Sequence record: OP172796.1
DNA from: Escherichia phage EF202P1
DNA: 64,000 nucleotides
Strand: one strand, 5' to 3'
Positions 1 to 64,000 of this stretch are shown here, in pieces; positions within the stretch are counted from its first letter, which is position 1; each line of letters starts with the position of its first letter. Position numbers and translations under genes: made by a program. The notes under the pieces are model-generated. The model saw nothing but the letters and a program-made list of their open reading frames with translations. It did no database searches and had not been told where the DNA came from.

Positions 1-9
1 GTCGGGGCT

Positions 10-444
10 ATGAAGAACTTGCAAACGGCTAATGCTCAAGTTGGGTATTTTCAAGAACAAGGTCAACATAGCTCTGGTTTTTCTTATCCTGCTTTAATGT
101 ATTTACAAGAAGTTATTGGGGTTCCTTCAGCTTCTGGTAAAGTATATCGTAGGTTGTTTGAAATCACTATGATGCTAAACAGACAGGCCTTGTTAGAGCA
201 GACTAAGAAGAATCTATATAAGCAACTTAGCAGTCTCAATACAGACCCTTCAAACACCTTAGAAGCATTTGCAAAGAATGCTCAGAAGGCAATTAAAAGA
301 GGTTTTGGTAATTCTGCTATCCTCCCTCCTAACGCACCTTCCACAGTCAAGAAAAAAGGCTTTAATGCACCTCTTGTTGAGACAGGTGACTTAAGGGATA
401 ACCTTGCTTATAAAATTTCTACTAAGAAGGGTATTAAAAAATGA
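10..444 (+). CDS. hypothetical protein, neck/structural module (may extend upstream of window)
   Basis: ORF open in frame to window edge; directly upstream of sheath/tube genes; no motif recognised. Confidence 0.35.
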   Translation: MKNLQTANAQVGYFQEQGQHSSGFSYPALMYLQEVIGVPSASGKVYRRLFEITMMLNRQALLEQTKKNLYKQLSSLNTDPSNTLEAFAKNAQKAIKRGFGNSAILPPNAPSTVKKKGFNAPLVETGDLRDNLAYKISTKKGIKK

Positions 445-842
445 GGCTCTTAAACAGACACAGCTTTGTAGTAAAGCGTAAAGTCTCTGAAGACGGTTAT
501 TATAATGATGATGGTGATTGGGTAGCTTCACAAGATATTGTAGAGGTTAACTGCAAAGGTAATATCCAGCCATACATTAAAGGTTCTGTAAAGAACGGTA
601 CACAGATTGCTTTACCGGAAGGTATTAGGCTAACCGATACAAGAATCCTATATACCACATATAAACTTAGAACTTCAGATGATGTAGAGTGGAATGAGTC
701 TGATATTGTTATGATTGATGGTCATGAGTATGAAGTATTTATGACTATGGATTGGTCACAGCAATTAGCCCATACGTCCCATTATGAATATATCATTATT
801 AGAAGGGATAAAATGAATGCAGTTAGAAACAGCAGAACTTGA
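441..842 (+). CDS. hypothetical structural-module protein
   Basis: ATGA stop/start overlap with upstream ORF, same strand as tail genes. Confidence 0.35.
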   Translation: MRLLNRHSFVVKRKVSEDGYYNDDGDWVASQDIVEVNCKGNIQPYIKGSVKNGTQIALPEGIRLTDTRILYTTYKLRTSDDVEWNESDIVMIDGHEYEVFMTMDWSQQLAHTSHYEYIIIRRDKMNAVRNSRT

Positions 843-1416
843 AAAAGGTCTAGTTAGAACCTTAGTGGATGTTATTGGTCACAGACTAGCTCGTGATAAG
901 AATAATAGACCAAATGTAATTAGAGCTTACCCTTCTGATAACTCAAATGACAAAGGTTTAAAACCTGACCAGCCATTTATTACCGTATATTGTCAAGATG
1001 CTGCAACACCTTATGGTTGGGTTCTTGATAAGTTTGTTGAGGATGATGTAGTTTGCTACAGAATTGCTTTTCAGATTCCAGTATTAATTACGGTGAATGG
1101 TAAAGGTGCTCACAGTATTATGCTTGAGCTTAAACAACGATTAGAGATGAGTTCAGTCAGAGATTTAATCCTTGAAGAAACAGGAGCTACAGTATTAGAC
1201 ACTGGAGCAATCCCTAATGATTACACTTATCTCAATACAGATTTCGAAAATTCTGCACCTCTTGTTGTAACTCTTGTAAAAAACTCAGTCCTGAAAGATG
1301 AACGTGGAAGTATTATCGAGCGTGTCATTGTTGATGGTGAGTTAGTTTATGAAGAAGGACAAGAGCCACCAGAATATATTATCCATCTAGATGTAGACTC
1401 CAAAGGGGTAAAATAA
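817..1416 (+). CDS. hypothetical protein (possible tail completion/neck protein)
   Basis: Position immediately 5' of tail sheath gene; stop abuts sheath start codon. Confidence 0.3.
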   Translation: MQLETAELEKGLVRTLVDVIGHRLARDKNNRPNVIRAYPSDNSNDKGLKPDQPFITVYCQDAATPYGWVLDKFVEDDVVCYRIAFQIPVLITVNGKGAHSIMLELKQRLEMSSVRDLILEETGATVLDTGAIPNDYTYLNTDFENSAPLVVTLVKNSVLKDERGSIIERVIVDGELVYEEGQEPPEYIIHLDVDSKGVK

Positions 1417-2769
1417 ATGTGGAATCCAATTGTTAATGTAGATATTACATTGAACACCGCAGGAACTACAAGAGAAGGTTTTGGTTTACCACTATTCTTA
1501 GCTTCAACAGATAACTTTGAAGAAAGAGTACGTGGCTACACTTCCTTAACTGAAGTTGCTGAAGATTTCGATGAGAATACTGCTGCATATAAGGCTGCTA
1601 AACAACTTTGGAGTCAGACTCCTAAAGTAACTCAGCTTTATATTGGTAGACGTGCTATGCAGTACACTGTATCAATTCCTGATGCCGTTACCGAAAGTAC
1701 AGACTACTCGATTACTGTAGCTGCTGGCGGTGGAATTTCTCAACCATACCAGTATACAGCGCAAGACTCAGACACTGCTGAAGTAGTGTTGCAACAGTTT
1801 AAAACACAGATTGAAGCTGACCCAACAATCAAAGATAAGGTTTCTGTGAACGTAACTGGTAGCAATGGTTCTGCCACAATGATTATCACTAAAGCTGGTG
1901 ACAATGATTTTGTGAAGGTAACCACTACAGCACAGACTGTATCTATTGCAAGCACAACTGCCGATACAGCATCAACTGCTCTGGCAGCCATTGAAGCTTA
2001 TTCTACTGACTGGTATTTCATTGCAGCAGAAGATAGAACTCAACAGTTTGTCCTAGCAATGGCTTCTGAGATTCAGGCTCGTAAGAAAATCTTCTTCACT
2101 GCTAACTCTGATGTATCAGCACTACAAGGTACAGAATTAAACAGTGCAAACGATGTTCCAGCACAGCTTGCTAAGAGTATGTATACTCGCACAGTTTGCT
2201 TGTGGCATCACACAGCAGCAGAAGACTATCCAGAGATGGCATACATTGCTTATGGTGCTCCATACGATGCAGGGTCAATTGCTTGGGGTAATGCTCAGTT
2301 GACTGGTGTAGCTGCTTCTCTACAGCCAGCTAATAAGAGACCTCTGACAAGTATTCAGAAGTCAGCTTTAGATGCACGTCACTGTAACTTTATTGACCTT
2401 GATGGTGGTGTTCCAGTGGTTCGTAGAGGGATTACTTCTGGTGGGGAATGGATTGATATCATCCGTGGCGTTGACTGGTTAGAATCAGACCTGAAAACTT
2501 CTCTGAGAGACTTGCTAATTAACCAGAAGGGTGGTAAGATTACTTATGATGATACTGGTATTACCCGTATTCGTCAAGTCATTGAAACCTCTCTACAAAG
2601 AGCAGTCAACAGAAACTTCCTGTCATCTTACACAGTTAATGTTCCTAAAGCCTCTCAAGTTGCTTTGGCAGACAAGAAAGCTCGTATCCTGAAAGACGTT
2701 ACCTTCGCAGGTATCTTAGCAGGGGCTATCTTGGATGTTGACTTGAAAGGTACAGTGGCTTACGAATAA
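1417..2769 (+). CDS. tail sheath protein
   Basis: 450-aa protein followed by 148-aa tube-sized ORF, chaperone pair and tape measure (canonical sheath-tube-chaperone-TMP order); AAAGGGG RBS. Confidence 0.6.
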   Translation: MWNPIVNVDITLNTAGTTREGFGLPLFLASTDNFEERVRGYTSLTEVAEDFDENTAAYKAAKQLWSQTPKVTQLYIGRRAMQYTVSIPDAVTESTDYSITVAAGGGISQPYQYTAQDSDTAEVVLQQFKTQIEADPTIKDKVSVNVTGSNGSATMIITKAGDNDFVKVTTTAQTVSIASTTADTASTALAAIEAYSTDWYFIAAEDRTQQFVLAMASEIQARKKIFFTANSDVSALQGTELNSANDVPAQLAKSMYTRTVCLWHHTAAEDYPEMAYIAYGAPYDAGSIAWGNAQLTGVAASLQPANKRPLTSIQKSALDARHCNFIDLDGGVPVVRRGITSGGEWIDIIRGVDWLESDLKTSLRDLLINQKGGKITYDDTGITRIRQVIETSLQRAVNRNFLSSYTVNVPKASQVALADKKARILKDVTFAGILAGAILDVDLKGTVAYE

Positions 2770-2784
2770 TAGAGGTAAATTGGA

Positions 2785-3231
2785 ATGGCTATGTATCAGC
2801 AATATTCCCCTAAAGACGTTGTGTGTAGCTGGAATGGTATTGCCATTGAAGGCTTTGCCCCAGACTCATTCTTACGTCTACAGAGAACATCACCACTTGT
2901 GACACCAGTTGTTGGTGCAGGTGGTCAAGTTGCTCTGACTAGAAATGCAGACAAGACAGGTACTATTGAGATTGAGCTAATGCAGACTTCTCTCTCTAAT
3001 CAGATGCTTTCTGCAATTCAAGCTAAACAAGACAATATGGAACTTGAAGAAGATATCTCTTCTAACTTCGTAATCTACGACCCATCAGGCTCTGTTCTGG
3101 CAACTGGTATCAATGCTTGGTTGCAGGAACTACCACAGATTGAACTTGGTCGTGACCAGAACTCTAAAACTTGGATTTTTGGTTGTGAGAAGCTAGACTA
3201 CACTTCTACAATTCCAGCGTCAAGTGTTTAA
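2785..3231 (+). CDS. tail tube protein
   Basis: 148 aa, between sheath and chaperone genes; strong terminator follows. Confidence 0.55.
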   Translation: MAMYQQYSPKDVVCSWNGIAIEGFAPDSFLRLQRTSPLVTPVVGAGGQVALTRNADKTGTIEIELMQTSLSNQMLSAIQAKQDNMELEEDISSNFVIYDPSGSVLATGINAWLQELPQIELGRDQNSKTWIFGCEKLDYTSTIPASSV

Positions 3232-3243
3232 TAAATCCTATAA

Positions 3244-3275
3244 GGGGGAGACTTTAAAAGGTCTTCCCCTTTTTT
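3244..3275 (+). terminator. intrinsic terminator after tail tube gene
   Basis: GGGGGAGAC-loop-GTCTTCCCC then TTTTTT. Confidence 0.7.
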
Positions 3276-3304
3276 GTTTCTTTTAAAAGTATTAAGGAAT
3301 CACA

Positions 3305-3703
3305 ATGAAAACAGAATCTAGAGTAATTAATGGTAAGAAAGTAAATATTGTTCTGCTTGGGGCAAGAGATGGTATTAAGATGTCTATGAAGTTGGGTAAA
3401 ATTGTTGTTCCAACTTTTGCACAGATGCTATCAAGTCTGACTGATAAAGATAAGAAAGAAGCTCCAATGGTTCCATTTAAAGAACTTGTTGAAGCTTGTT
3501 TTGACAGAATTGAAGAAATTAACCTTGAAGAAATGGCTACCCTATTATTTCAAGGGGCAACTGTTGATGACTTCCCACTTAATATTGATACATACTTCCA
3601 AGCAAACTATGGTGAATTTATTGATTACTTAGCATTTGCGCTGGAGGCAAATTTCGGAAGTTTTTTCGAAGCAAGCATTTTCAAAAGCCTAACTTCTCAG
3701 TAA
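3305..3703 (+). CDS. tail assembly chaperone (G-like)
   Basis: Small acidic protein directly upstream of tape measure; slippery T_TTT_TTC near 3' end. Confidence 0.55.
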   Translation: MKTESRVINGKKVNIVLLGARDGIKMSMKLGKIVVPTFAQMLSSLTDKDKKEAPMVPFKELVEACFDRIEEINLEEMATLLFQGATVDDFPLNIDTYFQANYGEFIDYLAFALEANFGSFFEASIFKSLTSQ

Positions 3704-3705
3704 AC

Positions 3706-3944
3706 ATGGGTAACACTCTACAGACACCACTAACTGATGCTGCTGTAGAGGCAACCTATGAAGAAGCAGACGAGATGAAATTTGTGCTTGCTATTTATGG
3801 TATGGAAGGGTGTAAAGAAACACTTGACCAACTCTTTGCTATGACATTCTCTGATTTATTATCATTGAGACAATTTCTTGAAATTCAGAGGTCGTATAAA
3901 GAGGAAATTGCTTACAACGAACTTAGAAGAGCAGGAAAAATGTA

Positions 3945-3945
<1 letters not shown>
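3706..3945 (+). CDS. tail assembly chaperone, -1 frame extension (GT-like)
   Basis: ORF in -1 frame relative to 3305..3703 with no stop between slippery site and this ORF; ends at tape measure start. Confidence 0.45.
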
Positions 3946-11964
<8,019 letters not shown>

Positions 11965-11966
11965 TA

Positions 11967-13154
11967 ATGGCAGTAGGTGAAATTCAAATTAGTGCCTTGC
12001 CTCAAGCAGCCTTACCAATTGACCTTAGTGATATCTTCCATCTTAAGCAGGGTATTGAGGATAAGAGGTGTACTCTTGAGCAATTACTTGCTCCACACTC
12101 AAGCCTAAAAAATAACCCTCATGGTGTTACTAAAACACAAATTGGTTTAGATAATGTTATTAATGCTCTTCAGTTAGTCGCTGCAAATAACTTATCAGAT
12201 ATTGTTAATGTAGCTGAGGCAAGAGCAAATCTACAGATTATGTCTTCAGAAGAGGTTAATAACCTTGTTCAGCAACATATCAAGGACAAGAGTAACCCAC
12301 ACAATACAACTAAGGCACAGGTTGGTTTAAGTAATGTTCAGAACTGGACAACATCTAACCTGTATAATGAAGATGCAGATAAGTATGCTACAGCAAGAGC
12401 AGTAAATAATTTGTACAAGGCTGTTCAGGCTTCTTATCCAGTAGGTACTATCCATCTTTCTATGAACTCTGCAAACCCTTCTACATACTTAATTTGTGGA
12501 GGTACTTGGGAGTTGGTTTCAAAAGGTAGGGCATTGGTTGGCTATGACTCTGATACAAGGCCAGCAGGTTCTGTATTTGGTGCTTCGACTGTCACTTTGT
12601 CAGTTAATAACATGCCTCAACACTCACACTCTGTATCTCTTAGTGGTGGTGGTCACACTCATAATGCAACTGTTTCAATTTCAGCTTTTGACTATGGAAC
12701 AAAGACTACCAACTCTTTTGACTATGGAACAAAGACTACTAACACAACTGGTAACCACAATCACGTTGGTAGTGGGTCAACAAGTGCTGCTGGTGCTCAC
12801 AACCACAGATTGACCTATGAAGCGGGTGGTGGCCTATCGGAGAGACCTGCAATGGTTTGGTCTACAAGAAATGACCAATCATGGTACTCAGCAGATGCTG
12901 TCTGTGAAGTCGCTGGTTCGCACACCCACTCTTTTAGCGTTACCACTAACACAACTGGTAACCATAATCATACGGTGGGTATTGGTGCTCATAGCCATAC
13001 AGTTGGTATTGGTTCACACACACACAATGGTACTGTGGCAGTTTCTTCTTCTGAGCATACACATAGTGGAAACACTAATAGTGTTGGTGGTGGACAAGCT
13101 TTCAACATTGAGCAGCCATCATTCGTGCTGTATGTATGGCAGAGAACAGCTTAA
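11967..13154 (+). CDS. tail fibre protein (short), HxH-rich receptor-binding tip
   Basis: Two NPHxxTKxQxGLxNV fibre repeats; C-terminus with many GxHxH motifs (HTHNATV, GNHNH, GAHSHTVGIGSHTHNG) ending ...WQRTA. Confidence 0.75.
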   Translation: MAVGEIQISALPQAALPIDLSDIFHLKQGIEDKRCTLEQLLAPHSSLKNNPHGVTKTQIGLDNVINALQLVAANNLSDIVNVAEARANLQIMSSEEVNNLVQQHIKDKSNPHNTTKAQVGLSNVQNWTTSNLYNEDADKYATARAVNNLYKAVQASYPVGTIHLSMNSANPSTYLICGGTWELVSKGRALVGYDSDTRPAGSVFGASTVTLSVNNMPQHSHSVSLSGGGHTHNATVSISAFDYGTKTTNSFDYGTKTTNTTGNHNHVGSGSTSAAGAHNHRLTYEAGGGLSERPAMVWSTRNDQSWYSADAVCEVAGSHTHSFSVTTNTTGNHNHTVGIGAHSHTVGIGSHTHNGTVAVSSSEHTHSGNTNSVGGGQAFNIEQPSFVLYVWQRTA

Positions 13155-13164
13155 TTTCTTTACA

Positions 13165-13186
13165 GGGGCTTTATAGCCCCTTTTAA
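13165..13186 (+). terminator. intrinsic terminator between tail-fibre genes
   Basis: GGGGCT-TTAT-AGCCCC then TTTT. Confidence 0.6.
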
Positions 13187-13200
13187 GAGGAAAATTTATA

Positions 13201-15585
13201 ATGGCAGATTACAAATTGAGTGAATTAAACTCAATCGATACAATCCGTTCAGATGACCTTCTTCATGTCAGAGTTAAAAAGAGACCTGAAATGCTGGGTG
13301 ATGAAGACCGTCGAATGACCTATCAAGATTTCTTAGCATCTTTTAAGCTTGAGAGATTTGTTCAGATTATTGGTAGTACCATGACGGGTGATTTAGGTAT
13401 TGTTAAGTTACTTTATGGTGGTAAGACAGTATTTGACCCTACAGGCTCTTCTGAGATTAATATTGGGGATGTTTTAAAGACTTTTAAAATTAACGCAAAC
13501 GGTCTTAAGCTAACTATTGCAGATGCTTCAAGGTCGGCAACTGTTTACCATACCCTGAATAAGCCAAGTCCTAATGAGCTTGGGATGAGAACTAATGAAG
13601 AGAATGATGCAAGATACTCAAGATTAGCTGCAAATAACATCTTTACCTTCCAACAGGTTATTCAAGCAAATGGCGAAGCTATTAGACTAAAAAATTCTTC
13701 TGAGAACTCACCGTTGTATATTAGAGGTCAGGACAGCACTGGTGCTAATAGGTGGTATGTAGGTAATGGTTCAGGGAATGATGATGTTATTATCCACAAC
13801 TACAAGACAGGTTGTGAAGTGAATCTGTCTAGTGTTGCTGCTATCAGTAAAACACTTAGAATCACTGGTCAAGTCCAACCTTCTGACTTCTCTAACTTAG
13901 ATGCTAGATACTTCACACAGACAGTTGCTAATCAGAGATTTGCACAGTTAGCTGCTAATAACAATTTCACTGGCACTAACACGTTTAGCAGAAACCTACT
14001 TATTATTAGTGACAGTGCTGCTTTAAGGTTGAAAAATACTGTAGCAAATGCTGCACTATACGTTAAAGCCGAAGCTAATGATGGTTCTGGTAAGTGGTAT
14101 GTAGGAAATGGTGATAATACACCTGCTGTATTCATCAGCAACTATGTGTATGGTTCTTATCTTAGACTTGACAATGGTCATGTCGCAGTAAACAAGGACT
14201 TCAGAATCACTGGTCAAGTTCAACCTTCAGATTGGGCTAACATCGACTCTAGATACATCCCAGCAGCAACTTTGAGTAACCTACCTAAACTTAATGTTGC
14301 TAACACATTTGTGAATGTGCAAACTATTGTATCAAATAATGAAGGCGTAGTATTAAGAAACTTAACACAGGGACAGCCACAATATATCCGTGGTGTTGAT
14401 ACCCAGAATGTATCTAGGTGGTGGGTAGGTGTGGGTGGCACAAATTCTACTGATGTAGCATTAAACAACAGCTACTCTGGGACTCAAATTACTCTTATGT
14501 CCTCAGCGATTAAGGCTAATAAGAATCTAACCATTACTGGTCAAGTACAACCTTCTGATTGGTCTAACTTAGATGCTAGATATTTTGTTAAAACTCAGTT
14601 ATTAAATCAATCCTTAATGACTGTCTCTGTAGATAACCTTGAAAACCCTTCAGCATTTAATCTTGGATATTCAGGTTTTGTCAGAAACAACAGTGTGACT
14701 AGTGGTCTGAAAGAGTTGGCAATTCATGTTGCTCACTCTAGTAAGTCTGCTGCACATGCAAGGGGTATCTCTTTTGTATACGGTTCAAACGGTTTGGCAA
14801 CATTCACCTATGCCTATGACAAAGACGGCAGATATGCTGGGGAAGCACAGCTTTACACAACTGATTTTAAACCAACCCCTTCAGATATTGGTGCATACAC
14901 TAAAGCTGAAACTGACCAGAAGATTGCACAGGCAGTAAGTGACTCTACAGACCTTAACAAAATCTATCCAGTTGGTATTGTAACGTGGTTTAACAGTAAT
15001 GTTGACCCTAATACAGCACTTCCTGGTCTAACTTGGACGTACCTGAACAATGGTGTTGGTAGAACTATCAGAATCGCAGCAGCAAACGGTTCAGATGTTG
15101 CTACAACTGGTGGTTCAGACTCTGTAACTTTAGCTGTTGGTAACTTACCATCACACACTCACAGTTTCTCTGCTACCACTTCATCTTTTGATTATGGTAC
15201 GAAGGGCACTAATAGTACTGGTGGTCATACTCACTCTGTAAGTGGTACAACAAGTGCTGCTGGTAACCACGCTCACCACTTAGGTTTGTTATTAGTTAAT
15301 GGTGGCGATGCTTTGTACGGTTATACAACAGTTGGTAACAATAAGACAAGGACTCTTGACTGGCTTGACAGAACTGATAACAAGTTCCCTAACACTAACA
15401 CAACTGGTAACCATACACACACATGGTCTGGTACTACAAGCAACACTGGTGCTCACACCCACTCTGTAGGTATCGGTGCTCACACTCATACAGTTAGTGG
15501 TAACACTGGTGGTACAGGTTCTGGTTCAGCATTTAGTGTTACTAACCAGTTCTACAAGTTAATGGCTTGGGTAAGAACTGCTTAA
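13201..15585 (+). CDS. tail fibre protein (long) with three internal ~110-aa repeats and HxH-rich tip
   Basis: Three repeats ending [10 protein letters not shown](W/F)(S/A)N(L/I)D(A/S)RY; C-terminus paralogous to 11967..13154 (SFDYGTKxTN, TNTTGNHx[17 protein letters not shown], ...WVRTA). Confidence 0.8.
13600..14590 (+). repeat. three tandem ~330-345-nt intragenic repeats in long tail-fibre gene
   Basis: ATCACTGGTCAAGT(C/T)CAACCTTC at about 13861, 14206, 14534. Confidence 0.6.
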
Positions 15586-15592
15586 TCCCTTG

Positions 15593-15621
15593 TTGACTGA
15601 TTGTTAAGATGGTGTTAATAT
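15593..15621 (+). promoter_or_regulatory. sigma70-like promoter (TTGACT-17-TAATAT) overlapping a 9-bp inverted repeat
   Basis: Hexamers at correct spacing; AAGATGGTG/CACCATCTT stem straddles -10. Confidence 0.45.
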
Positions 15622-15664
15622 TCTTTATGGGTATTCTCACCATCTTGGCTGATGAGGTGATTAA

Positions 15665-15862
15665 ATGCCTACAATCCTAGCAATTCTTCTAAAAAATCTA
15701 GGTAGCTTCTTCTGGAAACTCATTTTATCCCTTCTAAGTGAATACATGATTGAGAAAGTGTTCTTTAGGCTTGCAAGATACCTTGCGAGTAAAACAGACA
15801 CACCTATTGATGATGAGTTCGTAGATAACTTAGAAAAAGCTTTTAAGGGGGAGAATAAATGA
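15665..15862 (+). CDS. small membrane protein (holin-like candidate)
   Basis: 65 aa, hydrophobic N-terminus, charged C-terminus; follows promoter+hairpin after tail fibre. Confidence 0.3.
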   Translation: MPTILAILLKNLGSFFWKLILSLLSEYMIEKVFFRLARYLASKTDTPIDDEFVDNLEKAFKGENK

Positions 15863-16230
15863 AGTGGCTAGAGGAAGCTTTTAAAAATAATATTGGTGCA
15901 ATTGTAGTTGGTATTTTTAGTGTTATTGGGATGTATACCACCATGCAAGTTTCGGATGGTAAACAAGAAGTGTCTATCACAACAAAGTTACAGCAGTTGG
16001 ATAATTATTCCAAAAGTAATTATTCAGCTATCCGTGATTTACAGTCTGATATGAGGTTGCTTCAGCTAGGGATGGAGAACCAGAAAGTCCAGTTAGAGAA
16101 TGTTAAGGGTGAGAACGCAAAACTTACTAAGACTCTTGATAAATTCTCTGATAGTGTGAACAATCTGGCTCAATCAGTATCAGCCCTCCAAGCTATTACT
16201 GAAAAGAACACAAAGAATACTGAAAAGTAA
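15859..16230 (+). CDS. membrane-anchored coiled-coil protein
   Basis: N-terminal TM segment (IGAIVVGIFSVIGMYTT) plus coiled-coil rest; coupled to upstream ORF. Confidence 0.3.
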   Translation: MKWLEEAFKNNIGAIVVGIFSVIGMYTTMQVSDGKQEVSITTKLQQLDNYSKSNYSAIRDLQSDMRLLQLGMENQKVQLENVKGENAKLTKTLDKFSDSVNNLAQSVSALQAITEKNTKNTEK

Positions 16231-16237
16231 AGTTTAA

Positions 16238-16265
16238 GGCTCCTTTTTACGGGAGCCTTTTTTGT
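16238..16265 (+). terminator. intrinsic terminator at end of + strand structural block
   Basis: GGCTCC-loop-GGAGCC then TTTTTTGTTTT; convergent with thyA. Confidence 0.7.
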
Positions 16266-16266
16266 T

Positions 16267-17166
16267 TTATTTACCTACTGACAAAGGTGCTTCAATCTTT
16301 CCTGCATGTTGGTAATTGTTAATACCACCAATAAAGTCACTTGCAGTGAGATGTTTTAAGTCACTTAAAGTGTTAAGTGGGATACCAATCTCAAAAGTTG
16401 GTGCATGGAACTCTTCATTGTTCATCAGTTCATAAACCTGCTTCATATGGTTCTGATAAATCTGGGTATCTCCAAAAACACCTATCAAGTACCGTGGAGT
16501 GTATCCAGCCATCTTACAAAGAACTTCCAGAATAAAGCCATAAGATGCAATGTTAAAGGGAAGTCCTAAAAAGGTGTCTACAGAACGCTGATACCATTGT
16601 AAGTCAACTTCACCCTCGTTAGTGATATAAATCTGAAACAGAACATGACAAGGTGCTAAAGCCATTGAGTTAGCTGCAATATCTGCTGCATTCCAAGCAT
16701 TAACAAGCATGTAACGGTCTGTGATATCACCCTTCATCTTCGTTACTAAGGTATCTAACTGGTCTACAACACAACCATTATGACCTTCAAAGTTCCTCCA
16801 CTGAACCCCATAAATCCTTCCACCTGCATCTTCTAACCAATCTTGTTCAGAAGAATAATTAGAGCTTAACCAGCGTTTGAAATCATCTGACCAGATTGTC
16901 CAACGTTCTCCGTCATTTTCACCCCAAGTACGGTAACGGAGTTCACCCAGTTTATTCTCACCGTTCAGGAACCATAAAGCTTCCCCAATAACTTGCCGTG
17001 TAAACACCTGTTTAGATGTTAAAAGTGGGAAACCAGTTCTCATATCAAAACGAAATTGTGGTGGAGCAAATGCAGAGATAACAGCTCCAGTTCGTGTAGT
17101 ACGCAGTTCACCGACTGATAAAACATGGTTCAGGATATTTTTGTAACTTGTATCTGCTTGTGACAT
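16267..17166 (-). CDS. thyA: thymidylate synthase (ThyA type)
   Basis: Active-site region ALAPCHVLFQ and overall ThyA-like sequence. Confidence 0.9.
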   Translation of the reverse strand: MSQADTSYKNILNHVLSVGELRTTRTGAVISAFAPPQFRFDMRTGFPLLTSKQVFTRQVIGEALWFLNGENKLGELRYRTWGENDGERWTIWSDDFKRWLSSNYSSEQDWLEDAGGRIYGVQWRNFEGHNGCVVDQLDTLVTKMKGDITDRYMLVNAWNAADIAANSMALAPCHVLFQIYITNEGEVDLQWYQRSVDTFLGLPFNIASYGFILEVLCKMAGYTPRYLIGVFGDTQIYQNHMKQVYELMNNEEFHAPTFEIGIPLNTLSDLKHLTASDFIGGINNYQHAGKIEAPLSVGK

Positions 17167-17167
17167 A

Positions 17168-17713
17168 TCAAAAGTGTCCTTTTACTTGTGGAACATAAAT
17201 TTCAAAAGTTGCTTTACCATCCTCTGATGGTTTTGACTGTACCTTTGTAAATACACGGTTATCATACAGCTTCTCAAAGAAGTTTTCAAAAGGTAAATGC
17301 ACAGTGGCCTCTTCAGTAACTTTATGGAAAACAGTATGGAACACCACACCAGCATACGGTAAAGCATTGACAAGGATACCTGCACCACCAATTACAAAGA
17401 CATCTTCATCAATAGAGCTATCAAGATACTTCAAAAATGCTCCAAATGAATCTTTACTGGCTTTAGCATACATTACATCATCTTTGCCAAAGTCTATGCC
17501 TAAGTATGGTACAGAATTTGTTAAGATGAGGTTTGCACGTTCTGGTAAAGGCTTACTCCCCAGAGTCTTGAAAGTCTCATTCCCCATCACTACTAAGTTA
17601 TTTTTAGTGAGTCTCTTAAACTCTTGCATGTCCTGTTTATGTCGAGGCCACGGCATACCAGTTGGAGTACCAAACTCACCATTTTCACCACTTGCAAAGA
17701 TTAATTTAATCAT
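17168..17713 (-). CDS. frd: dihydrofolate reductase
   Basis: N-terminal DHFR signature (IFA...GMPWPRH...VVMGNETFKTLG); adjacent to thyA as in T4 frd-td. Confidence 0.85.
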   Translation of the reverse strand: MIKLIFASGENGEFGTPTGMPWPRHKQDMQEFKRLTKNNLVVMGNETFKTLGSKPLPERANLILTNSVPYLGIDFGKDDVMYAKASKDSFGAFLKYLDSSIDEDVFVIGGAGILVNALPYAGVVFHTVFHKVTEEATVHLPFENFFEKLYDNRVFTKVQSKPSEDGKATFEIYVPQVKGHF

Positions 17714-17970
17714 TTTGTAAACCCTCTCTTAATGAACCAGTTGATAACAGTCTTCACAGCTTTATTGCTATGGTAGATTAAGTGTGGTGTAGGTTGGTAT
17801 GAACCATAAGCCCAGAATGATAGGTGCTCACCACAACCAACACATGTAGTACTCTCTTCAGCTATATGACCATTAACAATCATATGAACTTCACCTTGCA
17901 AGTCTGTACATCCACAATGTGGACAACGAATGGGTGTTCCATCAGACTCATAACAGTGTTCAATTTTCAT
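17710..17970 (-). CDS. zinc-ribbon small protein
   Basis: CPHCGC ... CVGCGEH pattern. Confidence 0.4.
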   Translation of the reverse strand: MKIEHCYESDGTPIRCPHCGCTDLQGEVHMIVNGHIAEESTTCVGCGEHLSFWAYGSYQPTPHLIYHSNKAVKTVINWFIKRGFTK

Positions 17971-18486
17971 TTATTTAACCTCAAAAACTGGTTCAAGAAC
18001 CAATATAAAGTCTACACAGTCATCTTCTTCATCCAGAATACCATCAAAGTTCTTAGGAACGAAGTCGAAGAGGCTCATAGAGTAGCGGTCAGAAGTAATC
18101 CTGATAGCCCCTCCGATATTCTCTACAGTTAATATTGTACGGCTTTCTGTTACCTCACTAAGAAGATTACTTACAAAGTCATCCAAGAAGTACTTCATCA
18201 GTGACTTAAAACCTTTAGGATAATCTGTACCAGAGTATGTTTCAATCTGCGGAACAAGCTTAACATTTATACTAGTCTTTGTTAAGAATGTGCTAGAGAA
18301 CATACTATCAGGTAACTTACAAACAGTCTTTCCAGTACCTTCATGTTCAATCTCAACAAAACCAGCTTCGTCGCCACATGTAACTATTTTAAAAGATGCT
18401 TCATTCTCATACTGTGAAGCCATAAACTTTTTAAGCATCACTTTAAGAAAGTCTGCATGAGCATCTTGTAAGTAGATATCAATCAT
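17971..18486 (-). CDS. hypothetical protein
   Basis: ORF in minus-strand operon; no motif. Confidence 0.4.
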   Translation of the reverse strand: MIDIYLQDAHADFLKVMLKKFMASQYENEASFKIVTCGDEAGFVEIEHEGTGKTVCKLPDSMFSSTFLTKTSINVKLVPQIETYSGTDYPKGFKSLMKYFLDDFVSNLLSEVTESRTILTVENIGGAIRITSDRYSMSLFDFVPKNFDGILDEEDDCVDFILVLEPVFEVK

Positions 18487-18499
18487 AGTTAATCACCTA

Positions 18500-18859
18500 T
18501 TATGGGAACAGACACTTAATGTCATCATTTTTGAAAACGAAACTTGTGTAGTTGTGACCATCAACATCCAGCCAAACAGCCTGAACATCTACACCATCAA
18601 GATTCTGGTAAAGCTCTTTGATGAAGTGGTCTTTTACAATCTGACTGCTAGTGGTTTCCAGCTTAATGTTTGAGATTGCTGAACCTACAGCCATATAACC
18701 CATGACACGTTTCTTCTCAGTATGCTTAATCTTACCATCTTTGTAAGCCATAATGAGATTGGAAAGAATCTTCACACCGTAATACTTTTCAAGGTGTGTA
18801 GGTACACCATAAAAGCCTAATGCGAAGTTTTCAGAGTGGATAATGTTTTCACGTTTCAT
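18500..18859 (-). CDS. hypothetical protein
   Basis: ORF in minus-strand operon; no motif. Confidence 0.4.
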   Translation of the reverse strand: MKRENIIHSENFALGFYGVPTHLEKYYGVKILSNLIMAYKDGKIKHTEKKRVMGYMAVGSAISNIKLETTSSQIVKDHFIKELYQNLDGVDVQAVWLDVDGHNYTSFVFKNDDIKCLFP

Positions 18860-18860
18860 A

Positions 18861-19160
18861 TTAATCTGCCAACCTTAAATTAAAATTAACACCAAATTTT
18901 TCACATACTTCCAACATAAACTCAAGAGAGACATTACCAGTGAGATTGATTATGTTGGATACACGAGCCTGAGAGATACCACAAATTTTAGCAACTTGCT
19001 CTTGAGAAAGACCTCTGGATTTAATCTCTCTCTTAAAACGATGTGCAACGAAGTCTCGCATTTCGTCTACATCCATTGGACAAATATAACTCTCCATTTC
19101 AGCCTCTCTGTCAGCCTCCCAATCATCTTGTGGAGCATAAGGGTCAAAAACCTCATTCAT
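18861..19160 (-). CDS. XRE-family helix-turn-helix transcriptional regulator
   Basis: HTH motif LSQEQVAKICGISQARVSNI; start moved to internal ATG (MNEVF). Confidence 0.5.
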   Translation of the reverse strand: MNEVFDPYAPQDDWEADREAEMESYICPMDVDEMRDFVAHRFKREIKSRGLSQEQVAKICGISQARVSNIINLTGNVSLEFMLEVCEKFGVNFNLRLAD

Positions 19161-19365
19161 CTTTCTTCTTCCGTTTGCGTGAAGTGTCAATCAATGAATC
19201 TATGTTTGTAGCCCTAACCTTTTCACGTTCATCGTTAAGATAATCGTCGAGAGCCTTTTCAATCTGTGAATCATCTTGACAGATAACTGTAAAGACTGTA
19301 AAGCCGTCTGTATCATCAATTATCTTACCATAACCGCTTCTGGGATGTAACTTTTTAAGAGCCAT
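19153..19365 (-). CDS. hypothetical protein
   Basis: 70-aa ORF, basic C-terminus. Confidence 0.3.
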   Translation of the reverse strand: MALKKLHPRSGYGKIIDDTDGFTVFTVICQDDSQIEKALDDYLNDEREKVRATNIDSLIDTSRKRKKKDE

Positions 19366-19366
19366 A

Positions 19367-19750
19367 TCAAATACCTGTGCAGCTTCTGTTTTCTAAGAAA
19401 TACTCAACACCATACATAGCTTTTTGCATCAAATCTTCTTTAAACTGAATACGATGATTAAGCATAGCCTGTACATCAATATCATCATGGTGCTTCTCTT
19501 TAATATTTGCAGATTGCAGGAAATACTCTGCAAGAACACGATACTGATAGTCAGTTACCTTGTCAGTCATCTCTGTTAAAGACTCTTCAGAGATTGGTTT
19601 AAGTAACTCACCATTAGCCAAAGCAACACCTTTTACAATCTGGCAAGTGTCTTCTGGAACACCTGATAAGTCCACATTTGGAAGTTCTGTTGCATTGACT
19701 GGTAAATTCATTGCCATAACCATTGCAGCAGCTAATAAAATCTTTTTCAT
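19367..19750 (-). CDS. secreted/periplasmic protein with signal peptide
   Basis: N-terminal MKKILLAAAMVMAMNLPVNA signal-peptide-like segment; first gene of minus-strand operon. Confidence 0.45.
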   Translation of the reverse strand: MKKILLAAAMVMAMNLPVNATELPNVDLSGVPEDTCQIVKGVALANGELLKPISEESLTEMTDKVTDYQYRVLAEYFLQSANIKEKHHDDIDVQAMLNHRIQFKEDLMQKAMYGVEYFLENRSCTGI

Positions 19751-19970
19751 AATGACCTCAAAGTTATATTAAATTTTGTATTACATTGAGTATAAAAATA
19801 AGCTATAACACCTGACTTGTCAACAGATTTTATAGCTTATTTGGCAGATTTTTTATAAGGCTACTGCCATCCTTCCATACCTTACTTTACCGTACCTGAC
19901 AGTACAACACTTCAACTTACCCAACCACATAATACCCCACCTTATTAAAAGACCCTCTTAAAGACCTTTT

Positions 19971-20013
19971 AAAAAGGTAAGTCTCATTTTAATGTAGCTG
20001 AGACTAACTACCC
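19971..20013 (-). terminator. minus-strand hairpin with T-run (repeat unit terminator)
   Basis: On minus strand GGTAGTTAGTCTC-loop-GAGACTTACC then TTTTT. Confidence 0.45.
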
Positions 20014-20239
20014 ATACTTTACCTCGCCTAACCGCACCCGAATCAACCGGACTAGACCAAGCCCCACTGCACATCACCGAACCAAACATTACTTAAAAAC
20101 CCTTTTAAAAGACTCTTAAGTGATGTAATCGAATTTTTATGTAGTTCCGATTAACTACCCTTACCAGACATTACCGTACCTGACCCTACATAACCACTCC
20201 TTACCAAGCTCAACCTCATTAAAAGACCCTGTTTAAAGA

Positions 20240-20268
20240 CCTTTTAAAAAGGAGCCTCCGAAGAGGCT
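20240..20268 (-). terminator. minus-strand intrinsic terminator after cassette gene 20280..20720
   Basis: On minus strand AGCCTC-UUCG-GAGGCT then CCTTTTT. Confidence 0.6.
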
Positions 20269-20279
20269 ACCTAGTCAAC

Positions 20280-20720
20280 TTAGAAAGGCTTTCTACGTTG
20301 CTTGTTAATATTAGCTTTCATAGCAGCTAAGTGGTTTTGCTGTTCAATCAGTCGTGAACGTTCTTGATGACTAAGTGCCATAGTGTTCACATTCTCAATC
20401 GCTTGAGTGGCTTGCTTTAAAGCACGACCAATCTTACCAGACATTTTGCGTTTTGCAATAGTTGCTTGATGCTTAGGTTCAACCACACGATAACCAACAC
20501 CCATTGAAGCAACCAGATAAATCTTCTCTTCTTTAAGAAGCTTCTCAATAAACTTCTCAAGTCGGTTTAGACGTGTAAGTGCATAAGCCTTCATTTCATC
20601 TTCGTACTTAACAATGTCACCTTGATAAGTTGGCTTCACAATACCTAAGAAGGTATCCATCTCAGAATGTGATACAGTGTCACCGTAACTAAACTTTGCT
20701 GCTAATGCTTTTGTATTCAT
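20280..20720 (-). CDS. hypothetical protein (isolated cassette gene 2)
   Basis: 146 aa, basic C-terminus; followed on minus strand by UUCG-loop terminator. Confidence 0.45.
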   Translation of the reverse strand: MNTKALAAKFSYGDTVSHSEMDTFLGIVKPTYQGDIVKYEDEMKAYALTRLNRLEKFIEKLLKEEKIYLVASMGVGYRVVEPKHQATIAKRKMSGKIGRALKQATQAIENVNTMALSHQERSRLIEQQNHLAAMKANINKQRRKPF

Positions 20721-20722
20721 AA

Positions 20723-21355
<633 letters not shown>

Positions 21356-21359
21356 GAAC

Positions 21360-21697
21360 CCTCAACAGAAGACTCTTTAGAAACTTGGTAGATTTTTAAT
21401 GTGGCTACTACCATCCACCCATACCATGCCACACCACACCGGACCTTACCTAACCCGACCTTACCATACCTGACCTAACCCTACCATACATTATTAAAAG
21501 ACCCTGTTTAAAGACCTTTTAAAAAGGTAAGTCTCATTTTTATGTAGCTGAGACTAACTACCCACACCAAACCATAGCATACATCGCATTACCGGACAGA
21601 ACCATACTTTACCAAACATCACTTAAAAACCCTCTTAGAAGACTCTTAAGTGATGCTGGTGAGTACCCGTTGGTTTATGCTGCTCAGTATACTCACC
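21360..21697. repeat. second copy of the same intergenic unit family (two to three units)
   Basis: Same boxes and hairpins as 19866..20268, ending in GGTGAGTA/TACTCACC stem. Confidence 0.6.
21521..21563 (-). terminator. minus-strand hairpin with T-run downstream of ligase
   Basis: Same AGTCTC/GAGACT hairpin unit as at 19971..20013. Confidence 0.45.
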
Positions 21698-21719
21698 AAA
21701 TTTTCTATGTCAACAACTT

Positions 21720-22820
21720 TTATTCATAATCTCGTATAACCAGCCCAACAGGGAACTGTAAAGACCCCTTACGAGTCATCTTCTGGAACTGTACCGTTAA
21801 AGGTTTCCCGATAAACTCTTCAGGATGCTCAGCAAGATACTGTTTCTTCTCATGAGTAGTCTTCCATGAGACATCTACAAAGACATTAGGAAGAGTCTCT
21901 ACAACGAACTTGCCATGACCACGTTTATCTGTCTTTACACCAGTCACTTTAAACTCTTCAGTGTGCATCTTCTTGTGCTTAATCAAGAAGTATGAACGGT
22001 GACAACACTCATAGAAGGAGTCTTCAGAGATTGAACGGTACATTGCACCTTCAAACTTAGCTTCAACCCACTTATCATGAGCTTCATCAAACTCTTCCCA
22101 AGAATTTACACGACGAGACTTAACAGGAACAACTTTACAGCTGTCTCTGAAGTCATTCAATGGTGAAGTCTCAATAATATCTCTACGCTCAGGCCACGTC
22201 ATAGTACTGTCACAGATATCGTACCAGTAGAACTGGAGTAGATGTCGGTCTGGATTGTCAGCATTCTTAATCATAGACACAATATCTTCTAAGTCCCAAC
22301 CATGAGCATAAATCTCACCATCAAAGTCTTCGACTTGTGGATGCAATTTAAGCAACAAAAGCAAATCTGGGATTAGTTCTTCTGGGACGTTGTAAATAGT
22401 ATTCTCACGAGAATAAGCCGTGAAGCTAACTAAATCAGCATCTCTTGAAATTCTACAACGAACACCATCAAGTTTTGGTTGAGCATCAGCAGGGAATATC
22501 AAATACTTTGCATGACTAACCTTTGCAGCATCATGAGCAAGCTGCACACCTACCTTCTCAGTATTCTGTGCAGACTCTTTTGTGTAAGCATAACCTTTGC
22601 GGTCAACCTGCTTTTTATACTTTGCAGCAACTTCAAAGAGAGCTTGCTGTTCAGCGTTACGCTCATTCTTTTTACCGATGTTTTTAGGTTCTGCTGTATA
22701 CTCTTCAAACATCATCTTGCCATTTTCTTTACCGTAGGTTGTAATAACTTTGTCACCTACAGCAACACATGACCAGACGTTAAAAGAGCCGTCTTTATTT
22801 TGTTTGTACAGAATTGTCAT
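21720..22820 (-). CDS. ATP-dependent DNA ligase
   Basis: Adenylation motif I KLDGVRC; size about 366 aa from ATG with AGAGG RBS. Confidence 0.8.
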   Translation of the reverse strand: MTILYKQNKDGSFNVWSCVAVGDKVITTYGKENGKMMFEEYTAEPKNIGKKNERNAEQQALFEVAAKYKKQVDRKGYAYTKESAQNTEKVGVQLAHDAAKVSHAKYLIFPADAQPKLDGVRCRISRDADLVSFTAYSRENTIYNVPEELIPDLLLLLKLHPQVEDFDGEIYAHGWDLEDIVSMIKNADNPDRHLLQFYWYDICDSTMTWPERRDIIETSPLNDFRDSCKVVPVKSRRVNSWEEFDEAHDKWVEAKFEGAMYRSISEDSFYECCHRSYFLIKHKKMHTEEFKVTGVKTDKRGHGKFVVETLPNVFVDVSWKTTHEKKQYLAEHPEEFIGKPLTVQFQKMTRKGSLQFPVGLVIRDYE

Positions 22821-23013
22821 TTTTAACCTCTGAGTGATACCAAGTATTGCAAGCATTACATGCGTAAAGTTCTAAGTCATTTTTATCTGGTTTATGAAAA
22901 CAGTTTGCTCCACAGTGGCAACGAAACGGCTTTCCACCAACTGTCAGGATGAAGGATTGAACCTTTCCATCAGGAGTCCGTACAGCATTTTTATGCTTAT
23001 CTTCTTTATTCAT
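22795..23013 (-). CDS. zinc-finger small protein
   Basis: CHCGANC ... CNACN motif. Confidence 0.4.
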   Translation of the reverse strand: MNKEDKHKNAVRTPDGKVQSFILTVGGKPFRCHCGANCFHKPDKNDLELYACNACNTWYHSEVKNDNSVQTK

Positions 23014-23169
23014 TTGTGATATTGCCTTTGTCAGATTTCATATAGGACATGTTACTATGCCTTTTAATAAAATGTACAACGCATTTTGGTGTATCTTTTG
23101 TGTCTTTGATGTGCAATCTATCGAAACTGTGTACTGTGAAGGTTGCATCTGTCATTGTCTGCTTAGATT

Positions 23170-23376
23170 TCATTTTCTCTTACCACCAATCTCTACGTCA
23201 ATGACTTGAACATCACCAGCAACATCAAACTTATGAATGATGCTTTCCACAGTGTAAGTCCAACCCTCGATTCGAACCAACTCACCTTCTCGTGGGACGA
23301 TTGGGTTACGTTGAGCTACGGTTGTAGTGGAGTGAACAACATCATAACAGTAGATATAGTTTACTAGGACTTCCAT
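23170..23376 (-). CDS. hypothetical protein
   Basis: 68 aa from ATG with GAGG RBS, chosen to avoid overlap with lipoprotein gene. Confidence 0.3.
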   Translation of the reverse strand: MEVLVNYIYCYDVVHSTTTVAQRNPIVPREGELVRIEGWTYTVESIIHKFDVAGDVQVIDVEIGGKRK

Positions 23377-23386
23377 CTTGAAAACC

Positions 23387-23623
23387 TCACTCAATAACAG
23401 TAGTGTGTGATTGACCATTTTTGCCATAGCTATAAGATGTTGTTGTTTGAGAGTTTGGACATCTGACAACAACAATATCTCTGCTTATGGCATCACCATG
23501 TAACTTATAGACTTTGCAATCTTGCATCTCTGGTGGGAGGCTATAAGAAGCATTTTTGTCCTCGTAAGAGGGATTACAGCCAGATAGAAGGATAACACTA
23601 AGCACAATTACTGCTTTCCACAT
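23387..23623 (-). CDS. lipoprotein (candidate superinfection-exclusion/receptor-masking protein)
   Basis: MWKAVIVLSVILLSGC signal peptide with lipobox LSGC; AGGAGA RBS. Confidence 0.5.
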   Translation of the reverse strand: MWKAVIVLSVILLSGCNPSYEDKNASYSLPPEMQDCKVYKLHGDAISRDIVVVRCPNSQTTTSYSYGKNGQSHTTVIE

Positions 23624-23636
23624 AATACTTCTCCTA

Positions 23637-23795
23637 TTACTGTTCACGATGTTCTACTTCTCTGTACGTTCGTCGATAGTTTATAATAAGCTGTGCTAAC
23701 TCGTTGCTTTTAACATCTGAACGTAGAAGTTGCCAATCAAAACCTTTACCGACTCTTCCATACAAACTAAAGAATTTTACTTTGCGTTTCATTTT
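23637..23795 (-). CDS. small basic protein (not in ORF track, <60 aa)
   Basis: 52-aa ORF MKRKVKFFSLYGRVGKG... starting 12 nt after stop of 23810..24022 with GGAGA RBS; hand-derived coordinates. Confidence 0.3.
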   Translation of the reverse strand, partial: KMKRKVKFFSLYGRVGKGFDWQLLRSDVKSNELAQLIINYRRTYREVEHREQ

Positions 23796-24060
23796 GGTAT
23801 CTCCAATACTCAGATGTCAATGCTAATACGTTCACCCTTAAGGACTCCTGTACGGTCCCTTGCAATCTTACCGTCAACAATAAGGATATGTGCAGACCTT
23901 AAAGATTCGCCATTAAAAGCTTTTACGAACTTACAAGGCATTACCACAATAGACATCTCCTGAATCAACTCTGGAGTATAGCAATTGTCGTGAAGTTGCT
24001 GAATAACGTCTGCAAGTGTCATTTTTGATGTCTCCAATATTCAATGTCAATAAGTTCTTG
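23790..24060 (-). repeat. tandem duplication junctions of small-gene module
   Basis: CATTTTGGTATCTCCAATACTCAGATGTCAATGC (about 23793) vs CATTTTTGATGTCTCCAATATTCAATGTCAATAAG (about 24020). Confidence 0.5.
23810..24022 (-). CDS. small protein, paralogue B of duplicated module
   Basis: MTLADVIQQLHDNCY...GKIARDRTGVLKGERISI aligns with 24225..24443. Confidence 0.45.
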   Translation of the reverse strand: MTLADVIQQLHDNCYTPELIQEMSIVVMPCKFVKAFNGESLRSAHILIVDGKIARDRTGVLKGERISIDI

Positions 24061-24228
24061 TGCAATGCTTTTCAGATTACCTTTCAAGAAAACCTTCTCA
24101 GAACCTGAAAGAGATGAATTGTCAATTAACCTGTTCATTCTCTCAAACAACTTCTGCTTACGGTTCTTGATAGTTTCCTTTGAAGCACCTTTCATCATCG
24201 CTGCATGGGTTCTTCCACGGTGGCTCAT
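24019..24228 (-). CDS. small basic protein
   Basis: 69 aa, Lys/Arg-rich; ATGA overlaps with both neighbours. Confidence 0.35.
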   Translation of the reverse strand: MSHRGRTHAAMMKGASKETIKNRKQKLFERMNRLIDNSSLSGSEKVFLKGNLKSIAQELIDIEYWRHQK

Positions 24229-24443
24229 AGTAAACTCTCAATATTTACACGCTCACCTTTTAAGTAGCCTGTCTTATCTTTTGCGATTTTACCTCCAGCA
24301 ATAAAGATATCTACTCTACGTAGAACTTCAGGGTTTACCTTCAAATTCCTACAGCTACTGCAAAGAACAATAAACATCCCTTCAATCTCTTTTTGAGAAT
24401 AACCTGCACATTGCAACTGAACTTCAATCTCTGAAAGTGTCAT
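24225..24443 (-). CDS. small protein, paralogue A of duplicated module
   Basis: MTLSEIEVQLQCAGY...GKIAKDKTGYLKGERVNI aligns with 23810..24022. Confidence 0.45.
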   Translation of the reverse strand: MTLSEIEVQLQCAGYSQKEIEGMFIVLCSSCRNLKVNPEVLRRVDIFIAGGKIAKDKTGYLKGERVNIESLL

Positions 24444-24504
24444 GTGACCTCCTATACAAGATATAGTATAAGGTACTCTTCCATGAGCACCTTGTCAATA
24501 CTAA

Positions 24505-27204
24505 TTAGTGTACTTCAAGCCAGCTTTTGCCAACCTTACCAGTGCCTGTAACAAGCGTTTCTTTCTTAAGACCTAAGTTTTTAGAAGCTTGTCCATAATA
24601 CCAGTCAGTAACTGCTTTCACATCTGCCGTCATACTCTCTGGACATTCCCAACTCGTCTCGTCGTGATATGCGCAGAGCAAACGAGCACCAATAGCTGGT
24701 TGACGACCATTCAACTTCATCAAACCTTCGTCAATCATACGACGACAAGCAAGGTTAATCGCCTCATTTTGAATCTGAGCCTCTGAACCCATCAAAAGAT
24801 AGTTCAACAGCTTGTGTGGAGATTTACACCACAACCAAGCTCCAGCAACCTTTACAAAACCCCCTTTAGAGATTGCAGCGGTCTTACCAAACACCTCTTC
24901 AAGTGCCTTCTTAGTCGCTTTGTAGTCAGCTTCCAAGTCATCTAGCAGCTTCTTAATTTTAGGCAAACGAATAAAGTAAGTCTGTTTAGTCAGTGCACCT
25001 TCCTGAGTAGTTGCAGCTTTAATCGTCTTAGCAAACTTCTCGTCACCTGCACCGAACAGTAGTGCATAGATACCATTCTTAGCTTTCTTACGACCCTTGC
25101 TAATCTCATGAAGAAGGTTCTCATCCTGAGTAGCTCGACAAGTCAAGATATCCTGCTCATCATTCAAGCTAAAGTAAATACTGTTCAGTGTGTGTGCATC
25201 AGTCCCTGAATAGACAACGTAAAGGTCGTTCTCAGAGTCATAGCGAAGGTACTTATCAATCTCTGGGTTGAGGTACTCATCAAAGTGTTTGCAGTAATAG
25301 CGTCCATCTTCTTGACGAATAAACTCAATCTCTTCTTTACCTTGCGTTACCGCTTTGGTGAAGTCTTTGTCACCCATAAAGTTACAAAGAAGAACTAGCT
25401 GGGCTGAGTTCATGTCTACAGATACAACGTTAGTACCTTCTTCACAAATCCACACTGCCCTCATTGGTTCCCCATAGACAGCAGCACCAGACGGTACGTT
25501 TACAATACCATATTGTGTCATACGTCCAGTTGAAGTACCAAACACCATTGCACCAGCACTAAGGCGACCATCAGGACGAATCTGGTTCAACCAACCTTTT
25601 TCATCATCCTTTGAGTTCTCAATAGTTCTGCGTCGGTGCATCAAAGTATAGTATTTCGCAATCTTCTGTCCAAGCTCACCTTCAATCGTATCATAAGATG
25701 ATTCAGTAAGTTTTGGTGAAGTACGGATTAAACAAGGTTCAAGCAAATCTGTGTACTTCTTCACAGACCAGTTATGTTCAATGTACTGGACACCTTCATG
25801 TTCAACATAACTCAAACCGCACCGTTCAACCATCTCCTGCCATTTAGGATGCTTTGTAATCATCTTTTTGTTGTCTTTGAAGCGACAAACCTTAACAGGA
25901 CGACCATCAGAGTCTTTCTTATAGTTCCAGTCATCTGGAATCCAACCAACTGATTTCAAGTAGTCTTTAACAACTGCTACCTGAGTCATACGAGAAACTT
26001 CGAACTCAATTGGTGTATATGGTGCATCAATCAAACCTGTGTAGCGACTTGACTCAAGTTCAAAGTGGTTAACAATATGACTGTTATAGTACTTCACAGT
26101 TTTAACTGTTTTTACTGGCTTCCAGTCTTTGCATTTCTTACCAATCTTTGCGTTCAACTCATTGCAAATTGCACGAGCATCCTTCATTGCTACAAAACCT
26201 TCTTTGTACTCTTCACCAGTTACAGAGTTGGTTGGTGTATAGCAATTCCGCTTTTCAATGTTAAAAATCTTTGTAGTTGGCTTACCAAATGGCTTGATTT
26301 CGTATGTCTGCATCTCACCGTTACGTACCTGCTGACGATACTTCGTCTTAGGGTACTTGGTAATTCTCTTCAGTCCATCTGCATGACCGAATGCTTCAAC
26401 ATACTCATTCCAAGCTTTTGCAAATTCTTCTCCAGTGACTTTACCTTTAGTCTTAATAGTTGGAGGAAGATGTGGTTCAACTTCTGAAGCAAGCTCGTTA
26501 GTCAACTTGTCAAGTTCCTTTACATGAAACTCCATAAGCTCTTTATCAGCTTTCCAACCATTGATAGCTTGTTGACTCATCCAGAAAGATGTTTCTTTAG
26601 CTCGCATGTAGGTTTCATAGGTGTCTATGCCACACTTCTTTAGCTTCAGATATTCATTATCCAATGCACGTTTAGTTTTGGCGTTAATACGGATATCTTC
26701 CACAACACGAGTGAAGATTTCTGCATTCCACACACCCCAATGTTCAATCTCTGGTTTACGGACACCAACACGAGCACCCCATGCTGCCAAGCCATGAGCA
26801 CCTTTATAGCCTTTTGGAGTTGGTCTATCCATCCACTGAACACGAGACTGGATAAGAGAATCCTGAAAGAAATTACTCCACGGCTTACACTTTGGATTAT
26901 CAAAGTTCCACAAATCAGGTGCAATGTGATTGAAAACCCACCAGTCATACCCTAAACCATTATGGATGCAAAGTCGTTTTGCCTTTAACGCAAACTCAAT
27001 ACCTTCACGCAAACCACCCTTAATGTACTTGGTATACTTGTGACCGAGGATAGGCTCATCTGTAAAGACCCATACAGGTGGCTCTTCATCGTCAGATTTA
27101 TAGTCTGCGAAAGCCATTACGTGCACTTTAGTGAACTCAAGGAGTAAACCATCAGTTTCTGTATCACCAACTAAATGTAAGTTTTTAAAATCTACGTTTT
27201 CCAT
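24505..27204 (-). CDS. DNA polymerase, family A, with 3'-5' exonuclease domain
   Basis: Exo motif GDTETDGL; Pol A motifs (DMNSAQLVLL, KKAKNGIYALLFGAG, YHDE); start at ATG with GGAGGGAG RBS. Confidence 0.9.
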   Translation of the reverse strand: MENVDFKNLHLVGDTETDGLLLEFTKVHVMAFADYKSDDEEPPVWVFTDEPILGHKYTKYIKGGLREGIEFALKAKRLCIHNGLGYDWWVFNHIAPDLWNFDNPKCKPWSNFFQDSLIQSRVQWMDRPTPKGYKGAHGLAAWGARVGVRKPEIEHWGVWNAEIFTRVVEDIRINAKTKRALDNEYLKLKKCGIDTYETYMRAKETSFWMSQQAINGWKADKELMEFHVKELDKLTNELASEVEPHLPPTIKTKGKVTGEEFAKAWNEYVEAFGHADGLKRITKYPKTKYRQQVRNGEMQTYEIKPFGKPTTKIFNIEKRNCYTPTNSVTGEEYKEGFVAMKDARAICNELNAKIGKKCKDWKPVKTVKTVKYYNSHIVNHFELESSRYTGLIDAPYTPIEFEVSRMTQVAVVKDYLKSVGWIPDDWNYKKDSDGRPVKVCRFKDNKKMITKHPKWQEMVERCGLSYVEHEGVQYIEHNWSVKKYTDLLEPCLIRTSPKLTESSYDTIEGELGQKIAKYYTLMHRRRTIENSKDDEKGWLNQIRPDGRLSAGAMVFGTSTGRMTQYGIVNVPSGAAVYGEPMRAVWICEEGTNVVSVDMNSAQLVLLCNFMGDKDFTKAVTQGKEEIEFIRQEDGRYYCKHFDEYLNPEIDKYLRYDSENDLYVVYSGTDAHTLNSIYFSLNDEQDILTCRATQDENLLHEISKGRKKAKNGIYALLFGAGDEKFAKTIKAATTQEGALTKQTYFIRLPKIKKLLDDLEADYKATKKALEEVFGKTAAISKGGFVKVAGAWLWCKSPHKLLNYLLMGSEAQIQNEAINLACRRMIDEGLMKLNGRQPAIGARLLCAYHDETSWECPESMTADVKAVTDWYYGQASKNLGLKKETLVTGTGKVGKSWLEVH

Positions 27205-27264
27205 TTTTACTCCCTCTAAAATCATTAACCTCATACATTACTGCAAAAAATTATAAAAAGCAAG

Positions 27265-27293
27265 TTGACAATGTACTTGACAAGGTGTTAATC
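27265..27293 (+). promoter_or_regulatory. candidate promoter in divergent AT-rich region (two TTGACA boxes)
   Basis: TTGACA at about 27265 and 27277; weak -10. Confidence 0.35.
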
Positions 27294-27461
27294 TTTGCGA
27301 AGTGGGTTTTTACTTAAAAGGTTACTTAACAGTTTAACTATACAGATACTTTAAAACTCTTAAAAGATTATTTAATAGCTTTTAAAAAGCTTTAAAGTAT
27401 AACGTATAGAATACGTTAAGATAAAAGATTAAAACTTAATAGTTACTTAAAAGAGGCTTAC

Positions 27462-27884
27462 ATGCAGAAAATGTTTGTTCACCCAGACATAGCTGACTTT
27501 GTTAGAGCTTTGCAGAAGTTGGAAGAACTTGACATTGCTGCTCAACGGGAATATGCTCACCATCACAGGAGAATGGTTGATATACAACATGAAATAGAGT
27601 TGTCTGAAAACTATGAAGATGACTTAAAATGCTCTGTATTTGAGCATATGAAAGATGTTGCTACAGCGAGACGTAAAGCTAAAGATACAGTTGCTTTACT
27701 AGATTCTCTTAAAAAGAGGTTGCAAAGTGGTACAGACCTGTGTAATCTAGCATCACTGATTAACGATGTTGAAACTTCTTGGGATAGACATTACTATCCA
27801 CGTTCTGAAAAGACACTTGACTTTTCTTCGTCAGAAAACTTAAAATGTTCTAGAAAGAAACTTAACCAACTGAGAGAGAAATAA
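27462..27884 (+). CDS. hypothetical early protein
   Basis: First + strand ORF after divergent AT-rich promoter region. Confidence 0.4.
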   Translation: MQKMFVHPDIADFVRALQKLEELDIAAQREYAHHHRRMVDIQHEIELSENYEDDLKCSVFEHMKDVATARRKAKDTVALLDSLKKRLQSGTDLCNLASLINDVETSWDRHYYPRSEKTLDFSSSENLKCSRKKLNQLREK

Positions 27885-27885
27885 T

Positions 27886-28698
27886 ATGAATATCGATGTA
27901 GAAAAGATGCTTGAAGAAAAAGGTGTTGACGAAGCGTTCTTAATCAATGCCGTAGAAAGCATGGCTATGATTCTTCGTGGCAACAACTACACAGAACAGT
28001 TTATGCCTGCAAGCTATAACTTGCCTGAAGACAAGTCTGATAACGGTGCTTTTGCAGAACAGGTTAATATGATGCTGTGTGACAAAAAGCTTGCCTTAGC
28101 ATCTATTGTTGTAGGTGTTGATGCTCTTGCAGAGTTCATTTTTTATGAGATGCAGAAAAATGACTATATTGCCATGACACCTGAAGAAAAAGACTCACTA
28201 CTACTCTTAGATAATAATGAGCTAGTTGACCTGTTAATTTCGTCAACGAGTGCTGTTATGGCTGCTCTTGAGAAGCGAATGGAAGAGAATCTGTCACGAT
28301 ATGAAAAACTTGATTGGGGTGTAGAAGAGTTAAACCCACGAATCAAAGAGATTATCCAGCAAACTAAAGACTCTTTAGCAGAAGCTGTGAAAGATGACTC
28401 TGTAGCTGATGTAGAACCACTACAGGTGAAGGTTGCTCTGATGATTCCCGCTATCTCTACAATGATGAATATCGTTGCACTAATCCAACTTTCTCAGATG
28501 TTGGGTGTAACCATTGAGTTTGTTGAGGAGATGACTGGTGGTGTCAGTATGCAAGCAATCAATGATGTTTTGGTAAACATTGGTGCTTCAATCATTGAAG
28601 AGAAGCTGCGTATTAACTTCGGTGATGATTTTGTGAAGCAAATCTCAGCTATGGCTGAAAAAGAGCATTCACAGATTACCAGTGACCAACTGCACTAA
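27886..28698 (+). CDS. hypothetical acidic protein
   Basis: 270 aa; terminator follows. Confidence 0.4.
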   Translation: MNIDVEKMLEEKGVDEAFLINAVESMAMILRGNNYTEQFMPASYNLPEDKSDNGAFAEQVNMMLCDKKLALASIVVGVDALAEFIFYEMQKNDYIAMTPEEKDSLLLLDNNELVDLLISSTSAVMAALEKRMEENLSRYEKLDWGVEELNPRIKEIIQQTKDSLAEAVKDDSVADVEPLQVKVALMIPAISTMMNIVALIQLSQMLGVTIEFVEEMTGGVSMQAINDVLVNIGASIIEEKLRINFGDDFVKQISAMAEKEHSQITSDQLH

Positions 28699-28716
28699 GT
28701 CTTTATAAATCTTACA

Positions 28717-28741
28717 AGCCTCCTTAGTTGGGGGCTTTTTA
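28717..28741 (+). terminator. intrinsic terminator
   Basis: AGCCTCC-loop-GGGGGCT then TTTTT. Confidence 0.6.
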
Positions 28742-28759
28742 GTAATTAAGGGAGACAAA

Positions 28760-29503
28760 ATGAGTAATATTATTGCATTTACTGGAAAGGCACGTTCTGG
28801 AAAAGATACCTCATGCTCTATTGTTAAGAATATCCTAGAAGATGAGTATGGCTACAATGTTGCAGTAATGGCCTATGCAGACAATCTTAAGCTATCTGCA
28901 TCAAAGATATTTGACTTGACATGGAATGACCTGTACGGCGAAACTAAAGAGACTCCACAGGTTTTTGATTTATCATACTCTGAACTTATGGGTAAAGTTA
29001 CGGAAGCTATGGAGTTCACCTTCAGAGATGAACGTTACCATATGGACTTTAAGCTTATGTCGGAGTTAACCGGACGATTAATCATGGAACTTAAGAAGGT
29101 TGCCAAGCCAACTCTATTGACACGTCTGGGATTTAGTAAGAAGTATAAATTCTCATCAAGACAAATTCAACAGATTTGGGGCACTGAAGTAATCCGTAAA
29201 GTTATGGGTGACAAATTCTGGGCTAAAGACCTTGAAAAACGAATGGCTCGCTTCTTTGAATCTTGTTCACTTATGAATCAAGAGGGTGTTGTTTTAATCA
29301 GTGACTTAAGGTTTGACTCTGAAGCTGAGTGGCTGAGTAGATTTGCACACCAGATTATTGAAGTAAAAAGAGACAATGTGGACAAGGTTTCATCACATGT
29401 TTCAGAAAATGGAATTTCTACCAAATATGCGCGTGACATTATCCATAATAATGGTACTCTTGCAGACCTTGAAAGCAAGCTAAGAGCTATCCTGAAAATT
29501 TAA
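28760..29503 (+). CDS. deoxynucleoside monophosphate kinase (T4 gp1-like)
   Basis: P-loop FTGKARSGKDT and further blocks resembling T4 gene 1 dNMP kinase (from memory). Confidence 0.75.
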   Translation: MSNIIAFTGKARSGKDTSCSIVKNILEDEYGYNVAVMAYADNLKLSASKIFDLTWNDLYGETKETPQVFDLSYSELMGKVTEAMEFTFRDERYHMDFKLMSELTGRLIMELKKVAKPTLLTRLGFSKKYKFSSRQIQQIWGTEVIRKVMGDKFWAKDLEKRMARFFESCSLMNQEGVVLISDLRFDSEAEWLSRFAHQIIEVKRDNVDKVSSHVSENGISTKYARDIIHNNGTLADLESKLRAILKI

Positions 29504-29511
29504 AAGAGAGA

Positions 29512-29712
29512 ATGAAGATGAGAGTAAAAGATAATTTCAAAGTTATTGACCATCGTTTAGTGGAACTCTCATCTCTTTCCAATGAGGTAATGATTGAACG
29601 TCTTAAGAGAGTTGAATCACGAAGGAAAGAGATTGCAGATGAGATTCATGAACTGGACAAGATTGAAAATGGATTGAAGGCAGAACTACAACGAAGAGGT
29701 GCTAATGTCTAA
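29512..29712 (+). CDS. small coiled-coil protein
   Basis: 66 aa, overlaps start of primase-helicase. Confidence 0.3.
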   Translation: MKMRVKDNFKVIDHRLVELSSLSNEVMIERLKRVESRRKEIADEIHELDKIENGLKAELQRRGANV

Positions 29713-31690
29713 AGGTCGTAAATTGAAAGAGGCTGGTCAGTTTATTGGTCATTGTGCATGTCCACGTTGTGGTTCATCAGATGCTGGTTCAATCTACCAT
29801 CATGACGATGATTCTTATTCGATGACTTGCTTTAGCTGTAACAAAGGTTTCCCAGAGTGGGATTTTGATAAAGGACAAATCGTGAGCACTTATTCTACTG
29901 GTTCAGATAATAAAAACCGTACTTTCCGTGGAATGGATTTAGATGATGTAAAAGAAAACCTAGAAGCAATGGACTTGAAAGATAGGAAGATTCCTGCAAA
30001 AGTCCTTGAACGTTTAGGTATCAAGGTTGACATTGATAGTGACGGTGAAATTGATGCACATTTCTATCCGACTTACAAACGTAATGAAGATGGTAAGCTA
30101 GAACATGTTGGCTACCGTGTTCGTCACCGTTACCCAGAAGACCATCCAAAAGAACACCTACGTGGTAAGTTAAAAGACTTTTCAGGTGGTGTTGGAGACA
30201 TTAAAGGTGAACTAGCAATGTTTGGTTCATGGATTGCTCCAGAAGGTGGGAATCGTCTGTTCATCTGGGAAGGTGAGATGGAATGTGCCACAGCAATCTA
30301 CATGACTTCTTTGGCGATTAAAGATAAGTCTCGTCGTAAGAATTACTGTCACGTATCTGTTCCATCAGGCGCAAACATTAAATCTATCAAAGACAACTAT
30401 CAGTACATCACATCATTTGATGAGATTTACTTGTGCTTTGATAACGATGAAGCTGGTGCTAAAGCTACCAAAGAGGCTGCTGGTATCCTACCTATTGAGA
30501 AGGTTCGTTTATTCCAGTATCCAGAAGGTGTAAAAGACCTTAACGAATGGTGGACAAAGTTCTATAAAGAGAAAGATACAGTTCTGGAAGGATTTAAGCA
30601 GCGTATCTACAATGCACCTCGTTACTGCCCTGCTGGTATCAAGAACTTTGCAGATGGTTTTGAGGCAATGAAGAATCGTGGTCAGATTCCATTGATTCCT
30701 TTCCCAGAATCTTTCGGGGATTTGAACAGGTTGACTTATGGTGGTTACGGTTTAGGTGAGATTACAACTCTGGCAGCACCATCTTCAGTAGGTAAATCAG
30801 CATATACCCGTGAAATGATTTACACTGCTTGGAAAGAAACTGATTATAATATCGGTGTAATTCCTGTAGAAGATACCTATGAAGAGTTGATGGAGATGCT
30901 CTGTGCAATCCATCTAAGCAAGCAGATTTCTGAGATTCCTTATGATGAACGAGATTGGGATGAACTAAAGGGAGCGCACGCCGAGCTTTCAAAAGGTCGT
31001 CGCATCCATATCGTTGACCATCAAGGGGCAATTGACCAAGATAACCTGCTGGAGTTTGTTGACTATCTTGTTAATAGTTTAGACTGTAAGATTATCATTC
31101 TTGACCCTATTACGTTGGCTCTGTCACGTTCTGATACGGATGAAGAGGAAGTCTTGTCTGAACTGCTACGTCGTTGCAAACGCTACCAGTACGCACAGGT
31201 GAACGTCTGTCACGTTCGTAAGAGTGCAGGTGGTCAGAAAGCTAACTCTGAAGGTGGAGATATCTCTGAAGAGGACATTAAAGGTTCTGGTGCGTATTTC
31301 CAGATTTCCATGAACAACATTCTGTTAATGCGTAACAAGGTTGACCCAGACCCTGTTAAGAAAAACTTGACAAAAATCAAGTTAACCAAGTGTCGTCGTC
31401 ATGGTAAGTCAACAGGTATTGCTGGTCATACATGGTACAATCCAGACACAGGACGTCTTATCAAAGCTTCTGGATGTGGTGTTGACATTGATGGTGCAGC
31501 AGAAAATATTCGTCAACAGTTTGGTATTGGTGAAGCTGAAGACCATTATGACGACTCTTTACCTCATTATGAGGATGAAGTGTTTGACCGTGAGACTGGT
31601 GAAGTCTATACTGAAGAGCAACGTCAAAGCTCAACAATTCCACCTGTATTAAGTGAGGATGCAGATGACTGCCCGTTTGAAACTGAGTGA
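29699..31690 (+). CDS. DNA primase-helicase (T7 gp4-like)
   Basis: N-terminal zinc ribbon CxxC...CxxC (CACPRCGSSD, CFSC); Walker A PSSVGKS in C-terminal half. Confidence 0.85.
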   Translation: MLMSKGRKLKEAGQFIGHCACPRCGSSDAGSIYHHDDDSYSMTCFSCNKGFPEWDFDKGQIVSTYSTGSDNKNRTFRGMDLDDVKENLEAMDLKDRKIPAKVLERLGIKVDIDSDGEIDAHFYPTYKRNEDGKLEHVGYRVRHRYPEDHPKEHLRGKLKDFSGGVGDIKGELAMFGSWIAPEGGNRLFIWEGEMECATAIYMTSLAIKDKSRRKNYCHVSVPSGANIKSIKDNYQYITSFDEIYLCFDNDEAGAKATKEAAGILPIEKVRLFQYPEGVKDLNEWWTKFYKEKDTVLEGFKQRIYNAPRYCPAGIKNFADGFEAMKNRGQIPLIPFPESFGDLNRLTYGGYGLGEITTLAAPSSVGKSAYTREMIYTAWKETDYNIGVIPVEDTYEELMEMLCAIHLSKQISEIPYDERDWDELKGAHAELSKGRRIHIVDHQGAIDQDNLLEFVDYLVNSLDCKIIILDPITLALSRSDTDEEEVLSELLRRCKRYQYAQVNVCHVRKSAGGQKANSEGGDISEEDIKGSGAYFQISMNNILLMRNKVDPDPVKKNLTKIKLTKCRRHGKSTGIAGHTWYNPDTGRLIKASGCGVDIDGAAENIRQQFGIGEAEDHYDDSLPHYEDEVFDRETGEVYTEEQRQSSTIPPVLSEDADDCPFETE

Positions 31691-31946
31691 TAGTTATAAA
31701 AGAGAGGGGTTCATACCCTTCTTTGAAGAAAAAAGTTTAAATGAATTTCAGGAAGAGTGTTTGACAAAGGTTGATAGGTTCTATAGAATGCTCTACATGA
31801 AATGCGATGGGGAGGTTGCCATAAAAGAAGATTCCTACCAAAGCACGATTACAGTCATCATTACACTGCCTCAGCATAATATTAGTTGGCTGTTTATAAT
31901 TAAAGAAAATGTGTTTGAATATCAAGTATATCGGAGAATATTATGA
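31659..31946 (+). CDS. hypothetical protein
   Basis: Overlaps 3' end of primase-helicase; start uncertain. Confidence 0.25.
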   Translation: MQMTARLKLSDSYKREGFIPFFEEKSLNEFQEECLTKVDRFYRMLYMKCDGEVAIKEDSYQSTITVIITLPQHNISWLFIIKENVFEYQVYRRIL

Positions 31947-32099
31947 AACACTCTAAAGCATTTGAAAAAGTTTTTGGGGATTCCTTAAAAGCCACTGCTG
32001 GTAAACCAGCAAAATACTATGAAGAGAAGCGTGTAAGAACTGGAAAAACTGCACGTAAAGCAGCTTCTAAAGATAAGCACAACTTCCAGTAATTAATGT

Positions 32100-32128
32100 T
32101 TGACAATAGAGTATCAACAAATTAGAAT
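32100..32128 (+). promoter_or_regulatory. sigma70-like promoter TTGACA-17-TAGAAT for SSB-like gene
   Basis: Near-consensus hexamers, 17-nt spacer. Confidence 0.55.
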
Positions 32129-32164
32129 TGGTACTCTTCATAAATTGAGATAGAGGTTTAAATA

Positions 32165-33022
32165 ATGTCTAAAGTTGTTAAAATGAAAGCTCCGGTAGAG
32201 AAGTACAATGGTACTGAACGTCAAACTCTGCGTTACCTTCTGAAAGATGTTTGGTTTTATTACCTGAACACTTCACCACGTCCGGGAAAAGGTAAATCCA
32301 TTGATAAGAAATTCCCAGGCAAAGACTGTAACTACAGTGTTTCAATTCTGGCAGAAGATGGTAACAAGCTGTTTAAAGAGTTTACTAAGTCTAAGAAAAA
32401 CCCAGAAGGTTGGGATAAAGTTACTACTGAAGCAGTTGATGCAGATGACTTCGAAGAGAAGTTTGGTTGCAAACCACCATTTGAAGCAGACACTTACTAC
32501 ATCTTGAAAGTAAGTCGTGCAGCAGCTTATAAAGATGGTGCTGTGTGGACAGCTAAACAGTCATTCCCTGTAATGCTGATTGAAGAAGTAAATGGTAAGC
32601 GTGTAGCTGTTAAACAGCCGATGAAGAAAATCAAAGCTCAAGCATCTGACAAACATGAAGATGACAAGAACTATGATGTAATTCATCCAGATATTGCAGT
32701 TGGTAACGGTTCTTTTGGTAGTGTGATTCTTTCTACTCACTTCTACACTTTTGAGAACAATGTTCTGACAAAACCTATTCAGGAACAGTTTATCATTGAT
32801 ACCCTTGTACCTTACACTGGTGGTAACGGTGCTAACGGCGAACCTGAACTGGATGAAGATGAACTGGCTATGCTTGGTCTTGATGGTGTTGAAGATAACG
32901 GTGAAATCACTGAAGAAGATGCAAAAGACCACAAACCTTCGAATGATTCTGATGATGGTGACGATGAAGACTTGCCAGACCCAGATGACGAAGAAGATGA
33001 AGACTTCGATACAGAAGACTAA
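32165..33022 (+). CDS. single-stranded DNA-binding protein (acidic-tail type)
   Basis: Strongly acidic C-terminal tail (DSDDGDDEDLPDPDDEEDEDFDTED) typical of phage SSBs; own promoter and terminator. Confidence 0.5.
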   Translation: MSKVVKMKAPVEKYNGTERQTLRYLLKDVWFYYLNTSPRPGKGKSIDKKFPGKDCNYSVSILAEDGNKLFKEFTKSKKNPEGWDKVTTEAVDADDFEEKFGCKPPFEADTYYILKVSRAAAYKDGAVWTAKQSFPVMLIEEVNGKRVAVKQPMKKIKAQASDKHEDDKNYDVIHPDIAVGNGSFGSVILSTHFYTFENNVLTKPIQEQFIIDTLVPYTGGNGANGEPELDEDELAMLGLDGVEDNGEITEEDAKDHKPSNDSDDGDDEDLPDPDDEEDEDFDTED

Positions 33023-33040
33023 TCTCTAAAAGTTAATTTA

Positions 33041-33068
33041 AAGCCCTGTACTTAGTATGGGGCTTTTT
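33041..33068 (+). terminator. intrinsic terminator after SSB-like gene
   Basis: AAGCCC-loop-GGGGCTT then TTTTT. Confidence 0.6.
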
Positions 33069-33084
33069 CATATGGAGAGCCACA

Positions 33085-34125
33085 ATGGAGAAGTATACGC
33101 TAACAAAACTTCCCGATTCAGTTACACATGTCTTTATTGACTCTGATAGTATTGCCTATAAAGGTGCTTGTGTAGTTGAGAAAGCAAAATATAAGTATGT
33201 CAATAAACTCACAGCAGAAGAATCTGAACCATTTGAGAATGCAAAAGATGCTGCAAGATGGTTAGCAGACCAGAGAATCCTTGTGGAAGAACTTGGCCTG
33301 ACATTTGATGAAGATGAATGGGAAAGACAGACTTGGAAAGAAGCTAAGAGTGAAAAAGAAGCTATCATGGCTACTCAGCAGGTTCTTCAGGAATGGCTTA
33401 AGGTTGTTGGTAAAGAAAGAACTTGGGTAGGTTACTTAACAGAGAAAGGTGTACATAAACATAAAGATATTAAAGGTCTTGAGCACCAATATCAAGGTAA
33501 CCGTAAAGAGGCTGTCACACCAACACACTTAGTTGCTTGTCGTGAATATCTTCTATCAAGACCAGAGTTCAAGCTCTTAAAGGGAGGCTTCGAAGCCGAT
33601 TCCATCGTAATTGCTAAAGCTGAAAAGATGGGTAAGAAGGCTGCTCTTATGAGTATTGACAAAGACCTTCGACAAGCTGAAGGGACTTATTGTATTGATA
33701 TGACTTATGAAAAGTCACCACTAATTTTTATTGCTGATAATAATGTTGGTGATATCTGGGATTGTCCTATCAAATCAAAACCAAAAGCTGCAAAAACTGT
33801 TGGTGTAGGTTTTAAATTTTTGTGTTATCAGGCTGTTGCTGGAGATAATGCAGACAACTACTTCGGCCTTAAAGGTGCTGGCAAAGTAGCTGTGATGAAT
33901 GCTTTAGATGGTAAAGAGACCTATAAAGAGTGTCTTGACGCTATCTATGAACTCTATGCTAAAAAAGAGTCTTACACCTATGTGTCATGGGATGGACAGA
34001 CTGTCACAAAGACACCATTAGAACTAATGGAACAGCATTTCTGGATAGCATATCAAGAGAGAAATCCAAAAGATAATTTCTCTTTTAAGAAATATAATTG
34101 GGAGCCGTGTATGAATGAAGATTAA
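33085..34125 (+). CDS. 5'-3' exonuclease / flap endonuclease
   Basis: N-terminal acidic catalytic cluster (FIDSDSIAY) and helix-hairpin-helix GDNADNYFGLKGAGKVA. Confidence 0.7.
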   Translation: MEKYTLTKLPDSVTHVFIDSDSIAYKGACVVEKAKYKYVNKLTAEESEPFENAKDAARWLADQRILVEELGLTFDEDEWERQTWKEAKSEKEAIMATQQVLQEWLKVVGKERTWVGYLTEKGVHKHKDIKGLEHQYQGNRKEAVTPTHLVACREYLLSRPEFKLLKGGFEADSIVIAKAEKMGKKAALMSIDKDLRQAEGTYCIDMTYEKSPLIFIADNNVGDIWDCPIKSKPKAAKTVGVGFKFLCYQAVAGDNADNYFGLKGAGKVAVMNALDGKETYKECLDAIYELYAKKESYTYVSWDGQTVTKTPLELMEQHFWIAYQERNPKDNFSFKKYNWEPCMNED

Positions 34126-34612
34126 AGGATTTGGCAATTGTCCCACCTATGGTCATTGGGTATCTTTATGTGGGGAAGTTGACCCCACTAAACATTTTGG
34201 TTTTGTCTATTTAGTACACTGTAAGAAAACCGGACAATACTATATTGGAAAGAAACAGCTTAATAGTGTGACCAAAAGAAAAGTTGCTGGTAAGACTCGG
34301 AAGAAGGTAGTCACTAAGGAAAGTGATTGGATGACTTATGAGACTTCTTCTGAGTATATTAAAAAAGATATTGAGAGTTTTGGAAAAGAGTTTTTTGACT
34401 TTTACATTATTCAAACCTACTACACAAAAGGTGGTCTAGTTTATGGTGAAGCAAACCTTCAACATAAATTTGATGTAATGACAAAAAGGATTGACTCTAA
34501 GCTCAGACTCTTCTACAATGCCAATATTGCAGCAATTAAGTTTATTACTAAAGAAACTTATGAAGATGCTGAAAAAAGAATCCATAAGGTAATGAAAGCA
34601 AACTGTGCTTGA
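34115..34612 (+). CDS. GIY-YIG family nuclease
   Basis: FGFVYLVHCKKTGQYYIGKK matches GIY-x10-YIG motif. Confidence 0.5.
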   Translation: MKIKGFGNCPTYGHWVSLCGEVDPTKHFGFVYLVHCKKTGQYYIGKKQLNSVTKRKVAGKTRKKVVTKESDWMTYETSSEYIKKDIESFGKEFFDFYIIQTYYTKGGLVYGEANLQHKFDVMTKRIDSKLRLFYNANIAAIKFITKETYEDAEKRIHKVMKANCA

Positions 34613-34633
34613 TAACTATTGAGAGAGAATAAA

Positions 34634-34864
34634 ATGTTTAACAAAAGTAAAGCTGTGGGTCATGTAGCAAAGGTTGACAGCAAGATTGAAGAACTTGAGC
34701 GCATTCTTGCAAATGCCAGAGAGTCAATAATTAAAGAAGTTGAAGCTGTTGAGTCTCAAATGCAGCACCTAATGCTTAAACGTCAAGAGTTACGTGAGCA
34801 TCTGGAATATATTGAAACACGAGAGCTAAAAGTTAACAGATTTTTAAGGAGTCCAAATGTTTAA
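34634..34864 (+). CDS. small coiled-coil protein
   Basis: ORF with GAGAGAGAA RBS. Confidence 0.3.
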   Translation: MFNKSKAVGHVAKVDSKIEELERILANARESIIKEVEAVESQMQHLMLKRQELREHLEYIETRELKVNRFLRSPNV

Positions 34865-35612
34865 CTCAAGAGAAGCAGTAAAAAACTGGAATCTTCGTTG
34901 TGGAAACACTCAAAAGCAACCTTACAGTGATGAGTATTGGGAATCTTTAAAATCCCAGTCTCTGTGTATGCTTGAAGAAGCAAAAGAGCTTGTAAAAGCA
35001 ATTGAAGAGAAAGACCCCATTGAGACACTGGATGCTCAGGCAGATTTGCAATATGTTCTTGATGGTCTGATTTATCTGTCACAACATGACCATAATGGTG
35101 CTATGAAAGCTGTTTGCCATAATAATGACCTGAAGTACACAGATGACTATGAAGAAGCTTTAAAGCGTCTTGCAGATGTTGAGAAGCGTACTGGTCAAGA
35201 GTGTATCATCAGAATGTCAGTGGTTGATGGTAAAGAGTGGTATGCGATTGTCCGTGCAGCCGATGGGAAGATTATGAAGCAATCAAATCTCCCTAAAGTA
35301 CAGCTTGGTGAATACATTGTAGAGCTTGAAAGCCAAGAACTTTTTGTGGTAGTATCTGAGACATGCGTTATCTGCAAAGGTATTGTAGATAGCTTAAAGG
35401 ATTTGGGTGTAGATGGTTTTGTAGAAGTTAATCCAATTACCTCTAAAGCAGATAAAGATTTCTGTAAAGAGAATGGACTATGGATTGCAGATATTGTCTA
35501 CTACGATGGTGAGCAGTTCCATGTAACCTCATACCCGAAACTGAATTATGATGCTAATAACCTGAAGTGCTGGTTAAAAGGGGTTGGTTATAATGGATTC
35601 ACAGAACATTAA
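34857..35612 (+). CDS. hypothetical protein, possible MazG-like NTP pyrophosphohydrolase N-domain plus CxxC C-domain
   Basis: EEAKELVKAIEEKDPIETLDAQADLQYVLDGL region is MazG-like; CVIC motif in C-terminal half; weak. Confidence 0.3.
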   Translation: MFNSREAVKNWNLRCGNTQKQPYSDEYWESLKSQSLCMLEEAKELVKAIEEKDPIETLDAQADLQYVLDGLIYLSQHDHNGAMKAVCHNNDLKYTDDYEEALKRLADVEKRTGQECIIRMSVVDGKEWYAIVRAADGKIMKQSNLPKVQLGEYIVELESQELFVVVSETCVICKGIVDSLKDLGVDGFVEVNPITSKADKDFCKENGLWIADIVYYDGEQFHVTSYPKLNYDANNLKCWLKGVGYNGFTEH

Positions 35613-35916
35613 TAAAGAAGGTGTGGCTCAGAAGAGCCACTTCTCAAACTACAATATCTCTATGACGGTGTTTATGAATGACCCGTTACTTGAGAAGTAT
35701 GGTGAGACTCCAGATACACTTCTGGATAATGAACAAGTTTTAAAAGCAGTCCTGTATAAATACGGGATTGATATTGAGAAAGAATATTCTTTTGAAATCT
35801 GCCAACACAGAAATACTTTTGGTAAAGTTGTGATGGCTCCACTCTTCATGGGTGTAGAAAGAACTGACTATGGTTGGTTATATCTAAAAAGAAACTTGGA
35901 GAAATACCGTGTCTAA
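35593..35916 (+). CDS. hypothetical protein
   Basis: ORF, no motif. Confidence 0.3.
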   Translation: MDSQNINKEGVAQKSHFSNYNISMTVFMNDPLLEKYGETPDTLLDNEQVLKAVLYKYGIDIEKEYSFEICQHRNTFGKVVMAPLFMGVERTDYGWLYLKRNLEKYRV

Positions 35917-36247
35917 AGCAAAAAAGCTATCTTATGATGACATTATCTCAGGTGCTAAGTTAGGTGTTGACAGTATCGGACAAGATGTTAAGCACGGAGA
36001 CACAGTTATGTACTGTGATGACCGAAGAGGGAGAAGTGCAATCTTGTTTGGAAGAATTGTTTGCAAGATGCGAGGTAATTACGTTGTTGCAGACATGGAT
36101 GTGAACGTTACACAAAAACTTGAAACAATTATAGATAATAATACATCATCATGGTTCTCCCTGAATTGTATGCACACTTCTTCAGTCACAAAGGTAAGTG
36201 ATAAGTTTTACGATATGTGGCAGAATGAGCAAATTTTCAAGATTTAA
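35909..36247 (+). CDS. hypothetical protein
   Basis: ORF followed by UUCG-loop terminator. Confidence 0.4.
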   Translation: MSKAKKLSYDDIISGAKLGVDSIGQDVKHGDTVMYCDDRRGRSAILFGRIVCKMRGNYVVADMDVNVTQKLETIIDNNTSSWFSLNCMHTSSVTKVSDKFYDMWQNEQIFKI

Positions 36248-36253
36248 ACTAGG

Positions 36254-36276
36254 GAGCCTCTTCGGAGGCTCTTTTC
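36254..36276 (+). terminator. intrinsic terminator upstream of nrdA
   Basis: GAGCCTC-TTCG-GAGGCTC then TTTT. Confidence 0.7.
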
Positions 36277-36293
36277 ATCTGTAGGACTTAAAA

Positions 36294-38528
36294 ATGATTA
36301 AGACAATTAAAAAATCAAACGGTACAGTAGTAAACTTTGACCCAGAAAGACTGAATAAGTGGGCATCATGGGCAGATAAGCGTGGAATTATCTGGTCAGA
36401 AGTTACTATGGAAGCCATGAAACGTGTCTATGAGGGTTGCACTACAAAAGAGATGCACCAAGCCATGATTGATGTTTGTGTTGATAAGCAAACTCAAGAG
36501 TACTCAGACATGGCTGGACGGCTACTTCTGGGGATTATCTACAAAGAAGCCTTTGGAGGCTTTACTAAGGTTCCTACGCTGGTTACCTTCGTTAAAAATA
36601 TGGAGAGAGCAGGACTTTGGGAGAAGATGGACTATTCTCAGGAAGAGCTTGAATACCTGCAAGGGTACATTGTGCACTCAAAAGATATCTCTTATGGTTA
36701 TGCAGTCCTGAAACAGTTCAGAGACAAGTATGGTATCCGTGATATTAAAACGGGAAGACTTTTTGAGTCACCACAATTTATGTTTATGGGTATGGCTATG
36801 AAAGCCTTCGAGAAGCAACCAAAGCACCGTAGACTGCAAGATGTTATCAAGCTGTACACTTACCTATCTGACCTGAAGATTAATGCTCCTACGCCTTATC
36901 TGAATGGTTTAAGAGCTACTAAATCAGGTTATGCGTCATGCTGTTTGATTAAGGCGAATGATACCGCTGAATCTCTCGGTATTGCTGCAAAGGTTGCTTA
37001 TGATATGACTACAAAGCAAGCTGGCATTGGGATGCTGATGGAGACTCGTACTATTGGTGATGGTATCCGTCAAAATACTATTGAGCACATGGGTAAACTG
37101 CCTTATTACAAGCTTGTACGTTCATCTGTAGAGGCAAACAAACAGAAGAGCCGTGGTGGTTCAGCTAACAACTTCTACACCGCTCTAGACCCGCAGATTG
37201 AAGATTTACTGCGTTTGAAGCACCCTACAACGGTTCCTTCGAAACGTATTAACGAGATGGACTACTCATTTGGTACAAATGATTATTTCTGGCAGTGTGT
37301 TCAATATGATACAGACTGGTTGCTATTCTCTTACAAGGATGCACCAAAGCTCTATGACATGTTCTACACAGCATCTGCTGATGAGTTTGCTATGGCAGTT
37401 GGTCATGCAGTACATTCAGGTGTTAAGCACAGACGGGTGAAGGCTCGTGAAATTGCTAAACTGTTTATCCAGCAGCGTTATGCAACAGGCCGTGTGTATC
37501 CATTCTTCACAAATAATGCAAACACACATACACCATTTAAAGAGCCTTTGAAGATGTCAAACCTTTGTATGGAAATTGTGTTGCCAGTGTACGGCTTTGA
37601 GAAAGAGACAGACCTTTACAGAGATGATGCTGTGAAAGAGGATGGTGAGGTAGCTCTTTGCTTCCTAGCTAGTTTGGTTGCAGGGAGAATTTCAGAAGAT
37701 GAATACGCTGACGTTGCTTATTATGCTCTTGCAATGGTTGACTCCGTTATTGACCTTATGGATTATCCGTATCCGTCGATGCGCAACCATGTTCAGAAGC
37801 GTCGTTCTGTTGGGATTGGCCTTACAAATGTGGCTCATTACCTTGCGAAAAACTACGTGAACTACTCTTCAAGAGCAGGCAAGACAAAGCTTCACGAACT
37901 TGCAGAGATGCACTCTTACTATCTGCATGAAGCTTCTCTAAGACTTGCTAAAGAGCGCGGTGTACCTGAATACATGAAGTTCACTAAGTATCCTGAAGGT
38001 TGGGTTCCTCCGAAGACAGCTAACAAGAAGATTGATGAGAAGCATGATGCAAAACTAAGATATGATTGGGATGACTTAGCACAACGTATTAAAGAAAATG
38101 GTGGAATCCGTAACTCTGTATTAGAAGCTTACATGCCTAATGAGAGTTCTTCACTGGCAACTAATACGACAAATGGCTTGTACCCAATTCGTGACTTTAT
38201 TTTAACTAAAAAGTCTGCAACTGGTAACGTACTGTTTATTGTTCCAGATTACGAAGAGTTGAAGTATGTCTATGAAATTGCTTGGGATATTGACACCTTT
38301 GACCTAATTGATTGCTATGCAATTGTTCAAAAGTTCACTGGTCAAGCTATCTCTTCAGATTTCTATGTTGACTACGCAAAAGCTAAGAAGGTATCATTGG
38401 CTCAAGCTTTGAAGTACATGATTTATGCCAACTCAGTAGGTATGAAAACCATGTACTACCTTAACAGTCGCATTGGTGTAGGTAAATCTGCACTGCAAGA
38501 TGCTTATTGCGAGGGTTGTGGTGTTTAG
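36294..38528 (+). CDS. nrdA: ribonucleoside-diphosphate reductase large subunit (class Ia)
   Basis: 744 aa, N-terminal ATP-cone-like region, followed by NrdB and glutaredoxin genes. Confidence 0.9.
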   Translation: MIKTIKKSNGTVVNFDPERLNKWASWADKRGIIWSEVTMEAMKRVYEGCTTKEMHQAMIDVCVDKQTQEYSDMAGRLLLGIIYKEAFGGFTKVPTLVTFVKNMERAGLWEKMDYSQEELEYLQGYIVHSKDISYGYAVLKQFRDKYGIRDIKTGRLFESPQFMFMGMAMKAFEKQPKHRRLQDVIKLYTYLSDLKINAPTPYLNGLRATKSGYASCCLIKANDTAESLGIAAKVAYDMTTKQAGIGMLMETRTIGDGIRQNTIEHMGKLPYYKLVRSSVEANKQKSRGGSANNFYTALDPQIEDLLRLKHPTTVPSKRINEMDYSFGTNDYFWQCVQYDTDWLLFSYKDAPKLYDMFYTASADEFAMAVGHAVHSGVKHRRVKAREIAKLFIQQRYATGRVYPFFTNNANTHTPFKEPLKMSNLCMEIVLPVYGFEKETDLYRDDAVKEDGEVALCFLASLVAGRISEDEYADVAYYALAMVDSVIDLMDYPYPSMRNHVQKRRSVGIGLTNVAHYLAKNYVNYSSRAGKTKLHELAEMHSYYLHEASLRLAKERGVPEYMKFTKYPEGWVPPKTANKKIDEKHDAKLRYDWDDLAQRIKENGGIRNSVLEAYMPNESSSLATNTTNGLYPIRDFILTKKSATGNVLFIVPDYEELKYVYEIAWDIDTFDLIDCYAIVQKFTGQAISSDFYVDYAKAKKVSLAQALKYMIYANSVGMKTMYYLNSRIGVGKSALQDAYCEGCGV

Positions 38529-38583
38529 TTTTAATAACTATGAGGGTCGTAAAAGACCCTCTAAAATTAACTTTGGAGAAACT

Positions 38584-38859
38584 ATGAAAGAACTCATTGA
38601 AGATGCAAAAAACAGGGAACCAAACTGTGCTTTGTATCTGTATTATACTCCAAGAGAGTCTTTATATTATATTGCAGATTATCACCTGAAAGTTAAAATG
38701 CCAGATGGTTCTTGGAAAGAACATCTTCGTTACATTGATTGCTTTAATCCAAGCAATACTTATGCAAGGTCTCTTGACATGTTTAAAGTTGACCGCTGGC
38801 AAGTTTTAACAGCGTCAGAAGCCAGAGAATTTTACGAAACAGGAAAATTACCAGAATGA
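38584..38859 (+). CDS. hypothetical protein between nrdA and nrdB
   Basis: 91 aa from ATG with GGAGAA RBS. Confidence 0.35.
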   Translation: MKELIEDAKNREPNCALYLYYTPRESLYYIADYHLKVKMPDGSWKEHLRYIDCFNPSNTYARSLDMFKVDRWQVLTASEAREFYETGKLPE

Positions 38860-39929
38860 TTAACCAACACCCAATCTTTTTAGGTGGTGAGAGAAAGACG
38901 TTTGACTCACTTAATAAACACTACCCAAAAATCTTTGAACTATATAAACAACAAAAAGCACAAGACTGGTCAGAAGATGAGTTCCCTTTTGAACAATCAC
39001 GTCTTGATTTTGAAAGTGTCCCAGCATCAATGTCAGGTGTAATGCTTGAGATTCTTAAGTGGCAGTGGGAAGCAGATACCCAAGTTGCTAAGAGTTTAGC
39101 GTTTGCCTTTGCACCATTCATCTCTGATGACATTTATGCAACTGCAATTATGAAGCAGTCTGAGATTGAAAACCTACATGCTCTTACTTACTCGGAGATT
39201 GTAAGACAATGTATTAAAAATCCTGAAACAATCTTAGATGAGATTAACCAGAACATTGCTGTACAAGACCGATTAAAAACTGTGAATCGTGTTCTTGAAG
39301 AATTACTGGATGAAGGTATAAACTATCGGCTGAGTTATGTTCGTGACTCACTTCTGGACAAAGACCCTTTACACTTCCATAAAGTGATTCTAAAAGGTCT
39401 ATTTGCAGTGACTGCACTTGAAGGTATCTCTTTTATGGCATCCTTTGCATGTACTTTTGCACTTGATGCTCAAGATAAATTTCAAGGTATTGCTCAAGCT
39501 GTACAGAAAATTATGCTTGACGAAATCCTTCACACTAAAATTGATATTGAAGTTTTAAAAGAAACTTTAAGAGATGATGAGTGGCAAAAAGCTTTCCAAC
39601 AAATTCTTCCAGAGATTAAAGTAATCTTAGATGAAGTAGTTGAAAGTGAAGAAAAATGGTCGTATTATATCTTCTCCGAAGGACGTGCTGTAGTTGGTTT
39701 AAATACAAAGCTTCTTCATGAGTGGGTTTACTATAATGCTGCCCCACTGTATGATATGTTTGGCATTCCCAGAGATTTTGTAGCTCCTAAAGAACCACCT
39801 TTGAAGTATATGATTAAGAAGATGGAAATTGATAAAGAGCAGAATGCTAATCAGGAGCAACAGAACGGTGCGTATTTATTGAATACTGTTGTCGATGATT
39901 TGAATAGTGGATTTTTAGAGGTTCCTTAA
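38856..39929 (+). CDS. nrdB: ribonucleoside-diphosphate reductase small subunit
   Basis: 357 aa, size and position after nrdA. Confidence 0.85.
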   Translation: MINQHPIFLGGERKTFDSLNKHYPKIFELYKQQKAQDWSEDEFPFEQSRLDFESVPASMSGVMLEILKWQWEADTQVAKSLAFAFAPFISDDIYATAIMKQSEIENLHALTYSEIVRQCIKNPETILDEINQNIAVQDRLKTVNRVLEELLDEGINYRLSYVRDSLLDKDPLHFHKVILKGLFAVTALEGISFMASFACTFALDAQDKFQGIAQAVQKIMLDEILHTKIDIEVLKETLRDDEWQKAFQQILPEIKVILDEVVESEEKWSYYIFSEGRAVVGLNTKLLHEWVYYNAAPLYDMFGIPRDFVAPKEPPLKYMIKKMEIDKEQNANQEQQNGAYLLNTVVDDLNSGFLEVP

Positions 39930-40171
39930 TGACTTATGTAATTTACTCCAAAACTGGATGCCCTCAGTGTGAGACTGCAAAGAATTTTGCAAAAGCTCGT
40001 GGTATTGACCATGTTGTGAGAATGTTAGGGCAGGATTATGAACTGTCAGACCTGATGGATATTGCACAGATGCCAGTTCGTCAGATGCCATTCATCATGA
40101 AAACTGATGGTCAAAATCTAAAACCTGTTGGAACGCTACAGAATTTTATGGCAGAGGTGAATAATGCTTAA
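39929..40171 (+). CDS. glutaredoxin (NrdH/Grx-like)
   Basis: CPQC active site in MTYVIYSKTGCPQCETAK. Confidence 0.75.
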   Translation: MTYVIYSKTGCPQCETAKNFAKARGIDHVVRMLGQDYELSDLMDIAQMPVRQMPFIMKTDGQNLKPVGTLQNFMAEVNNA

Positions 40172-40370
40172 ACGCCTTTGGGAAGGCTTGGTTGTTGATG
40201 CACCAGCCATTGTGATTGGTATGCTTATTGTTAACCTATTTACTGATTTTGAACAAGGTTCATTGTTTGGAGCCATGTTACTATGGGTTATCTTTGAAAT
40301 ATTAGAGATACAGCTAGGCATCACTGAAAAACTAAGAAAATTCGTTTCAAAGTTTTCTAAAAAGATTTAA
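40164..40370 (+). CDS. small membrane protein
   Basis: Two hydrophobic segments. Confidence 0.3.
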   Translation: MLKRLWEGLVVDAPAIVIGMLIVNLFTDFEQGSLFGAMLLWVIFEILEIQLGITEKLRKFVSKFSKKI

Positions 40371-40377
40371 AATGAAA

Positions 40378-40400
40378 GGGTCTCTTCGGAGACCTTTTTA
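40378..40400 (+). terminator. intrinsic terminator upstream of nrdD
   Basis: GGTCTC-TTCG-GAGACC then TTTTT. Confidence 0.7.
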
Positions 40401-40418
40401 GCATGTAAAGGGGCAATA

Positions 40419-42563
40419 ATGAACAAAGTACAGATTATTAAAAAGAATGGCTCACTTGAAGAACCTGATATCAAAAAAGTTTTAGCAGCAGTAACTAAGT
40501 CAGCTAACAGGGTTGGGTATAAAGAACTTCCCCCAGATGTTACCCAAGCTCTTGAGTCAGCATTTATGAGGATTCTGGTGAAGTCCACTAAGCAGAATAA
40601 TTTGCTCATCTCGGTAAATGACATTCACAGTATTGTTGAGGGTGCTTTGGCAGAAGTCAATCACGAGATTTATGAGTCTTACTCAACATACAGAAATTAC
40701 CGTAAAGAGGTTGCTCAAAATTGGGATGAGCTTTACCAAAAGACCAGAGACACACTCTTCTTAGGTGACCGTGAAAATGCTAACTTTGACAGCAGTTTAA
40801 TTTCTACAAAAGGTTCAATTATTCGTGGCTATCTGACTAAAGAAATCTTTAAACAATACCATTTAACACCAGAGGAACTCGAAGCCATTGAAAAAGGGTT
40901 TATCTACATCCATGACTTAAGAGACCTAATTTTTGGTGGTATCAACTGTTGCCTGTTTGACATCGGTAAAGTACTGAAAGGTGGCTTTGAAATGTCTGGT
41001 ATCGAATACTGTGAACCGAAATCTGTACTGTCATCCTTACAGGTTATCGGTGATGTAGTTCTTTCAGCAACTGCACAGCAATTTGGTGGTTTTACTTTAG
41101 CAGAGATTGATAAGGTGCTTGTACCGTATGCTAAGAAGTCTCTACGCTATCATGCTGAGAAAGCAGCATCTTACGGTATTCCTAAAGAACATTACCACAA
41201 TTATGTCATGGAGCAGCTACAGCTTGAATTAACTCAAGGCTTCCAGTCACTAGAGATGAAGCTAAATACTGTACCTTGTAGCCGTGGTGATTTCGCATTC
41301 ACAACTTTAACATTTGGTTTACTTGACTCAGATATGTCTAATGAAGACAACCGACTACAATACATGATTGCAAACACTATTCTTGATGTTCGCATGAATG
41401 GACAAGGTAAGAGCAAGAAGCCTGTTGTATTCCCTAAACTGGTTTATATTCATGACCAGAAGAGACACGATGAGAATATCTGTCAAGGTCAACTGTACAG
41501 TAAAGCTATTGAGTGTTGCTCTAAAGCAATGTATCCAGATTTCTTAAGCGTCTCTGGTCATGGTGCTGTAGCAGAAGCTTTTGAGCGTTCTGGCAAGGTA
41601 ATTTCACCGATGGGTTGCAGAGCCTTCTTATCTCCATATCTTAATGAGGATGGGGAAGAGTTCTATGTTGGTCGTGCTAACATTGGTGCTGTATCTTTGA
41701 ACTTGCCAATGATTTACCAGTATTCTAAAGAGAATGGTTTAGATTTCTGGAAAGAGCTTGATAAGTACCTAGAGATGATTCGCAGCTTCCACAAGAAACG
41801 CTACGAAATGATTGCTAATATGCCAGCAAGTTCTAACCCTCTTGCATTCACACAAGGTGGTCTGTACAAAGGGACTAAGAAACCTACTGACAAGGTTGGT
41901 TGGGATATCGTGAAGTCCTTCACAGCTTCTTTTGGGGTTACTGCTCTTGATGAGTTGTCTGTTCTTGCTGAAGGTAAACGACTTCATGAAGTTGGAAGCT
42001 ATAGTTTTGCATACGATGTTCTGGCATACATTAACATGAAAACTGAAGAGTTTAAGAACGAAGATGGCTTCTTGTATGCGGTATATGGCACTCCAGCAGA
42101 ATCACTTTGTGGAACTCAGTTAAAACAGTTCAGGGATATGTTTGGCGTTATTAAAGGTGTCTCTGACAAGGAATATTTTACAAACAGTTTCCATATGAAT
42201 GTTGCAGCAGATATCTCACCATTTGAGAAGCAGGACTTAGAAGAGCCATTCTTCCATATCTGTAGAGGCGGCAGAATCCAGTATGTGAGGGTAGCTAACC
42301 CAGAAAACTTACCAGCACTTAAAAGTTGTATTACAAGAGGGATGTTGAAGGGTTTTTATCAGGGACTTAACTTTGACTTAGCAACCTGCGAACATTGTGG
42401 CAACAGACCAAAGGCTGATGTTGAAGAATGTGAGGTTTGCCATTCACATGACATCTCTGTGATTAACAGAGTGTGTGGGTATCTTGGGTGGACTAAGATT
42501 AAAGGTGAATCCCGAATGAATGATGCAAAAATTGCTGAGATTCGTGACAGGGTTTCTATGTAA
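40419..42563 (+). CDS. nrdD: anaerobic ribonucleoside-triphosphate reductase (class III)
   Basis: 714 aa, C-terminal Cys cluster and glycyl-radical region (CEHCG...CEVC...RVCGYLG). Confidence 0.9.
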   Translation: MNKVQIIKKNGSLEEPDIKKVLAAVTKSANRVGYKELPPDVTQALESAFMRILVKSTKQNNLLISVNDIHSIVEGALAEVNHEIYESYSTYRNYRKEVAQNWDELYQKTRDTLFLGDRENANFDSSLISTKGSIIRGYLTKEIFKQYHLTPEELEAIEKGFIYIHDLRDLIFGGINCCLFDIGKVLKGGFEMSGIEYCEPKSVLSSLQVIGDVVLSATAQQFGGFTLAEIDKVLVPYAKKSLRYHAEKAASYGIPKEHYHNYVMEQLQLELTQGFQSLEMKLNTVPCSRGDFAFTTLTFGLLDSDMSNEDNRLQYMIANTILDVRMNGQGKSKKPVVFPKLVYIHDQKRHDENICQGQLYSKAIECCSKAMYPDFLSVSGHGAVAEAFERSGKVISPMGCRAFLSPYLNEDGEEFYVGRANIGAVSLNLPMIYQYSKENGLDFWKELDKYLEMIRSFHKKRYEMIANMPASSNPLAFTQGGLYKGTKKPTDKVGWDIVKSFTASFGVTALDELSVLAEGKRLHEVGSYSFAYDVLAYINMKTEEFKNEDGFLYAVYGTPAESLCGTQLKQFRDMFGVIKGVSDKEYFTNSFHMNVAADISPFEKQDLEEPFFHICRGGRIQYVRVANPENLPALKSCITRGMLKGFYQGLNFDLATCEHCGNRPKADVEECEVCHSHDISVINRVCGYLGWTKIKGESRMNDAKIAEIRDRVSM

Positions 42564-42572
42564 AACTTGACA

Positions 42573-42612
42573 AGGTGGTGTGGGTCTTGATAGGCTTACA
42601 TCACCTTTTTTA
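42573..42612 (+). terminator. candidate terminator after nrdD
   Basis: AGGTGGTG ... CATCACCT then TTTTTT (long loop). Confidence 0.4.
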
Positions 42613-42717
42613 TTGGATGTTAGATATGGCAGAGAGCATCATTGGCCTGTTCATAGGTTCTGTTTTACTAGGGTTCTTTTTAGGACTCTCTTATTGTGAG
42701 TTGAGAGATAAGTTAAA

Positions 42718-42918
42718 ATGTTTAAAATATCAAAAACATTGATATACATACTCCACATTCTAATCTTCTTCTTTGGGGTTAGTGTTATGGTATGGGGTTT
42801 TTCAGACCCACAATGGAGTTTTGCATATCATGGTCAGATGGATTTATGGTCATGCTTCAAACCATTTTTAGGGTTAGCTATAGCATTCAGTGCATTACCA
42901 ACTAAGGTGAAATTATGA
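42718..42918 (+). CDS. small membrane protein
   Basis: Hydrophobic 66-aa ORF. Confidence 0.3.
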   Translation: MFKISKTLIYILHILIFFFGVSVMVWGFSDPQWSFAYHGQMDLWSCFKPFLGLAIAFSALPTKVKL

Positions 42919-43310
42919 TTAAGCTCAACCAGAAACAGTTAGAGTGGATTAAAGATTATGCCTCAGAGTGTGGCTCTTGTGAGAAGAATCACGTAAGGTA
43001 CTCAACATTCCATACAGTTTTCACATTGTATATCAGTGACAACGTTCTAAGTGATTCTGTAGAAGATGGTGTAGCGTTGCCTAATGAATTGCTTGACAAA
43101 TTAGCTGTAGTCACTGGAACTTGGTCTGAAGAAGATGGTCATGAACTATCTGGTGATGTTGTCTTCTACACCCTTGAAAACATCATGAATCCAGAGTACA
43201 TTATGCTAATGACTTGTGCACAAGACTGTGTGCCACTACAGGACTTCATTAAAGAACACTGTGAAGAATTTATTACTAAACAGGTTCCTTGTCAGGTGGT
43301 GATTGAATGA
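42915..43310 (+). CDS. hypothetical protein
   Basis: ORF between nrdD and nrdG. Confidence 0.4.
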   Translation: MIKLNQKQLEWIKDYASECGSCEKNHVRYSTFHTVFTLYISDNVLSDSVEDGVALPNELLDKLAVVTGTWSEEDGHELSGDVVFYTLENIMNPEYIMLMTCAQDCVPLQDFIKEHCEEFITKQVPCQVVIE

Positions 43311-43345
43311 GTAAAACAATTAAATAATATTGGTGAGGTAACGAG

Positions 43346-43831
43346 ATGAATTACATGGAGATTCGACCATTTGACACAGCTAATGGTGAAGGGGTTCGGA
43401 TAAGCCTCTTCGTAGCTGGCTGTAAACATCACTGTGAAGGCTGCTTTAACAGGGAGTCTTGGAAGTTTAATGCTGGTAAAGAGTTTACTTATGCAAACCT
43501 CTACGGCATCATTAAATTAATGGATGATGAGGCCATCAGTGGGTTGTCAATACTTGGCGGAGAGCCTCTTGATGACAGAAACATTCAAGAAGTCACCAAC
43601 ATATGTAAACGTATTAAAACTGTTTACCCAGAAAAATCTATATGGCTTTGGACAGGTTTTCAGTTACACGAAAAAATCCACCTCGATGTGATGAAATATG
43701 TTGACGTGGTGATTGATGGTAAGTATGATTCTTCTAAACCAACAGTTAAACCTTATCGTGGCTCTGATAACCAAAACCTCTGGAGAAAAGAGTATGGGTG
43801 GCAAGGTGATTGTCAATGGCGAGCAGAGTAG
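43346..43831 (+). CDS. nrdG: anaerobic ribonucleotide reductase activating protein (radical SAM)
   Basis: CKHHCEGC (CxxxCxxC) radical-SAM cluster motif; 161 aa. Confidence 0.8.
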   Translation: MNYMEIRPFDTANGEGVRISLFVAGCKHHCEGCFNRESWKFNAGKEFTYANLYGIIKLMDDEAISGLSILGGEPLDDRNIQEVTNICKRIKTVYPEKSIWLWTGFQLHEKIHLDVMKYVDVVIDGKYDSSKPTVKPYRGSDNQNLWRKEYGWQGDCQWRAE

Positions 43832-44063
43832 TATAGCAGGGCTATACACATACAACAGTGAGTTATTAGATGAGTGGACTAAGTTTACATCTGATAACCA
43901 CGGGAAGGATGGTTTAGAATCTCTTGCTTGTATAGTTGGAGCAGGTGTATTTCTAGTCTTAGATGAAAAGTTTGGAGAGTACTACAAAACAAACCTCTTT
44001 TGTGGAATGTGGAGAGTCGGTATTACTCCAGAAGAGTTAATCAACTTCTGTATAAAAGTTTGA
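43794..44063 (+). CDS. hypothetical protein
   Basis: ORF overlapping nrdG 3' end; start uncertain. Confidence 0.25.
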   Translation: MGGKVIVNGEQSSIAGLYTYNSELLDEWTKFTSDNHGKDGLESLACIVGAGVFLVLDEKFGEYYKTNLFCGMWRVGITPEELINFCIKV

Positions 44064-44074
44064 GAGATAGTGAA

Positions 44075-44332
44075 ATGGGAATATGGAATAGTTTTAAATC
44101 AAAAGTAAAAGCAGCATTGGCATCATTAGGTATGCTCACTGGTGTTGATGTGACCCATCTTATGCAAAACTTCAAGATGGATGAGAATCTGGCTAATGAG
44201 ATTATGAAAAGCATCTACGTAGGTCGTGGTAAAGGTGGTAAGAAACAAGCACATCGACCAACTGGTGCAGCAGCAATTAAACGTGCAGCTAAAAAAGCTC
44301 GTAACCGTAAACGTAACAAGAAGGCTAAATAA
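44075..44332 (+). CDS. small protein with highly basic C-terminus
   Basis: C-terminus GRGKGGKKQAHRPTGAAAIKRAAKKARNRKRNKKAK. Confidence 0.35.
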   Translation: MGIWNSFKSKVKAALASLGMLTGVDVTHLMQNFKMDENLANEIMKSIYVGRGKGGKKQAHRPTGAAAIKRAAKKARNRKRNKKAK

Positions 44333-44334
44333 TC

Positions 44335-44646
44335 ATGAGCAAAGTTTATAACACTCGTAAAATTCAGATTTCTGTTCTGTGTCAGTTTATGGCTGATAAA
44401 CACAATTCACATTATTGTGGCACAGGTTTCCTTACTCTTGGTGGCGGTTACATTAGCTTCAAAGAGGCTGTAAAGATGTACAATGAGCACCCTGAAGATG
44501 ATAAAGAGCTGAAGCAGCTTAAACTCTCTTATGATAAGAAACGTAAGAAAATAATCTGCTTGAACAACCTTATCAAGCCAACTGAAAAGGTCTATGATGC
44601 AATTGGCGAAGAAGGTTTCTTCAAAGTATTGAAATTAGTTCAGTAA
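44335..44646 (+). CDS. hypothetical protein
   Basis: ORF followed by terminator. Confidence 0.4.
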   Translation: MSKVYNTRKIQISVLCQFMADKHNSHYCGTGFLTLGGGYISFKEAVKMYNEHPEDDKELKQLKLSYDKKRKKIICLNNLIKPTEKVYDAIGEEGFFKVLKLVQ

Positions 44647-44659
44647 GAATCTATGATTA

Positions 44660-44688
44660 GGGAACTGTAAAGGTTCCCTTTTTTATTT
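44660..44688 (+). terminator. intrinsic terminator
   Basis: GGGAAC-TGTAAAG-GTTCCC then TTTTTT. Confidence 0.7.
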
Positions 44689-44698
44689 TGGAGATAAT

Positions 44699-45214
44699 AT
44701 GTACCTGTCAAACCTGAAACGTTCGGCTGCAATGTCAGTGTTAAGGCTCAGCTTTGAGGAACGTCAAGAGTTCATTGACTCCCACCAATACGACCCTTCT
44801 AACTCAAATCACATGATTCTCTGGAATCGTGATAACTTCCGTGAAAGAGCACTTGTCCGTTATTACCCACACTACACAATAGATAACCTGTATGAATGGT
44901 GTGTTGTGAAGAACACTATTGCAACACTTAACAATCTTTGCAGGTATACAGGCAAGCAAACATTTACACTAGGTCACCACAAGCCTGTTACAAAAGGTGG
45001 TGAACATCACTGTGCAAACTGGTTTATCCAAACTAAAGCTGATAACCAGAAGCAAGGAGATAGACTCCTAAGCATCCCTAAGATGACCTATGAAGAGCAA
45101 GAGAAATATATCAAAAATAATATGCCAGATGTGCTTGACAACAACTATACAGATTTGGCAATATCTCTCCTGTTGAAGTTTGAGACAGTTTATAGGGCAA
45201 CTTACAATGGCTAA
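44699..45214 (+). CDS. HNH endonuclease
   Basis: HNH motif LGHHKPVTKGGEHHCANWFIQTKADNQKQGD. Confidence 0.7.
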   Translation: MYLSNLKRSAAMSVLRLSFEERQEFIDSHQYDPSNSNHMILWNRDNFRERALVRYYPHYTIDNLYEWCVVKNTIATLNNLCRYTGKQTFTLGHHKPVTKGGEHHCANWFIQTKADNQKQGDRLLSIPKMTYEEQEKYIKNNMPDVLDNNYTDLAISLLLKFETVYRATYNG

Positions 45215-45485
45215 AGCAGATTGGGAAATAAAAGACCTAATAAGTGATGCTGGAAATGGTTGTGAGATGTATATGATTCGTGGTCATGTACCAGACCCAT
45301 TAGCTCTTGAGATGATTGACCATCACACAAATGGATTCTACAAAGAACTAGGTGAACCAAATGTTGAACGCACTTGGACAAAACCAGTACCAGATAGCAC
45401 AGGCAACTGTTCAGTCCTCTATCACATTGTGAATCCACAAAAATGCAAAACAGCTATGGCTGTGACATTCGTAACTTTTGATTGA
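45207..45485 (+). CDS. hypothetical protein
   Basis: ORF overlapping HNH 3' end. Confidence 0.35.
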   Translation: MAKADWEIKDLISDAGNGCEMYMIRGHVPDPLALEMIDHHTNGFYKELGEPNVERTWTKPVPDSTGNCSVLYHIVNPQKCKTAMAVTFVTFD

Positions 45486-45497
45486 GAGAGAAAAACT

Positions 45498-46379
45498 ATG
45501 AAAACATCTATCCGTGTTATAATTCATTCACCGACAAAAGGGTCTCATGAAGAAGAGTTTAACATCATCCAGTTCCCTTCTGGTGAGATTGGTGGACACT
45601 TTTCACAAGAGCTTGTTGACTTTACTGCTCACGCAGCATCATCCATCAACAATGTGATTATGATTGTAAAAGGTTATGATAAAGACACATTGTTTGCTGT
45701 GGCACTTGCTAAAGAAGCAATTGATGATTTAGTTCCTCATGAATATGCCTTAAAGACTGTCATCTTTTACTACTTACCAAATGCACGATATGACCGTCAC
45801 ATGTTTAAAGGTGATGCAGCAGCTTTGAAGGTTTTTGCTAAACAGGTTAATGCAATGGGGTTTGGTGCGGTCTGTGCAGTTGACCCTCACAGTTATGTGC
45901 CAGATAACTTGTTTAACTGCTTCCAAAGTATTCCTCAAAATGAAATTGCAGTCCACTATGCAAATGACCCACTGGTTGATTACTTAGTAGCCCCAGATGC
46001 AGGTGCTTCTAAGAAGATTGCAGAGACTGCTAAAGAGGTGGATAAACCATACATCACAATGTCTAAAGTACGTAACCTTCAGACTGGTGAAATTACTGGT
46101 ATGCGAATCCTTGATGATGTGGATTTGACAGATAAAACTGTCATGATTCTTGATGATATCTGTGATGGTGGTCGAACCTTCATAGAAGCAGCTAAACATC
46201 TTCGTGAAGCAGGTGCAAAGCGTGTGGAACTCTATGTAACACATGGTATCTTCTCTAAAGGTGTTGAAAACCTTCTTGACAATGGTATTGACCACATCTA
46301 CACTACAAACTCTTTAGGGGAAGCTAAAGACCGTGGTTTAACACATTATGGTCAAGTGACTGTAGCAAACCTTGATTAA
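45498..46379 (+). CDS. ribose-phosphate pyrophosphokinase family protein (PRPP synthetase-like; candidate ADP-ribose pyrophosphokinase Adps)
   Basis: PRPP-binding loop VMILDDICDGGRT and Prs-like fold; adjacent to NAMPT-like gene. Confidence 0.8.
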   Translation: MKTSIRVIIHSPTKGSHEEEFNIIQFPSGEIGGHFSQELVDFTAHAASSINNVIMIVKGYDKDTLFAVALAKEAIDDLVPHEYALKTVIFYYLPNARYDRHMFKGDAAALKVFAKQVNAMGFGAVCAVDPHSYVPDNLFNCFQSIPQNEIAVHYANDPLVDYLVAPDAGASKKIAETAKEVDKPYITMSKVRNLQTGEITGMRILDDVDLTDKTVMILDDICDGGRTFIEAAKHLREAGAKRVELYVTHGIFSKGVENLLDNGIDHIYTTNSLGEAKDRGLTHYGQVTVANLD

Positions 46380-46388
46380 AACTTTATA

Positions 46389-46410
46389 GGGGGCTTTTAA
46401 GCCCCATTTT
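46389..46410 (+). terminator. hairpin/terminator between Prs-like and NAMPT-like genes
   Basis: GGGGCT-TTTA-AGCCCC then ATTTT. Confidence 0.55.
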
Positions 46411-46426
46411 GAGAGAGATTAAAAAG

Positions 46427-48208
46427 ATGACTAAATCACTTTATGCAGTGCCAGCAGGTTTAAACGCAGATGCTTACAAATCTGGTCACATTTACCAGTA
46501 CCCTAGTGCAACAGAGTACTTAATGTTTAACCTGACACCACGTAGTGACAAATGGTTTAACAGTCCCTTAGCAATTGATGGTGTAGTTGCTTTTGGTATT
46601 CAACGTTTTGTTAAAGATTACTTGATAGACCACTGGAACGCCACCTTTTTTGAACGTGACAAAAAAGAAGCAATTGATGAAATCTTAGAAGTCATGAACG
46701 GTGTTCTGGGTAAAGATGCTATTGGTCGAGAGCATTGGGAAGCACTTCATGACTTGGGTTATCTACCAGTTGAAGTATACGCTGTAGAAGAAGGAACAGT
46801 TGTCCCTATGCGTGTACCAATGGTTGTCTTCCAGAACACTGTTTCAGGTTTCCATTGGGTAGCGGGGTATCTGGAAGATGCTTTCTCTGCTGAGATTTGG
46901 AAGGCTTGTACCATTGCAACTATTGCATTGCACTACAAACGTATCTGTAAGAAGTGGGCTGACCTTACTTGTGACAACGACTTGCATTTACCTTATCAGT
47001 GCCATGACTTTGCTATGCGTGGTATGTCCGGCTTTACTGATGACGCATTTAACGCTGTAGGCCACTTAACCAGCTTTAAAGGGACTGATAGCTTCCCTGC
47101 TGTATATACAGCTAAACGCATCTACGGTCAGTCCTACCCAATCTCTGATATTGGTAGCTCTGTACCAGCCACTGAACACTCTGTAATGTGTGCAAACATT
47201 GCTTGGGAAGGTGGTAATGAGTTGATTGAAGAAGAAAGACGCTTCAAAGGTGAGTTACAAACCTTCCGTCGCTTCTTAACAGAAACTTACCCAACTGGTA
47301 TTGCAAGTGTTGTTTCAGATACTTATAATTTCTGGAGAACTGTATCAGTCATATTGCCAGAACTCCGTAAAGAGATTATGGAACGAAATGGCAAACTGGT
47401 AATTCGTCCTGATTCTGGAGACCCTGTACATATTGTCACAGGTTATAAAGCAATTCACTTAGAGTGTGCTAAAAAGGCTTATTATGAACACCTAAGCAAG
47501 CTGGAAGCCAGCGACACAATGTTGAATGCTGTTCTGAACATGAAGCTTGAAAACATCAATTATGGTATTGCTGGATGGCTACTGTCAGAAGGCTATGAGA
47601 TGGTTGTTGACAGAGAAGACTTTGAAGTTGCTGATACAGTGATGTTGAAAAATGCTTATATGGTTGGTTCTGCAAACGTTGTAACACGTCCTGTAGCAGA
47701 GATTGATGGGGCTATTAAGACACTGTATAACATCTTTGGAGGGACTATCAACTCTAAAGGTTTTAAGGTACTGGATGAGCACATTGGCCTTATTTATGGT
47801 GACTCTATCACGTTGGAACGTGCAAACGAAATCCTGAAGCGTTTGTATGAAATGGGTTTTGCAAGCTCTAACGTAGTGTTTGGTGTAGGTTCTTACACTT
47901 ACCAGTACATGACTCGTGACACCTTTGCATTTGCTGTCAAAGCAACTCTTGCAAGCATTGGTGGTAAAGAGATTATGCTTGCAAAAGACCCTAAAACAGA
48001 TAGTGGTGTTAAGAAGTCTGCTTTTGGTGGTGTAGCACCTATGTGGGATGGCGATAAGATGAAAGCTGTAGATGGCTATGGATTCCAGAGCTTTGCAGAT
48101 GTGCTTGAACATCCAGCTTGTGCTTTACGTTTAGTCTTTAGTGACTCTGAGCAGTTTGGTTACACAACTCTTGGTGATATTCGAAATAATATTGACAAGC
48201 AGCTTTAA
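46427..48208 (+). CDS. nicotinamide phosphoribosyltransferase family protein (NAMPT-like; candidate Namat)
   Basis: About 593 aa, NAMPT-like throughout; GAGAGAG RBS; own terminators either side of the pair. Confidence 0.8.
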   Translation: MTKSLYAVPAGLNADAYKSGHIYQYPSATEYLMFNLTPRSDKWFNSPLAIDGVVAFGIQRFVKDYLIDHWNATFFERDKKEAIDEILEVMNGVLGKDAIGREHWEALHDLGYLPVEVYAVEEGTVVPMRVPMVVFQNTVSGFHWVAGYLEDAFSAEIWKACTIATIALHYKRICKKWADLTCDNDLHLPYQCHDFAMRGMSGFTDDAFNAVGHLTSFKGTDSFPAVYTAKRIYGQSYPISDIGSSVPATEHSVMCANIAWEGGNELIEEERRFKGELQTFRRFLTETYPTGIASVVSDTYNFWRTVSVILPELRKEIMERNGKLVIRPDSGDPVHIVTGYKAIHLECAKKAYYEHLSKLEASDTMLNAVLNMKLENINYGIAGWLLSEGYEMVVDREDFEVADTVMLKNAYMVGSANVVTRPVAEIDGAIKTLYNIFGGTINSKGFKVLDEHIGLIYGDSITLERANEILKRLYEMGFASSNVVFGVGSYTYQYMTRDTFAFAVKATLASIGGKEIMLAKDPKTDSGVKKSAFGGVAPMWDGDKMKAVDGYGFQSFADVLEHPACALRLVFSDSEQFGYTTLGDIRNNIDKQL

Positions 48209-48222
48209 AAGTATATGATAAG

Positions 48223-48246
48223 AGGCTCCTACGGGAGCCTTTTTAA
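48223..48246 (+). terminator. intrinsic terminator after NAMPT-like gene
   Basis: AGGCTCC-TACG-GGAGCCT then TTTT. Confidence 0.7.
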
Positions 48247-48261
48247 TTTCTGGAGAATGCT

Positions 48262-48606
48262 ATGGACAACCTTTCCATATGGTTTAACAAGAAACCTGTA
48301 CAACCGAAATACTTACAAGTTGCCTATACAGACATCCTTGAAGTTCTCGGTAAAGAAAAGTTTGAAAAGTTTTGTGAAGGTATCTACAATCACCACTGCC
48401 AATTTGCTACAAAAGAAGGTATGTTTGTCATAGAACAGTTCTTTGGCAGAGACCCAGATGACTACGAAGAGATTAGCTTTGTAATGAAATACATGATAGA
48501 GTATATTGAAAATCGTGGATTTGAAGTTAATCCTGAATTTTATGAGCATGAGGGTGTACCTTTAGCAAAAGGTTTTGATGGTATACTCGTTAACTGGACT
48601 TGGTGA
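48262..48606 (+). CDS. hypothetical protein
   Basis: ORF, no motif. Confidence 0.4.
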   Translation: MDNLSIWFNKKPVQPKYLQVAYTDILEVLGKEKFEKFCEGIYNHHCQFATKEGMFVIEQFFGRDPDDYEEISFVMKYMIEYIENRGFEVNPEFYEHEGVPLAKGFDGILVNWTW

Positions 48607-48611
48607 AAATT

Positions 48612-48947
48612 ATGAAAATCAAAGAGATGAACATCAACATTGTCTTAGAAGAACGTTGGGAGAACATCAAGAAGTCTGAGAATGGCCATAAGTTCCTCAA
48701 CAAAATCTTAGTAGCAGCTAAAGAAGAACTGACTGGTAAGGTTGCAGCAGCAATTACAATAAAGGTGTGTGTAAAAGGTCTTCCAGACAATCACCAATTT
48801 GCACTTGACGAGTTTAAAGAGAGCTTCTACAATCCAAACAAACAGATGCTTGAAAGTAACTTTGCAGTATCTACAAGCATCGTTCATGACAGAAGCTTTA
48901 TCCTTTACAAGAATATGAGAGGTGAGTCATGCAAGCATATTGGATAG
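48612..48947 (+). CDS. hypothetical protein
   Basis: ORF, no motif. Confidence 0.4.
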   Translation: MKIKEMNINIVLEERWENIKKSENGHKFLNKILVAAKEELTGKVAAAITIKVCVKGLPDNHQFALDEFKESFYNPNKQMLESNFAVSTSIVHDRSFILYKNMRGESCKHIG

Positions 48948-49105
48948 AAATTTTACTGTCACTCGGTAGTGTAGCAGTGTTTGTTTACCTTCTTTGCAAG
49001 TACTATGCAGAATACAAAAAATGTGACTTCTGTAATGGAGAAGGTTATACAAGAGCAGGTTGTTGCCCTATGTGTGGCGGTTCTGGTAAAATGTTTAATA
49101 AGTAA
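48929..49105 (+). CDS. small membrane-anchored zinc-finger protein (not in ORF track)
   Basis: 58-aa ORF: TM helix then CDFCNGEGYTRAGCCPMCGGSGK (DnaJ-like CxxCxGxG pair); hand-derived coordinates. Confidence 0.3.
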   Translation: MQAYWIEILLSLGSVAVFVYLLCKYYAEYKKCDFCNGEGYTRAGCCPMCGGSGKMFNK

Positions 49106-49133
49106 TTTAACAGTAAACTAAGAGGAAAGTATT

Positions 49134-51500
49134 ATGCGCATGGTAAACGACCACGCAGAAGTGATTAAGAGTTCAACTTCTTTAGAGACATCTCAAGCAC
49201 AGATTACAATGACACCTGAAATGTTCAGCCTTCTGAGTTCTGGTGTATATACCTTTAAAGAGCGAGCAGTAATTCGTGAACTGTCATGTAACGCAGTAGA
49301 TGCTCAGAAAGAAGCTGGAAAAGAGAACATCCCGTTCCATGTGCATTTACCTACTCGTTTTGAGCCTTACTTTGAAGTCCGTGATTTTGGAACTGGATTG
49401 ACTCATGATAAAGTTATGAGTTTGTATCTAAACTACGGGGCTTCTACAAAGAATGACTCTAATGACTACATTGGTGCAATGGGTATCGGCTCAAAATCTC
49501 CATTTGCAATTGCTCAGTCATTCACAGTATCTAGCTATGTTGATGGTGTTGTTAATAAGTACTCTGTTTATCTTGAGAATGGTATCCCTCAAGTAACTAA
49601 GCTGACCACTAACCCAACAAAAGAACCTAATGGTTTAGCTGTGCGTGTAGCAGTTGCTGACCATCGTATCTCAAAGTTCTTTGAAGAAGCTGGTCACGTA
49701 TACTCATACTTTGCTGTAAAACCAGAAAGTAATATCGAGTACGATGATGTATTAGCAGATATGAATGTCATTGCCCGTGAAGAAGGTGTTTATGATGCCA
49801 TGATTCATAAGCAAAGCTGGCGTTCTAGTGGTAACAGGACAGAGTTTAACGTGGTAATGGGTAACATTGCCTATCCAGTGAATATGGAAGCATTACTTGG
49901 TGATGATTTCTTCAAAGTCTTGCCAGAGTTTTTCCGCAGGAGCGTAGACCTTGTAAACATCTACATGCCTATTGGTTCAGTTGCTATTGCAGCTTCTCGT
50001 GAAGCATTGCAGATGAACGACACGACAAAAAATGTTATCATTGAGGCTACTAAAAAGATAACTGAAGCAATTACAAAGGATGTTATCAAGAAAGTTAATA
50101 GCCAACCTACACTCATGGATGCTGCACAGGCTTATGCTGAGTTACGTTTGAACTCACGAGAGATGTTTAATGCTGTGTGTCCAAAGCTAGAGTGGGGAGG
50201 TGTTAAGCTTGATTCTCTGGAGGAAGAATTACTAAACATTCGTCGTGGAATTATCTACGCAGAAGACGGCTCAGTCATTTATGAACGTGACGGTAAAGGT
50301 AATATTAAGGTTGATAGGAACGGAAACAACATCCCTAAAGTAGATTATCTTTATAATCCAGTTGCTTATGTTAAGTTCAACTCTTTAGAAAGTAAGATTC
50401 GTGCAACAGCACTTTCCTACACTCAAGAGGCAAGTATGTTCAATATCTTTGGCGCAATGCGTAAAAGCCAAATTGAACAGTTTTTGTTTGTTATAAATGA
50501 CCGTCGCAATAAAAATGGTACTGAGAAGACTGTAGGACGCAATCAGATTCTGCGTGGTGCATGTCGAGACTATGCCAGCGAGTCAAGCCTGTTTCACAGA
50601 TACAATGGTATTGTCTTTGTATTCTCTACAGAGAAAGAGTTAGACGACTTAATCACTCTGCACAAACTTGATAAAAGCTTGTTAAAGATTGTGAAGATGT
50701 CTGATAAGGAACATCATTATCAGCGTAAAGAAGCTGTAAGAGGTGTTGTAAAACTCTGGAAAGCTGTTCCAGCAGAAGGTGTAGCTTCATACAAAGAGGT
50801 GTCAGAAGACTTAGATACGATTGAAGAGCCTCAGCTTTATATTAAGGCAGTAGGAGACACAGTTGATGGCGAATGTTTTTGCTCATCTCCAGAAGATGTA
50901 GCTAAGTCAGTTGCCAATGTCATTGGAAAGACAGTATATGTTTTCCGAAAAGCAAATTGGAAAAAGATACCAGAAGACTGGATTGAAGTAGATGAGAAGC
51001 GCTTGAACGACAGCTTAACTGATGTTCACTGGATTAATCATAACAGGTATATGACACGCATCTATATGAATGGTGTCCTAGACCTTACAAGCAGTTGGAT
51101 TATTGCCAGAAACTTTACGTTCAATAACAGGAAGATTTCTCGTGGTTATTGCTATTCACGAGACACAAACAAAACTATCTTCTTAGAAGGTAATGAAGAT
51201 GCTGTTGAGGCAATGTTTGGTAAAATCCAATACGTTGCTGCACCGTTTGCATACACTTACACTATTAGTCGGTTGCAAACTTTGAAAGAATGCCTTGACA
51301 ACGATACAAAGCTGTACAAGAAGATTAAGAAAGCTGGTGACCGTATGGTCATCAAGGTGACAAACTATCTTTCAAAAAGAAAACAAGAAAACTTCTTGCT
51401 TTCTCATTTAGATTGGAATAAAGTGTCACCCATCGAAGTGAGTAAGTTCTTGGGCTTTGATGTGAAGTGTGTTCCAGAAGGGACTACAATTTACGATTAA
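49134..51500 (+). CDS. rIIA: rIIA protein (GHKL-type ATPase domain)
   Basis: N-terminal blocks VIRELSCNAVDA, RDFGTGL, SNDYIGAMGIGSKSPF resemble T4 rIIA. Confidence 0.8.
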   Translation: MRMVNDHAEVIKSSTSLETSQAQITMTPEMFSLLSSGVYTFKERAVIRELSCNAVDAQKEAGKENIPFHVHLPTRFEPYFEVRDFGTGLTHDKVMSLYLNYGASTKNDSNDYIGAMGIGSKSPFAIAQSFTVSSYVDGVVNKYSVYLENGIPQVTKLTTNPTKEPNGLAVRVAVADHRISKFFEEAGHVYSYFAVKPESNIEYDDVLADMNVIAREEGVYDAMIHKQSWRSSGNRTEFNVVMGNIAYPVNMEALLGDDFFKVLPEFFRRSVDLVNIYMPIGSVAIAASREALQMNDTTKNVIIEATKKITEAITKDVIKKVNSQPTLMDAAQAYAELRLNSREMFNAVCPKLEWGGVKLDSLEEELLNIRRGIIYAEDGSVIYERDGKGNIKVDRNGNNIPKVDYLYNPVAYVKFNSLESKIRATALSYTQEASMFNIFGAMRKSQIEQFLFVINDRRNKNGTEKTVGRNQILRGACRDYASESSLFHRYNGIVFVFSTEKELDDLITLHKLDKSLLKIVKMSDKEHHYQRKEAVRGVVKLWKAVPAEGVASYKEVSEDLDTIEEPQLYIKAVGDTVDGECFCSSPEDVAKSVANVIGKTVYVFRKANWKKIPEDWIEVDEKRLNDSLTDVHWINHNRYMTRIYMNGVLDLTSSWIIARNFTFNNRKISRGYCYSRDTNKTIFLEGNEDAVEAMFGKIQYVAAPFAYTYTISRLQTLKECLDNDTKLYKKIKKAGDRMVIKVTNYLSKRKQENFLLSHLDWNKVSPIEVSKFLGFDVKCVPEGTTIYD

Positions 51501-51504
51501 GTGT

Positions 51505-51534
51505 TTGACAAGGGGCTTTGAAGCCCCTTAGAAT
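51505..51534 (+). promoter_or_regulatory. promoter TTGACA-N17/18-TAGAAT with GGGGCT/AGCCCC hairpin inside spacer (rIIB)
   Basis: Hexamers flank AGGGGCTTTGAAGCCCCT stem-loop. Confidence 0.5.
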
Positions 51535-51578
51535 AGCCTTACAAAATGATTTATTAACTAACAAGAGAGAGTAATAAG

Positions 51579-52688
51579 ATGACTACTAAAACTAAAGCAC
51601 AGATTGACGCAGAAATTTACAAACTGGTTAAAGAAGGCAAGCTGACTAAAACAGCTATTGCACAGAAGTTCAATACTTCAACCCGTTCAGTTGGTCGTGC
51701 TGTAGAGCGTCATGAAGCAACCTTAAAAGGTAAGAAAAAGGCAGCTTCTAAACCAGCTACGAAGACTTTGAAGCAAGTTGCTAAGTCAGTTAAAAAGAAA
51801 GCTGGAAAACCAGTTGAAAAGGTTGTTAAAAAGGCTGTACAAAAGGCTCCGGTAAATAAACTACACGAAGCTATGCAGAATGGTGACCGAATTGAGTATA
51901 TGATTACTGGCGACTCTGTTATCATGACTTTCGGTGCAGATTCTGAAATCGTTGAGTCTACCCATCCGAACTACAAAGAAATCGTAATGGCTGTTGTAGG
52001 TGGTGAGTACAAGAAAGCTTTCGAACTGATGAACATTCGTAAGTCTATCGAGAACTTCACTCAGGGTGCTATCACAATTAAAGGTGACAAGCTATTCTAC
52101 GGTGCTGTTGAGATGCGTTCTACTCTGGTTGACCGTATTCTTCACATGATGAAGACTGGCGATAAAGGTTTTGAACGACTTGTAATGTTCTTCGAAAAAC
52201 TGATGGAAAACCCATCTAAAGATTCTGTAGAACAACTTTGGGGATTTGTATCTCACCTTGATGTTGAAATTGATGAAGAAGGCTACATCATTGGTTGGAA
52301 GAAAGTCTCTACTCGTGAAGGTAAGCTGGTTGACTCTCACACCTACAAAGTACCTAATGATTTGGGTAACATTGTAGAGATGCCACGTTGGATGGTTGAT
52401 AACAACCGTAACGTAACTTGCTCTCAAGGTCTTCATGTCGGTGCTTGGGATTATGTTCGCCACTTCTCAGGTGATACCATCCTGAAGGTTCGTGTCCATC
52501 CACGAGATGTTGTATCTGTTCCAACTGATTACAACGATATGAAGATGCGTTCCTCTCGTTATGAAGTTGCAGCAATCGTTGATAATCAGCGTAAAGTACT
52601 GAAAGCGTGGGATGGTAAGACTGAGGCTTTGCATGTCATCGTTGGCACTGCTGGTGAACTCATCTCCCAACGTAAACGTGAAATCTAA
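51579..52688 (+). CDS. rIIB: rIIB protein
   Basis: C-terminal blocks IVEMPR, TCSQGLHV, KVRVHPRDVVSVPTDYNDMKMRSSRYEV match T4 rIIB pattern; follows rIIA. Confidence 0.8.
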   Translation: MTTKTKAQIDAEIYKLVKEGKLTKTAIAQKFNTSTRSVGRAVERHEATLKGKKKAASKPATKTLKQVAKSVKKKAGKPVEKVVKKAVQKAPVNKLHEAMQNGDRIEYMITGDSVIMTFGADSEIVESTHPNYKEIVMAVVGGEYKKAFELMNIRKSIENFTQGAITIKGDKLFYGAVEMRSTLVDRILHMMKTGDKGFERLVMFFEKLMENPSKDSVEQLWGFVSHLDVEIDEEGYIIGWKKVSTREGKLVDSHTYKVPNDLGNIVEMPRWMVDNNRNVTCSQGLHVGAWDYVRHFSGDTILKVRVHPRDVVSVPTDYNDMKMRSSRYEVAAIVDNQRKVLKAWDGKTEALHVIVGTAGELISQRKREI

Positions 52689-52705
52689 TAAGTAATTTCT
52701 TAAAA

Positions 52706-52728
52706 GGCTGCTTCGGCGGCCTTTTTTA
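52706..52728 (+). terminator. intrinsic terminator after rIIB
   Basis: GGCTGC-TTCG-GCGGCC then TTTTTT. Confidence 0.7.
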
Positions 52729-52788
52729 TTTGTATTTTGTGCAGAGTGCTGTATAATTGAGGTCACGATAAACTAAACAGGAGAACCA

Positions 52789-53337
52789 ATGAAGAAGTTG
52801 ATTCTAGGTTTGTGCTTAATGTTTACAGCACACTTATCTTATGCAGTTGACTGCCCAGAGCTATCAATTAGTCAAAAAGTAAACATGTTAAAAGCTTACC
52901 AGTATGGTGAGAATAATATGGGTAAAGGATGGGGCATCACTCTAGCTGCTATAGCCTTACAAGAGTCAGAGTTAGGTCTGAATATGGAGAATAAAAAGAC
53001 CCATGACTATGGTATCTTCCAGAATCACTTGAAGACTGTTGTAAAGCGTAACAAAATCAGTCCTAATGTGGCTAAAAAGAAACTCTTAAAAGACTTCGAC
53101 TATGCTGCAAAGGAAACACACAAAGAGCTTGAGTTTTGGACGAAGGTACATGGTCACCCAAAGTCAAAGAAGACTTTACAAAAAGTTTTAGCATCATATA
53201 ATGCTGGGTATTCGTACAAAATTCCTAAAGCTAAGAAATACTCTCAAGATGTCTACAACAATATGAAAGTTATTGCTCAATGTGAATTTGCAACAAACAT
53301 TTCTAAGGTAAATCATGAAAAAATTAAGAAAGTCTGA
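52789..53337 (+). CDS. lytic transglycosylase / lysozyme-like protein with signal peptide (candidate endolysin)
   Basis: Signal peptide MKKLILGLCLMFTAHLSYA; SLT-like catalytic region ALQESELG ... DYGIFQ. Confidence 0.5.
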   Translation: MKKLILGLCLMFTAHLSYAVDCPELSISQKVNMLKAYQYGENNMGKGWGITLAAIALQESELGLNMENKKTHDYGIFQNHLKTVVKRNKISPNVAKKKLLKDFDYAAKETHKELEFWTKVHGHPKSKKTLQKVLASYNAGYSYKIPKAKKYSQDVYNNMKVIAQCEFATNISKVNHEKIKKV

Positions 53338-54010
53338 TGAAGTACTGTGCCATGCTTATGACTTGCATCCTCATGAGTTAGGTCTTGATTCATGTGTATG
53401 GACTCCAGAACAGTGCAGAGATTTTGAAGATACTGCAAGAGAAGTTGTATGTTCACTTGAAGAGTTCCACACGCCAGAAACAATTGTGAACGTTGTGGAC
53501 AAAGAGACTGGACAATCTATAGGTGTAAGACGTGACAGTTTAGTTATAGTCAATAAAGACCTTGTAGAAAAAGGTAACCTCATCTTAGCAGATATTGATG
53601 GTGTTCTTACAAATTTTAATCACGAAGACTGCTCAACGGAACTGATTGATGGGTCATTTTCACAGTACACTAATTTGCTTGACTCTGTAAGTGCAAAACC
53701 AACGTATGTTTTTAATATTATTGATGCAATTGCTAACCATGCTGCCATTGGACTCTTGACAGCGAGGGGTGAATCTCAGAGAATACCTACTGAGATGTTT
53801 TTAAGGCATTACATAGAGCATGATTACATGCTTTTCATGCGTGGTTTTGGAACTAACTCTATAAGTGCAGAAAGTTTAAAAGTTAGGATGATTCAGTCTT
53901 GCATTCTTCCTTACTTTAATATAGTATGCTTTATAGAAGATACAGAGAAGAATGTTCAGAAGGTAAACAGAATCCTTCCACACATTAAAACCATGTTAGT
54001 TAAACATTGA
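53315..54010 (+). CDS. HAD-superfamily hydrolase-like protein
   Basis: HAD motif I LILADIDGVLT and motif IV-like FIEDTEKN. Confidence 0.4.
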   Translation: MKKLRKSDEVLCHAYDLHPHELGLDSCVWTPEQCRDFEDTAREVVCSLEEFHTPETIVNVVDKETGQSIGVRRDSLVIVNKDLVEKGNLILADIDGVLTNFNHEDCSTELIDGSFSQYTNLLDSVSAKPTYVFNIIDAIANHAAIGLLTARGESQRIPTEMFLRHYIEHDYMLFMRGFGTNSISAESLKVRMIQSCILPYFNIVCFIEDTEKNVQKVNRILPHIKTMLVKH

Positions 54011-54021
54011 GAGAAAAACTT

Positions 54022-54486
54022 ATGAACAATATCATTACGGTAGCACTGGACGATACGACAAACAAATCTGTAGTAGTTCGTAAATTGATTCAAGGTAACT
54101 TTGAAGGTAAAATTTTTCGTGCTGTCAATGTAAAAGCTGATGGCAGCATTCGTGAATATCGTGCATTGTTGAATGTTAAAAAGCACGTAAAAGGTGCTGG
54201 TTCAACGACTGCACACAAAGAAAACCTGATGACTATTTATGATATGGGTAAGGCTTCAGAGTTAGGTGCTGAAGGTATCGTTAAAGAAGGTGCTCCGTAT
54301 CGCTCTTTCAATCTGGAAACTACTCTTATGCTTTCCTTTACAAGTGGTTCTAAAACAATCACTTACCTCTTTACTGATGCTGCAACGGTATCTGCTATTA
54401 AGGATGGCACTGTCAAAGCTGGCGTAGTTGCTGCTGCAAAAGCTTCTTCGATGGCTGCGAATATCCTTGCTAAAGTCCTCAGTTAA
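54022..54486 (+). CDS. hypothetical protein
   Basis: ORF followed by UUCG-loop terminator. Confidence 0.4.
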   Translation: MNNIITVALDDTTNKSVVVRKLIQGNFEGKIFRAVNVKADGSIREYRALLNVKKHVKGAGSTTAHKENLMTIYDMGKASELGAEGIVKEGAPYRSFNLETTLMLSFTSGSKTITYLFTDAATVSAIKDGTVKAGVVAAAKASSMAANILAKVLS

Positions 54487-54497
54487 GGTTAAGATAC

Positions 54498-54521
54498 AGG
54501 CTCCTTCGGGAGCCTTTTTCA
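54498..54521 (+). terminator. intrinsic terminator
   Basis: AGGCTCC-TTCG-GGAGCCT then TTTTT. Confidence 0.7.
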
Positions 54522-54538
54522 TTTCAGGAGATTGTTAA

Positions 54539-54886
54539 ATGACATTTAAAGAGTTCTGCCAAGCTACTTTCATAATTGTTTTCTTAGTTGGAGCAGGTGT
54601 CTGGGGAGGATACTCTTACAGAGACTACCAAGTTGCTGAAGCTGAGCTAAATAATGAGAAATTAATAAGTGTTGCCAAAGATGCTTATCAGGAAGGTTTA
54701 GCCACACTCAGCACCAATTACAAAAATGATTTGAAAGATGTGCTTGCTAAGAATAAGCATACAAAAGAGGTACTAACATATGAAAAAACTAAGCCAGAGT
54801 TTTATAATGTTTGTGTTACTGATAATTATGTCAGGGTGTTCAACGAACAAAGTGAACAGTACATTCAAAAACTCCCAAGTAAGTGA
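54539..54886 (+). CDS. candidate i-spanin (Rz-like)
   Basis: N-terminal TM segment then coiled-coil-like periplasmic part; lipoprotein ORF embedded at 3' end in another frame. Confidence 0.4.
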   Translation: MTFKEFCQATFIIVFLVGAGVWGGYSYRDYQVAEAELNNEKLISVAKDAYQEGLATLSTNYKNDLKDVLAKNKHTKEVLTYEKTKPEFYNVCVTDNYVRVFNEQSEQYIQKLPSK

Positions 54887-55049
54887 GAGTGATAAGTACA
54901 CTCAAGAAGAGTCGAGATTCACTATCAAAGGTAATACCGGCAGTGATGTGGCAGCAGCCCTTGAGTTTTATCGTGATGGTTTTTACCAGTGCACAATAAA
55001 AGCTAATAACCTTATTGATATGATTTTATTAGGGAACAAACAGCAATGA
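54780..55049 (+). CDS. candidate o-spanin lipoprotein (Rz1-like)
   Basis: Signal peptide with lipobox IMSGC; starts inside 54539..54886 in a different frame. Confidence 0.4.
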   Translation: MKKLSQSFIMFVLLIIMSGCSTNKVNSTFKNSQVSESDKYTQEESRFTIKGNTGSDVAAALEFYRDGFYQCTIKANNLIDMILLGNKQQ

Positions 55050-55315
55050 CAGAGAATGAAGACACTTTCTATGTAGAAGGGTACTTACTGCTACCACGAC
55101 CAAAAGAAACTTATATGCGGATTGATTTCTCACCAACCATTATGGATAATGTGATGTGTCATATTTTTATACAAGGTATCACAGCACAACTAAAGCATGT
55201 TGGTAAAGAGTGCAAAATAAAGGTTGACACTCATCCAGAAATCAAAGAGAATCACTACACATGGTTCTTACCAGACTCTAAAGAAATCTTAGCAGTTCTT
55301 AAAACGAGGAAATGA
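55046..55315 (+). CDS. hypothetical protein
   Basis: Coupled ORF. Confidence 0.35.
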   Translation: MTENEDTFYVEGYLLLPRPKETYMRIDFSPTIMDNVMCHIFIQGITAQLKHVGKECKIKVDTHPEIKENHYTWFLPDSKEILAVLKTRK

Positions 55316-55626
55316 TTATGCAATTCCAGCCAACAAATCGTGGATTTTCTTATGCAGAATTTAAAGATGCTAAAGGGGAAATTTGTACTTTACAAGAGAG
55401 TTCATCATATGAACCATGTATCTGGTTAGGTGCTAAAGAGGTCTCTGTTCAGTACCTAGATGGTGGCTGGAAAACACTTGATATCCCAGCATTAGTAGGT
55501 AAAGATTTTGTAGGTAACCAAAGAATGAAACTCAATCAAGAACAGGTAAAAGAACTGTTGCCGTACCTTCAATACTTTGCTGAAAATGGTGAATTACCAA
55601 CAGAGGAACTTACAAATGCAGATTAA
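55312..55626 (+). CDS. hypothetical protein
   Basis: Coupled ORF. Confidence 0.35.
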   Translation: MIMQFQPTNRGFSYAEFKDAKGEICTLQESSSYEPCIWLGAKEVSVQYLDGGWKTLDIPALVGKDFVGNQRMKLNQEQVKELLPYLQYFAENGELPTEELTNAD

Positions 55627-55942
55627 CGGAAGAGACTTTGTAGCCGTTTACTATGAGAAAGATAAAGAAGTTGGCGTAGCACAAGTATCTTATGGTAATG
55701 GTAAGTGGTTGTATGGAACAATCGCAGTAGTCGGAACAAGGAGTGATACAAAAACTTTTAAAGATTGTGTTGACCTTCTTGAAGAATCCATACACAATCA
55801 TTGGTGTCTGATATGGATGACTGACAACGAAGTGATAGAACGCTTCAAAAAGATTGGTATCAACATTGATAGTATTGAGCATGTTGATTTGTATGAGCTA
55901 ACTGAGAAGGTAAACTATGAAAGTAATACTAGCCAGAGATAA
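55616..55942 (+). CDS. hypothetical protein
   Basis: Start at ATG overlapping upstream stop. Confidence 0.35.
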   Translation: MQINGRDFVAVYYEKDKEVGVAQVSYGNGKWLYGTIAVVGTRSDTKTFKDCVDLLEESIHNHWCLIWMTDNEVIERFKKIGINIDSIEHVDLYELTEKVNYESNTSQR

Positions 55943-56150
55943 AAAGACACGTAAGATTGTAAGTTCAGCAGTATTCATAGGGAGAGATGAAGTCGTCCCG
56001 TTTGCAGGGGAAGATGTGTTAACTTATAAGAAGGGTTTAAAACGTAAATTCAGTGACCGTTTACGTGGCTTCATCTCTGAACCATTAGAAGATTTTAAAA
56101 GTCGTTGTGGTAAAGGTATCATCACTCAAGAGGTAATTATTCATGGCTGA
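55917..56150 (+). CDS. hypothetical protein
   Basis: ORF. Confidence 0.3.
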   Translation: MKVILARDKKTRKIVSSAVFIGRDEVVPFAGEDVLTYKKGLKRKFSDRLRGFISEPLEDFKSRCGKGIITQEVIIHG

Positions 56151-56343
56151 CTTCTGCAAAGACTGCTCTATCGAAATGTTCGGACGTGATACAGGCGACT
56201 TAAAAGGTCTCATCACTGAAGATGACTTTAAAGCTGGCTATGCAATGCCAGTAATCTGTGAAGGTTGTGGGTGCATCTGGGTAGACCATGAAGGGCAACG
56301 TGTAAAACCTTCAGAAGATAAAGAATCTTGGGAGAGATGTTAA
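56143..56343 (+). CDS. zinc-ribbon small protein
   Basis: CKDC ... CEGCGC motif. Confidence 0.35.
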   Translation: MADFCKDCSIEMFGRDTGDLKGLITEDDFKAGYAMPVICEGCGCIWVDHEGQRVKPSEDKESWERC

Positions 56344-57129
56344 ATGGGTATTGTAAAAATCATCAATGGGGATATCTTCTCCGCATTTGATAAAGGTAAG
56401 TTTGATATCATTGGTCACGGTTGCAACTGTATGAACTTAATGGGTGCAGGTATCGCTGACAAGATTTCTAAACTTTACCCAAAAGCATATGAGACCGATA
56501 CAGAAGTTTATCTGTATGCAGGTGGCATAGGTCACAAACCCTGTGAAAATTTACTAGGGAATTTCTCTGTAGCACGTTTAGAACAAGGCCGTATAGCTAA
56601 CCTTTACACTCAGCTTAAGACTGGTAAAGATGCCCGATACAGTGCTTTAGAGTCATCTTTGAAACAACTTAACAGATACTGTGAAGTTAATCAGTTGAAG
56701 AAAGTTGGTTTACCTATGATTGGTGCAGGTATTGGTGGACTTGACCCTCAAGCCGTCACAGTTATCATCAATCAGGTGATGAAGAGTGTAGATGTCTATC
56801 TATATGTCTATGAAGGAGAGATGTACCACAAGTTACGCTCAGGTTGGAAGAACTACTGTGAACCAGAATACTTTGCAGGTGTAGTAACGTTCACAGATAA
56901 CGCAGTTACCCTCTTCAGACGAAGAAAAGGTAAGATACATCAAAGTAACCCTCCGGTTGAAAAGATGTCTCTAAGTAACGCTCTAGTTACCCACCTGTCG
57001 AAGAGCAATCACAGAATTGCCGTGACATTTGGTAGCGATGCAGACACCTACATCTATGCAAGAACTGATGAGAATGTCGAGGAAATTTTCTCATCACCGG
57101 AAGTAACCTTCTTAGACGCAAAGAACTAA
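56344..57129 (+). CDS. macro-domain protein (ADP-ribose binding/hydrolase) with C-terminal extension
   Basis: N-terminal macro signature INGDIFSAF...FDIIGHGCNCMNLMGAGIA and later LPMIGAGIGGLDP. Confidence 0.65.
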   Translation: MGIVKIINGDIFSAFDKGKFDIIGHGCNCMNLMGAGIADKISKLYPKAYETDTEVYLYAGGIGHKPCENLLGNFSVARLEQGRIANLYTQLKTGKDARYSALESSLKQLNRYCEVNQLKKVGLPMIGAGIGGLDPQAVTVIINQVMKSVDVYLYVYEGEMYHKLRSGWKNYCEPEYFAGVVTFTDNAVTLFRRRKGKIHQSNPPVEKMSLSNALVTHLSKSNHRIAVTFGSDADTYIYARTDENVEEIFSSPEVTFLDAKN

Positions 57130-57160
57130 GAAACTCTGTATAATATTCACAATAGACTAA

Positions 57161-57204
57161 GCCTTTCTTATCTGGTAAATTTTTCAGGTAAGGAGGGCTT
57201 TTTC
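57161..57204 (+). terminator. candidate terminator after macro-domain gene
   Basis: GCCTTTCTTA ... TAAGGAGGGC then TTTTT (G-U pairs). Confidence 0.4.
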
Positions 57205-57400
57205 ATTTCAGGATTGTGCAGGTATAAATCTGTAGAGAAATCTGTAGAGAAAATTTTGAACTCCAAAGAGAAAATTCATTTTCAAACTGTGCAGATAATC
57301 TCCAAAGAGCTTTTTTATTTTCAAAACGTGCAGACCCCGCTCAGGTCGGGCAAGAAAAATCATTTTAGAATTGTGCAGGTAGGTGGGTGCAGGTGGGGAT
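57201..57400. repeat. cluster of short direct repeats (TTTTCAAA..TGTGCAGA, AATCTGTAGAGAA x2, CTCCAAAGAG x2)
   Basis: Four copies of (T)CATTTTCAAA(A/C)(T/C)GTGCAG(A/G) plus tandem 13-mers. Confidence 0.55.
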
Positions 57401-57558
57401 GTCGCCATTTCTCACAAGGCTACCACATCTGAAAAGAAAAGTCAACAGAAAAATTTGTAGCGGATTGAAAAATAATTCTTGATTGTAGTTCTGTTTTGTG
57501 GTAGTCGCGTGCACCCGTTTCATTACAGTTTTTTGCAAAAATATTTTTAAAATTCCTA

Positions 57559-57587
57559 TTGACTCTTTGAGTATGGTTATCTAATAT
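57559..57587 (+). promoter_or_regulatory. sigma70-like promoter TTGACT-17-TAATAT at start of small-ORF array
   Basis: Near-consensus hexamers. Confidence 0.5.
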
Positions 57588-57635
57588 TTGCATCAGACGG
57601 GCAATCAAGCCCACTTCCTAAACTGGAGAATCAAA

Positions 57636-57842
57636 ATGCTTTACAGTCGTGAATTGATGGTTACAACTAACGTTAACACAAAGGTAAAACGTTTTTATAT
57701 GCAAGTGTGCGGCGCATGGCGTAGAATATCAGAAGCTGACTATTGCAACTATGTAGAAACGGCTATTAATTCTAATTGCTACCTTACAAGAAACACTAAG
57801 AAATTTACAAGGCAGACAGCGATTTACTACTACGACAAATAA
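57636..57842 (+). CDS. small hypothetical protein (array gene 1)
   Basis: ATG after RBS CTGGAGAATCAAA; sigma70-like promoter upstream. Confidence 0.4.
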   Translation: MLYSRELMVTTNVNTKVKRFYMQVCGAWRRISEADYCNYVETAINSNCYLTRNTKKFTRQTAIYYYDK

Positions 57843-57928
57843 AGTACTTTACAGGGGGCTTAAAAGCTGATATCTTAAGCCCCAGATAAAGAGCTTTACC
57901 ACTCAATCCTAAATTGGAGAACTTAAAA
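57843..57928 (+). promoter_or_regulatory. class-A cassette (TTTACA - hairpin - TATCTT/TAAAGT - conserved leader - RBS)
   Basis: AAGTACTTTACAGGGGGCTT...AAGCCCCAGATAAAGAGCTTTACC...GGAGA...ATG. Confidence 0.5.
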
Positions 57929-58309
57929 ATGGCATACCGTGCACCTAAATTCATCAACAAAGACAACTTTCGCAACGCACTGGAGAAGTCACTTGATGAA
58001 AATTTTAAAGGTAACATTATCGTTGTTCACGCATTCAATTTTAAGTATGATGTAAACGGGAATAGAATCAACCATTACACAGCAACCATGTTAGATGGTA
58101 CGCTATCAAGTGAAAAAGCTGTACTGAATGCACTTGCAGGACGTGGTAAAAACCTGATAAGATGCGATAAGAGACGTTATCAGGGTGGCGCATATGGTTA
58201 TGATGATGCTGTTTATCATCTTGAAAATATGGGCTATTCAGTGGAAAAAGCTGGAGTGTCTCAAATAATCGGCAGTGACGGCTATGTGACAATTTTCAAA
58301 ATTAACTAA
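57929..58309 (+). CDS. small hypothetical protein (array gene 2)
   Basis: ATG 8 nt after GGAGA RBS of conserved cassette. Confidence 0.45.
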   Translation: MAYRAPKFINKDNFRNALEKSLDENFKGNIIVVHAFNFKYDVNGNRINHYTATMLDGTLSSEKAVLNALAGRGKNLIRCDKRRYQGGAYGYDDAVYHLENMGYSVEKAGVSQIIGSDGYVTIFKIN

Positions 58310-58311
58310 TA

Positions 58312-58397
58312 AAGTACTTTACAGGGGGCTTATAGTTCGATAAAGTAAGCCCCAGATAAAGAGCTTTACCACTAAATCCTAAATTGGAGATTCAAAA
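58312..58397 (+). promoter_or_regulatory. class-A cassette
   Basis: Near-identical copy; hairpin GGGGCTTATAGTTCGATAAAGTAAGCCCC. Confidence 0.5.
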
Positions 58398-58655
58398 ATG
58401 GCTATTATTAAAAACGTTGTAATTCCTGCAAAAACTCGTGATGACGCTCGCATCATGGCGAAAAAGTTAGGCGGAAAAGTGGTTGACAACGGAAAACAAA
58501 CTGCTGTAAGGTGGGGCGTGAAAGCTGATAAGCAACTAACCTTAAAACGCAGTTCAAACAACCTTTTTAAAGGTGTAAAATCACTCGGTAAAGTGAACGT
58601 GTTTACCAAAAAAGGCTATAAAATGCACTTATCATTAACTGGCAATTTAATCTGA
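58398..58655 (+). CDS. small hypothetical basic protein (array gene 3)
   Basis: Cassette-preceded ORF. Confidence 0.45.
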   Translation: MAIIKNVVIPAKTRDDARIMAKKLGGKVVDNGKQTAVRWGVKADKQLTLKRSSNNLFKGVKSLGKVNVFTKKGYKMHLSLTGNLI

Positions 58656-58745
58656 TAAAGTACTTTACAGGGGGCTTAAAAGCTGATATCTTAAGCCCCA
58701 GATAAAGAGCTTTACCACTCAATCCTTAAACTAGGAGATTCAAAA
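58656..58745 (+). promoter_or_regulatory. class-A cassette
   Basis: Near-identical copy. Confidence 0.5.
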
Positions 58746-59258
58746 ATGAAAACTGTAGACGCTACCTTTGAAGTTGTAAAAGAAAAATTTTCCATAATTT
58801 ATGAGGCTGTCAATTGCTACGAAGCAAGCCATAATCTTGATAATTGGAAGTTTACAGATGACCATCAAGGCGGTGTGACTATTAAAAACCCCAACTGTCA
58901 GCGTAATGGATTTAAATATGCAATTCCTTTACATTACAGCCTTAAACAGCTTTCAATTGACTATGCAAAACAAGGCCGGGAAAATCCATCGAAAGAGGCT
59001 TACATCAGCTTACAGAAAGAACTAGAAAGAGATTTAGAGGCTTCAGAATATAACATCGCCGCGAAAGTTGTAGATGCAAACGGTAGCACGGTTTTAGAGA
59101 GTTTTTATATTGGTTATGCTTTCGATTGGTGCTACAGTGACGGCGATGATTTAGATGACAGACTAAAAGAGGAAGTGAACAACGCAGACGCAGAATCTGA
59201 AGTATTAGAACGCTTGGAAGCATTAAAAGATTCAGTGATGAATATCTTTAAGAACTAA
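58746..59258 (+). CDS. hypothetical acidic protein (array gene 4)
   Basis: Cassette-preceded ORF. Confidence 0.45.
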   Translation: MKTVDATFEVVKEKFSIIYEAVNCYEASHNLDNWKFTDDHQGGVTIKNPNCQRNGFKYAIPLHYSLKQLSIDYAKQGRENPSKEAYISLQKELERDLEASEYNIAAKVVDANGSTVLESFYIGYAFDWCYSDGDDLDDRLKEEVNNADAESEVLERLEALKDSVMNIFKN

Positions 59259-59349
59259 ATAGATTTCTTTACACGGGGCTAACAAGCGGATATGATAGCC
59301 CCAGATAAAGAGATTTATCAAATTAACCCTTAAACTAGGAGATTCTAAA
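59259..59349 (+). promoter_or_regulatory. class-A cassette (divergent copy, TTTACA-17-TATGAT)
   Basis: Hairpin sequence differs (CGGGGCTA...TAGCCCC) but hexamers and spacing kept. Confidence 0.5.
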
Positions 59350-59646
59350 ATGAAATTATCAAATAAAGTTAGGGAAAACCTTAGCAAATTACTCAATAAA
59401 ATTGATTTTATCGAGACATCAAGGAATAGTCATGATGTTATGGAATGGTTACACGGCAAAATAAAAGGCCGTCGCGTCGTGATTTGCTTATGGAATAGTT
59501 GCAGGGAATATAAAAAGCCTGTATTGCAAATTAATGTTTATGATGATACTTTTAAAAGTCCTGTAAAGTCTAAAAGCGATTTATTAGAATCCTATGAGAT
59601 AACTGTAAATGGCAAAGTATCATGTAAAGAGGAAGCACCATGTTAA
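59350..59646 (+). CDS. small hypothetical protein (array gene 5)
   Basis: Cassette-preceded ORF. Confidence 0.45.
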   Translation: MKLSNKVRENLSKLLNKIDFIETSRNSHDVMEWLHGKIKGRRVVICLWNSCREYKKPVLQINVYDDTFKSPVKSKSDLLESYEITVNGKVSCKEEAPC

Positions 59647-59972
59647 TGATGGGTATCACTGCAATCATTGCCATTATAGCACTGTACAAGGCTTATAGCG
59701 CATATAATTTGGCAAGTAAGGCAATCACGCAACAGGTTAATAATAGCCTTGTAATGAGCTTTCTGGAGCGTTTAAGTGATGAACAAATAAAACGGTTAGA
59801 AATGAGCTTCAGATTTCAATCAAAAACTTATCAAATCAGCGACATTTTCAAAGATAATTTTCAGCTTGTCGATGATTATAACTCTCTGATAAATGCTTTA
59901 AATATCAGTGACTTAAAAGACTATTACACTGTAATTGTCCAAGAACTGAACAAACGAAAAAATTTCTCTTGA
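59640..59972 (+). CDS. small membrane protein (array gene 6)
   Basis: N-terminal TM helix MLMMGITAIIAIIALY; overlaps upstream ORF. Confidence 0.4.
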   Translation: MLMMGITAIIAIIALYKAYSAYNLASKAITQQVNNSLVMSFLERLSDEQIKRLEMSFRFQSKTYQISDIFKDNFQLVDDYNSLINALNISDLKDYYTVIVQELNKRKNFS

Positions 59973-60062
59973 TTTTAGTTTTAAAAACAAGTAAATTACT
60001 AATCAACGGGGAGGGAATGACCTTCCCCACTAAGTAAAGTCCTTAAACTAGGAGATTCAAAA
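59969..60062 (+). promoter_or_regulatory. class-B cassette (TTGATT-17-TAAATT promoter, 5' hairpin GGGGAGG/CCTTCCCC, RBS)
   Basis: Promoter hexamers, then AATCAACGGGGAGGGAATGACCTTCCCCACTAAGTAAAGTCCTTAAACTAGGAGATTC..ATG. Confidence 0.55.
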
Positions 60063-60335
60063 ATGTACACTACTAACAACGGTCGCACCTTAAACGTAAC
60101 CCTACGTCACTATGTGAACGGTGTAATGCACTTCGAGGATTTACAAGCTGAACAGCACATTTTGGATTGGCAACTTGCAGGATTCCAAAAAACTGCTACC
60201 GGATACGGGAAAAAGATTCCAACTAGCTGGAAAGTATACTACGAAGGCCGTTTGCGTAGAATTTATCAAGATGTATGCGGCAATAGCGCATCAAGTTACA
60301 TCATAGTAAAAGGCAAAAAGCTGCATTTAGTATAA
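60063..60335 (+). CDS. small hypothetical protein (array gene 7)
   Basis: Cassette-preceded ORF. Confidence 0.45.
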   Translation: MYTTNNGRTLNVTLRHYVNGVMHFEDLQAEQHILDWQLAGFQKTATGYGKKIPTSWKVYYEGRLRRIYQDVCGNSASSYIIVKGKKLHLV

Positions 60336-60420
60336 AGTACTTTACAAGGGGCTTATAGTTCGATAAAGTAAGCCCCAGATAAAGAGCTTTACCACTAAAT
60401 CCTAAATTGGAGATTCAAAA
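60336..60420 (+). promoter_or_regulatory. class-A cassette
   Basis: Near-identical copy. Confidence 0.5.
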
Positions 60421-60825
60421 ATGGCTATTAATAATCGTGAGTTATCTATCTTAAAAGCACGTTTGACCGTCAACCGGATTAATGTTATCACATCATCAGC
60501 ACCAGATGAAACACTGCAAAACATTATTGGGAAGATTCAAAGTATTATCTTAGACGTTGAAAGCGTAAAAAACTCATTGGCTGACGTTGCAGCCGGTATC
60601 ACGCTAGACGGTGCACAACATGAGATGGCCGACATGTTAGGCAAATCAAAGGTAATGAATAAAGAGCTTGATTTAAAGATGTTCCGATTTGCTGTTAAAG
60701 TGTGGCTATCCGTCGAGTATGACGCTAATTTTGCAATCGCTGATTTCTTTGCCACTTGGTTACAACGTAACTTAACAAATCATGATTTCCGTGATGTCTG
60801 TGATGCAATCTACGCAGAACTTTAA
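60421..60825 (+). CDS. small hypothetical protein (array gene 8)
   Basis: Cassette-preceded ORF. Confidence 0.45.
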   Translation: MAINNRELSILKARLTVNRINVITSSAPDETLQNIIGKIQSIILDVESVKNSLADVAAGITLDGAQHEMADMLGKSKVMNKELDLKMFRFAVKVWLSVEYDANFAIADFFATWLQRNLTNHDFRDVCDAIYAEL

Positions 60826-60832
60826 AAAGATG

Positions 60833-60925
60833 TTGACACTGATTTTTAGATAGATTAAATTACTCATCAACGGGGAGGCAATAGCCTCCCTACTAAGTAA
60901 AGTCCTTAAACTAGGAGATTCAAAA
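60833..60925 (+). promoter_or_regulatory. class-B cassette (TTGACA-17-TAAATT)
   Basis: As above, hairpin variant GGGGAGGCAATAGCCTCCC. Confidence 0.55.
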
Positions 60926-61123
60926 ATGGCTATTATTAACGGCTTAAACATTGAAACAACACACATCAAAGATATCAAAGTTGGTGATGTAGTCCTTTCC
61001 CACGGCGTAGAAAAAACTGTCACTGCAAAGGATATCAAAGAGGATTCTTTCATGGGTAGAACTCTCTTCGGTGATTCTTATTGCTTAGGTTATCTTGCAG
61101 TTTTAAAAGTTGTCAAAAATTAA
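60926..61123 (+). CDS. small hypothetical protein (array gene 9)
   Basis: Cassette-preceded ORF. Confidence 0.4.
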   Translation: MAIINGLNIETTHIKDIKVGDVVLSHGVEKTVTAKDIKEDSFMGRTLFGDSYCLGYLAVLKVVKN

Positions 61124-61215
61124 GTAATAAAGTGCTTTACAAGGGGCTTAAAAAGTTGGTATCTTAAGCCCCAGATAAAGAGCTTTACACAGTCCTTAAA
61201 CTAGGAGATTAAAAA
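61124..61215 (+). promoter_or_regulatory. class-A cassette
   Basis: Near-identical copy. Confidence 0.5.
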
Positions 61216-61464
61216 ATGATGAACTATTTCAATGTCCCTGATACCTGCCGACTATTGACACAAGAAGAAAACTTGGGTAAACCTTTTCTTTACCACATAC
61301 CAGACAACACACCAAAAACTTATAGTTACAATGTCAACCGTTTTACCGCATACGCTGCAAAGAACGGTTATAAGTTGGTCACTCAAAAAGTAATGCTGGT
61401 TACAACCGCTGATGAGATTCCTACAGTTGCAGTTAAACTAATTTTCTCAAAAAAAGTTAAATAA
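61216..61464 (+). CDS. small hypothetical protein (array gene 10)
   Basis: Cassette-preceded ORF. Confidence 0.45.
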   Translation: MMNYFNVPDTCRLLTQEENLGKPFLYHIPDNTPKTYSYNVNRFTAYAAKNGYKLVTQKVMLVTTADEIPTVAVKLIFSKKVK

Positions 61465-61549
61465 AGTACTTTACAAGGGGCTTATAGTTCGATAAAGTAA
61501 GCCCCAGATAAAGAGCTTTACCACTAAATCCTAAACTGGAGATTCAAAA
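61465..61549 (+). promoter_or_regulatory. class-A cassette
   Basis: Near-identical copy. Confidence 0.5.
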
Positions 61550-62113
61550 ATGAAATGCTATCACGGAACTACCCTCAAAAACTTTGTAAACCTGCTGAAT
61601 GGTGGCGACAAGCCGGAAGGAATCTGGAACTGCTCATACATGGATGATTGTTTCTACGTTTACCCAATGAACAAGATTATCAAAACGGAATGTCTGGAAG
61701 ATGAGGAAGATTCTTACATTCGTGAACGCTGCATTCAAAACGCTTTAGAATCTGGGCTTATTACGGCAGCTTTCCAAATGGAAACGCAGGATGTAATTGT
61801 CATTGAGATGGATATCCCAGAGGAAGAGCTAGAGGATGATTATTCTTGTGACAACATGAGCGATATCGCCAGCTTTACCGGACACTTTGATAAAAATTGG
61901 ATTATTGGCCTTCACTCGACGAAATTTAGTGCGATGTATGCACCTTTCTTTGTACCAGATGCAACTAACCGCAATTTAGGCTATGTTGACGATGATTTGT
62001 TAAGTATGGCGAAAATTGTACAGAATAGCGGTGATAGTTCCGTGTTTTGTGACTTGCTGGATAAAATCACGGCAAACATCACAGAGTGCAATTTAAAAGA
62101 CTTTTTAGGTTAA
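61550..62113 (+). CDS. hypothetical strongly acidic protein (array gene 11)
   Basis: Cassette-preceded ORF; Asp/Glu-rich (EDEEDSY, EEELEDDYSCD). Confidence 0.45.
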   Translation: MKCYHGTTLKNFVNLLNGGDKPEGIWNCSYMDDCFYVYPMNKIIKTECLEDEEDSYIRERCIQNALESGLITAAFQMETQDVIVIEMDIPEEELEDDYSCDNMSDIASFTGHFDKNWIIGLHSTKFSAMYAPFFVPDATNRNLGYVDDDLLSMAKIVQNSGDSSVFCDLLDKITANITECNLKDFLG

Positions 62114-62176
62114 TCAGTACAAAGACACCAACTTCCAACTTAAGGCCCATACAGGGCCATTTAAAGGGCTTAAATC

Positions 62177-62410
62177 ATGCTTACAACCGTTTATCTTATC
62201 CTTTCTATTTGTAATGGTCATTCATGTGATTTTAAAGGGCTTGAGGAGTTTACAGGGAGTAAAGAAAATGCTATTCAAGTTTGCCAGATAGCAAGACAAG
62301 ACTATCCCGCCAGTGATGATATTCAATGTTACTTTAAGACAGAAGACAGCGACGGCGTTTATTTTGACAGTGTCGATGGTCAATATGAAATTATCATTGA
62401 AAAAGACTAG
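62177..62410 (+). CDS. small hypothetical protein (array gene 12)
   Basis: ORF after GGCCC hairpin. Confidence 0.4.
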   Translation: MLTTVYLILSICNGHSCDFKGLEEFTGSKENAIQVCQIARQDYPASDDIQCYFKTEDSDGVYFDSVDGQYEIIIEKD

Positions 62411-62501
62411 ACAAGCCTGATAAAAGTCTGTAAATTGTCAATCAACGGGGAGGGAATGACCTTCCCCACTAAATAAAGTCCTTAAACTAGGAGATTCTAA
62501 A
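62408..62501 (+). promoter_or_regulatory. class-B cassette (TAGACA-17-TAAATT)
   Basis: As above. Confidence 0.5.
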
Positions 62502-62843
62502 ATGGCTTATGTAACTGTAATTACCGATAAAGCTGGCGCATCTTGGTCAACTCAAGTAAGCGATAAGATGTCACCTATGCAGTGCCTAAAATACTTTGAG
62601 CAGTGGAACAAAGGCGAGGATGTAAGCCCCTTTCAAGTGATGCAGATTATCCATGTAGACAACGAAGGGAATAAAACGACGCTGAATAGTGAGCACTATG
62701 TAAGCCGTTTTGAAACGAGAAGTAAAACAATGAAACTTTTACGTGAATCCGGTTACGCCCATATCGCCGCGTTAATCTGGGATGACCTGCTAAAAAGACA
62801 GCGTATCAGCTATGTAAAACCTGAAAAAATATTTATCAGTTAA
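62502..62843 (+). CDS. small hypothetical protein (array gene 13)
   Basis: Cassette-preceded ORF. Confidence 0.45.
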   Translation: MAYVTVITDKAGASWSTQVSDKMSPMQCLKYFEQWNKGEDVSPFQVMQIIHVDNEGNKTTLNSEHYVSRFETRSKTMKLLRESGYAHIAALIWDDLLKRQRISYVKPEKIFIS

Positions 62844-62973
62844 TCAATAACTTACAAAAAACTTTTAAAAAGATGTTGACAATCCCTCTTGACATTGGTA
62901 ACTTTGTTCGAGGGGGGTTTATCTAAAAGGGATTAACTTAAAAGATTCTTTATAGATAGACTTAAAAAATTGC

Positions 62974-63066
62974 TTGCAATCAGATATCAAAACAAGTAAA
63001 TTACTCATCAACGGGGAGGCAATAACCTCCCTACTAAGTAAAGTCCTTAAACTAGGAGATTCTAAA
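62974..63066 (+). promoter_or_regulatory. class-B cassette (TTGCAA-17-TAAATT)
   Basis: As above. Confidence 0.5.
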
Positions 63067-63597
63067 ATGAACAAGTTCAAAGCTATCAACTATATTCGTT
63101 CCGTCAATGTCATGTCAAAGCCTGTAAAAGATACGTATGAATTTCGTTGTAATGGTGTACACTTCGCAACAATCACCAAATCAGAAAACGGGGCTTATTA
63201 CGTTCATCGCCGTAATGTTGCAACCGTTGTAGTCTCTCATTTTATGCAAGCTGTCGCGGAACTTCTCCCGATGTTTTTAGGTCTTTATTTAGATGAGTGT
63301 AAAAACGTTCACAGCCACGTTAAAAACCTTTTAAATAGCTATAAAATGGCTTATGAACGTTCTATCAAGTCCTTAAACAAGTTTTACAACGCACCTGAAA
63401 ATACTGTATCAATGGCCTACGATGTAAATGGTGAGGCGGTGAGTCTCTTTGAAGTGGAAGAAATCAAGCTGCATGATTTACGCCCTAGCGGTTACTCTAA
63501 GACTCTCGGTGAAGGTTTAACGTTCAATATCAAGAACTTAGAAAAAACTTTAAAAGATATTGAAAAAGATATTGACGAGACAATCAAAAATCTGTAA
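63067..63597 (+). CDS. hypothetical protein (array gene 14)
   Basis: Start at ATG after class-B cassette RBS. Confidence 0.45.
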   Translation: MNKFKAINYIRSVNVMSKPVKDTYEFRCNGVHFATITKSENGAYYVHRRNVATVVVSHFMQAVAELLPMFLGLYLDECKNVHSHVKNLLNSYKMAYERSIKSLNKFYNAPENTVSMAYDVNGEAVSLFEVEEIKLHDLRPSGYSKTLGEGLTFNIKNLEKTLKDIEKDIDETIKNL

Positions 63598-63663
63598 ATT
63601 GTCAATCAACGGGGAGGGAATGACCTTCCCCACTAAGTAAAGTCCTAAACTGGAGATTCAAAA
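63573..63663 (+). promoter_or_regulatory. class-B cassette (TTGACG-16-TAAATT)
   Basis: As above; -35 lies in 3' end of upstream CDS. Confidence 0.5.
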
Positions 63664-63927
63664 ATGGAACACGTCGAACTGACCACAATTTTACAAATTG
63701 CAACCGACAAAGAGGATGTAGCATTATTCCACCGTATCGAAAGTGACTTGTTCAATGGTGAAATCATTAAAGAATCTTACGAAGTGGTCGGATTCAAAGA
63801 TGGTAAATCATTTGGATTCTTTGACCTCGACAAAGGCAAAGCGGTTACAAAATATGATGTTTTATCTTGTGAGATTCTGACAAAATACAACGAAAAAAGA
63901 CTTGCAACATACGCCAACATGCAGTAA
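63664..63927 (+). CDS. small hypothetical protein (array gene 15)
   Basis: Cassette-preceded ORF. Confidence 0.45.
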   Translation: MEHVELTTILQIATDKEDVALFHRIESDLFNGEIIKESYEVVGFKDGKSFGFFDLDKGKAVTKYDVLSCEILTKYNEKRLATYANMQ

Positions 63928-63996
63928 ATTACTAATCAACGGGGAGGGAATGACCTTCCCCACTAAATAAAGTCCTTAAACTAGGAGATTCTAAAA
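63902..63996 (+). promoter_or_regulatory. class-B cassette (TTGCAA-17-TAAATT)
   Basis: As above; next ORF starts at about 63997 and runs off the window. Confidence 0.5.
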
Positions 63997-64000
63997 TGGC

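Follow-up and report, generated by a model that had tools for sequence, protein, structure and literature searches.

The small genes P1 and P2 of Escherichia phage EF202P1 are anciently diverged paralogues of one small alpha/beta family, PHROG 4230, and flank an unrelated gene, O3, between the genes for DNA polymerase and DNA ligase. In this lineage P1 is an optional single-gene cassette, and the P proteins may be dispensable accessories of the replication operon. As an overall explanation of the locus, this reading was given a probability of about 0.6. The window, i.e. the whole stretch of DNA analysed, was 64,000 nt long.

Layout and expression of the locus

By nucleotide comparison, the source phage was a Felix O1-like Felixounavirus of the subfamily Ounavirinae. 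The region 23300-24800 matched 253 phage records, the top relatives being Escherichia phage EcoM2 (98.1%) and vB_EcoM_Shy (97.5%), both Felixounavirus; in the Shy annotation every small gene of the locus is a hypothetical protein. As shown in Table 1, P1, O3, P2 and O4 all lay within the transcription unit running from the DNA polymerase gene to the ligase gene.

Table 1. Genes, leader and repeats of the polymerase-ligase region (window positions)
Feature	Position	Strand	Description
DNA polymerase gene	24505-27234	minus	upstream of P1
Leader	24444-24504	minus	conserved, ~60 nt; between DNA polymerase stop and first downstream gene
P1	24225-24443	minus	72 aa, PHROG 4230; optional copy; first gene past DNA polymerase gene
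O3	24019-24228	minus	69 aa, basic, PHROG 5180; conserved anchor between P1 and P2; ATGA overlap on each side
Repeat J	24019..24051	minus	ATTGACATTGAATATTGGAGACATCAAAAATGA; last 11 O3 codons including stop, P2 ribosome-binding site and P2 start; family D5
P2	23810-24022	minus	70 aa, PHROG 4230; near-universal Felixounavirus copy
Repeat J'	23789..23821	minus	ATTGACATCTGAGTATTGGAGATACCAAAATGA; final P2 codons, spacer and O4 start; 'type B' junction allele only
O4	23637-23792	minus	51 aa, basic, PHROG 2381; own GGAG; begins 17 nt past P2 stop
Four further small genes		minus	between O4 and DNA ligase gene
DNA ligase gene	21720-22856	minus	

The leader contained TTGACA...TATACT, found by pattern matching, a 9-bp hairpin (24470-24493; folding energy -18.8 kcal/mol, z -2.2) and AGGAGG. 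When eight loci were aligned, this leader was seen to serve whichever gene came first, P1 or O3. The P1-O3 and O3-P2 junctions were both ATGA stop/start overlaps and, because of these overlaps and the ribosome-binding sites, translational coupling across them is likely. A sequence-only reading of this DNA had described a basic ORF overlapping, and coupled to, each paralogue: this was true of O3, which overlaps P1, but not of O4, whose ATG at 23792 is separated from P2 in the source phage by a 17-nt spacer with GGAG.

In Felix O1, genes 96-80 have been described as one transcription region, and a transcript of ORF93, the P2 orthologue, was detected with a peak at 25 min, as were those of ORF96 (polymerase) and ORF88 (ligase) (PMC3185647). 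The P2 orthologue is expressed in the middle period, and the 'early region' to which the locus had been assigned was imprecise, since ORF93 peaks together with the polymerase and ligase genes.

P1 and P2 are anciently diverged paralogues

P1 and P2 aligned end to end, with 31 of 70 residues identical (44%) and an E value of 4e-16. The PHROG 4230 profile matched residues 1-72 of 72 in P1 (E 7.4e-37) and positions 1-69 of 72 in P2 (E 3e-40), and the order of secondary-structure elements was identical in the AF2 models of the two proteins. The lengthwise similarity of the products of 24225..24443 and 23810..24022, first noticed by eye, was thus highly significant by pairwise alignment. At the DNA level, similarity across the supposed duplicated unit was absent, the P1-P2 dS of 1.66 being saturated, and the starts of P1 and P2 had only ~14 nt in common (ATGACACTT.CAGA; repeat family D6).

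The basic ORFs told a different story from the P genes. Lys and Arg made up 15 of 69 residues in O3 and 12 of 51 in O4, confirming that a small Lys/Arg-rich ORF follows each paralogue and that one of them (O4, 51 aa) was below 60 aa and missing from the ORF track. BLASTP of O3 against O4 gave zero alignments at E<=100, and the two belonged to different PHROGs (Table 1). Because O3 and O4 could not be aligned and fall in different PHROGs, only one gene was duplicated; of the duplicated module proposed earlier the paralogous P gene remained, and the two-gene unit did not.

O3 was 100% identical in amino acids in Felix O1a, Bas63 and many other loci. Homologues of O3 with no adjacent P gene were found in Erwinia phage phiEa104 (Kolesnikvirus) and the T4-like phage CC31, P genes without O3 in more distant relatives (L023-L025), and P1 and O3 with P2 and O4 missing in Moogleviruses. 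O3 appears to be a separately conserved gene, unrelated to O4. The possibility that the O3 tail was left over from a P gene tail was rejected: ELxDIE also occurs in the phiEa104 homologue of O3, which has no P neighbour.

The comparison of substitution rates suggested along with the duplicated module gave dN 0.63 and dS 1.66 between P1 and P2. Within clades, gene-wide averages of dN/dS by the Nei-Gojobori method (NG86) were 0.11 for P1, 0.15 for P2, 0.07 for O3 and 0.19 for O4, far below 1. In a neighbour-joining tree the P1 clade grouped with a distant single-copy gene (L025) and the P2 clade with the Michonne type, and two other distant genes (L023, L024) fell outside both; the P1 and P2 clades parted before the Felixounavirus/Mooglevirus split, and the outgroups were single-copy. 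These groupings place the duplication before the genera. On such comparisons the duplication is old and both copies are under purifying selection. The paralogues had been taken for diverging pairs under arms-race selection; with a saturated dS they are neither recent nor fast-diverging, and gene-wide values of 0.11 and 0.15 are purifying, so the arms-race interpretation is unsupported. The variable positions of 114 P2-type proteins were mainly residues 24, 35 and 38-43 and the C-terminal tail; residues 44-65 were nearly invariant.

A word-indexed search of 5.8 billion clusters gave 163 matches, and the 120 listed were all of two Ounavirinae types. An HMMER profile searched against 1.84 billion representatives found only 11 proteins, all of the P family. 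In these searches the family appeared confined to Felix O1-like phages (Ounavirinae). PHROG 4230 includes Felix O1 ORF93 (NP_944952), FO1a gp92, Bas63 gp44, Shy_0095 and Shy_0093, and its members are without a described function. P1 and P2 resemble them over the full length, P2 being 100% identical to Bas63 gp44 (bas63_0044) and 91% to Felix O1 ORF93, and occupy the same site between the polymerase and ligase genes. Most members are single-copy, whereas the source phage has a P1-type and a P2-type gene flanking O3.

Scans of P1, O3, P2 and O4 against Pfam, NCBIfam and PADLOC, whose models are on the defence side, gave no match above noise, and no toxin or antitoxin family was matched in Pfam or NCBIfam. 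A profile search of PDB sequences with the P family returned nothing informative, no solved structure matched the predicted P fold, and no similarity of P to known processivity or accessory factors was found. Full-text searching of the literature gave no mention of the PHROG or locus-tag identifiers, and the HIDEN-SEQ paper does not cover Felixounavirus.

The AF2 model of P2, built from an alignment with distant homologues, had pLDDT 92.7 and pTM 0.77 and comprised helix 3-12, helix 17-21, strand 25-28, helix 38-42, strand 46-49 and strand 52-56; that of P1 (pLDDT 74) had the same element order. In an alignment of 33 sequences including distant members, ten residues were invariant (M1, Q9, L10, Y15, I25, I46, D56, T58, G59 and G63), and four of the ten lay within one conserved loop, the D56-x-T58-G59-x-L-K-G63-E-R segment after strand 3. 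Cysteines were not conserved in P, making a zinc site unlikely. The DKTG/DRTG motif was also considered as a relic of a HAD or P-type ATPase (DKTGT) and rejected, the protein being too small, the motif unconserved and the fold giving no support.

P1 as an optional cassette, and the junctions around P2

The mapping of the source-phage proteins covered 30 loci, drawn from phages in GenBank, from IMG/VR and from other assemblies. Shy and UAB_Phi87 shared with the source phage the order polymerase - P1 - O3 - P2 - O4. P1 was missing from Felix O1, FO1a and Bas63 (polymerase - HNH endonuclease - O3 - P2 - O4) and from three loci with polymerase - O3 - P2 - O4 (L007, L008 and L013). The Moogleviruses Moogle, Silverhawkium and Sf13 had polymerase - P1 - O3 followed by other genes, with no P2 or O4. 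Michonne-type phages (L020, L026) carried a mosaic P upstream of O3, its N-terminus P1-like and the rest P2-like, and the distant relatives L023-L025 lacked O3, their single P lying between the genes for polymerase and ligase. In every lineage examined P followed the polymerase gene directly or with one gene in between, and relatives normally have a single P copy in the polymerase-ligase interval.

For a wider census, 50,697 phage records were searched by tblastn, with at least 80% identity for a P2-type and at least 60% for a P1-type copy. Any P gene was found in ~254 genomes. A P2-type copy was present in 217 of 254 records and a P1-type copy in ~65 of 251 related phage records. The copy-number comparison, also among the checks suggested earlier, showed P2 only in ~186 of the ~254 genomes (~73%), a P1-type or divergent copy only in ~35 (~14%) and both copies in ~30-34 (~12-13%). 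P2 is the near-universal Felixounavirus copy and P1 the Mooglevirus-type copy. No host pattern was seen among P1 carriers, which infect E. coli, Shigella, Citrobacter and Salmonella.

Comparison of P1-plus with P1-minus loci (L013, L007 and L008) showed that presence or absence of P1 was an exact ~216-nt indel, its edges being the AGGAGG of the conserved leader and the ATG of O3. L013 was 100% identical in amino acids to the source phage in the polymerase C-terminus, O3, P2 and O4, yet had no P1. In other phages the slot was empty or occupied by an HNH homing-endonuclease gene, the latter in Felix O1, FO1a, Bas63 and many metagenomic relatives; L019 carried P1 together with an HNH gene, and the source phage, L001 and L006 carried P1 but no HNH gene. 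The polymerase C-terminus was itself mosaic, with two divergence classes that track one insert type. Between the leader and the O3 start codon there is a variable slot, which P1 fills in the source lineage as an optional cassette of one gene.

P1 was 92.1% identical in nucleotides to that of the Mooglevirus Silverhawkium, with flanks at 86.1% and 88.4%, and 91.2% identical to that of the Felixounavirus UAB_Phi87, with flanks at 94.3% and 98.6%. These values, from 216 nt only, give a modest hint that P1 has been exchanged between Felixounavirus and Mooglevirus. Both genera conserve the leader and O3, so that homologous recombination is able to add or remove P1: they would act as homology arms, and P1 may be gained and lost by ordinary homologous recombination between co-infecting phages.

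T4-like phages hold small accessory genes in variable ('hyperplastic') regions, which are shuffled by recombination at short conserved boundary sequences. The present locus resembles them in its small coupled ORFs, variably present in close relatives, and its short conserved boundaries (the leader and J/J'). It differs in that the boundary is a leader plus a conserved neighbour gene and not a genome-repeated promoter-stem-loop, that 64 kb contain just two copies of the J motif, and that the locus lies inside the replication operon. There is also a likeness to HNH insertion sites. Felix O1 has six HNH genes (PMC3185647), and free-standing HNH homing endonucleases insert in phage genomes (general review cited in PMC8300805); here the polymerase-O3 slot holds an HNH gene in relatives, and the polymerase C-terminus classes track one insert type. 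P1 differs from such inserts in having no nuclease motif or domain match and in occurring both with and without an HNH gene.

The DNA on both sides of P2 carried a repeat. The motif CATTTT.G.T.TCTCCAATA.TCA.ATGTCAAT, quoted earlier as similar DNA at the starts of the two paralogues, was present at 23789-23820 and 24020-24051, two matches in 64 kb against 0.04 expected. The motif is therefore real, but its copies are at the starts of P2 and O4, not P1; they are also the 3' ends of O3 and P2, so that P2 is bracketed. Upstream of P1 the J repeat was missing and a different sequence was found. J' matched J at ~30 of 33 positions, with two 1-nt indels.

Two alleles of the P2/O4 junction occurred among relatives. 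In type A (Felix O1-like) the P2 C-terminus was IDILELL and overlapped O4 as ATGA; in type B, that of the source phage, it was ISIDI, followed by GTATTGGAGATACCAAAATG. The tails of O3 (ELIDIE) and P (ERIDI) have the microhomology ATTGAYATT in common, and J' was therefore read as a short recombination or conversion patch; J/J' would be a short-patch scar that probably originated from this microhomology between the O3 and P2 tails. A synthetic O3-O4 junction query found no empty site in the best 60 records, each of which matched as two pieces ~230 nt apart with P2 present. As no P2-less genome was among these 60, an origin by insertion of P2 with duplication of J is unsupported.

J and J' were both flagged by the scanner as promoter-like sites (TTGACA-N18-(A/C)AAAAT). 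They were rejected as sigma-70 promoters: the -10 would overlap the next start codon and could not serve P2 or O4. The TTGACA in J/J', inside ATTGACAT codons, was treated as coincidental.

Possible roles of the P family

Bas63 has P2 and O3 as its g44 and g45, the latter product (gp45) also being 100% identical to its counterpart, and by locus mapping no P1. In the PhageMaP data covered here (doi 10.1101/2024.10.10.617714), in which fitness <0 was scored as essential, knockout fitness of g44 was +0.04 to +0.33 in four conditions (S17, MG1655, TerY-P and AVAST type 4) and that of g45 +0.50 to +0.88 in the same four; the polymerase knockout gave -0.8 to -1.5 in three of the four. As the fitness of g44 was above 0, the only P gene of Bas63 was dispensable in the laboratory, and the P2 orthologue is non-essential in these published knockouts. 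According to the same data, g44 fitness (~+0.2) was lower than that of typical non-essential genes (~+0.7 to +1.2), perhaps because the knockout is mildly costly or is polar on g43/g42.

We tentatively guess that P is a dispensable accessory of the replication operon that would bind a phage or host partner via the invariant D-x-T-G-x-L-K-G-E-R loop after strand 3. Its specificity may be tuned by helix 3 (residues 35-43), which is variable, and by the C-terminal tail, and P1 and P2 would then be partly redundant specificity variants. This more detailed proposal is clearly less secure than the account of the locus itself; an anti-defence and a replication-factor version of it are taken up below as rivals.

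It is rather unlikely, at roughly one in five, that the P proteins serve as inhibitors in anti-defence or host takeover, with P1 and P2 hitting different host variants and the conflict being played out by gain and loss of a cassette, not by fast evolution. The family does resemble anti-CRISPR-like families in being small, phage-restricted and variably present, with no known structure match. The P2 orthologue was dispensable in laboratory hosts in the PhageMaP data covered, P1 comes and goes as a cassette at a hot-spot where homing-endonuclease genes also sit, an inter-genus transfer of P1 is hinted at, and the variable surface is localized to residues 35-43 and the tail. A neighbouring gene, O8, is the orthologue of Bas63 g40, a reported defence trigger. 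Against such a role, g44 was absent from the defence counters and triggers named in the main text of the PhageMaP paper, and its raw fitness was alike (~+0.2) on TerY-P, AVAST type 4, S17 and MG1655 hosts (doi 10.1101/2024.10.10.617714); no defence phenotype was seen in the screen data covered. Unlike anti-defence families, the P genes had no associated HTH regulator, were under strongly purifying selection and kept their synteny. Their polymerase-ligase position, retained in diverged relatives, would be more usual for a function linked to the module than for a shuffled anti-defence gene, and carriers of P1 showed no host pattern.

A direct action of P on the phage DNA polymerase, ligase or helicase, by which replication would be improved though not made dependent on P, with P1 and P2 matched to polymerase C-terminus alleles, is improbable. 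Its attraction lies in the constant place of P directly after the polymerase gene or one gene away, co-expression with the polymerase and ligase genes (PMC3185647), the mosaic nature of the polymerase C-terminus itself, and a knockout fitness in the PhageMaP data covered that was intermediate and not fully neutral. P1 did not, however, track the polymerase C-terminal allele, as seen from the identical C-terminus of L013 without P1, nor did P resemble known processivity or accessory factors. Because the P2 orthologue was non-essential in the Bas63 data covered, a core replication role is argued against.

Also improbable, as a wider speculation, is that P is a modulator at the interface of replication and defence. 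P1 would then be mobile between Felixounavirus and Mooglevirus via the leader and O3 arms, possibly hitch-hiking on HNH double-strand breaks, and a phage with both paralogues would be able to handle more kinds of host or defence allele.

Very unlikely was the original proposal that a two-gene module, duplicated in tandem, is diverging in an arms race, its genes forming an inhibitor family or a pair of the toxin-antidote kind. It accounts for the paralogy of P1 and P2, the small basic ORF after each P, the ATGA overlaps at two of three junctions and the variable presence of P1. It does not fit the unrelatedness of O3 and O4, the occurrence of O3 without P and of P without O3, or the dN/dS of 0.07-0.19 for all four genes with a saturated paralogue dS. 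Toxin-antidote pairing is unlikely: P and O3 do not obligately co-occur, none of the proteins matched a toxin-antitoxin family, and knockouts of the P2 and O3 orthologues (g44 and g45) were both viable in the covered Bas63 data. The notion that the similarity arose by chance, or that the ORFs are spurious, has only their small size in its favour and can be dismissed in view of the E value of 4e-16 with full-length PHROG matches, dN/dS far below 1 across many orthologues, conservation in ~250 genomes, the transcript of the Felix O1 orthologue (PMC3185647) and the high-confidence predicted fold.

The preferred reading, ancient P paralogues on either side of O3 with P1 optional, corrects the picture of the locus: one duplicated gene flanks a conserved anchor gene, in place of a duplicated pair, and of its two copies the one beside the polymerase gene is optional, a cassette placed in a hot-spot of recombination and homing. 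To phage genomicists the case is unsurprising, an ordinary instance of small accessory paralogues within a mosaic stretch of phage genome. For structure-function studies the P family offers a clean target, with a confident predicted fold, ten invariant residues and natural one- and two-copy phages, and Bas63, which lacks P1, already has a P2 knockout library. On a small and tractable scale, the locus illustrates how conserved flanks let single genes enter and leave a phage replication operon.

Leader and polymerase C-terminus

The leader of about 60 nt that follows the DNA polymerase stop was kept in every locus, regardless of the next gene, and was also retained downstream of an HNH insert. 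It contained TTGACA-N22-TATACT and a hairpin (24470–24493; −18.8 kcal/mol, z −2.2) with a 9-bp stem (AAGGUGCUC/GAGUACCUU). One stem change, A to G, was seen in L008 and would yield a G-U pair, and one change, in L006, was in the loop. The leader could be a promoter, a processing site or a stability element.

The last 231 residues of the polymerase fell into divergence classes: most loci were 88–100% identical to the window, and all loci carrying a 539-nt HNH-endonuclease insert directly downstream of the polymerase were 76–77% identical. This pattern looks like a tract of homing-endonuclease co-conversion or of cleavage immunity.

Features of the locus and of its relatives
Feature	Location	Strand	Description
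Polymerase C-terminus, divergence classes	window 24505–25200; loci L002, L012, L014, L018	−	
Leader	window 24444–24504	−	about 60 nt, after DNA polymerase stop
O5	window 23387–23623	−	signal peptide with lipobox LLSGC
O7	window 23006–23173	−	55 aa, presence/absence gene
O8	window 22795–23013	−	72-aa protein
Mosaic P gene	L020/L026 5001–5219		Citrobacter phage KT001916; also Michonne NC_028247
CC31p143	L027 1995–2207		O3 homologue, T4-like Karamvirus CC31; adjoins CC31 tRNA cluster
phiEa104 O3 homologue	L028 2501–2707 (NC_015292)		intact 68-aa ORF

P and O3 genes in other phages

The Moogleviruses L020, L026 and Michonne had a single gene of the family of the paralogous proteins P1 and P2, which lay upstream of O3 and occupied the slot of P1. 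Its product was mosaic, P1-like in residues 1–22 (15/22) and P2-like in the remainder (about 31/50); the gene is a P1/P2 recombinant or else an ancestral intermediate.

PHROG 5180, the family of the basic protein O3 (24019–24228, minus strand), reached past Felix-like phages, with homologues of 50–59% identity in Erwinia Kolesnikvirus phages, T4-like Karamvirus CC31 and Erwinia phage Cronus. That of phiEa104 was an ORF without annotation in its RefSeq record.

Felixounavirus sequence about 96% identical to the locus described here was also found in GU169904.1 (“Staphylococcus phage SA1”, 147 kb; 94637–95122) and in two “Campylobacter” phage records; chimeric assembly or contamination of these deposited sequences seems likely.

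Small genes towards the ligase

O8 overlapped the annotated ligase start, and its cysteine clusters (CxC...C and CxxC) look like a zinc ribbon. The PhageMaP study (doi 10.1101/2024.10.10.617714) reports that its Bas63 orthologue g40 (79% aa identity) became “more nonessential” in the presence of several defence systems; the same study tested whether g40 triggers the hhe system. Of 23 loci, four had O7: the window, L001, L007 and L013.

O5 was predicted to be a lipoprotein because of its signal peptide and lipobox, and its homologue in L026 (KT001916; 74% identical) matched PF16225 (DUF4884). Since knockout of the Bas63 orthologue g42 gave fitness clearly below zero (−0.4 to −1.35) in that study, O5 may be of greater importance than P2 or O3.

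What the first reader, a model, noticed from the sequence alone, without database searches (positions are those of the whole stretch)
34115..45214. Two free-standing nuclease genes (GIY-YIG and HNH) inserted among replication and nucleotide-metabolism genes
The GIY-YIG ORF (34115..34612) overlaps the stop of the 5'-3' exonuclease gene, and the HNH ORF (44699..45214) sits directly upstream of the NAD+-related pair. Such nucleases are commonly mobile homing endonucleases or host-DNA-degrading enzymes (T4 endonuclease II is a small GIY-YIG protein); their placement marks likely insertion hotspots and could mediate exclusion of co-infecting relatives.
Basis: partly seen in the sequence, partly recalled or inferred. 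Interest (0 to 1): 0.4.

Follow-up and report, generated by a model that had tools for sequence, protein, structure and literature searches.

The report
Two conserved, non-mobile phage nuclease genes
Both nuclease genes are real, but they are old, fixed genes shared by essentially all Felix O1-like phages rather than recent mobile insertions; the truly mobile nuclease genes of this phage group sit right beside them in relatives and are missing from this genome.

Summary
The window comes from a Felix O1-like myovirus (Felixounavirus). Both ORFs exist exactly as described.

**ORF A (34115-34612)** is a 165-aa, catalytic-domain-only GIY-YIG nuclease of the SegE/I-TevI lineage.

**ORF B (44699-45214)** is a divergent HNH-type protein from a very small family.

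Neither behaves like a mobile homing endonuclease:
- ORF A is present in all ~263 related genomes. It always overlaps the exonuclease stop codon, even in Erwinia phage phiEa21-4. dN/dS is 0-0.06.
- ORF B is present in ~97% of relatives, with dN/dS 0.07-0.10. It is the first gene of the unit carrying the NARP1 NAD+-reconstitution pair.

The mobile elements of this phage group are different genes, and the window has the empty allele at every site:
- HNH_3+AP2 genes at 34101/34102 (about one third of relatives).
- HNH_3+AP2 genes in the prs|nadV spacer (about one quarter).
- A group I intron in nrdD.

Published work on the relative SUSP1 shows no bulk host-DNA degradation and no fitness cost when either homolog is knocked down.

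Verdict: ordinary, already-catalogued genes. The "inserted/mobile" reading is largely refuted. The "insertion hotspot" idea holds only for neighbouring sites.

The parts
33085..34125 (+). 5'-3' exonuclease gene (346 aa). ORF A starts inside its last codons.
   Evidence: ORF list. phrog_107 'exonuclease', E=2.4e-63. Weak Pfam 5_3_exonuc hits. The SUSP1 homolog agp055 is 'Fit' in CRISPRi-ART.
34101..34102 (.). Empty insertion site for the sporadic ~490-nt HNH_3+AP2 homing endonuclease gene found in relatives. It lies inside the last 8 codons of the exonuclease gene, 13 nt before the ORF A start.
   Evidence: The alignment to vB_SflM_004 breaks at 34101. The exonuclease tail EPCMNED* of the window forms the C-terminus of the inserted HNH protein. 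The site is occupied in 18 of 55 sampled relatives. The inserted gene matches HNH_3 above the Pfam cutoff (32.8-70.5 bits, cutoff 24.8) and AP2 below it (17.8-19.5 bits, cutoff 33.3).
34115..34612 (+). ORF A: 165-aa catalytic-domain-only GIY-YIG nuclease (SegE_GIY-YIG family). It is widely mislabelled 'NAD synthetase'.
41616..41616 (.). Intron-less position in nrdD. Some relatives carry a ~315-nt group I intron here.
   Evidence: Insertion in SP2 SHa-2019 relative to the window. Rfam RF00028, 54.8 bits, in that relative. No Rfam hit anywhere in the window.
44659..44679 (+). Terminator-like hairpin followed by a T-run, directly upstream of ORF B. It separates ORF B from the DUF7390 gene.
   Evidence: Scan and sequence. 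A terminator is annotated at the same place in phage Moogle.
44699..45214 (+). ORF B: 171-aa divergent HNH-type (beta-beta-alpha-metal finger) protein of a very small family (phrog_3500). First gene of the unit that carries NARP1.
   Evidence: ORF list. phrog_3500 E=7e-93 and phrog_2214 'HNH endonuclease' E=2.4e-6. Conserved H93, G100, G101, N107, N116. Only 18 cluster representatives among 1.84 billion proteins. AlphaFold2 pLDDT 92.9 with a beta-beta-alpha element at 89-119.
45207..45485 (+). Small ORF (92 aa, phrog_4726, unknown function) between ORF B and the prs-like gene.
   Evidence: It is lost together with ORF B in GE_vB_7A and in the methylase-carrying relatives.
45498..46379 (+). [quoted passage not shown]
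   Evidence: Pfam Pribosyltran and Pribosyl_synth. The homologous two-gene operon was characterised in the Felixounavirus Bas63 (bioRxiv 10.1101/2024.02.11.579819).
46380..46408 (.). Empty spacer between the prs-like and nadV-like genes. It is the second insertion site of an HNH_3+AP2 homing endonuclease gene in relatives.
   Evidence: Occupied in Felix O1, Moogle and SUSP1, and in 11 of 43 sampled relatives.
46409..48208 (+). nadV-like gene, matching Namat of NARP1.
   Evidence: Pfam NAPRTase and NAMPT_N.
48220..48243 (+). Terminator-like hairpin that closes the ORF B-to-nadV unit.

Best explanation
Both ORFs are vertically inherited accessory nuclease genes of the Felix O1-like phages (subfamily Ounavirinae). 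They are not recently inserted mobile homing endonuclease genes.

**ORF A.**
- It encodes only the catalytic domain of a Seg/I-TevI-type GIY-YIG nuclease. The Tyr/Tyr/Glu/Asn active-site residues are intact, and a lysine/arginine-rich beta-hairpin (residues ~50-69) is inserted in the domain.
- It is co-transcribed with the 5'-3' exonuclease gene, and its start overlaps that gene's stop.
- My reading, which is inference: it is a domesticated Seg-type enzyme that makes limited nicks or breaks in DNA, which the exonuclease then resects.
- I rate a repair or recombination accessory role at about 0.4, and cutting the DNA of competing phages at about 0.25.
- Bulk host-DNA breakdown is unlikely, and an essential replication or packaging role looks unlikely, though the screen that says so admits false negatives.

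**ORF B.**
- It is a divergent HNH-type metal-finger protein that heads the transcription unit containing the NARP1 counter-defence pair (Adps-Namat).
- It is dispensable and is occasionally swapped for a DNA adenine methylase.
- Most likely it is an accessory nuclease used in phage-host or phage-phage conflict (inference).

**The real mobile elements.**
- The mobile nucleases of this lineage are HNH_3+AP2 genes and a group I intron.
- In relatives they occupy 34101/34102, the prs|nadV spacer and nrdD position 41616.
- The window has the empty allele at all three sites.
For: **Shown here.**
- The window is 93-96% identical to many Felixounavirus genomes.
- Organism counts for records holding ORF A equal those holding the whole 13.5-kb region: 119 Escherichia, 23 Shigella, 14 Felixounavirus, 11 Citrobacter, and so on. 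Each record has one copy. 261 records carry the exonuclease|ORF A junction in one place.
- The exonuclease-then-ORF A arrangement is the same in Moogle, SUSP1 and Erwinia phage phiEa21-4.
- ORF A versus wV8: 100% amino-acid identity at dS 0.17. dN/dS is 0.064 versus Felix O1 and 0.035 versus Moogle.
- ORF A is 62% identical to its phiEa21-4 homolog. That exceeds nrdA (57%), the exonuclease (55%) and nrdB (51%).
- ORF A fold and residues.
- ORF B: 254 records hold it. dN/dS is 0.07-0.10, and identities track the prs and nadV genes. Synteny holds out to phiEa21-4.
- ORF B is preceded by a terminator-like hairpin and a GGAG ribosome-binding site.

**Contrast with the true mobile genes.**
- The HNH_3+AP2 gene occupies 34101/34102 in 18 of 55 sampled relatives and the prs|nadV spacer in 11 of 43.
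- The vB_SflM_004 copy is 99.8% identical to the Moogle copy. Its flanks are 100% identical to the window but only ~80% identical to Moogle.
- The window has no homolog of this gene and no intron.

**Published experiments on relatives.**
- SUSP1 and SUSP2 leave plasmid and chromosomal DNA largely intact (PMC5241400).
- CRISPRi-ART in SUSP1 scores agp056 (ORF A homolog, 0.50, p=0.48) and agp073 (ORF B homolog) as 'Not Fit'. The exonuclease is 'Fit' (PMC11879866, supplementary file 16).
- The prs-nadV pair of Bas63 is NARP1.
Against: - No nuclease activity has been measured for either protein.
- The presence/absence counts come from summary tables and evenly spaced samples of 55 and 43 records, not from a complete matrix. 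The collections also contain duplicate records.
- A homing endonuclease that has reached fixation would look the same in a presence/absence survey.
- The CRISPRi-ART authors state that their screen has false negatives, so an essential role is not fully excluded.
- ORF B is absent, replaced or deleted in a few relatives, so it is less 'core' than ORF A.
- ORF B's assignment to HNH is below Pfam threshold and structurally non-significant.
- The specific repair or recombination role proposed for ORF A is inferred from conservation, gene position and negative evidence only.
Confidence: 0.75

Rival explanations
1. ORF A, ORF B or both are still active free-standing homing endonucleases. They have swept to fixation in the subfamily and now act in marker exclusion, cutting the DNA of co-infecting relatives that carry divergent target sequences so that the local genes of this phage are inherited preferentially.
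For: - ORF A belongs to the Pfam family named after the T4 homing endonuclease SegE, and its closest solved fold is I-TevI.
- Many depositors annotate it as 'GIY-YIG homing endonuclease'.
- Both genes are dispensable in the laboratory, as seg and mob genes are.
- The 3' end of the exonuclease gene next to ORF A is unusually polymorphic, dropping to 74-77% identity versus Felix O1 against a ~95% background.
- ORF B is flanked by two hypervariable small genes.
Against: - No ORF A-less relative was seen among ~263 records or in distant genera.
- There is no appended DNA-binding domain. ORF A is 165 aa with one Pfam domain, and most family members are 130-170 aa.
- Conservation is very strong (dN/dS 0-0.06). 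ORF A is better conserved than ribonucleotide reductase at long range, which is unlike fast-evolving selfish nucleases.
- The polymorphic patch beside ORF A is explained more simply by the HNH_3+AP2 gene that inserts exactly there.
Confidence: 0.17
2. ORF A is the functional counterpart of T4 endonuclease II (DenA) or T7 endonuclease I. It would nick host DNA so that the adjacent exonuclease can degrade it to nucleotides for the phage's reductase-rich salvage pathway.
For: - ORF A is a small GIY-YIG protein without a targeting domain, like DenA.
- It sits in a nucleotide-metabolism and replication cluster, next to an exonuclease gene.
- T4 denA likewise sits beside nrdB.
- Cyanophage homologs lie near nrdA and nrdB.
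Against: - SUSP1 and SUSP2 carry ORF A, yet they release intact plasmids. SUSP2 lysates contain more than 30-fold more host rpoS copies than T4 lysates (PMC5241400).
- Knockdown of the homolog has no fitness effect.
Confidence: 0.05
3. ORF B is not a DNA homing nuclease. It is an accessory enzyme of the NAD+ reconstitution module, analogous to the Macro-domain phosphatase Adpp or the glycosidase RyDEP that extend NARP1 in other phages. It might, for example, cleave a phosphodiester in an NAD-derived product or immune signal.
For: - ORF B is the first gene of the ORF B-orf92-Adps-Namat unit, which is bounded by terminator-like hairpins.
- Family members lie next to Adps and Namat in three different gene orders:
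  - upstream in Ounavirinae-like contigs;
  - immediately downstream of the NAPRTase gene in another contig;
  - 4-5 genes from an NAMPT gene in T4-like contigs, one of which also encodes an NMNAT-Nudix protein.
- There is precedent for extra genes in NARP1 operons.
- The slot is taken by an anti-restriction-type methylase in five relatives.
Against: - One homolog (43% identical) lies beside a UvrD-like helicase gene with no NAMPT gene within 8 kb.
- Most of the adjacency cases share ancestry, so they are not independent observations.
- The conserved motif is that of DNA/RNA-cutting HNH enzymes, and the best fold hits are Cas9 HNH domains and the Gme nicking endonuclease.
- The papers that define NARP1 describe a two-gene operon and do not mention this gene.
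Confidence: 0.15

Closest known systems
T4 Seg-type free-standing GIY-YIG homing endonucleases (SegE; Pfam PF19835) and the I-TevI catalytic domain
   Same: - ORF A matches the SegE_GIY-YIG domain at 97 bits.
- It keeps the GIY/YIG tyrosines, the Glu and the Asn.
   Different: - ORF A has no C-terminal DNA-binding module. A few relatives in the family do have NUMOD3.
- It is universal and syntenic rather than sporadic.
- It is under very strong purifying selection.
- Mobility criteria were tested and not met.
T4 endonuclease II (DenA)
   Same: A small GIY-YIG protein without a targeting domain, encoded among nucleotide-metabolism genes.
   Different: - No detectable profile similarity, and a weaker fold match than I-TevI.
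- Relatives that carry ORF A do not degrade host DNA.
HNH_3+AP2 free-standing homing endonucleases of Felix O1-like phages (Felix O1 ORF106 and ORF128, wV8 gp113)
   Same: They are nuclease genes in the same neighbourhood. One inserts 13 nt upstream of the ORF A start, the other between the prs and nadV genes.
   Different: - They are sporadic, occupying roughly 26-33% of sampled relatives.
- They move between genera.
- They match HNH_3 above the Pfam cutoff, with a sub-threshold AP2 DNA-binding-domain match.
- ORF B shows no profile similarity to them.
- The window has none.
Classical HNH nucleases (Pfam PF01844 type: Cas9/IscB HNH domains, Gme HNH nicking endonuclease 4H9D)
   Same: - ORF B has the H...N...N motif on a predicted beta-beta-alpha element.
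- Its family profile reaches a bona fide HNH protein at E=3e-5.
- The top Foldseek hits are almost all HNH domains.
- There is a weak match to the IscB HNH region.
   Different: - Below Pfam threshold.
- No zinc-binding cysteines, and no Asp before the catalytic His.
- Embedded in a helical bundle with no solved counterpart.
- No structural hit is significant.
NARP1 operons with accessory genes (Adpp Macro phosphatase; RyDEP)
   Same: ORF B lies in the same transcription unit as Adps and Namat, as those accessory genes do.
   Different: The fold is unrelated, no biochemical link has been shown, and one homolog is not next to NAD genes.

Membership tests
GIY-YIG nuclease superfamily, SegE_GIY-YIG (PF19835) - ORF A | Profile match above the curated threshold | tested here: met
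   97.4 bits against a cutoff of 25, E=9.4e-28, residues 21-138.
GIY-YIG nuclease superfamily, SegE_GIY-YIG (PF19835) - ORF A | Catalytic residues: Tyr of 'GIY', Tyr and Gly of 'YIG', catalytic Glu, metal-site Asn, and a conserved Arg | tested here: met
   Y32, Y43, G45, E112 and N135 are invariant in 59 homologs. The Arg equivalent is ambiguous: K47 is invariant, and R62 is nearly invariant among the 12 closest homologs.
GIY-YIG nuclease superfamily, SegE_GIY-YIG (PF19835) - ORF A | GIY-YIG alpha/beta fold | tested here: met
GIY-YIG nuclease superfamily, SegE_GIY-YIG (PF19835) - ORF A | Mg2+-dependent DNA cleavage | not testable with these tools
   Needs purified protein.
Free-standing homing endonuclease gene (mobile) - ORF A | Sporadic presence/absence among close relatives at one site | tested here: not met
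   Present in every related record and genus examined, always directly after the exonuclease gene.
Free-standing homing endonuclease gene (mobile) - ORF A | Separate DNA-binding domain giving long-target recognition | tested here: not met
   165 aa with a single Pfam domain. The model shows only the catalytic core, a basic hairpin and one C-terminal helix.
Free-standing homing endonuclease gene (mobile) - ORF A | Sequence history different from that of the flanking genes (horizontal transfer) | tested here: not met
   Identity to Felix O1, Moogle and phiEa21-4 follows that of the neighbours. The contrast is the HNH_3 gene of vB_SflM_004.
Free-standing homing endonuclease gene (mobile) - ORF A | Cleaves the endonuclease-less allele and is copied into it | not testable with these tools
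   No endonuclease-less allele was found. The test needs crosses or cleavage assays.
T4 endonuclease II-type host-DNA-degrading nuclease - ORF A | Homology to DenA | tested here: not met
   hhalign probability 0.3%.
T4 endonuclease II-type host-DNA-degrading nuclease - ORF A | Host DNA is degraded during infection | not tested
   Not tested for this phage. The literature on relatives SUSP1 and SUSP2, which carry the gene, reports intact plasmid and chromosomal DNA.
HNH / His-Me finger nucleases - ORF B | Profile match to an HNH family above threshold | tested here: not met
   - No Pfam HNH hit for ORF B.
- Two family members reach only 14.7-14.8 bits against a cutoff of 21.4.
- phrog_2214 'HNH endonuclease' E=2.4e-6.
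- IscB E=0.024.
HNH / His-Me finger nucleases - ORF B | Conserved His...Asn...Asn/His on a beta-beta-alpha element | tested here: met
   H93, N107 and N116 (with G100 and G101) are conserved in 20 homologs. Strands 89-93 and 108-112 and helix 113-119 appear in the model.
HNH / His-Me finger nucleases - ORF B | Detectable homology to an undoubted HNH protein | tested here: met
   The family profile hits P0157 at E=3e-5 in a search of 1.84 billion proteins. P0157 scores 45 bits on Pfam HNH and 48.6 bits on HNH_5.
HNH / His-Me finger nucleases - ORF B | Structural similarity to solved HNH domains | tested here: inconclusive
Free-standing HNH homing endonuclease gene (mobile) - ORF B | Sporadic distribution, plus kinship to the HNH_3+AP2 genes that are mobile in this lineage | tested here: not met
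   Present in ~254 of 263 relatives at one position. hhalign against the HNH_3+AP2 genes gives probability 0.05%. dN/dS is 0.07-0.10.
NARP1-associated accessory gene - ORF B | Conserved placement in or beside Adps-Namat operons across lineages | tested here: inconclusive
   Adjacent in three gene orders, but not in a 151-kb contig.
NARP1-associated accessory gene - ORF B | Acts on an NAD-derived metabolite or improves counter-defence | not testable with these tools
   Needs genetics and biochemistry.

The most novel reading that the evidence does not exclude
ORF B could define a small HNH-fold family that is a functional accessory of phage NAD+ reconstitution modules (NARP1 and NARP2). It would extend those counter-defence pathways the way the Adpp phosphatase and the RyDEP glycosidase do, rather than acting as a DNA homing nuclease.

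Separately, ORF A-type domain-only GIY-YIG proteins are mislabelled 'NAD synthetase' in hundreds of Ounavirinae and cyanomyovirus genomes. They could represent an unrecognised, widely conserved phage DNA-repair or recombination nuclease.
Probability: 0.15. Interest if true: 0.6.

Novelty: already known. Interest (0 to 1): 0.25.

Why it matters
- **Annotation.** ORF A-type proteins are labelled 'NAD synthetase', 'GIY-YIG homing endonuclease' or 'HNH homing endonuclease' in different records. None of the mobility criteria is met, and the NAD label has no basis in the domain content.
- **Comparative genomics.** The three sites where mobile elements come and go (34101/34102, nrdD 41616 and the prs|nadV spacer) explain local drops in identity between Felix O1-like genomes. 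Phylogenies should avoid these patches.
- **The 'superspreader' claim.** Published work says Felix O1-like phages encode no hydrolytic endonucleases. That needs qualifying: they encode an apparently intact GIY-YIG nuclease and an HNH-like protein, which evidently do not destroy host DNA.
- **A possible lead.** If ORF B turns out to be functionally tied to NARP1, it would add a component to a recently discovered counter-defence pathway.

Tried and rejected
- **Sequence searches of both proteins, and of the ORF A profile, against solved structures** found nothing meaningful.
- **The AlphaFold-database Foldseek library** was unavailable.
- **ORF A profile versus T4 DenA:** no similarity. Against a single I-TevI sequence there was only a weak, motif-level alignment, E=0.044.
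- **ORF B profile versus the HNH_3+AP2 genes:** no similarity.
- **NCBIfam and PADLOC:** no usable hits for ORF A, ORF B or their small neighbours.
- **Literature search for 'NAD synthetase' + GIY-YIG + phage:** nothing.
- **Co-conversion-like divergence next to the prs|nadV site in Felix O1:** the divergent patch lies in the 5' two-thirds of the prs gene, not next to the insertion, so I make no such claim there.
- **The idea that the 285-aa acidic-tailed protein (32165-33022) is a T7 gp2.5-like single-strand-binding protein, which would make ORF A fill a 'T7 endonuclease I slot':** PHROGs gives only an unknown-function family, so I dropped the argument.
- **Early scripts** failed because several loci are stored per file. 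This was resolved.

Full report
**What the window is.** The 13.5 kb around the finding is 93-96% identical to more than 200 Escherichia, Salmonella and Shigella phages of the genus Felixounavirus (Felix O1 and wV8 relatives). In all, 263 records match. The closest relative, HMD-P10, is colinear with the window at an offset of about 1.4 kb. On the + strand, the gene order from 29.7 to 48.2 kb is:
- primase/helicase;
- a 285-aa protein of unknown function;
- the 5'-3' exonuclease;
- ORF A;
- a MazG-like pyrophosphatase;
- nrdA, nrdB and glutaredoxin;
- nrdD and nrdG;
- several small ORFs;
- ORF B;
- a 92-aa ORF;
- a prs-like gene and a nadV-like gene.

**Observation check.**
- ORF A (34115-34612, 165 aa) starts 11 nt before the exonuclease stop codon at 34125.
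- ORF B (44699-45214, 171 aa) is separated from the prs-like gene only by a 92-aa ORF.

The only qualification is that the HNH label for ORF B has no Pfam support.

**What ORF A is.**
- It matches Pfam SegE_GIY-YIG at 97 bits.
- It also matches PHROG 447, whose label 'NAD synthetase' is a misnomer that has spread to hundreds of records.
- In an alignment of 59 homologs, H14, W15, G29, F30, Y32, Y43, G45, K47, W72, Y75, S78, F96, E112, Y134 and N135 are invariant. This set includes the GIY and YIG tyrosines, the catalytic Glu and the metal-site Asn.
- The protein is the catalytic domain alone, plus a lysine/arginine-rich beta-hairpin (about residues 50-69) and one C-terminal helix.
- Most family members are likewise 130-170 aa. 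Only a few carry a NUMOD3 DNA-binding motif.

**ORF A is not a mobile insertion.**
- The per-organism counts of records containing ORF A equal those containing the whole region, with one copy per record.
- 261 records carry the exonuclease|ORF A junction in one place.
- The same exonuclease-then-ORF A arrangement is found in other genera: Mooglevirus, Suspvirus and Kolesnikvirus. In the Kolesnikvirus Erwinia phage phiEa21-4 the two genes again overlap.
- Nei-Gojobori estimates:
  - 100% amino-acid identity to wV8 at dS 0.17;
  - dN/dS 0.064 versus Felix O1;
  - dN/dS 0.035 versus Moogle.
- Against phiEa21-4, ORF A is 62% identical. After the primase/helicase it is the best-conserved protein of the module, ahead of nrdA (57%), the exonuclease (55%) and nrdB (51%).
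- tblastn finds the family as a single-copy gene in about 400 cyanomyovirus records, again labelled 'NAD synthetase'.

**What is mobile here.**
- *Site 1, 34101/34102.* vB_SflM_004 carries a 489-nt insertion at this position.
  - The insertion brings a new exonuclease tail (TPNVDSADT*) and an HNH gene.
  - That gene reads into the original last codons of the exonuclease gene, so EPCMNED* becomes the C-terminus of the HNH protein.
  - The inserted genes match Pfam HNH_3 above threshold, with a sub-threshold AP2 match.
  - In an evenly spaced sample, 18 of 55 relatives have the site occupied. These include Felix O1 ORF106 and wV8 gp113.
  - The vB_SflM_004 copy is 99.8% identical to the Moogle copy. 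Its flanks are 100% identical to the window and only ~80% identical to Moogle. This indicates a recent transfer between genera.
  - Against Felix O1, identity drops to 74-77% in the ~600 nt around the site, from a ~95% background.
- *Site 2, the prs|nadV spacer (46380-46408).* A second HNH_3+AP2 gene occupies it in 11 of 43 sampled relatives.
- *Site 3, nrdD position 41616.* Some relatives carry a group I intron here.
- *A further site.* SUSP1 has another homing endonuclease gene just after nrdD.
- The window has no homolog of these HNH genes and no Rfam hit at all. It carries the empty allele at every one of these sites.

**What ORF B is.**
- It belongs to PHROG 3500 (unknown function), with weak hits to HNH PHROGs.
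- An exhaustive profile search of 1.84 billion representative proteins found only 18 relatives.
- The motif FTLGH-x2-P-x3-GG-x-H-x3-NW-x-IQ-x4-N is conserved (H93, G100, G101, N107, N116).
- In a confident model (pLDDT 92.9) it falls on strand 89-93, strand 108-112 and helix 113-119, which is the HNH beta-beta-alpha topology.
- One of the 18 hits (E=3e-5) is an undoubted HNH protein.
- I therefore treat ORF B as a divergent HNH-type protein, with membership only partly demonstrated.
- It is unrelated to the mobile HNH_3+AP2 genes.

**ORF B distribution and context.**
- It is present in 254 records, 240 of them at 80% coverage or more.
- dN/dS is 0.07-0.10. Identities are 95-96% within the genus, 78% to Moogle and 44% to phiEa21-4, which parallels the prs and nadV genes.
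- It is replaced, together with the 92-aa ORF, by a DNA adenine methylase in five relatives. It is cleanly deleted in one unverified record.
- A terminator-like hairpin (44659-44679) and a GGAG ribosome-binding site precede it. The next terminator-like hairpin follows the nadV-like gene. Moogle's annotation has a terminator at the same upstream spot.
- The prs-nadV pair of the Felixounavirus Bas63 has been shown experimentally to be NARP1. In that pathway Adps and Namat rebuild NAD+ from ADP-ribose and nicotinamide to defeat NAD+-depleting defences (bioRxiv 10.1101/2024.02.11.579819).
- Distant ORF B homologs lie:
  - upstream of Adps and Namat;
  - directly downstream of the NAPRTase gene;
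  - a few genes from an NAMPT gene in T4-like contigs;
  - in one case, next to a UvrD-like helicase gene with no NAD gene nearby.

**Experimental evidence from relatives.**
- Keen et al. showed that SUSP1 and SUSP2 release intact plasmids and leave far more host chromosomal DNA than T4 (PMC5241400). SUSP1 encodes both ORF A (agp056) and ORF B (agp073).
- In the genome-wide CRISPRi-ART screen of SUSP1, agp056 (0.50, p=0.48) and agp073 (-0.29, p=0.75) are 'Not Fit'.
- In the same screen the exonuclease (agp055) and the 285-aa protein (agp054) are 'Fit' (PMC11879866, supplementary file 16).
- The authors note that the screen has false negatives.

**How it most likely works.**
- *Shown:* both genes are conserved, syntenic, selectively constrained, single-copy and dispensable in laboratory culture. 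ORF A has a complete GIY-YIG active site. Relatives do not degrade host DNA in bulk.
- *Inferred for ORF A:* it is a domesticated Seg-type nuclease that introduces limited nicks or breaks, which the co-expressed exonuclease processes.
  - I rate a repair/recombination-type accessory function at about 0.4. It fits three facts: very high conservation, dispensability in rich medium, and universality in sunlit-ocean cyanophages.
  - I rate anti-competitor cutting at about 0.25.
  - I rate bulk host-DNA degradation at about 0.05.
- *Inferred for ORF B:* it is an accessory HNH-type enzyme in a counter-defence neighbourhood. A direct role in the NAD+ module is the most novel reading that the evidence does not exclude, at about 0.15.

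**Comparison, novelty and verdict.**
- ORF A is a member of the GIY-YIG/SegE domain family. It fails every tested criterion for a mobile homing endonuclease gene, and it is not a DenA homolog.
- ORF B resembles classical HNH nucleases at the level of motif, remote profile link and fold hints.
- Identical or near-identical proteins are already deposited in hundreds of genomes, so the genes themselves are already known. Their functions are not.
- The 'inserted/mobile' interpretation is largely refuted.
- The 'insertion hotspot' idea survives only for the adjacent sites, which are empty in this genome.
- Interest is low to moderate (0.25).

Noticed in passing
window 34101-34102: Precise empty site for a ~490-nt HNH_3+AP2 homing endonuclease gene. 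In occupied relatives the insertion supplies a new exonuclease C-terminus (TPNVDSADT*), and the HNH ORF reads into the original exonuclease tail (EPCMNED*). vB_SflM_004 differs from the window at this locus essentially only by the insertion, which is 99.8% identical to the Citrobacter phage Moogle copy.
   Followed up: yes
window 45498-48208: The prs-like/nadV-like pair corresponds to NARP1 (Adps-Namat), the NAD+ reconstitution counter-defence pathway shown experimentally in the Felixounavirus Bas63. The usual 'ribose-phosphate pyrophosphokinase / nicotinamide phosphoribosyltransferase' labels are probably functionally wrong. The 29-nt spacer (46380-46408) is an HNH gene insertion site in about a quarter of relatives.
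   Followed up: partly
window 41616 (inside nrdD, 40419-42563): Relatives such as Salmonella phage SP2 SHa-2019 carry a ~315-nt ORF-less group I intron here (Rfam RF00028, 54.8 bits). The window's nrdD is uninterrupted. This explains the 'split nrdD' annotations in several deposited genomes.
   Followed up: partly
window 44335-44646: The DUF7390 gene just upstream of ORF B is only 53-54% identical in protein to the Felix O1 and wV8 alleles, but 88% identical to the allele of the other-genus phage Moogle, so it looks like a mosaic allele exchange. It carries a legacy 'putative HNH endonuclease' label in several records, with no Pfam support. A metagenomic protein (P0015, 259 aa) fuses DUF7390 to ORF B.
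   Followed up: partly
window 38500-38859 and 45207-45485: Two more small genes show allele replacement: orf119, between nrdA and nrdB, is 50-52% identical to wV8 and Felix O1 but 64% to Moogle; the 92-aa ORF after ORF B is 72% identical to wV8 and Felix O1. Their neighbours are 95-99% identical. ORF B sits as a conserved island between two variable genes.
   Followed up: no
window 44735-45452 and 44819-45372: The ORF B + 92-aa ORF cassette is cleanly deleted in the (unverified) record GE_vB_7A. It is replaced by a DNA adenine methyltransferase (frameshifted as deposited in SP2 SHa-2019) in SP2/SP4 SHa-2019, SEP1, S19cd and GEP101.
   Followed up: partly
window 34115-34612 and homologs (for example L008 3926-4387, L009 3929-4366): The 'NAD synthetase' name attached to this GIY-YIG family (phrog_447, cyanophage gene cluster T4-GC 213) appears in hundreds of Ounavirinae and cyanomyovirus records. 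It has no support from domain content. The family looks like a near-universal single-copy gene of cyanomyoviruses.
   Followed up: partly
window 32165-33022: A 285-aa protein of unknown function (phrog_3877) with a strongly acidic C-terminal tail lies between the primase/helicase and the exonuclease genes. Its SUSP1 homolog agp054 is among the strongest 'Fit' genes in the CRISPRi-ART screen. It might be a single-strand DNA-binding protein, but nothing tested supports that.
   Followed up: partly
relatives: L004 11777-12076 (wV8 gp129); L025 10558-11121 (SUSP1 agp067): Further presence/absence differences fall inside the span of the finding. wV8 has an extra 300-nt ORF between the orf131 homolog and nrdG (window ~43315-43321). 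SUSP1 has a 'homing endonuclease' gene directly after nrdD, where the window has two small membrane-protein ORFs (42575-42918).
   Followed up: no
literature versus window 34115-34612 and 44699-45214: The 'superspreader' paper states that SUSP1, SUSP2 and Felix O1 encode no homologs of known hydrolytic endonucleases. Yet SUSP1 encodes the intact GIY-YIG ORF A homolog, the HNH-like ORF B homolog and two annotated homing endonuclease genes, one HNH-type. The phenotype therefore occurs despite these nucleases.
   Followed up: partly

What the first reader, a model, noticed from the sequence alone, without database searches (positions are those of the whole stretch)
45498..48208. Adjacent PRPP-synthetase-like and NAMPT-like genes: candidate NARP1-type NAD+ reconstitution (anti-defence) pathway
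A ribose-phosphate pyrophosphokinase-family gene (PRPP-binding loop VMILDDICDGGRT) sits directly upstream of a NAMPT-family gene, and the pair is bracketed by hairpin terminators. No NMN adenylyltransferase (NatV/NadM-like) gene is visible in this window. Classical salvage needs NAMPT plus NMNAT, whereas the phage NARP1 pathway uses exactly a Prs-like ADP-ribose pyrophosphokinase (Adps) plus a NAMPT-like nicotinamide ADP-ribose transferase (Namat) to rebuild NAD+ from ADP-ribose and nicotinamide after depletion by Thoeris, DSR, SIR2-HerA or similar defences. Such genes are routinely annotated as plain Prs and NAMPT.
Basis: partly seen in the sequence, partly recalled or inferred. Interest (0 to 1): 0.8.

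Follow-up and report, generated by a model that had tools for sequence, protein, structure and literature searches.

The report
Known phage NAD+ rebuilding operon (NARP1)

Summary
Two adjacent plus-strand genes encode a 293-aa Prs-family protein (45498-46379) and a 593-aa NAMPT-family protein (ATG 46427-48208; the mechanical ORF starts at TTG 46409).

The window is a Felixounavirus, collinear with Escherichia phage JohannRWettstein (Bas63). Genes 79-80 of Bas63 are the founding example of NARP1 (Adps + Namat). The window proteins are 77% (Adps) and 98% (Namat) identical to Bas63 gp79 and gp80 over their full length.

The Namat carries the published ADPR-PP selectivity-clamp signature: GSYTYQYMTRD in the helix element and SDKW in the loop. 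It also keeps the catalytic core. A predicted structure matches the solved Namat crystal structures best.

No NMN adenylyltransferase was found in the window or in the complete Bas63 genome.

The "bracketed by terminators" detail is only partly right. One terminator follows namat. The other strong hairpin lies between the two genes. The nearest upstream terminator is 0.8 kb away, with two small ORFs in between.

Verdict: interpretation supported, system already known, low interest.

Side observations:
- A Macro-domain protein 8 kb downstream is related to the NARP1-associated phosphatase Adpp.
- The Adps N-terminal domain is a divergent allele.
- The Namat has a folded insertion of about 85 aa.

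The parts
45498..46379 (+). adps: ADP-ribose pyrophosphokinase (ADPR-PP synthetase), Prs-family, 293 aa
   Evidence: It is 77% identical over all 293 aa to Bas63 gp79. The N-terminal 180 aa are 66% identical and the C-terminal 113 aa are 96% identical. It is 27% identical to E. coli Prs. In NCBIfam it passes only the broad TIGR01251 subfamily (118.6 vs 113 bits) and fails every Prs equivalog cut-off. The flexible-loop Lys190/Arg192 and the RYDR and DDICDGGRT motifs are present.
46390..46405 (+). Intergenic hairpin between adps and namat (GGGGCU-UUUA-AGCCCC, followed by AUUUUG)
   Evidence: Centroid -11.4 kcal/mol, z -2.2. It was not called a terminator because the T-run has only 4 T. The stem is conserved in Bas63 and HMD-P10 while the loop differs. 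It is replaced by an HNH endonuclease gene in phage Z31.
46427..48208 (+). namat: nicotinamide ADP-ribose transferase, NAMPT-family, 593 aa (mechanical ORF starts at TTG 46409)
   Evidence: It is 98% identical (581/593) to Bas63 gp80. The SCH motif GSYTYQYMTRD lies at residues 488-498 and the SCL residues are S-D-K-W. The catalytic core F195, R198, D221, H251, R327 and D329 is invariant in the alignment. The AF2 model has pLDDT 92, and its best PDB matches are the Namat crystal structures 9w5x/9w5w with target-normalised TM-score (TMt) 0.95.
48220..48243 (+). Intrinsic terminator-like hairpin downstream of namat
   Evidence: 10-bp stem (5 G-C pairs) plus a T-run; -16.6 kcal/mol, z -2.5.
44699..45485 (+). 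Two small co-directional ORFs (44699-45214, 171 aa; 45207-45485, 92 aa) between the upstream terminator-like site and adps; possibly co-transcribed, function unknown
   Evidence: They are tightly packed or overlapping with adps, and no hairpin separates them from it. They are homologous to Bas63 gp77 and gp78. Pfam gives only a sub-threshold DUF7167 hit. The published deletion removed only genes 79-80, so a role in NARP1 is not implied.
44659..44679 (+). Nearest upstream terminator-like hairpin
   Evidence: 8-bp stem plus a T-run; z -1.9.
56344..57129 (+). Macro-domain protein (261 aa), a candidate accessory only: related to the NARP1-associated ADPR-1''-phosphate phosphatase Adpp, but 8 kb from the operon
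   Evidence: Pfam Macro 1.2e-7, above the gathering score. It is 27-35% identical to Adpp of Vibrio phage Gary and Pseudomonas phage PN09 (pairwise E 1e-13 and 1e-17). His25, equivalent to the mutated Gary H24, is conserved. It also resembles the DarG macrodomain and T4-type Macro proteins. Its function was not determined.

Best explanation
The two genes are the NARP1 NAD+ reconstitution pathway of a Felixounavirus. When a host defence such as SIR2-HerA, DSR1/2, type I Thoeris, SEFIR or Kongming cleaves NAD+ into ADP-ribose and nicotinamide, Adps (45498-46379) uses ATP to pyrophosphorylate the terminal ribose of ADP-ribose. This gives ADPR-pyrophosphate. Namat (46427-48208) then displaces the pyrophosphate with nicotinamide and regenerates NAD+ directly, without an NMN intermediate or an NMN adenylyltransferase.

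Shown here: orthology to the experimentally characterised Bas63 pair, the Namat selectivity-clamp signature, intact catalytic residues, conserved synteny, and absence of an NMNAT.

Inferred from the literature, not shown for this sequence: the two enzymatic reactions and the anti-defence phenotype.
For: - The window is collinear with Bas63 over 7.5-70.2 kb of that genome.
- Adps is 77% and Namat 98% identical to Bas63 gp79 and gp80, full length and without gaps.
- Bas63 delta79-80 loses the ability to overcome SIR2-HerA. ADPR-PP appears only with the wild-type phage plus the defence system. The effect persists in a delta-pncC delta-nadR host (10.1101/2024.02.11.579819).
- The purified SPbetaL1 homologues perform ADPR + ATP -> ADPR-PP and ADPR-PP + nicotinamide -> NAD+.
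[quoted passage not shown] The loop residues SDKW are identical to Bas63 (PMC12774641).
- A KVP40-type NadV (NARP2 type) has GMGGGLLQQLDRD at the same place, which serves as a negative control.
- The predicted structure (pLDDT 92) matches the Namat crystal structures best (TMt 0.95), ahead of HdNadV and human NAMPT.
- Adps fails all NCBIfam Prs equivalog cut-offs.
- Codon differences against Bas63 namat are 87 synonymous to 12 non-synonymous, indicating purifying selection.
- No NMNAT was found.
Against: - No experiment exists on this particular sequence.
- The N-terminal 180 residues of this Adps are only 66% identical to the Bas63 protein, so a specificity difference cannot be formally excluded.
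- The biochemistry was done on the more distant SPbetaL1 enzymes, because Bas63 Adps did not purify.
- Namat enzymes retain PRPP -> NMN activity in vitro.
- About 23 kb of this phage's genome lies outside the window and could not be checked for an NMNAT.
Confidence: 0.93

Rival explanations
1. Conventional salvage. The first enzyme is a true PRPP synthetase and the second a true NadV/NAMPT that makes NMN. The host NadR or NadD completes NAD+ synthesis, as in a NARP2-like route with the NMNAT step outsourced.
For: Pfam, PHROG, NCBIfam and GenBank all use these names. Namat can make NMN from PRPP in vitro.
Against: In Bas63 the pair still restores NAD+ in a delta-pncC delta-nadR host, and ADPR-PP, not NMN, is the intermediate. 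The purified SPbetaL1 Adps homologue gave no measurable product in the Prs-type control reaction, but made ADPR-PP from ADPR and ATP. The Namat clamp motif is present here and absent from a KVP40-type NadV. Adps fails all Prs equivalog cut-offs and is 27% identical to E. coli Prs.
Confidence: 0.04
2. An extended, dispersed three-enzyme pathway (NARP1-AP in trans). The Macro-domain protein at 56344-57129 dephosphorylates ADPR-1''-phosphate made by aRES-type defences and feeds ADPR into Adps/Namat, although it is not in the operon.
For: The Macro domain passes the Pfam cut-off. It is homologous to characterised Adpp (27-35% identity, E 1e-13 to 1e-17) and keeps the His whose mutation (H24A) was tested for Adpp. 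The aRES study scanned only two genes either side of NARP1, and its table contains no Escherichia phage. The protein is conserved in Bas63 (97%) and in other Felixounaviruses.
Against: The gene is 8 kb and about 15 genes away. The same Macro family is common in phages that include T4-type ones (that these lack NARP1 is from my own knowledge, not tested here), so a NARP1-independent role is likely. It resembles the DarG macrodomain (DNA ADP-ribosyl glycohydrolase) about equally well, and OARD1. It has an unexplained C-terminal extension of about 100 aa.
Confidence: 0.2
3. Decayed or non-functional remnant of the pathway.
For: None found.
Against: Both ORFs are full length with no gaps against Bas63. 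The catalytic residues are intact. Substitutions in namat are strongly biased to synonymous changes (87:12). The AF2 model has high confidence.
Confidence: 0.01

Closest known systems
NARP1 of Escherichia phage JohannRWettstein (Bas63), genes bas63_0079 (Adps) and bas63_0080 (Namat), MZ501086
   Same: Same genus (Felixounavirus) and same genomic position, between nrdG and rIIA. Same gene order and lengths (293 and 593 aa). Namat is 98% and Adps 77% identical. The clamp residues are identical and the intergenic hairpin stem is the same.
   Different: The N-terminal 180 aa of Adps and the 3' end of the preceding small ORF form a divergent mosaic block (64-82% DNA identity over about 45200-46000; 66% protein identity). 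The window carries the commoner of two Felixounavirus alleles: about 154 records are at least 90% identical to it, and 94 records, including Bas63, are at 60-80%.
NARP1 of Bacillus phage SPbetaL1 (biochemically and structurally characterised; Namat PDB 9w5w/9w5x)
   Same: Same two-enzyme logic, same Namat catalytic core and the same SCH motif type (GSFTYQYNTRD vs GSYTYQYMTRD). Fold match TMt 0.95.
   Different: Only 37-38% identity. The window Namat has two insertions absent from the 491-496-aa crystallised protein: about residues 256-275, and a confidently folded alpha/beta insertion at about 340-425. It uses Lys-Trp instead of Arg in the SCL loop.
NARP2 (NadV/Nampt + NatV/Nmnat) of Vibrio phage KVP40-type phages
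   Same: A NAMPT-family enzyme that helps the phage keep NAD+ up.
   Different: NARP2 needs a phage NMNAT and uses PRPP. No NMNAT was found here. The KVP40-type NadV lacks the aromatic clamp motif and is about 28% identical.
NARP1-AP (Adps-Adpp-Namat) of Vibrio phage Gary
   Same: Same Adps + Namat core. A homologous Macro-domain protein exists in this genome.
   Different: The Macro gene is not within the operon or its two flanking genes on either side. It is 8 kb downstream and carries an extra C-terminal region of about 100 aa.
Housekeeping class I PRPP synthetase (E. coli Prs) and bacterial or human NAMPT
   Same: Same folds and catalytic chemistry: PRT-type fold with a flexible-loop Lys/Arg for Prs, and a type II PRT fold with a phosphohistidine for NAMPT.
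   Different: 27% identity to E. coli Prs. RQDR is changed to RYDR and DTGGT to DGGRT, and the protein is shortened at both ends. It fails the Prs equivalog cut-offs. The Namat clamp is absent from NAMPT.

Membership tests
NARP1 (Adps + Namat) | Prs-family protein belonging to the phage Adps clade rather than to cellular Prs | tested here: met
   77% identity over the full length to Bas63 gp79, a defining member, against 27% to E. coli Prs. It fails all NCBIfam Prs equivalog cut-offs. No tree was built here.
NARP1 (Adps + Namat) | Namat homologue in the immediate vicinity of adps (the paper's criterion: within 10 genes) | tested here: met
   The genes are directly adjacent on the same strand, with a 47-nt gap. 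The synteny is conserved in at least 205 phage records.
NARP1 (Adps + Namat) | [quoted passage not shown] | tested here: met
   GSYTYQYMTRD at residues 488-498. Position phi-3 is Met rather than the usual Asn or Val, exactly as in Bas63. A KVP40-type NadV control has GMGGGLLQQLDRD.
NARP1 (Adps + Namat) | SCL loop supplying an adenine-stacking residue (third residue Arg/Lys/Tyr; if Lys or Tyr, the fourth residue stacks) | tested here: met
   TPR-S-D-K-W is identical to Bas63 Namat, which the paper cites as the Lys-type example. The stacking geometry itself was not modelled here.
NARP1 (Adps + Namat) | Intact NAMPT-like catalytic core (SPbetaL1 F189, R192, D215, catalytic His, R306, D308) | tested here: met
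   Window F195, R198, D221, H251, R327 and D329 are all invariant in a 30-sequence alignment.
NARP1 (Adps + Namat) | Adps catalytic flexible-loop lysine (SPbetaL1 K162 = B. subtilis Prs K197) | tested here: met
   K190 and R192 in MSKVRNLQTGE align with EKERDRTTGE of S. solfataricus Prs in the HMMER alignment. MAFFT against E. coli Prs places the Lys one column off, so the equivalence rests on the HMMER alignment. SPbetaL1 Adps was not aligned directly.
NARP1 (Adps + Namat) | No phage NMN adenylyltransferase needed or present | tested here: met
   No CTP_transf_like or Nudix hit in Pfam scans of 20 window ORFs in the non-structural part (16 unassigned, at least 130 aa) or of 10 unassigned Bas63 ORFs outside the window. 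None is annotated in Bas63. The roughly 23 kb of this phage outside the window could not be tested.
NARP1 (Adps + Namat) | Enzymology: ADPR + ATP -> ADPR-PP; ADPR-PP + nicotinamide -> NAD+; preference for ADPR-PP over PRPP | not testable with these tools
   Shown for the SPbetaL1 enzymes, and in vivo for Bas63. Inferred here by orthology.
NARP1 (Adps + Namat) | Counter-defence phenotype against NAD+-depleting systems | not testable with these tools
   Shown for Bas63 delta79-80 on SIR2-HerA, and for other NARP1 operons on Thoeris I, DSR1/2, SEFIR and Kongming.
NARP2 (Nampt + Nmnat) | Phage-encoded NMN adenylyltransferase accompanying the NAMPT-family gene | tested here: not met
   No NMNAT was found. 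The NAMPT-family protein has the Namat signature, not the Nampt one.
NARP1-AP (Adps + Adpp + Namat) | Macro-domain phosphatase within two genes of the NARP1 genes (the paper's criterion) | tested here: not met
   The flanking ORFs have no Macro or RyR domain. The only Macro-domain protein found among the ORFs scanned is at 56344-57129, 8 kb away.
Housekeeping PRPP synthetase (Prs) | Score above the curated cut-off of a Prs equivalog model | tested here: not met
   The best equivalog, NF002095, scores 104 bits against a cut-off of 296. Only the broad subfamily TIGR01251 is passed, at 118.6 vs 113.

The most novel reading that the evidence does not exclude
Felixounaviruses may run a dispersed three-enzyme version of the pathway. 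The Macro-domain protein at 56344-57129 is an Adpp homologue with an extra C-terminal region of about 100 aa, conserved in Bas63 as gp95. It would act in trans as the ADPR-1''-phosphate phosphatase and so extend NARP1 to aRES-type defences. This arrangement would have been missed by the published survey, which looked only two genes either side of NARP1.
Probability: 0.2. Interest if true: 0.4.

Novelty: already known. Interest (0 to 1): 0.15.

Why it matters
The result mainly confirms a correct call. A reader working from raw sequence recognised that a Prs + NAMPT pair without an NMNAT is NARP1, a phage counter-defence that rebuilds NAD+ after depletion by Thoeris, DSR, SIR2-HerA and similar systems.

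Its practical value is for annotation. More than 200 Felixounavirus records, and the NCBIfam model the Namat passes, still name these genes ribose-phosphate pyrophosphokinase and nicotin(amide/ate) phosphoribosyltransferase. The Namat motif GS[YF]x[YF]x[YF]xTRD gives a simple discriminator.

Nothing about the pair itself is new. The only leads with some novelty are the distant Adpp-like Macro gene and the two divergent alleles of the Adps N-terminal domain.

Tried and rejected
- I guessed the Bas63 accession. MZ501111 was Bas51 and MZ501080 was Bas02 before MZ501086 proved correct.
- I tried to obtain a KVP40-type NatV from the neighbourhood of a KVP40-like NadV (phage PVA8) to use as an NMNAT query. 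No NMNAT is adjacent there. I fetched E. coli nadD and nadR but did not use them as queries. I replaced this approach with Pfam scans of the unassigned ORFs.
- I looked for Macro or RyR accessory genes in the ORFs flanking the operon. None were found.
- I looked for a terminator immediately upstream of adps. None was found.
- I looked for a dedicated Adps or Namat model in NCBIfam. None exists.
- I looked for a solved Adps structure by sequence. The best hits are only ordinary Prs enzymes (best E 5e-18).
- I checked whether the aRES paper tested any Felixounavirus or BASEL phage. No mention was found (one search was a malformed query).
- I considered a tree to place the Macro protein among Adpp and T4-type Macro proteins. 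I rejected it because identities are about the same (34-35%) to both groups over about 155 residues, so it would not discriminate.
Full report
**Observation**

The window holds two adjacent plus-strand ORFs at the stated coordinates: 45498-46379 (293 aa) and 46409-48208 (599 aa from a TTG). Relatives annotate the second gene from the ATG at 46427 (593 aa). Both genes are preceded by the same GAGAGAGA-type ribosome-binding sequence.

- Gene 1 matches Pfam Pribosyltran and Pribosyl_synth, and PHROG 619 'ribose-phosphate pyrophosphokinase' (5e-97).
- Gene 2 matches Pfam NAPRTase and NAMPT_N, and PHROG 448 'nicotinamide phosphoribosyl transferase' (4.5e-202).

**Hairpins**

The 'bracketed by hairpin terminators' detail is only partly right.
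- A convincing terminator follows gene 2 (48220-48243).
- The second strong hairpin (46390-46405) lies between the two genes.
- Nothing significant folds immediately upstream of gene 1 (z -0.67).
- The nearest upstream terminator-like site is at 44659-44679, with two small co-directional ORFs in between.

**Where the window comes from**

Megablast places the locus in Felixounavirus (FelixO1-like myoviruses of Escherichia, Salmonella, Shigella and Citrobacter). 260 records match, 205 of them across most of the 3.7-kb query, and the best is 96.5% identical. Over 24 kb the best records are 93-95% identical, so the window is a typical but not previously deposited member.

It is collinear with positions 7.5-70.2 kb of Escherichia phage JohannRWettstein (Bas63, MZ501086).

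**What is known**

The paper that defined NARP1 started from genes 79-80 of Bas63 (bioRxiv 10.1101/2024.02.11.579819).
- Deleting the pair sensitises Bas63 to SIR2-HerA.
- NAD+ recovery persists in a delta-pncC delta-nadR host.
- ADPR-pyrophosphate appears only when the wild-type phage meets the defence system.
- The purified SPbetaL1 homologues catalyse ADPR + ATP -> ADPR-PP (Adps) and ADPR-PP + nicotinamide -> NAD+ (Namat). Namat prefers ADPR-PP over PRPP.

A later structural paper (PMC12774641) solved SPbetaL1 Namat. It defined a 'selectivity clamp' with two parts. [quoted passage not shown] The other is a variable loop that contributes a further stacking residue.

**Direct comparison**

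The window Namat is 581/593 (98%) identical to Bas63 gp80. The window Adps is 227/293 (77%) identical to Bas63 gp79. Both comparisons are over the full length and without gaps.

- The Namat has GSYTYQYMTRD at residues 488-498 and the loop TPR-SDKW, both identical to Bas63.
- A KVP40-type NadV (NARP2-type Nampt), used as a negative control, has GMGGGLLQQLDRD at that position.
- The catalytic-core residues F195, R198, D221, H251, R327 and D329 are invariant across a 30-sequence alignment.
- An AlphaFold2 model (pLDDT 92, pTM 0.90) matches the Namat crystal structures 9w5x/9w5w best (TM-score normalised to the target 0.95). Haemophilus NadV and human NAMPT follow.

Adps is 27% identical to E. coli Prs. 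It has RYDR for RQDR and DGGRT for DTGGT, keeps the flexible-loop Lys190/Arg192, and fails every NCBIfam Prs equivalog cut-off. It passes only the broad TIGR01251 subfamily.

Against Bas63, namat shows 87 synonymous and 12 non-synonymous codon differences, consistent with purifying selection.

**NMNAT**

Pfam scans covered 20 window ORFs in the non-structural part (16 of them unassigned ORFs of at least 130 aa). They also covered 10 unassigned ORFs from the part of Bas63 that lies beyond the window. They gave no cytidylyltransferase-like or Nudix hit. The Bas63 annotation lists none. The roughly 23 kb of this phage outside the window could not be examined.

**Conclusion on the finding**

This is NARP1, not conventional Prs + NadV salvage. 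It is also already known, since the pair is orthologous to the type example in the same genus.

All listed GenBank relatives use the Prs and NAMPT names. NCBIfam has no Adps or Namat model, and the Namat passes the 'nicotinate phosphoribosyltransferase' equivalog.

**Differences from the type example and other details**

(a) The block from about 45200 to 46000 covers the 3' end of the preceding small ORF and the N-terminal 180 residues of Adps. It is a divergent mosaic segment relative to Bas63: 64-82% DNA identity and 66% protein identity, against 96% for the C-terminal 113 residues. Across phage records, Adps falls into two Felixounavirus allele groups. About 154 records are at least 90% identical to the window, and 94 records, including Bas63, are at 60-80%. 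Namat is 95-99% identical in 209 records. The window's allele is therefore the commoner one, but not the one studied in vivo.

(b) The intergenic hairpin stem is conserved in Bas63 and HMD-P10 while the loop differs. In Z31-type relatives a 492-bp HNH endonuclease gene occupies exactly this intergenic position.

(c) Relative to the crystallised SPbetaL1 Namat (chains of 491-496 aa), the Felixounavirus Namat has two insertions, at about residues 256-275 and about 340-425. The latter is predicted as a confidently folded alpha/beta module with pLDDT 94-96. Its role is unknown, and the structural paper does not discuss an insertion in the text I searched.

**A lead outside the coordinates**

The NMNAT sweep found a Macro-domain protein at 56344-57129 (Pfam Macro 1.2e-7, above the gathering score). 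It is 97% identical to Bas63 gp95, annotated 'putative phosphatase'.

A 2026 preprint (10.64898/2026.01.28.702374) reports the following.
- aRES defences cleave NAD+ to nicotinamide and ADPR-1''-phosphate, which NARP1 cannot use.
- 15% of NARP1 phages carry a Macro-domain phosphatase, Adpp, in the operon; it restores ADPR.
- The survey scanned only two genes either side of NARP1, and its table has no Escherichia phage.

The window protein's first 160 residues are 27-35% identical to Adpp of Vibrio phage Gary and Pseudomonas phage PN09 (pairwise E 1e-13 and 1e-17). They keep the His equivalent to Gary H24, a residue mutated in that study.

Against this reading, the same Macro family is widespread in phages that include T4-type ones; that these lack NARP1 is from my own knowledge. 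The domain also resembles the DarG macrodomain and OARD1 about equally well. In addition, there is an unexplained C-terminal extension of about 100 aa. I rate 'Adpp acting in trans' at about 0.2.

**Verdict**

The system is already known, and interest is low (0.15).

Noticed in passing
window 56344-57129 (+): 261-aa Macro-domain protein, the homologue of Bas63 gp95 'putative phosphatase'. Its N-terminal 160 aa are homologous to the NARP1-associated ADPR-1''-phosphate phosphatase Adpp (27-35% identity, catalytic His conserved). They are equally similar to T4-type Macro proteins and to the DarG macrodomain. The C-terminal 100 aa or so have no match. The gene lies 8 kb downstream of NARP1, outside the two-gene window on either side used in the published NARP1-AP survey.
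   Followed up: partly
window 45200-46000: Mosaic block relative to Bas63, with 64-82% DNA identity against 90-99% on either side. It covers the N-terminal 180 aa of Adps (66% protein identity vs 96% for the C-terminal part). Felixounaviruses carry two Adps alleles, while Namat is nearly invariant.
   Followed up: partly
window 46390-46405; locus L009 1687-2178 (Shigella phage Z31): The adps-namat intergenic hairpin has a conserved stem and a variable loop in Bas63 and HMD-P10. In Z31-type relatives an HNH homing-endonuclease gene sits exactly in this intergenic space and replaces the hairpin.
   Followed up: partly
window 47444-47701 (Namat residues ~340-425) and 47192-47251 (residues ~256-275): Two insertions relative to the crystallised SPbetaL1 Namat (491-496 aa) and to enterobacterial chromosomal homologues. 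The larger one is predicted as a confidently folded alpha/beta module (pLDDT 94-96). Function unknown. It is shared by many phages of Gram-negative hosts.
   Followed up: partly
proteins P0069-P0119 (Klebsiella, Cronobacter, Kosakonia, Phytobacter chromosomes): Chromosomal 496-aa homologues on megabase contigs carry the Namat-type motif GS[YF]TYQYNTRD. This is consistent with the bacterial NARP1 reported in PMC12774641. Their neighbourhoods were not examined here.
   Followed up: no
window 57800-64000: Several families of 41-103-nt repeated intergenic cassettes, each with 5-6 copies. They contain G+C-rich hairpins (e.g. AGGGGGCTTA...TAAGCCCC, CGGGGAGGGAATGACCTTCCCC) followed by a conserved RBS and ATG, in front of small early genes. 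The NARP1 intergenic hairpin resembles the first type.
   Followed up: partly
window 20159-21385 (- strand ORFs 20280-20720 and 20723-21325): Two ORFs (146 and 200 aa) in a segment with no counterpart at this position in Bas63. Neither has a Pfam hit.
   Followed up: no
window 40419-42563: nrdD is uninterrupted here, whereas Bas63 nrdD is annotated as split (two joined pieces) with a homing-endonuclease gene inside. The window lacks about 740 bp relative to Bas63 at this point.
   Followed up: no
window 34115-34612 and 34857-35612: A SegE-type GIY-YIG homing endonuclease (Pfam 9e-28) and a MazG/PRA-PH-like pyrophosphohydrolase domain protein (8e-6) lie in the replication module.
   Followed up: no

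What the first reader, a model, noticed from the sequence alone, without database searches (positions are those of the whole stretch)
54539..55049. Candidate overlapping spanin pair (lipoprotein gene embedded in the 3' end of a membrane coiled-coil gene)
54539..54886 encodes an N-terminal TM segment plus coiled-coil-like body; 54780..55049 starts inside it in another frame and encodes a lipoprotein (MKKLSQSFIMFVLLIIMSGC). That is the Rz/Rz1 overlapped architecture. The putative o-spanin is not Pro-rich and the pair is not next to the candidate endolysin (52789..53337) or the holin-like ORFs at 15665..16230, so the lysis functions appear dispersed.
Basis: inference. Interest (0 to 1): 0.4.

Follow-up and report, generated by a model that had tools for sequence, protein, structure and literature searches.

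The report
Known FelixO1-type overlapped spanin gene pair
These two overlapping genes are the already catalogued inner- and outer-membrane spanin pair that FelixO1-like phages are thought to use to break the host outer membrane at lysis, so the call is correct but ordinary.

Summary
ORF 54539..54886 encodes a 115-aa protein with one N-terminal transmembrane segment. ORF 54780..55049 starts inside it in the +1 frame with a 107-nt overlap and encodes an 89-aa lipoprotein (lipobox MSGC, Cys20, Ser at +2). The window is a Felixounavirus genome, 98% identical to phage NBEco005. Several GenBank relatives annotate these same genes as i-spanin and o-spanin. Kongari et al. 2018 list Felix01, UAB_Phi87, FSL_SP-012, Moogle and wV8 in the overlapped "JH2" i- and o-spanin families. 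Thirteen related loci, from Ounavirinae myophages to phiEco32 and a Klebsiella siphophage, keep the same pair. In all of them the o-gene is in the +1 frame, the overlap is 107-164 nt, the lipobox is present and each periplasmic C-terminus has one invariant Cys. In three distant relatives the pair directly follows the endolysin. Both frames show purifying selection, and the overlap is less variable than its flanks. Corrections: the architecture is "overlapped" (P2 LysB/LysC type), not "embedded" (lambda type). The family's canonical endolysin lies outside the window. Scattered lysis genes are a published FelixO1 trait. No experiment on this family was found. Novelty: already known. Interest is low.

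The parts
54498..54523 (+). Terminator-like hairpin (AGGCTCC-TTCG-GGAGCCT followed by a T-run) directly upstream of the i-spanin ribosome-binding site
   Evidence: Pattern scan. The equivalent position is annotated as a terminator in Citrobacter phage Mijalis. Function is not shown.
54526..54531 (+). Shine-Dalgarno-like CAGGAG for the i-spanin gene
   Evidence: Read from the sequence. An RBS is annotated at the same place in Mijalis.
54539..54886 (+). i-spanin gene (115 aa). It has an N-terminal transmembrane segment at about residues 6-27 and an 88-aa periplasmic domain. The conserved C-terminal motif is EKTKPxFYNxCxTDxYVxxFNEQ, with invariant Cys92.
   Evidence: ORF, phrog_1152 Rz-like spanin at 9e-42, hydropathy, alignment of 14 homologues and GenBank i-spanin annotations.
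54765..54771 (+). Shine-Dalgarno-like AAGAGGT for the o-spanin gene, lying inside the i-spanin coding sequence
   Evidence: Read from the sequence. An RBS is annotated at the same place in Mijalis.
54780..54886 (+). Dual-coding overlap of 107 nt. It encodes i-spanin residues 81-115, which include the conserved C-terminal motif, and in the +1 frame o-spanin residues 1-35 (signal peptide, lipobox and the start of the linker).
   Evidence: Coordinates. Variability is lower than in the flanks, 20.6% against 32-38% of sites, p=0.007.
54780..55049 (+). o-spanin gene (89 aa). It has a signal peptidase II signal with lipobox MSGC (Cys20). The mature 70-aa lipoprotein has no proline and a variable linker. 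The conserved C-terminal motif is EFYRDxFYxCxxKxNxLID, with invariant Cys71.
   Evidence: ORF. phrog_4180 at 9e-51 and a weak phrog_456 Rz-like spanin match at 5e-5. Lipobox and alignment in 14 loci. GenBank o-spanin annotations.

Best explanation
The two ORFs are the two-component spanin of a FelixO1-like myophage (Felixounavirus).

- **i-spanin.** The 115-aa product of 54539..54886 is anchored in the inner membrane by its N-terminal transmembrane segment. Its roughly 88-residue domain, probably largely helical, projects into the periplasm.
- **o-spanin.** The 89-aa product of 54780..55049 is translated from its own ribosome-binding site in the +1 frame. It would be exported, lipidated at Cys20, cleaved by signal peptidase II and sorted by Lol to the inner leaflet of the outer membrane, since Ser rather than Asp follows the Cys.
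- **Complex.** The conserved C-terminal segments of the two proteins are inferred to bind each other, forming a bridge across the periplasm through the peptidoglycan mesh. The single invariant periplasmic Cys in each subunit is inferred to form Dsb-dependent intermolecular disulfides.
- **Action.** Once holin and endolysin have removed the peptidoglycan, the complexes can move laterally and collapse. They would then fuse or disrupt the outer membrane, which is the last step of lysis.

Shown here: the ORFs, the membrane signals, the overlap, conservation of both frames, family membership and the link to lysis cassettes in relatives. Inferred from the lambda and T4 paradigms: topology, lipidation, complex formation, disulfides and outer-membrane disruption.
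For: - **Identity of the genome.** The window region is 95-98% identical to many Felixounavirus genomes. Several of them annotate these exact genes as i-spanin and o-spanin.
- **Catalogue listing.** Kongari et al. 2018 (PMC6139136) place Felix01, FO1a, UAB_phi87, FSL_SP-010/012/107, Moogle, Mushroom, EC6 and WV8 in the overlapped 'JH2' i-spanin family (15 members) and o-spanin family (11 members). The window proteins are 98.3% identical to the FSL SP-012 i-spanin and 97.8% identical to the UAB_Phi87 o-spanin.
- **Profile match.** phrog_1152 'Rz-like spanin' matches at E=9e-42.
- **Conserved architecture.** All 13 further loci examined keep an N-terminal-TMD protein followed by a +1-frame lipoprotein gene overlapping its 3' end by 107-164 nt. 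These include Mooglevirus, Suspvirus, Kolesnikvirus, Hafnia, Yersinia and Pectobacterium phages, phiEco32 and Klebsiella phage Carvaje. Each has a lipobox, Ser or Thr at +2 and one invariant Cys near each C-terminus.
- **Lysis-cassette context.** In Yersinia phage P778 and Pectobacterium phage Wc4 the pair directly follows the endolysin. In Klebsiella phage Carvaje it follows lysozyme and holin.
- **Selection.** There is a synonymous excess in each single-coding part, and variability is reduced in the overlap.
- **Fit to known rules.** One or more periplasmic Cys near the C-terminal interaction site fits the general rule for spanins (PMC6139136). T4 also keeps its spanins apart from holin and endolysin. 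PMC4319497 states the same for FelixO1-like phages.
Against: - I found no experiment on this spanin family. PMC6139136 says essentially all experimental work was done on lambda Rz/Rz1, with T4 tested by complementation.
- Neither protein matches a Pfam family. NCBIfam gave only matches far below the curated cut-offs.
- The o-spanin's own PHROG (phrog_4180) is labelled 'unknown function'.
- The mature o-spanin has no proline-rich region, which is mutationally sensitive in lambda Rz1.
- A crude heptad test found no coiled-coil signal in the window i-spanin.
- The AlphaFold2 single-sequence models are low confidence, with pLDDT 51 and 53.
- In this genome the pair is not next to a holin or an endolysin.
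Confidence: 0.88

Rival explanations
1. The pair is a membrane protein plus an outer-membrane lipoprotein with a non-lysis role, for example superinfection exclusion or receptor blocking as with T5 Llp. The gene overlap would only reflect genome compaction.
For: - In this genome the pair lies in a block with rIIA/rIIB, polynucleotide kinase and a macro-domain protein rather than with holin or endolysin.
- The o-spanin's PHROG is 'unknown function'.
- It has no proline-rich region.
- No experiment on the family was found.
Against: - The two genes are inherited together, in the same overlapped arrangement, across myo-, podo- and siphophages.
- In three relatives they sit immediately after the endolysin or holin.
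- T4 shows that working spanins can lie next to pnk and away from the other lysis genes.
- No other spanin candidate is annotated in the reference genome tables I read.
Confidence: 0.07
2. Only the 115-aa membrane protein is a real gene. The 89-codon +1-frame ORF is a chance open frame in AT-rich DNA.
For: - Codon-shuffled versions of the first gene leave the +1 frame open across the overlap in about 10% of trials.
- Many GenBank records do not call the ORF, or they truncate it.
- PMC8300805 reports only an i-spanin in one phage.
Against: - The ORF, its ATG, the SD-like sequence, the signal peptide, the lipobox and a C-terminal motif with an invariant Cys are kept in 14 of 14 loci, down to about 30% identity.
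- The non-overlapped 160 nt shows a 49 S to 29 N substitution pattern in this frame.
- The profile match to phrog_4180 is E=9e-51.
- Gene callers are known to miss embedded and overlapped o-spanin genes (PMC6139136).
Confidence: 0.01
3. The 115-aa protein acts alone as a holin, antiholin or other lysis-timing membrane protein. The lipoprotein would be an accessory, not its partner in a periplasm-spanning complex.
For: - It is a single-TMD protein with a periplasmic domain.
- rIIA and rIIB are nearby.
- The gene annotated as holin in this family (window 15859..16230) has only an 'unknown function' PHROG, so the holin assignment in the family is itself uncertain.
Against: - The most conserved segments of both proteins are their C-termini, each with one invariant Cys. 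This is the pattern expected for the spanin C-terminal interaction site.
- In Carvaje a separate holin/antiholin gene precedes the pair.
Confidence: 0.03

Closest known systems
FelixO1/JH2 overlapped two-component spanin family (SpaninDB; Kongari et al. 2018, PMC6139136)
   Same: These are the same genes. The window proteins are 95-100% identical to the i- and o-spanins of listed members such as UAB_Phi87 and FSL SP-012, and 77-81% identical to the Moogle-group phages Mijalis, Sf13 and Sf14. The overlapped architecture and genome position are also the same.
   Different: Nothing of substance. The alignment here also shows that the phiEco32-group and Carvaje o-spanins share the C-terminal motif, although the 40%-identity clustering put phiEco32-type o-spanins in a separate family.
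Phage P2 LysB/LysC (prototype of the overlapped spanin architecture)
   Same: The o-spanin gene starts in the +1 frame inside the 3' part of the i-spanin gene and extends beyond its stop. The P2 prototype is as described in PMC6139136 and from established knowledge.
   Different: No sequence relationship was detected: no Pfam family matched either protein. P2 keeps its spanins in a lysis cassette, whereas here they are apart from holin and endolysin.
Lambda Rz/Rz1
   Same: The parts list and presumed mechanism are the same: an inner-membrane type II protein, an outer-membrane lipoprotein, periplasmic Cys residues and the last step of lysis.
   Different: - Lambda is embedded, with Rz1 wholly inside Rz. 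This pair is overlapped.
- Rz1 has a mutationally sensitive penta-proline stretch. This mature o-spanin has 0 Pro and probably a helical C-terminus (low confidence).
- No Pfam family, Rz or Rz1 included, matched.
- Rz has two coiled-coil helices. No heptad signal was seen here.
T4 PseT.3/PseT.2
   Same: The spanin genes lie away from holin and endolysin and within about 0.5 kb of the polynucleotide kinase gene. The o-spanin is not proline-rich and is predicted to have a C-terminal helix.
   Different: - T4 has the separated architecture, with the pair upstream of pseT rather than downstream.
- There is no sequence similarity beyond the signal peptide (E=17 and 0.035).
- T4 has 0 periplasmic Cys in the i-spanin and 2 in the o-spanin. 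This pair has 1 in each.

Membership tests
Two-component spanin (functional class) | i-spanin: a small protein with a single N-terminal transmembrane segment and a periplasmic C-terminal domain | tested here: met
   The one hydrophobic stretch is at residues 6-24 (KD19 1.75), and the remaining 88 residues are hydrophilic. N-in/C-out topology is inferred, not tested.
Two-component spanin (functional class) | o-spanin: an outer-membrane lipoprotein signal, with a lipobox Cys and no Asp at +2 | tested here: met
   The N-terminus is MKKLSQSFIMFVLLIIMSGC|S. The lipobox is kept in 14 of 14 homologues, with Ser or Thr at +2. Actual lipidation could not be tested.
Two-component spanin (functional class) | Adjacent genes in an embedded, overlapped or separated arrangement, i-spanin first | tested here: met
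   The arrangement is overlapped: +1 frame, 107 nt shared and 163 nt beyond the i-spanin stop.
Two-component spanin (functional class) | At least one periplasmic Cys near the C-terminal interaction site, for intermolecular disulfides | tested here: met
   i-spanin Cys92 and o-spanin Cys71 are invariant in 14 of 14 sequences. The rule comes from PMC6139136. Disulfide formation was not tested.
Two-component spanin (functional class) | Location in a lysis cassette with holin and endolysin (common but not obligatory) | tested here: not met
   Here the pair follows rIIB, an SLT-like ORF, pnk and one further ORF. The annotated holin is about 39 kb away in the window, and the endolysin is outside the window. 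The feature is met in the relatives YenP778, PecWc4 and Carvaje. T4 shows it is not a requirement.
Two-component spanin (functional class) | Required for outer-membrane disruption; complements lambda Rz/Rz1 amber mutants | not testable with these tools
   This needs an experiment. I found no published test for this family.
FelixO1/JH2 spanin families of Kongari et al. 2018 | At least 40% identity over at least 40% of the length to a family member, for both subunits | tested here: met
   The i-spanin is 98.3% identical to that of FSL SP-012, and the o-spanin is 97.8% identical to that of UAB_Phi87. Both phages are listed members.
Lambda Rz / Rz1 sequence families | Match to the Pfam Rz and Rz1 models | tested here: not met
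   Neither protein matched any Pfam family at E<=0.01.
Lambda Rz / Rz1 sequence families | Proline-rich region in the mature o-spanin; o-gene wholly embedded in the i-gene | tested here: not met
   There are 0 Pro in the 70 mature residues. The o-gene extends beyond the i-gene stop.
T4 PseT.3 / PseT.2 families | Sequence similarity to T4 PseT.3 and PseT.2 | tested here: not met
   BLASTP gave E=17 for the i-spanin. For the o-spanin it gave E=0.035, confined to the signal peptide.

The most novel reading that the evidence does not exclude
This proline-free o-spanin family may use a junction unlike lambda's. It has exactly one invariant Cys in each subunit, placed inside the two conserved C-terminal motifs that presumably contact each other. 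The junction could be a small folded i-o head locked by a heterotypic (i-to-o) disulfide, rather than the homotypic disulfides seen in lambda and T4. If so, it would be a third structural solution for spanin-mediated membrane fusion, shared by myo-, podo- and siphophages.
Probability: 0.1. Interest if true: 0.35.

Novelty: already known. Interest (0 to 1): 0.08.

Why it matters
It matters little beyond correct annotation. The closest relative, NBEco005, and many other Felixounavirus records still label these genes 'hypothetical protein' or start the o-spanin after its signal peptide, so the coordinates and start codon given here are the useful output. The family is a reasonable candidate for experiment. 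It is a proline-free, probably helical o-spanin with a 1+1 Cys layout that occurs in three phage morphotypes. Even so, its existence and assignment are already in the literature and databases.

Tried and rejected
- **Pfam and NCBIfam.** Scans of both proteins gave no family. The NCBIfam hits are only lipoprotein signal-peptide noise and a spurious match far below cut-off.
- **T4 comparison.** BLASTP against T4 PseT.3 and PseT.2, prompted by the shared neighbourhood with pnk, showed no homology.
- **Structure prediction.** AlphaFold2 single-sequence models of both proteins were too uncertain to use for fold searches (pLDDT 51 and 53). I ran none.
- **Coiled coil.** A home-made heptad a/d contrast test was no better than shuffles for the window protein. 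The test is crude, so I treat the coiled-coil claim as unresolved rather than refuted.
- **Promoter.** The sigma-70 promoter scan gave nothing above chance near the pair: 18 sites against 12.9±4.3 expected. How the pair is transcribed past the upstream terminator-like hairpin is not resolved.
- **Endolysin candidate.** ORF 52789..53337 is not the family's recognised endolysin and has no PDB sequence relative.

Full report
**What is in the sequence.**
- ORF 54539..54886 (+) encodes 115 aa. ORF 54780..55049 (+) encodes 89 aa.
- The second ORF starts 241 nt into the first, so it is in the +1 frame. It shares 107 nt with the first ORF and continues 163 nt past its stop.
- Each ATG has a Shine-Dalgarno-like sequence 8 nt upstream: AGGAG for the first gene and AAGAGGT for the second.
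- The first protein has one hydrophobic stretch, residues 6-24 (KD19 = 1.75), followed by an 88-residue hydrophilic tail.
- The second protein begins MKKLSQSFIMFVLLIIMSGC|S. This has a basic n-region, a hydrophobic core, a lipobox and Ser at +2. Its 70-residue mature part has no proline and one further Cys, at position 71.
- A terminator-like hairpin with a T-run at 54498..54523 sits just upstream.

**Where the window comes from.** The region 53300..56300 is 98% identical to phage NBEco005 and 90-97% identical to more than 200 Escherichia, Salmonella, Shigella and Citrobacter phages of the genus Felixounavirus. In records such as JN01 and Mijalis, the two ORFs are annotated at the same positions as i-spanin and o-spanin. 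Nataliec also labels both but starts the o-spanin 48 nt downstream. In others, including the closest relative, both are 'hypothetical protein'.

**Is the second frame real?**
- I collected 13 related loci by tblastn and extracted the genes.
- The loci cover Felixounavirus (JN01, nataliec), Mooglevirus (Mijalis, Sf14), Suspvirus (mistaenkt, PC79-13) and Kolesnikvirus (Erwinia M7, Salmonella SE5). They also include Hafnia, Yersinia and Pectobacterium phages, the podophage phiEco32 and the Klebsiella siphophage Carvaje.
- Every locus has an N-terminal-TMD protein of 115-132 aa. A +1-frame lipoprotein gene overlaps its 3' end by 107-164 nt.
- Lipoboxes are [MIT][SA][GAS]C, followed by Ser or Thr.
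- The most conserved parts are the two C-termini: EKTKPxFYNxCxTDxYVxxFNEQ in the i-spanin and EFYRDxFYxCxxKxNxLID in the o-spanin. Each carries one invariant Cys.
- Among the seven sequences that align at the DNA level, differences in the single-coding parts are mainly synonymous: 58 S to 31 N and 49 S to 29 N. The overlap has fewer variable sites, 20.6% against 32-38% (Fisher p=0.007).
- The overlap pairs the constrained i-spanin C-terminal motif with the o-spanin signal peptide and the start of its linker. In the 14-sequence alignment that part of the o-spanin is much less conserved, apart from the lipobox.
- Chance alone would leave 89 codons open with probability about 0.003.

**Evidence on function.**
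- PHROG phrog_1152 'Rz-like spanin' matches the first protein at 9e-42. The second matches phrog_4180 (unnamed) at 9e-51, and weakly phrog_456 'Rz-like spanin'.
- In Yersinia phage P778 and Pectobacterium phage Wc4 the homologous pair directly follows the endolysin. In Klebsiella phage Carvaje it follows lysozyme and holin/antiholin. This places the family in a classical lysis cassette.
- The 1+1 periplasmic Cys layout near the C-termini fits the general spanin rule in PMC6139136.
- I found no experimental test of this family. The function is inferred from the lambda and T4 paradigms.

**What is already known.**
- Kongari et al. 2018 (PMC6139136) list Felix01, FO1a, UAB_phi87, FSL_SP-010/012/107, Moogle, Mushroom, EC6 and WV8 in the overlapped 'JH2' i-spanin and o-spanin families. 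The phiEco32-type phages share the i-spanin family.
- The window proteins are 98.3% identical to the FSL SP-012 i-spanin and 97.8% identical to the UAB_Phi87 o-spanin.
- The finding and its 'dispersed lysis genes' remark are therefore both published knowledge.

1. Lambda Rz/Rz1 is the embedded type. This pair is the overlapped type, as in P2 LysB/LysC.
2. The 'candidate endolysin' 52789..53337 has a Sec-type signal peptide and, by eye, the SLT motifs QES, GIFQ and SYNAG. Its Pfam SLT score is below cut-off, its PHROG is 'unknown' and it has no PDB sequence relative. The recognised endolysin of the genus is nataliec_40 (154 aa; phrog_7 at 1e-57). It has no tblastn hit in the window and maps to the roughly 25 kb of genome the window lacks.
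3. The 'coiled-coil-like body' is unproven. A crude heptad test is no better than shuffles. The AlphaFold2 single-sequence model gives helices over residues 27-71 followed by a small mixed C-terminal part (pLDDT 51). The o-spanin model gives a low-confidence linker at residues 21-50 and a C-terminal helix at 54-85 (pLDDT 53).

**Comparison with paradigms.**
- No Pfam family matched either protein, so lambda Rz and Rz1 are not matched.
- BLASTP found no similarity to T4 PseT.3 or PseT.2.
- T4 resembles this phage in three ways. Its spanins are detached from holin and endolysin, they lie beside the polynucleotide kinase gene, and its o-spanin is not proline-rich.

**Verdict.** This is a real, conserved, dual-coding spanin gene pair. 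Interest is low. The only open points are experimental: the function, the disulfide pattern and the structure of the C-terminal junction in this proline-free family.

Noticed in passing
window 52789..53337 (+): This 182-aa ORF has a cleavable-looking Sec signal peptide (…HLSYA|VD) and, by eye, the three lytic-transglycosylase motifs QES, GIFQ and SYNAG. The Pfam SLT match is only E=0.0055, below cut-off. Its PHROG is phrog_600 'unknown', and it has no PDB sequence hit. A periplasmic muralytic enzyme encoded between rIIB and pnk, separate from the true endolysin, remains unexplained.
   Followed up: partly
window 15665..15862 and 15859..16230 (+): The 123-aa ORF that GenBank relatives call 'holin' has one N-terminal TMD and a long charged tail. 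Its PHROG (phrog_4038) has no assigned function, and the 65-aa ORF upstream is phrog_402, also unknown. The holin assignment in this genus therefore rests on annotation transfer.
   Followed up: partly
window 56344..57129 (+); L007 2939..3379; L006 2995..3777: The macro-domain protein annotated as 'phosphatase' lies downstream of the spanins. It is homologous to phiEco32 gp37 (E=2e-9), which directly follows the phiEco32 spanin pair. A gene annotated 'phosphatase' also directly follows the pair in Erwinia phage M7, though I did not compare its sequence. The spanin plus macro-domain neighbourhood is thus shared at least between Ounavirinae myophages and a Kuravirus podophage.
   Followed up: partly
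window 53315..54010 (pnk) and 54539..55049; L016 (T4) 4003..5782: The polynucleotide kinase gene lies about 0.5 kb upstream of the spanins here. In T4, pseT.3 and pseT.2 lie just upstream of pseT.1 and pseT. The spanin proteins are not detectably related, so this is either coincidence or an old neighbourhood with replaced genes.
   Followed up: partly
L002 4528..4749, L008 1005..1211, L009 1014..1208, L007 2766..2939: Several GenBank records start the o-spanin downstream of its signal peptide, or leave the pair as 'hypothetical protein' (NBEco005). The conserved MK[KR] start with an SD-like sequence is the consistent one in all 14 loci.
   Followed up: yes
window 54498..54523 (+): A terminator-like hairpin lies only about 15 nt before the i-spanin start codon, with no convincing sigma-70 promoter in between. 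The same position is annotated as a terminator in Mijalis. How the spanin transcript is made (read-through or a phage-specific promoter) is open.
   Followed up: no
window 54262..54522 (-): An 86-aa antisense ORF inside the gene upstream of the spanins is annotated as a CDS in phage JN01 (QHJ72550.1). It is probably a spurious call.
   Followed up: no
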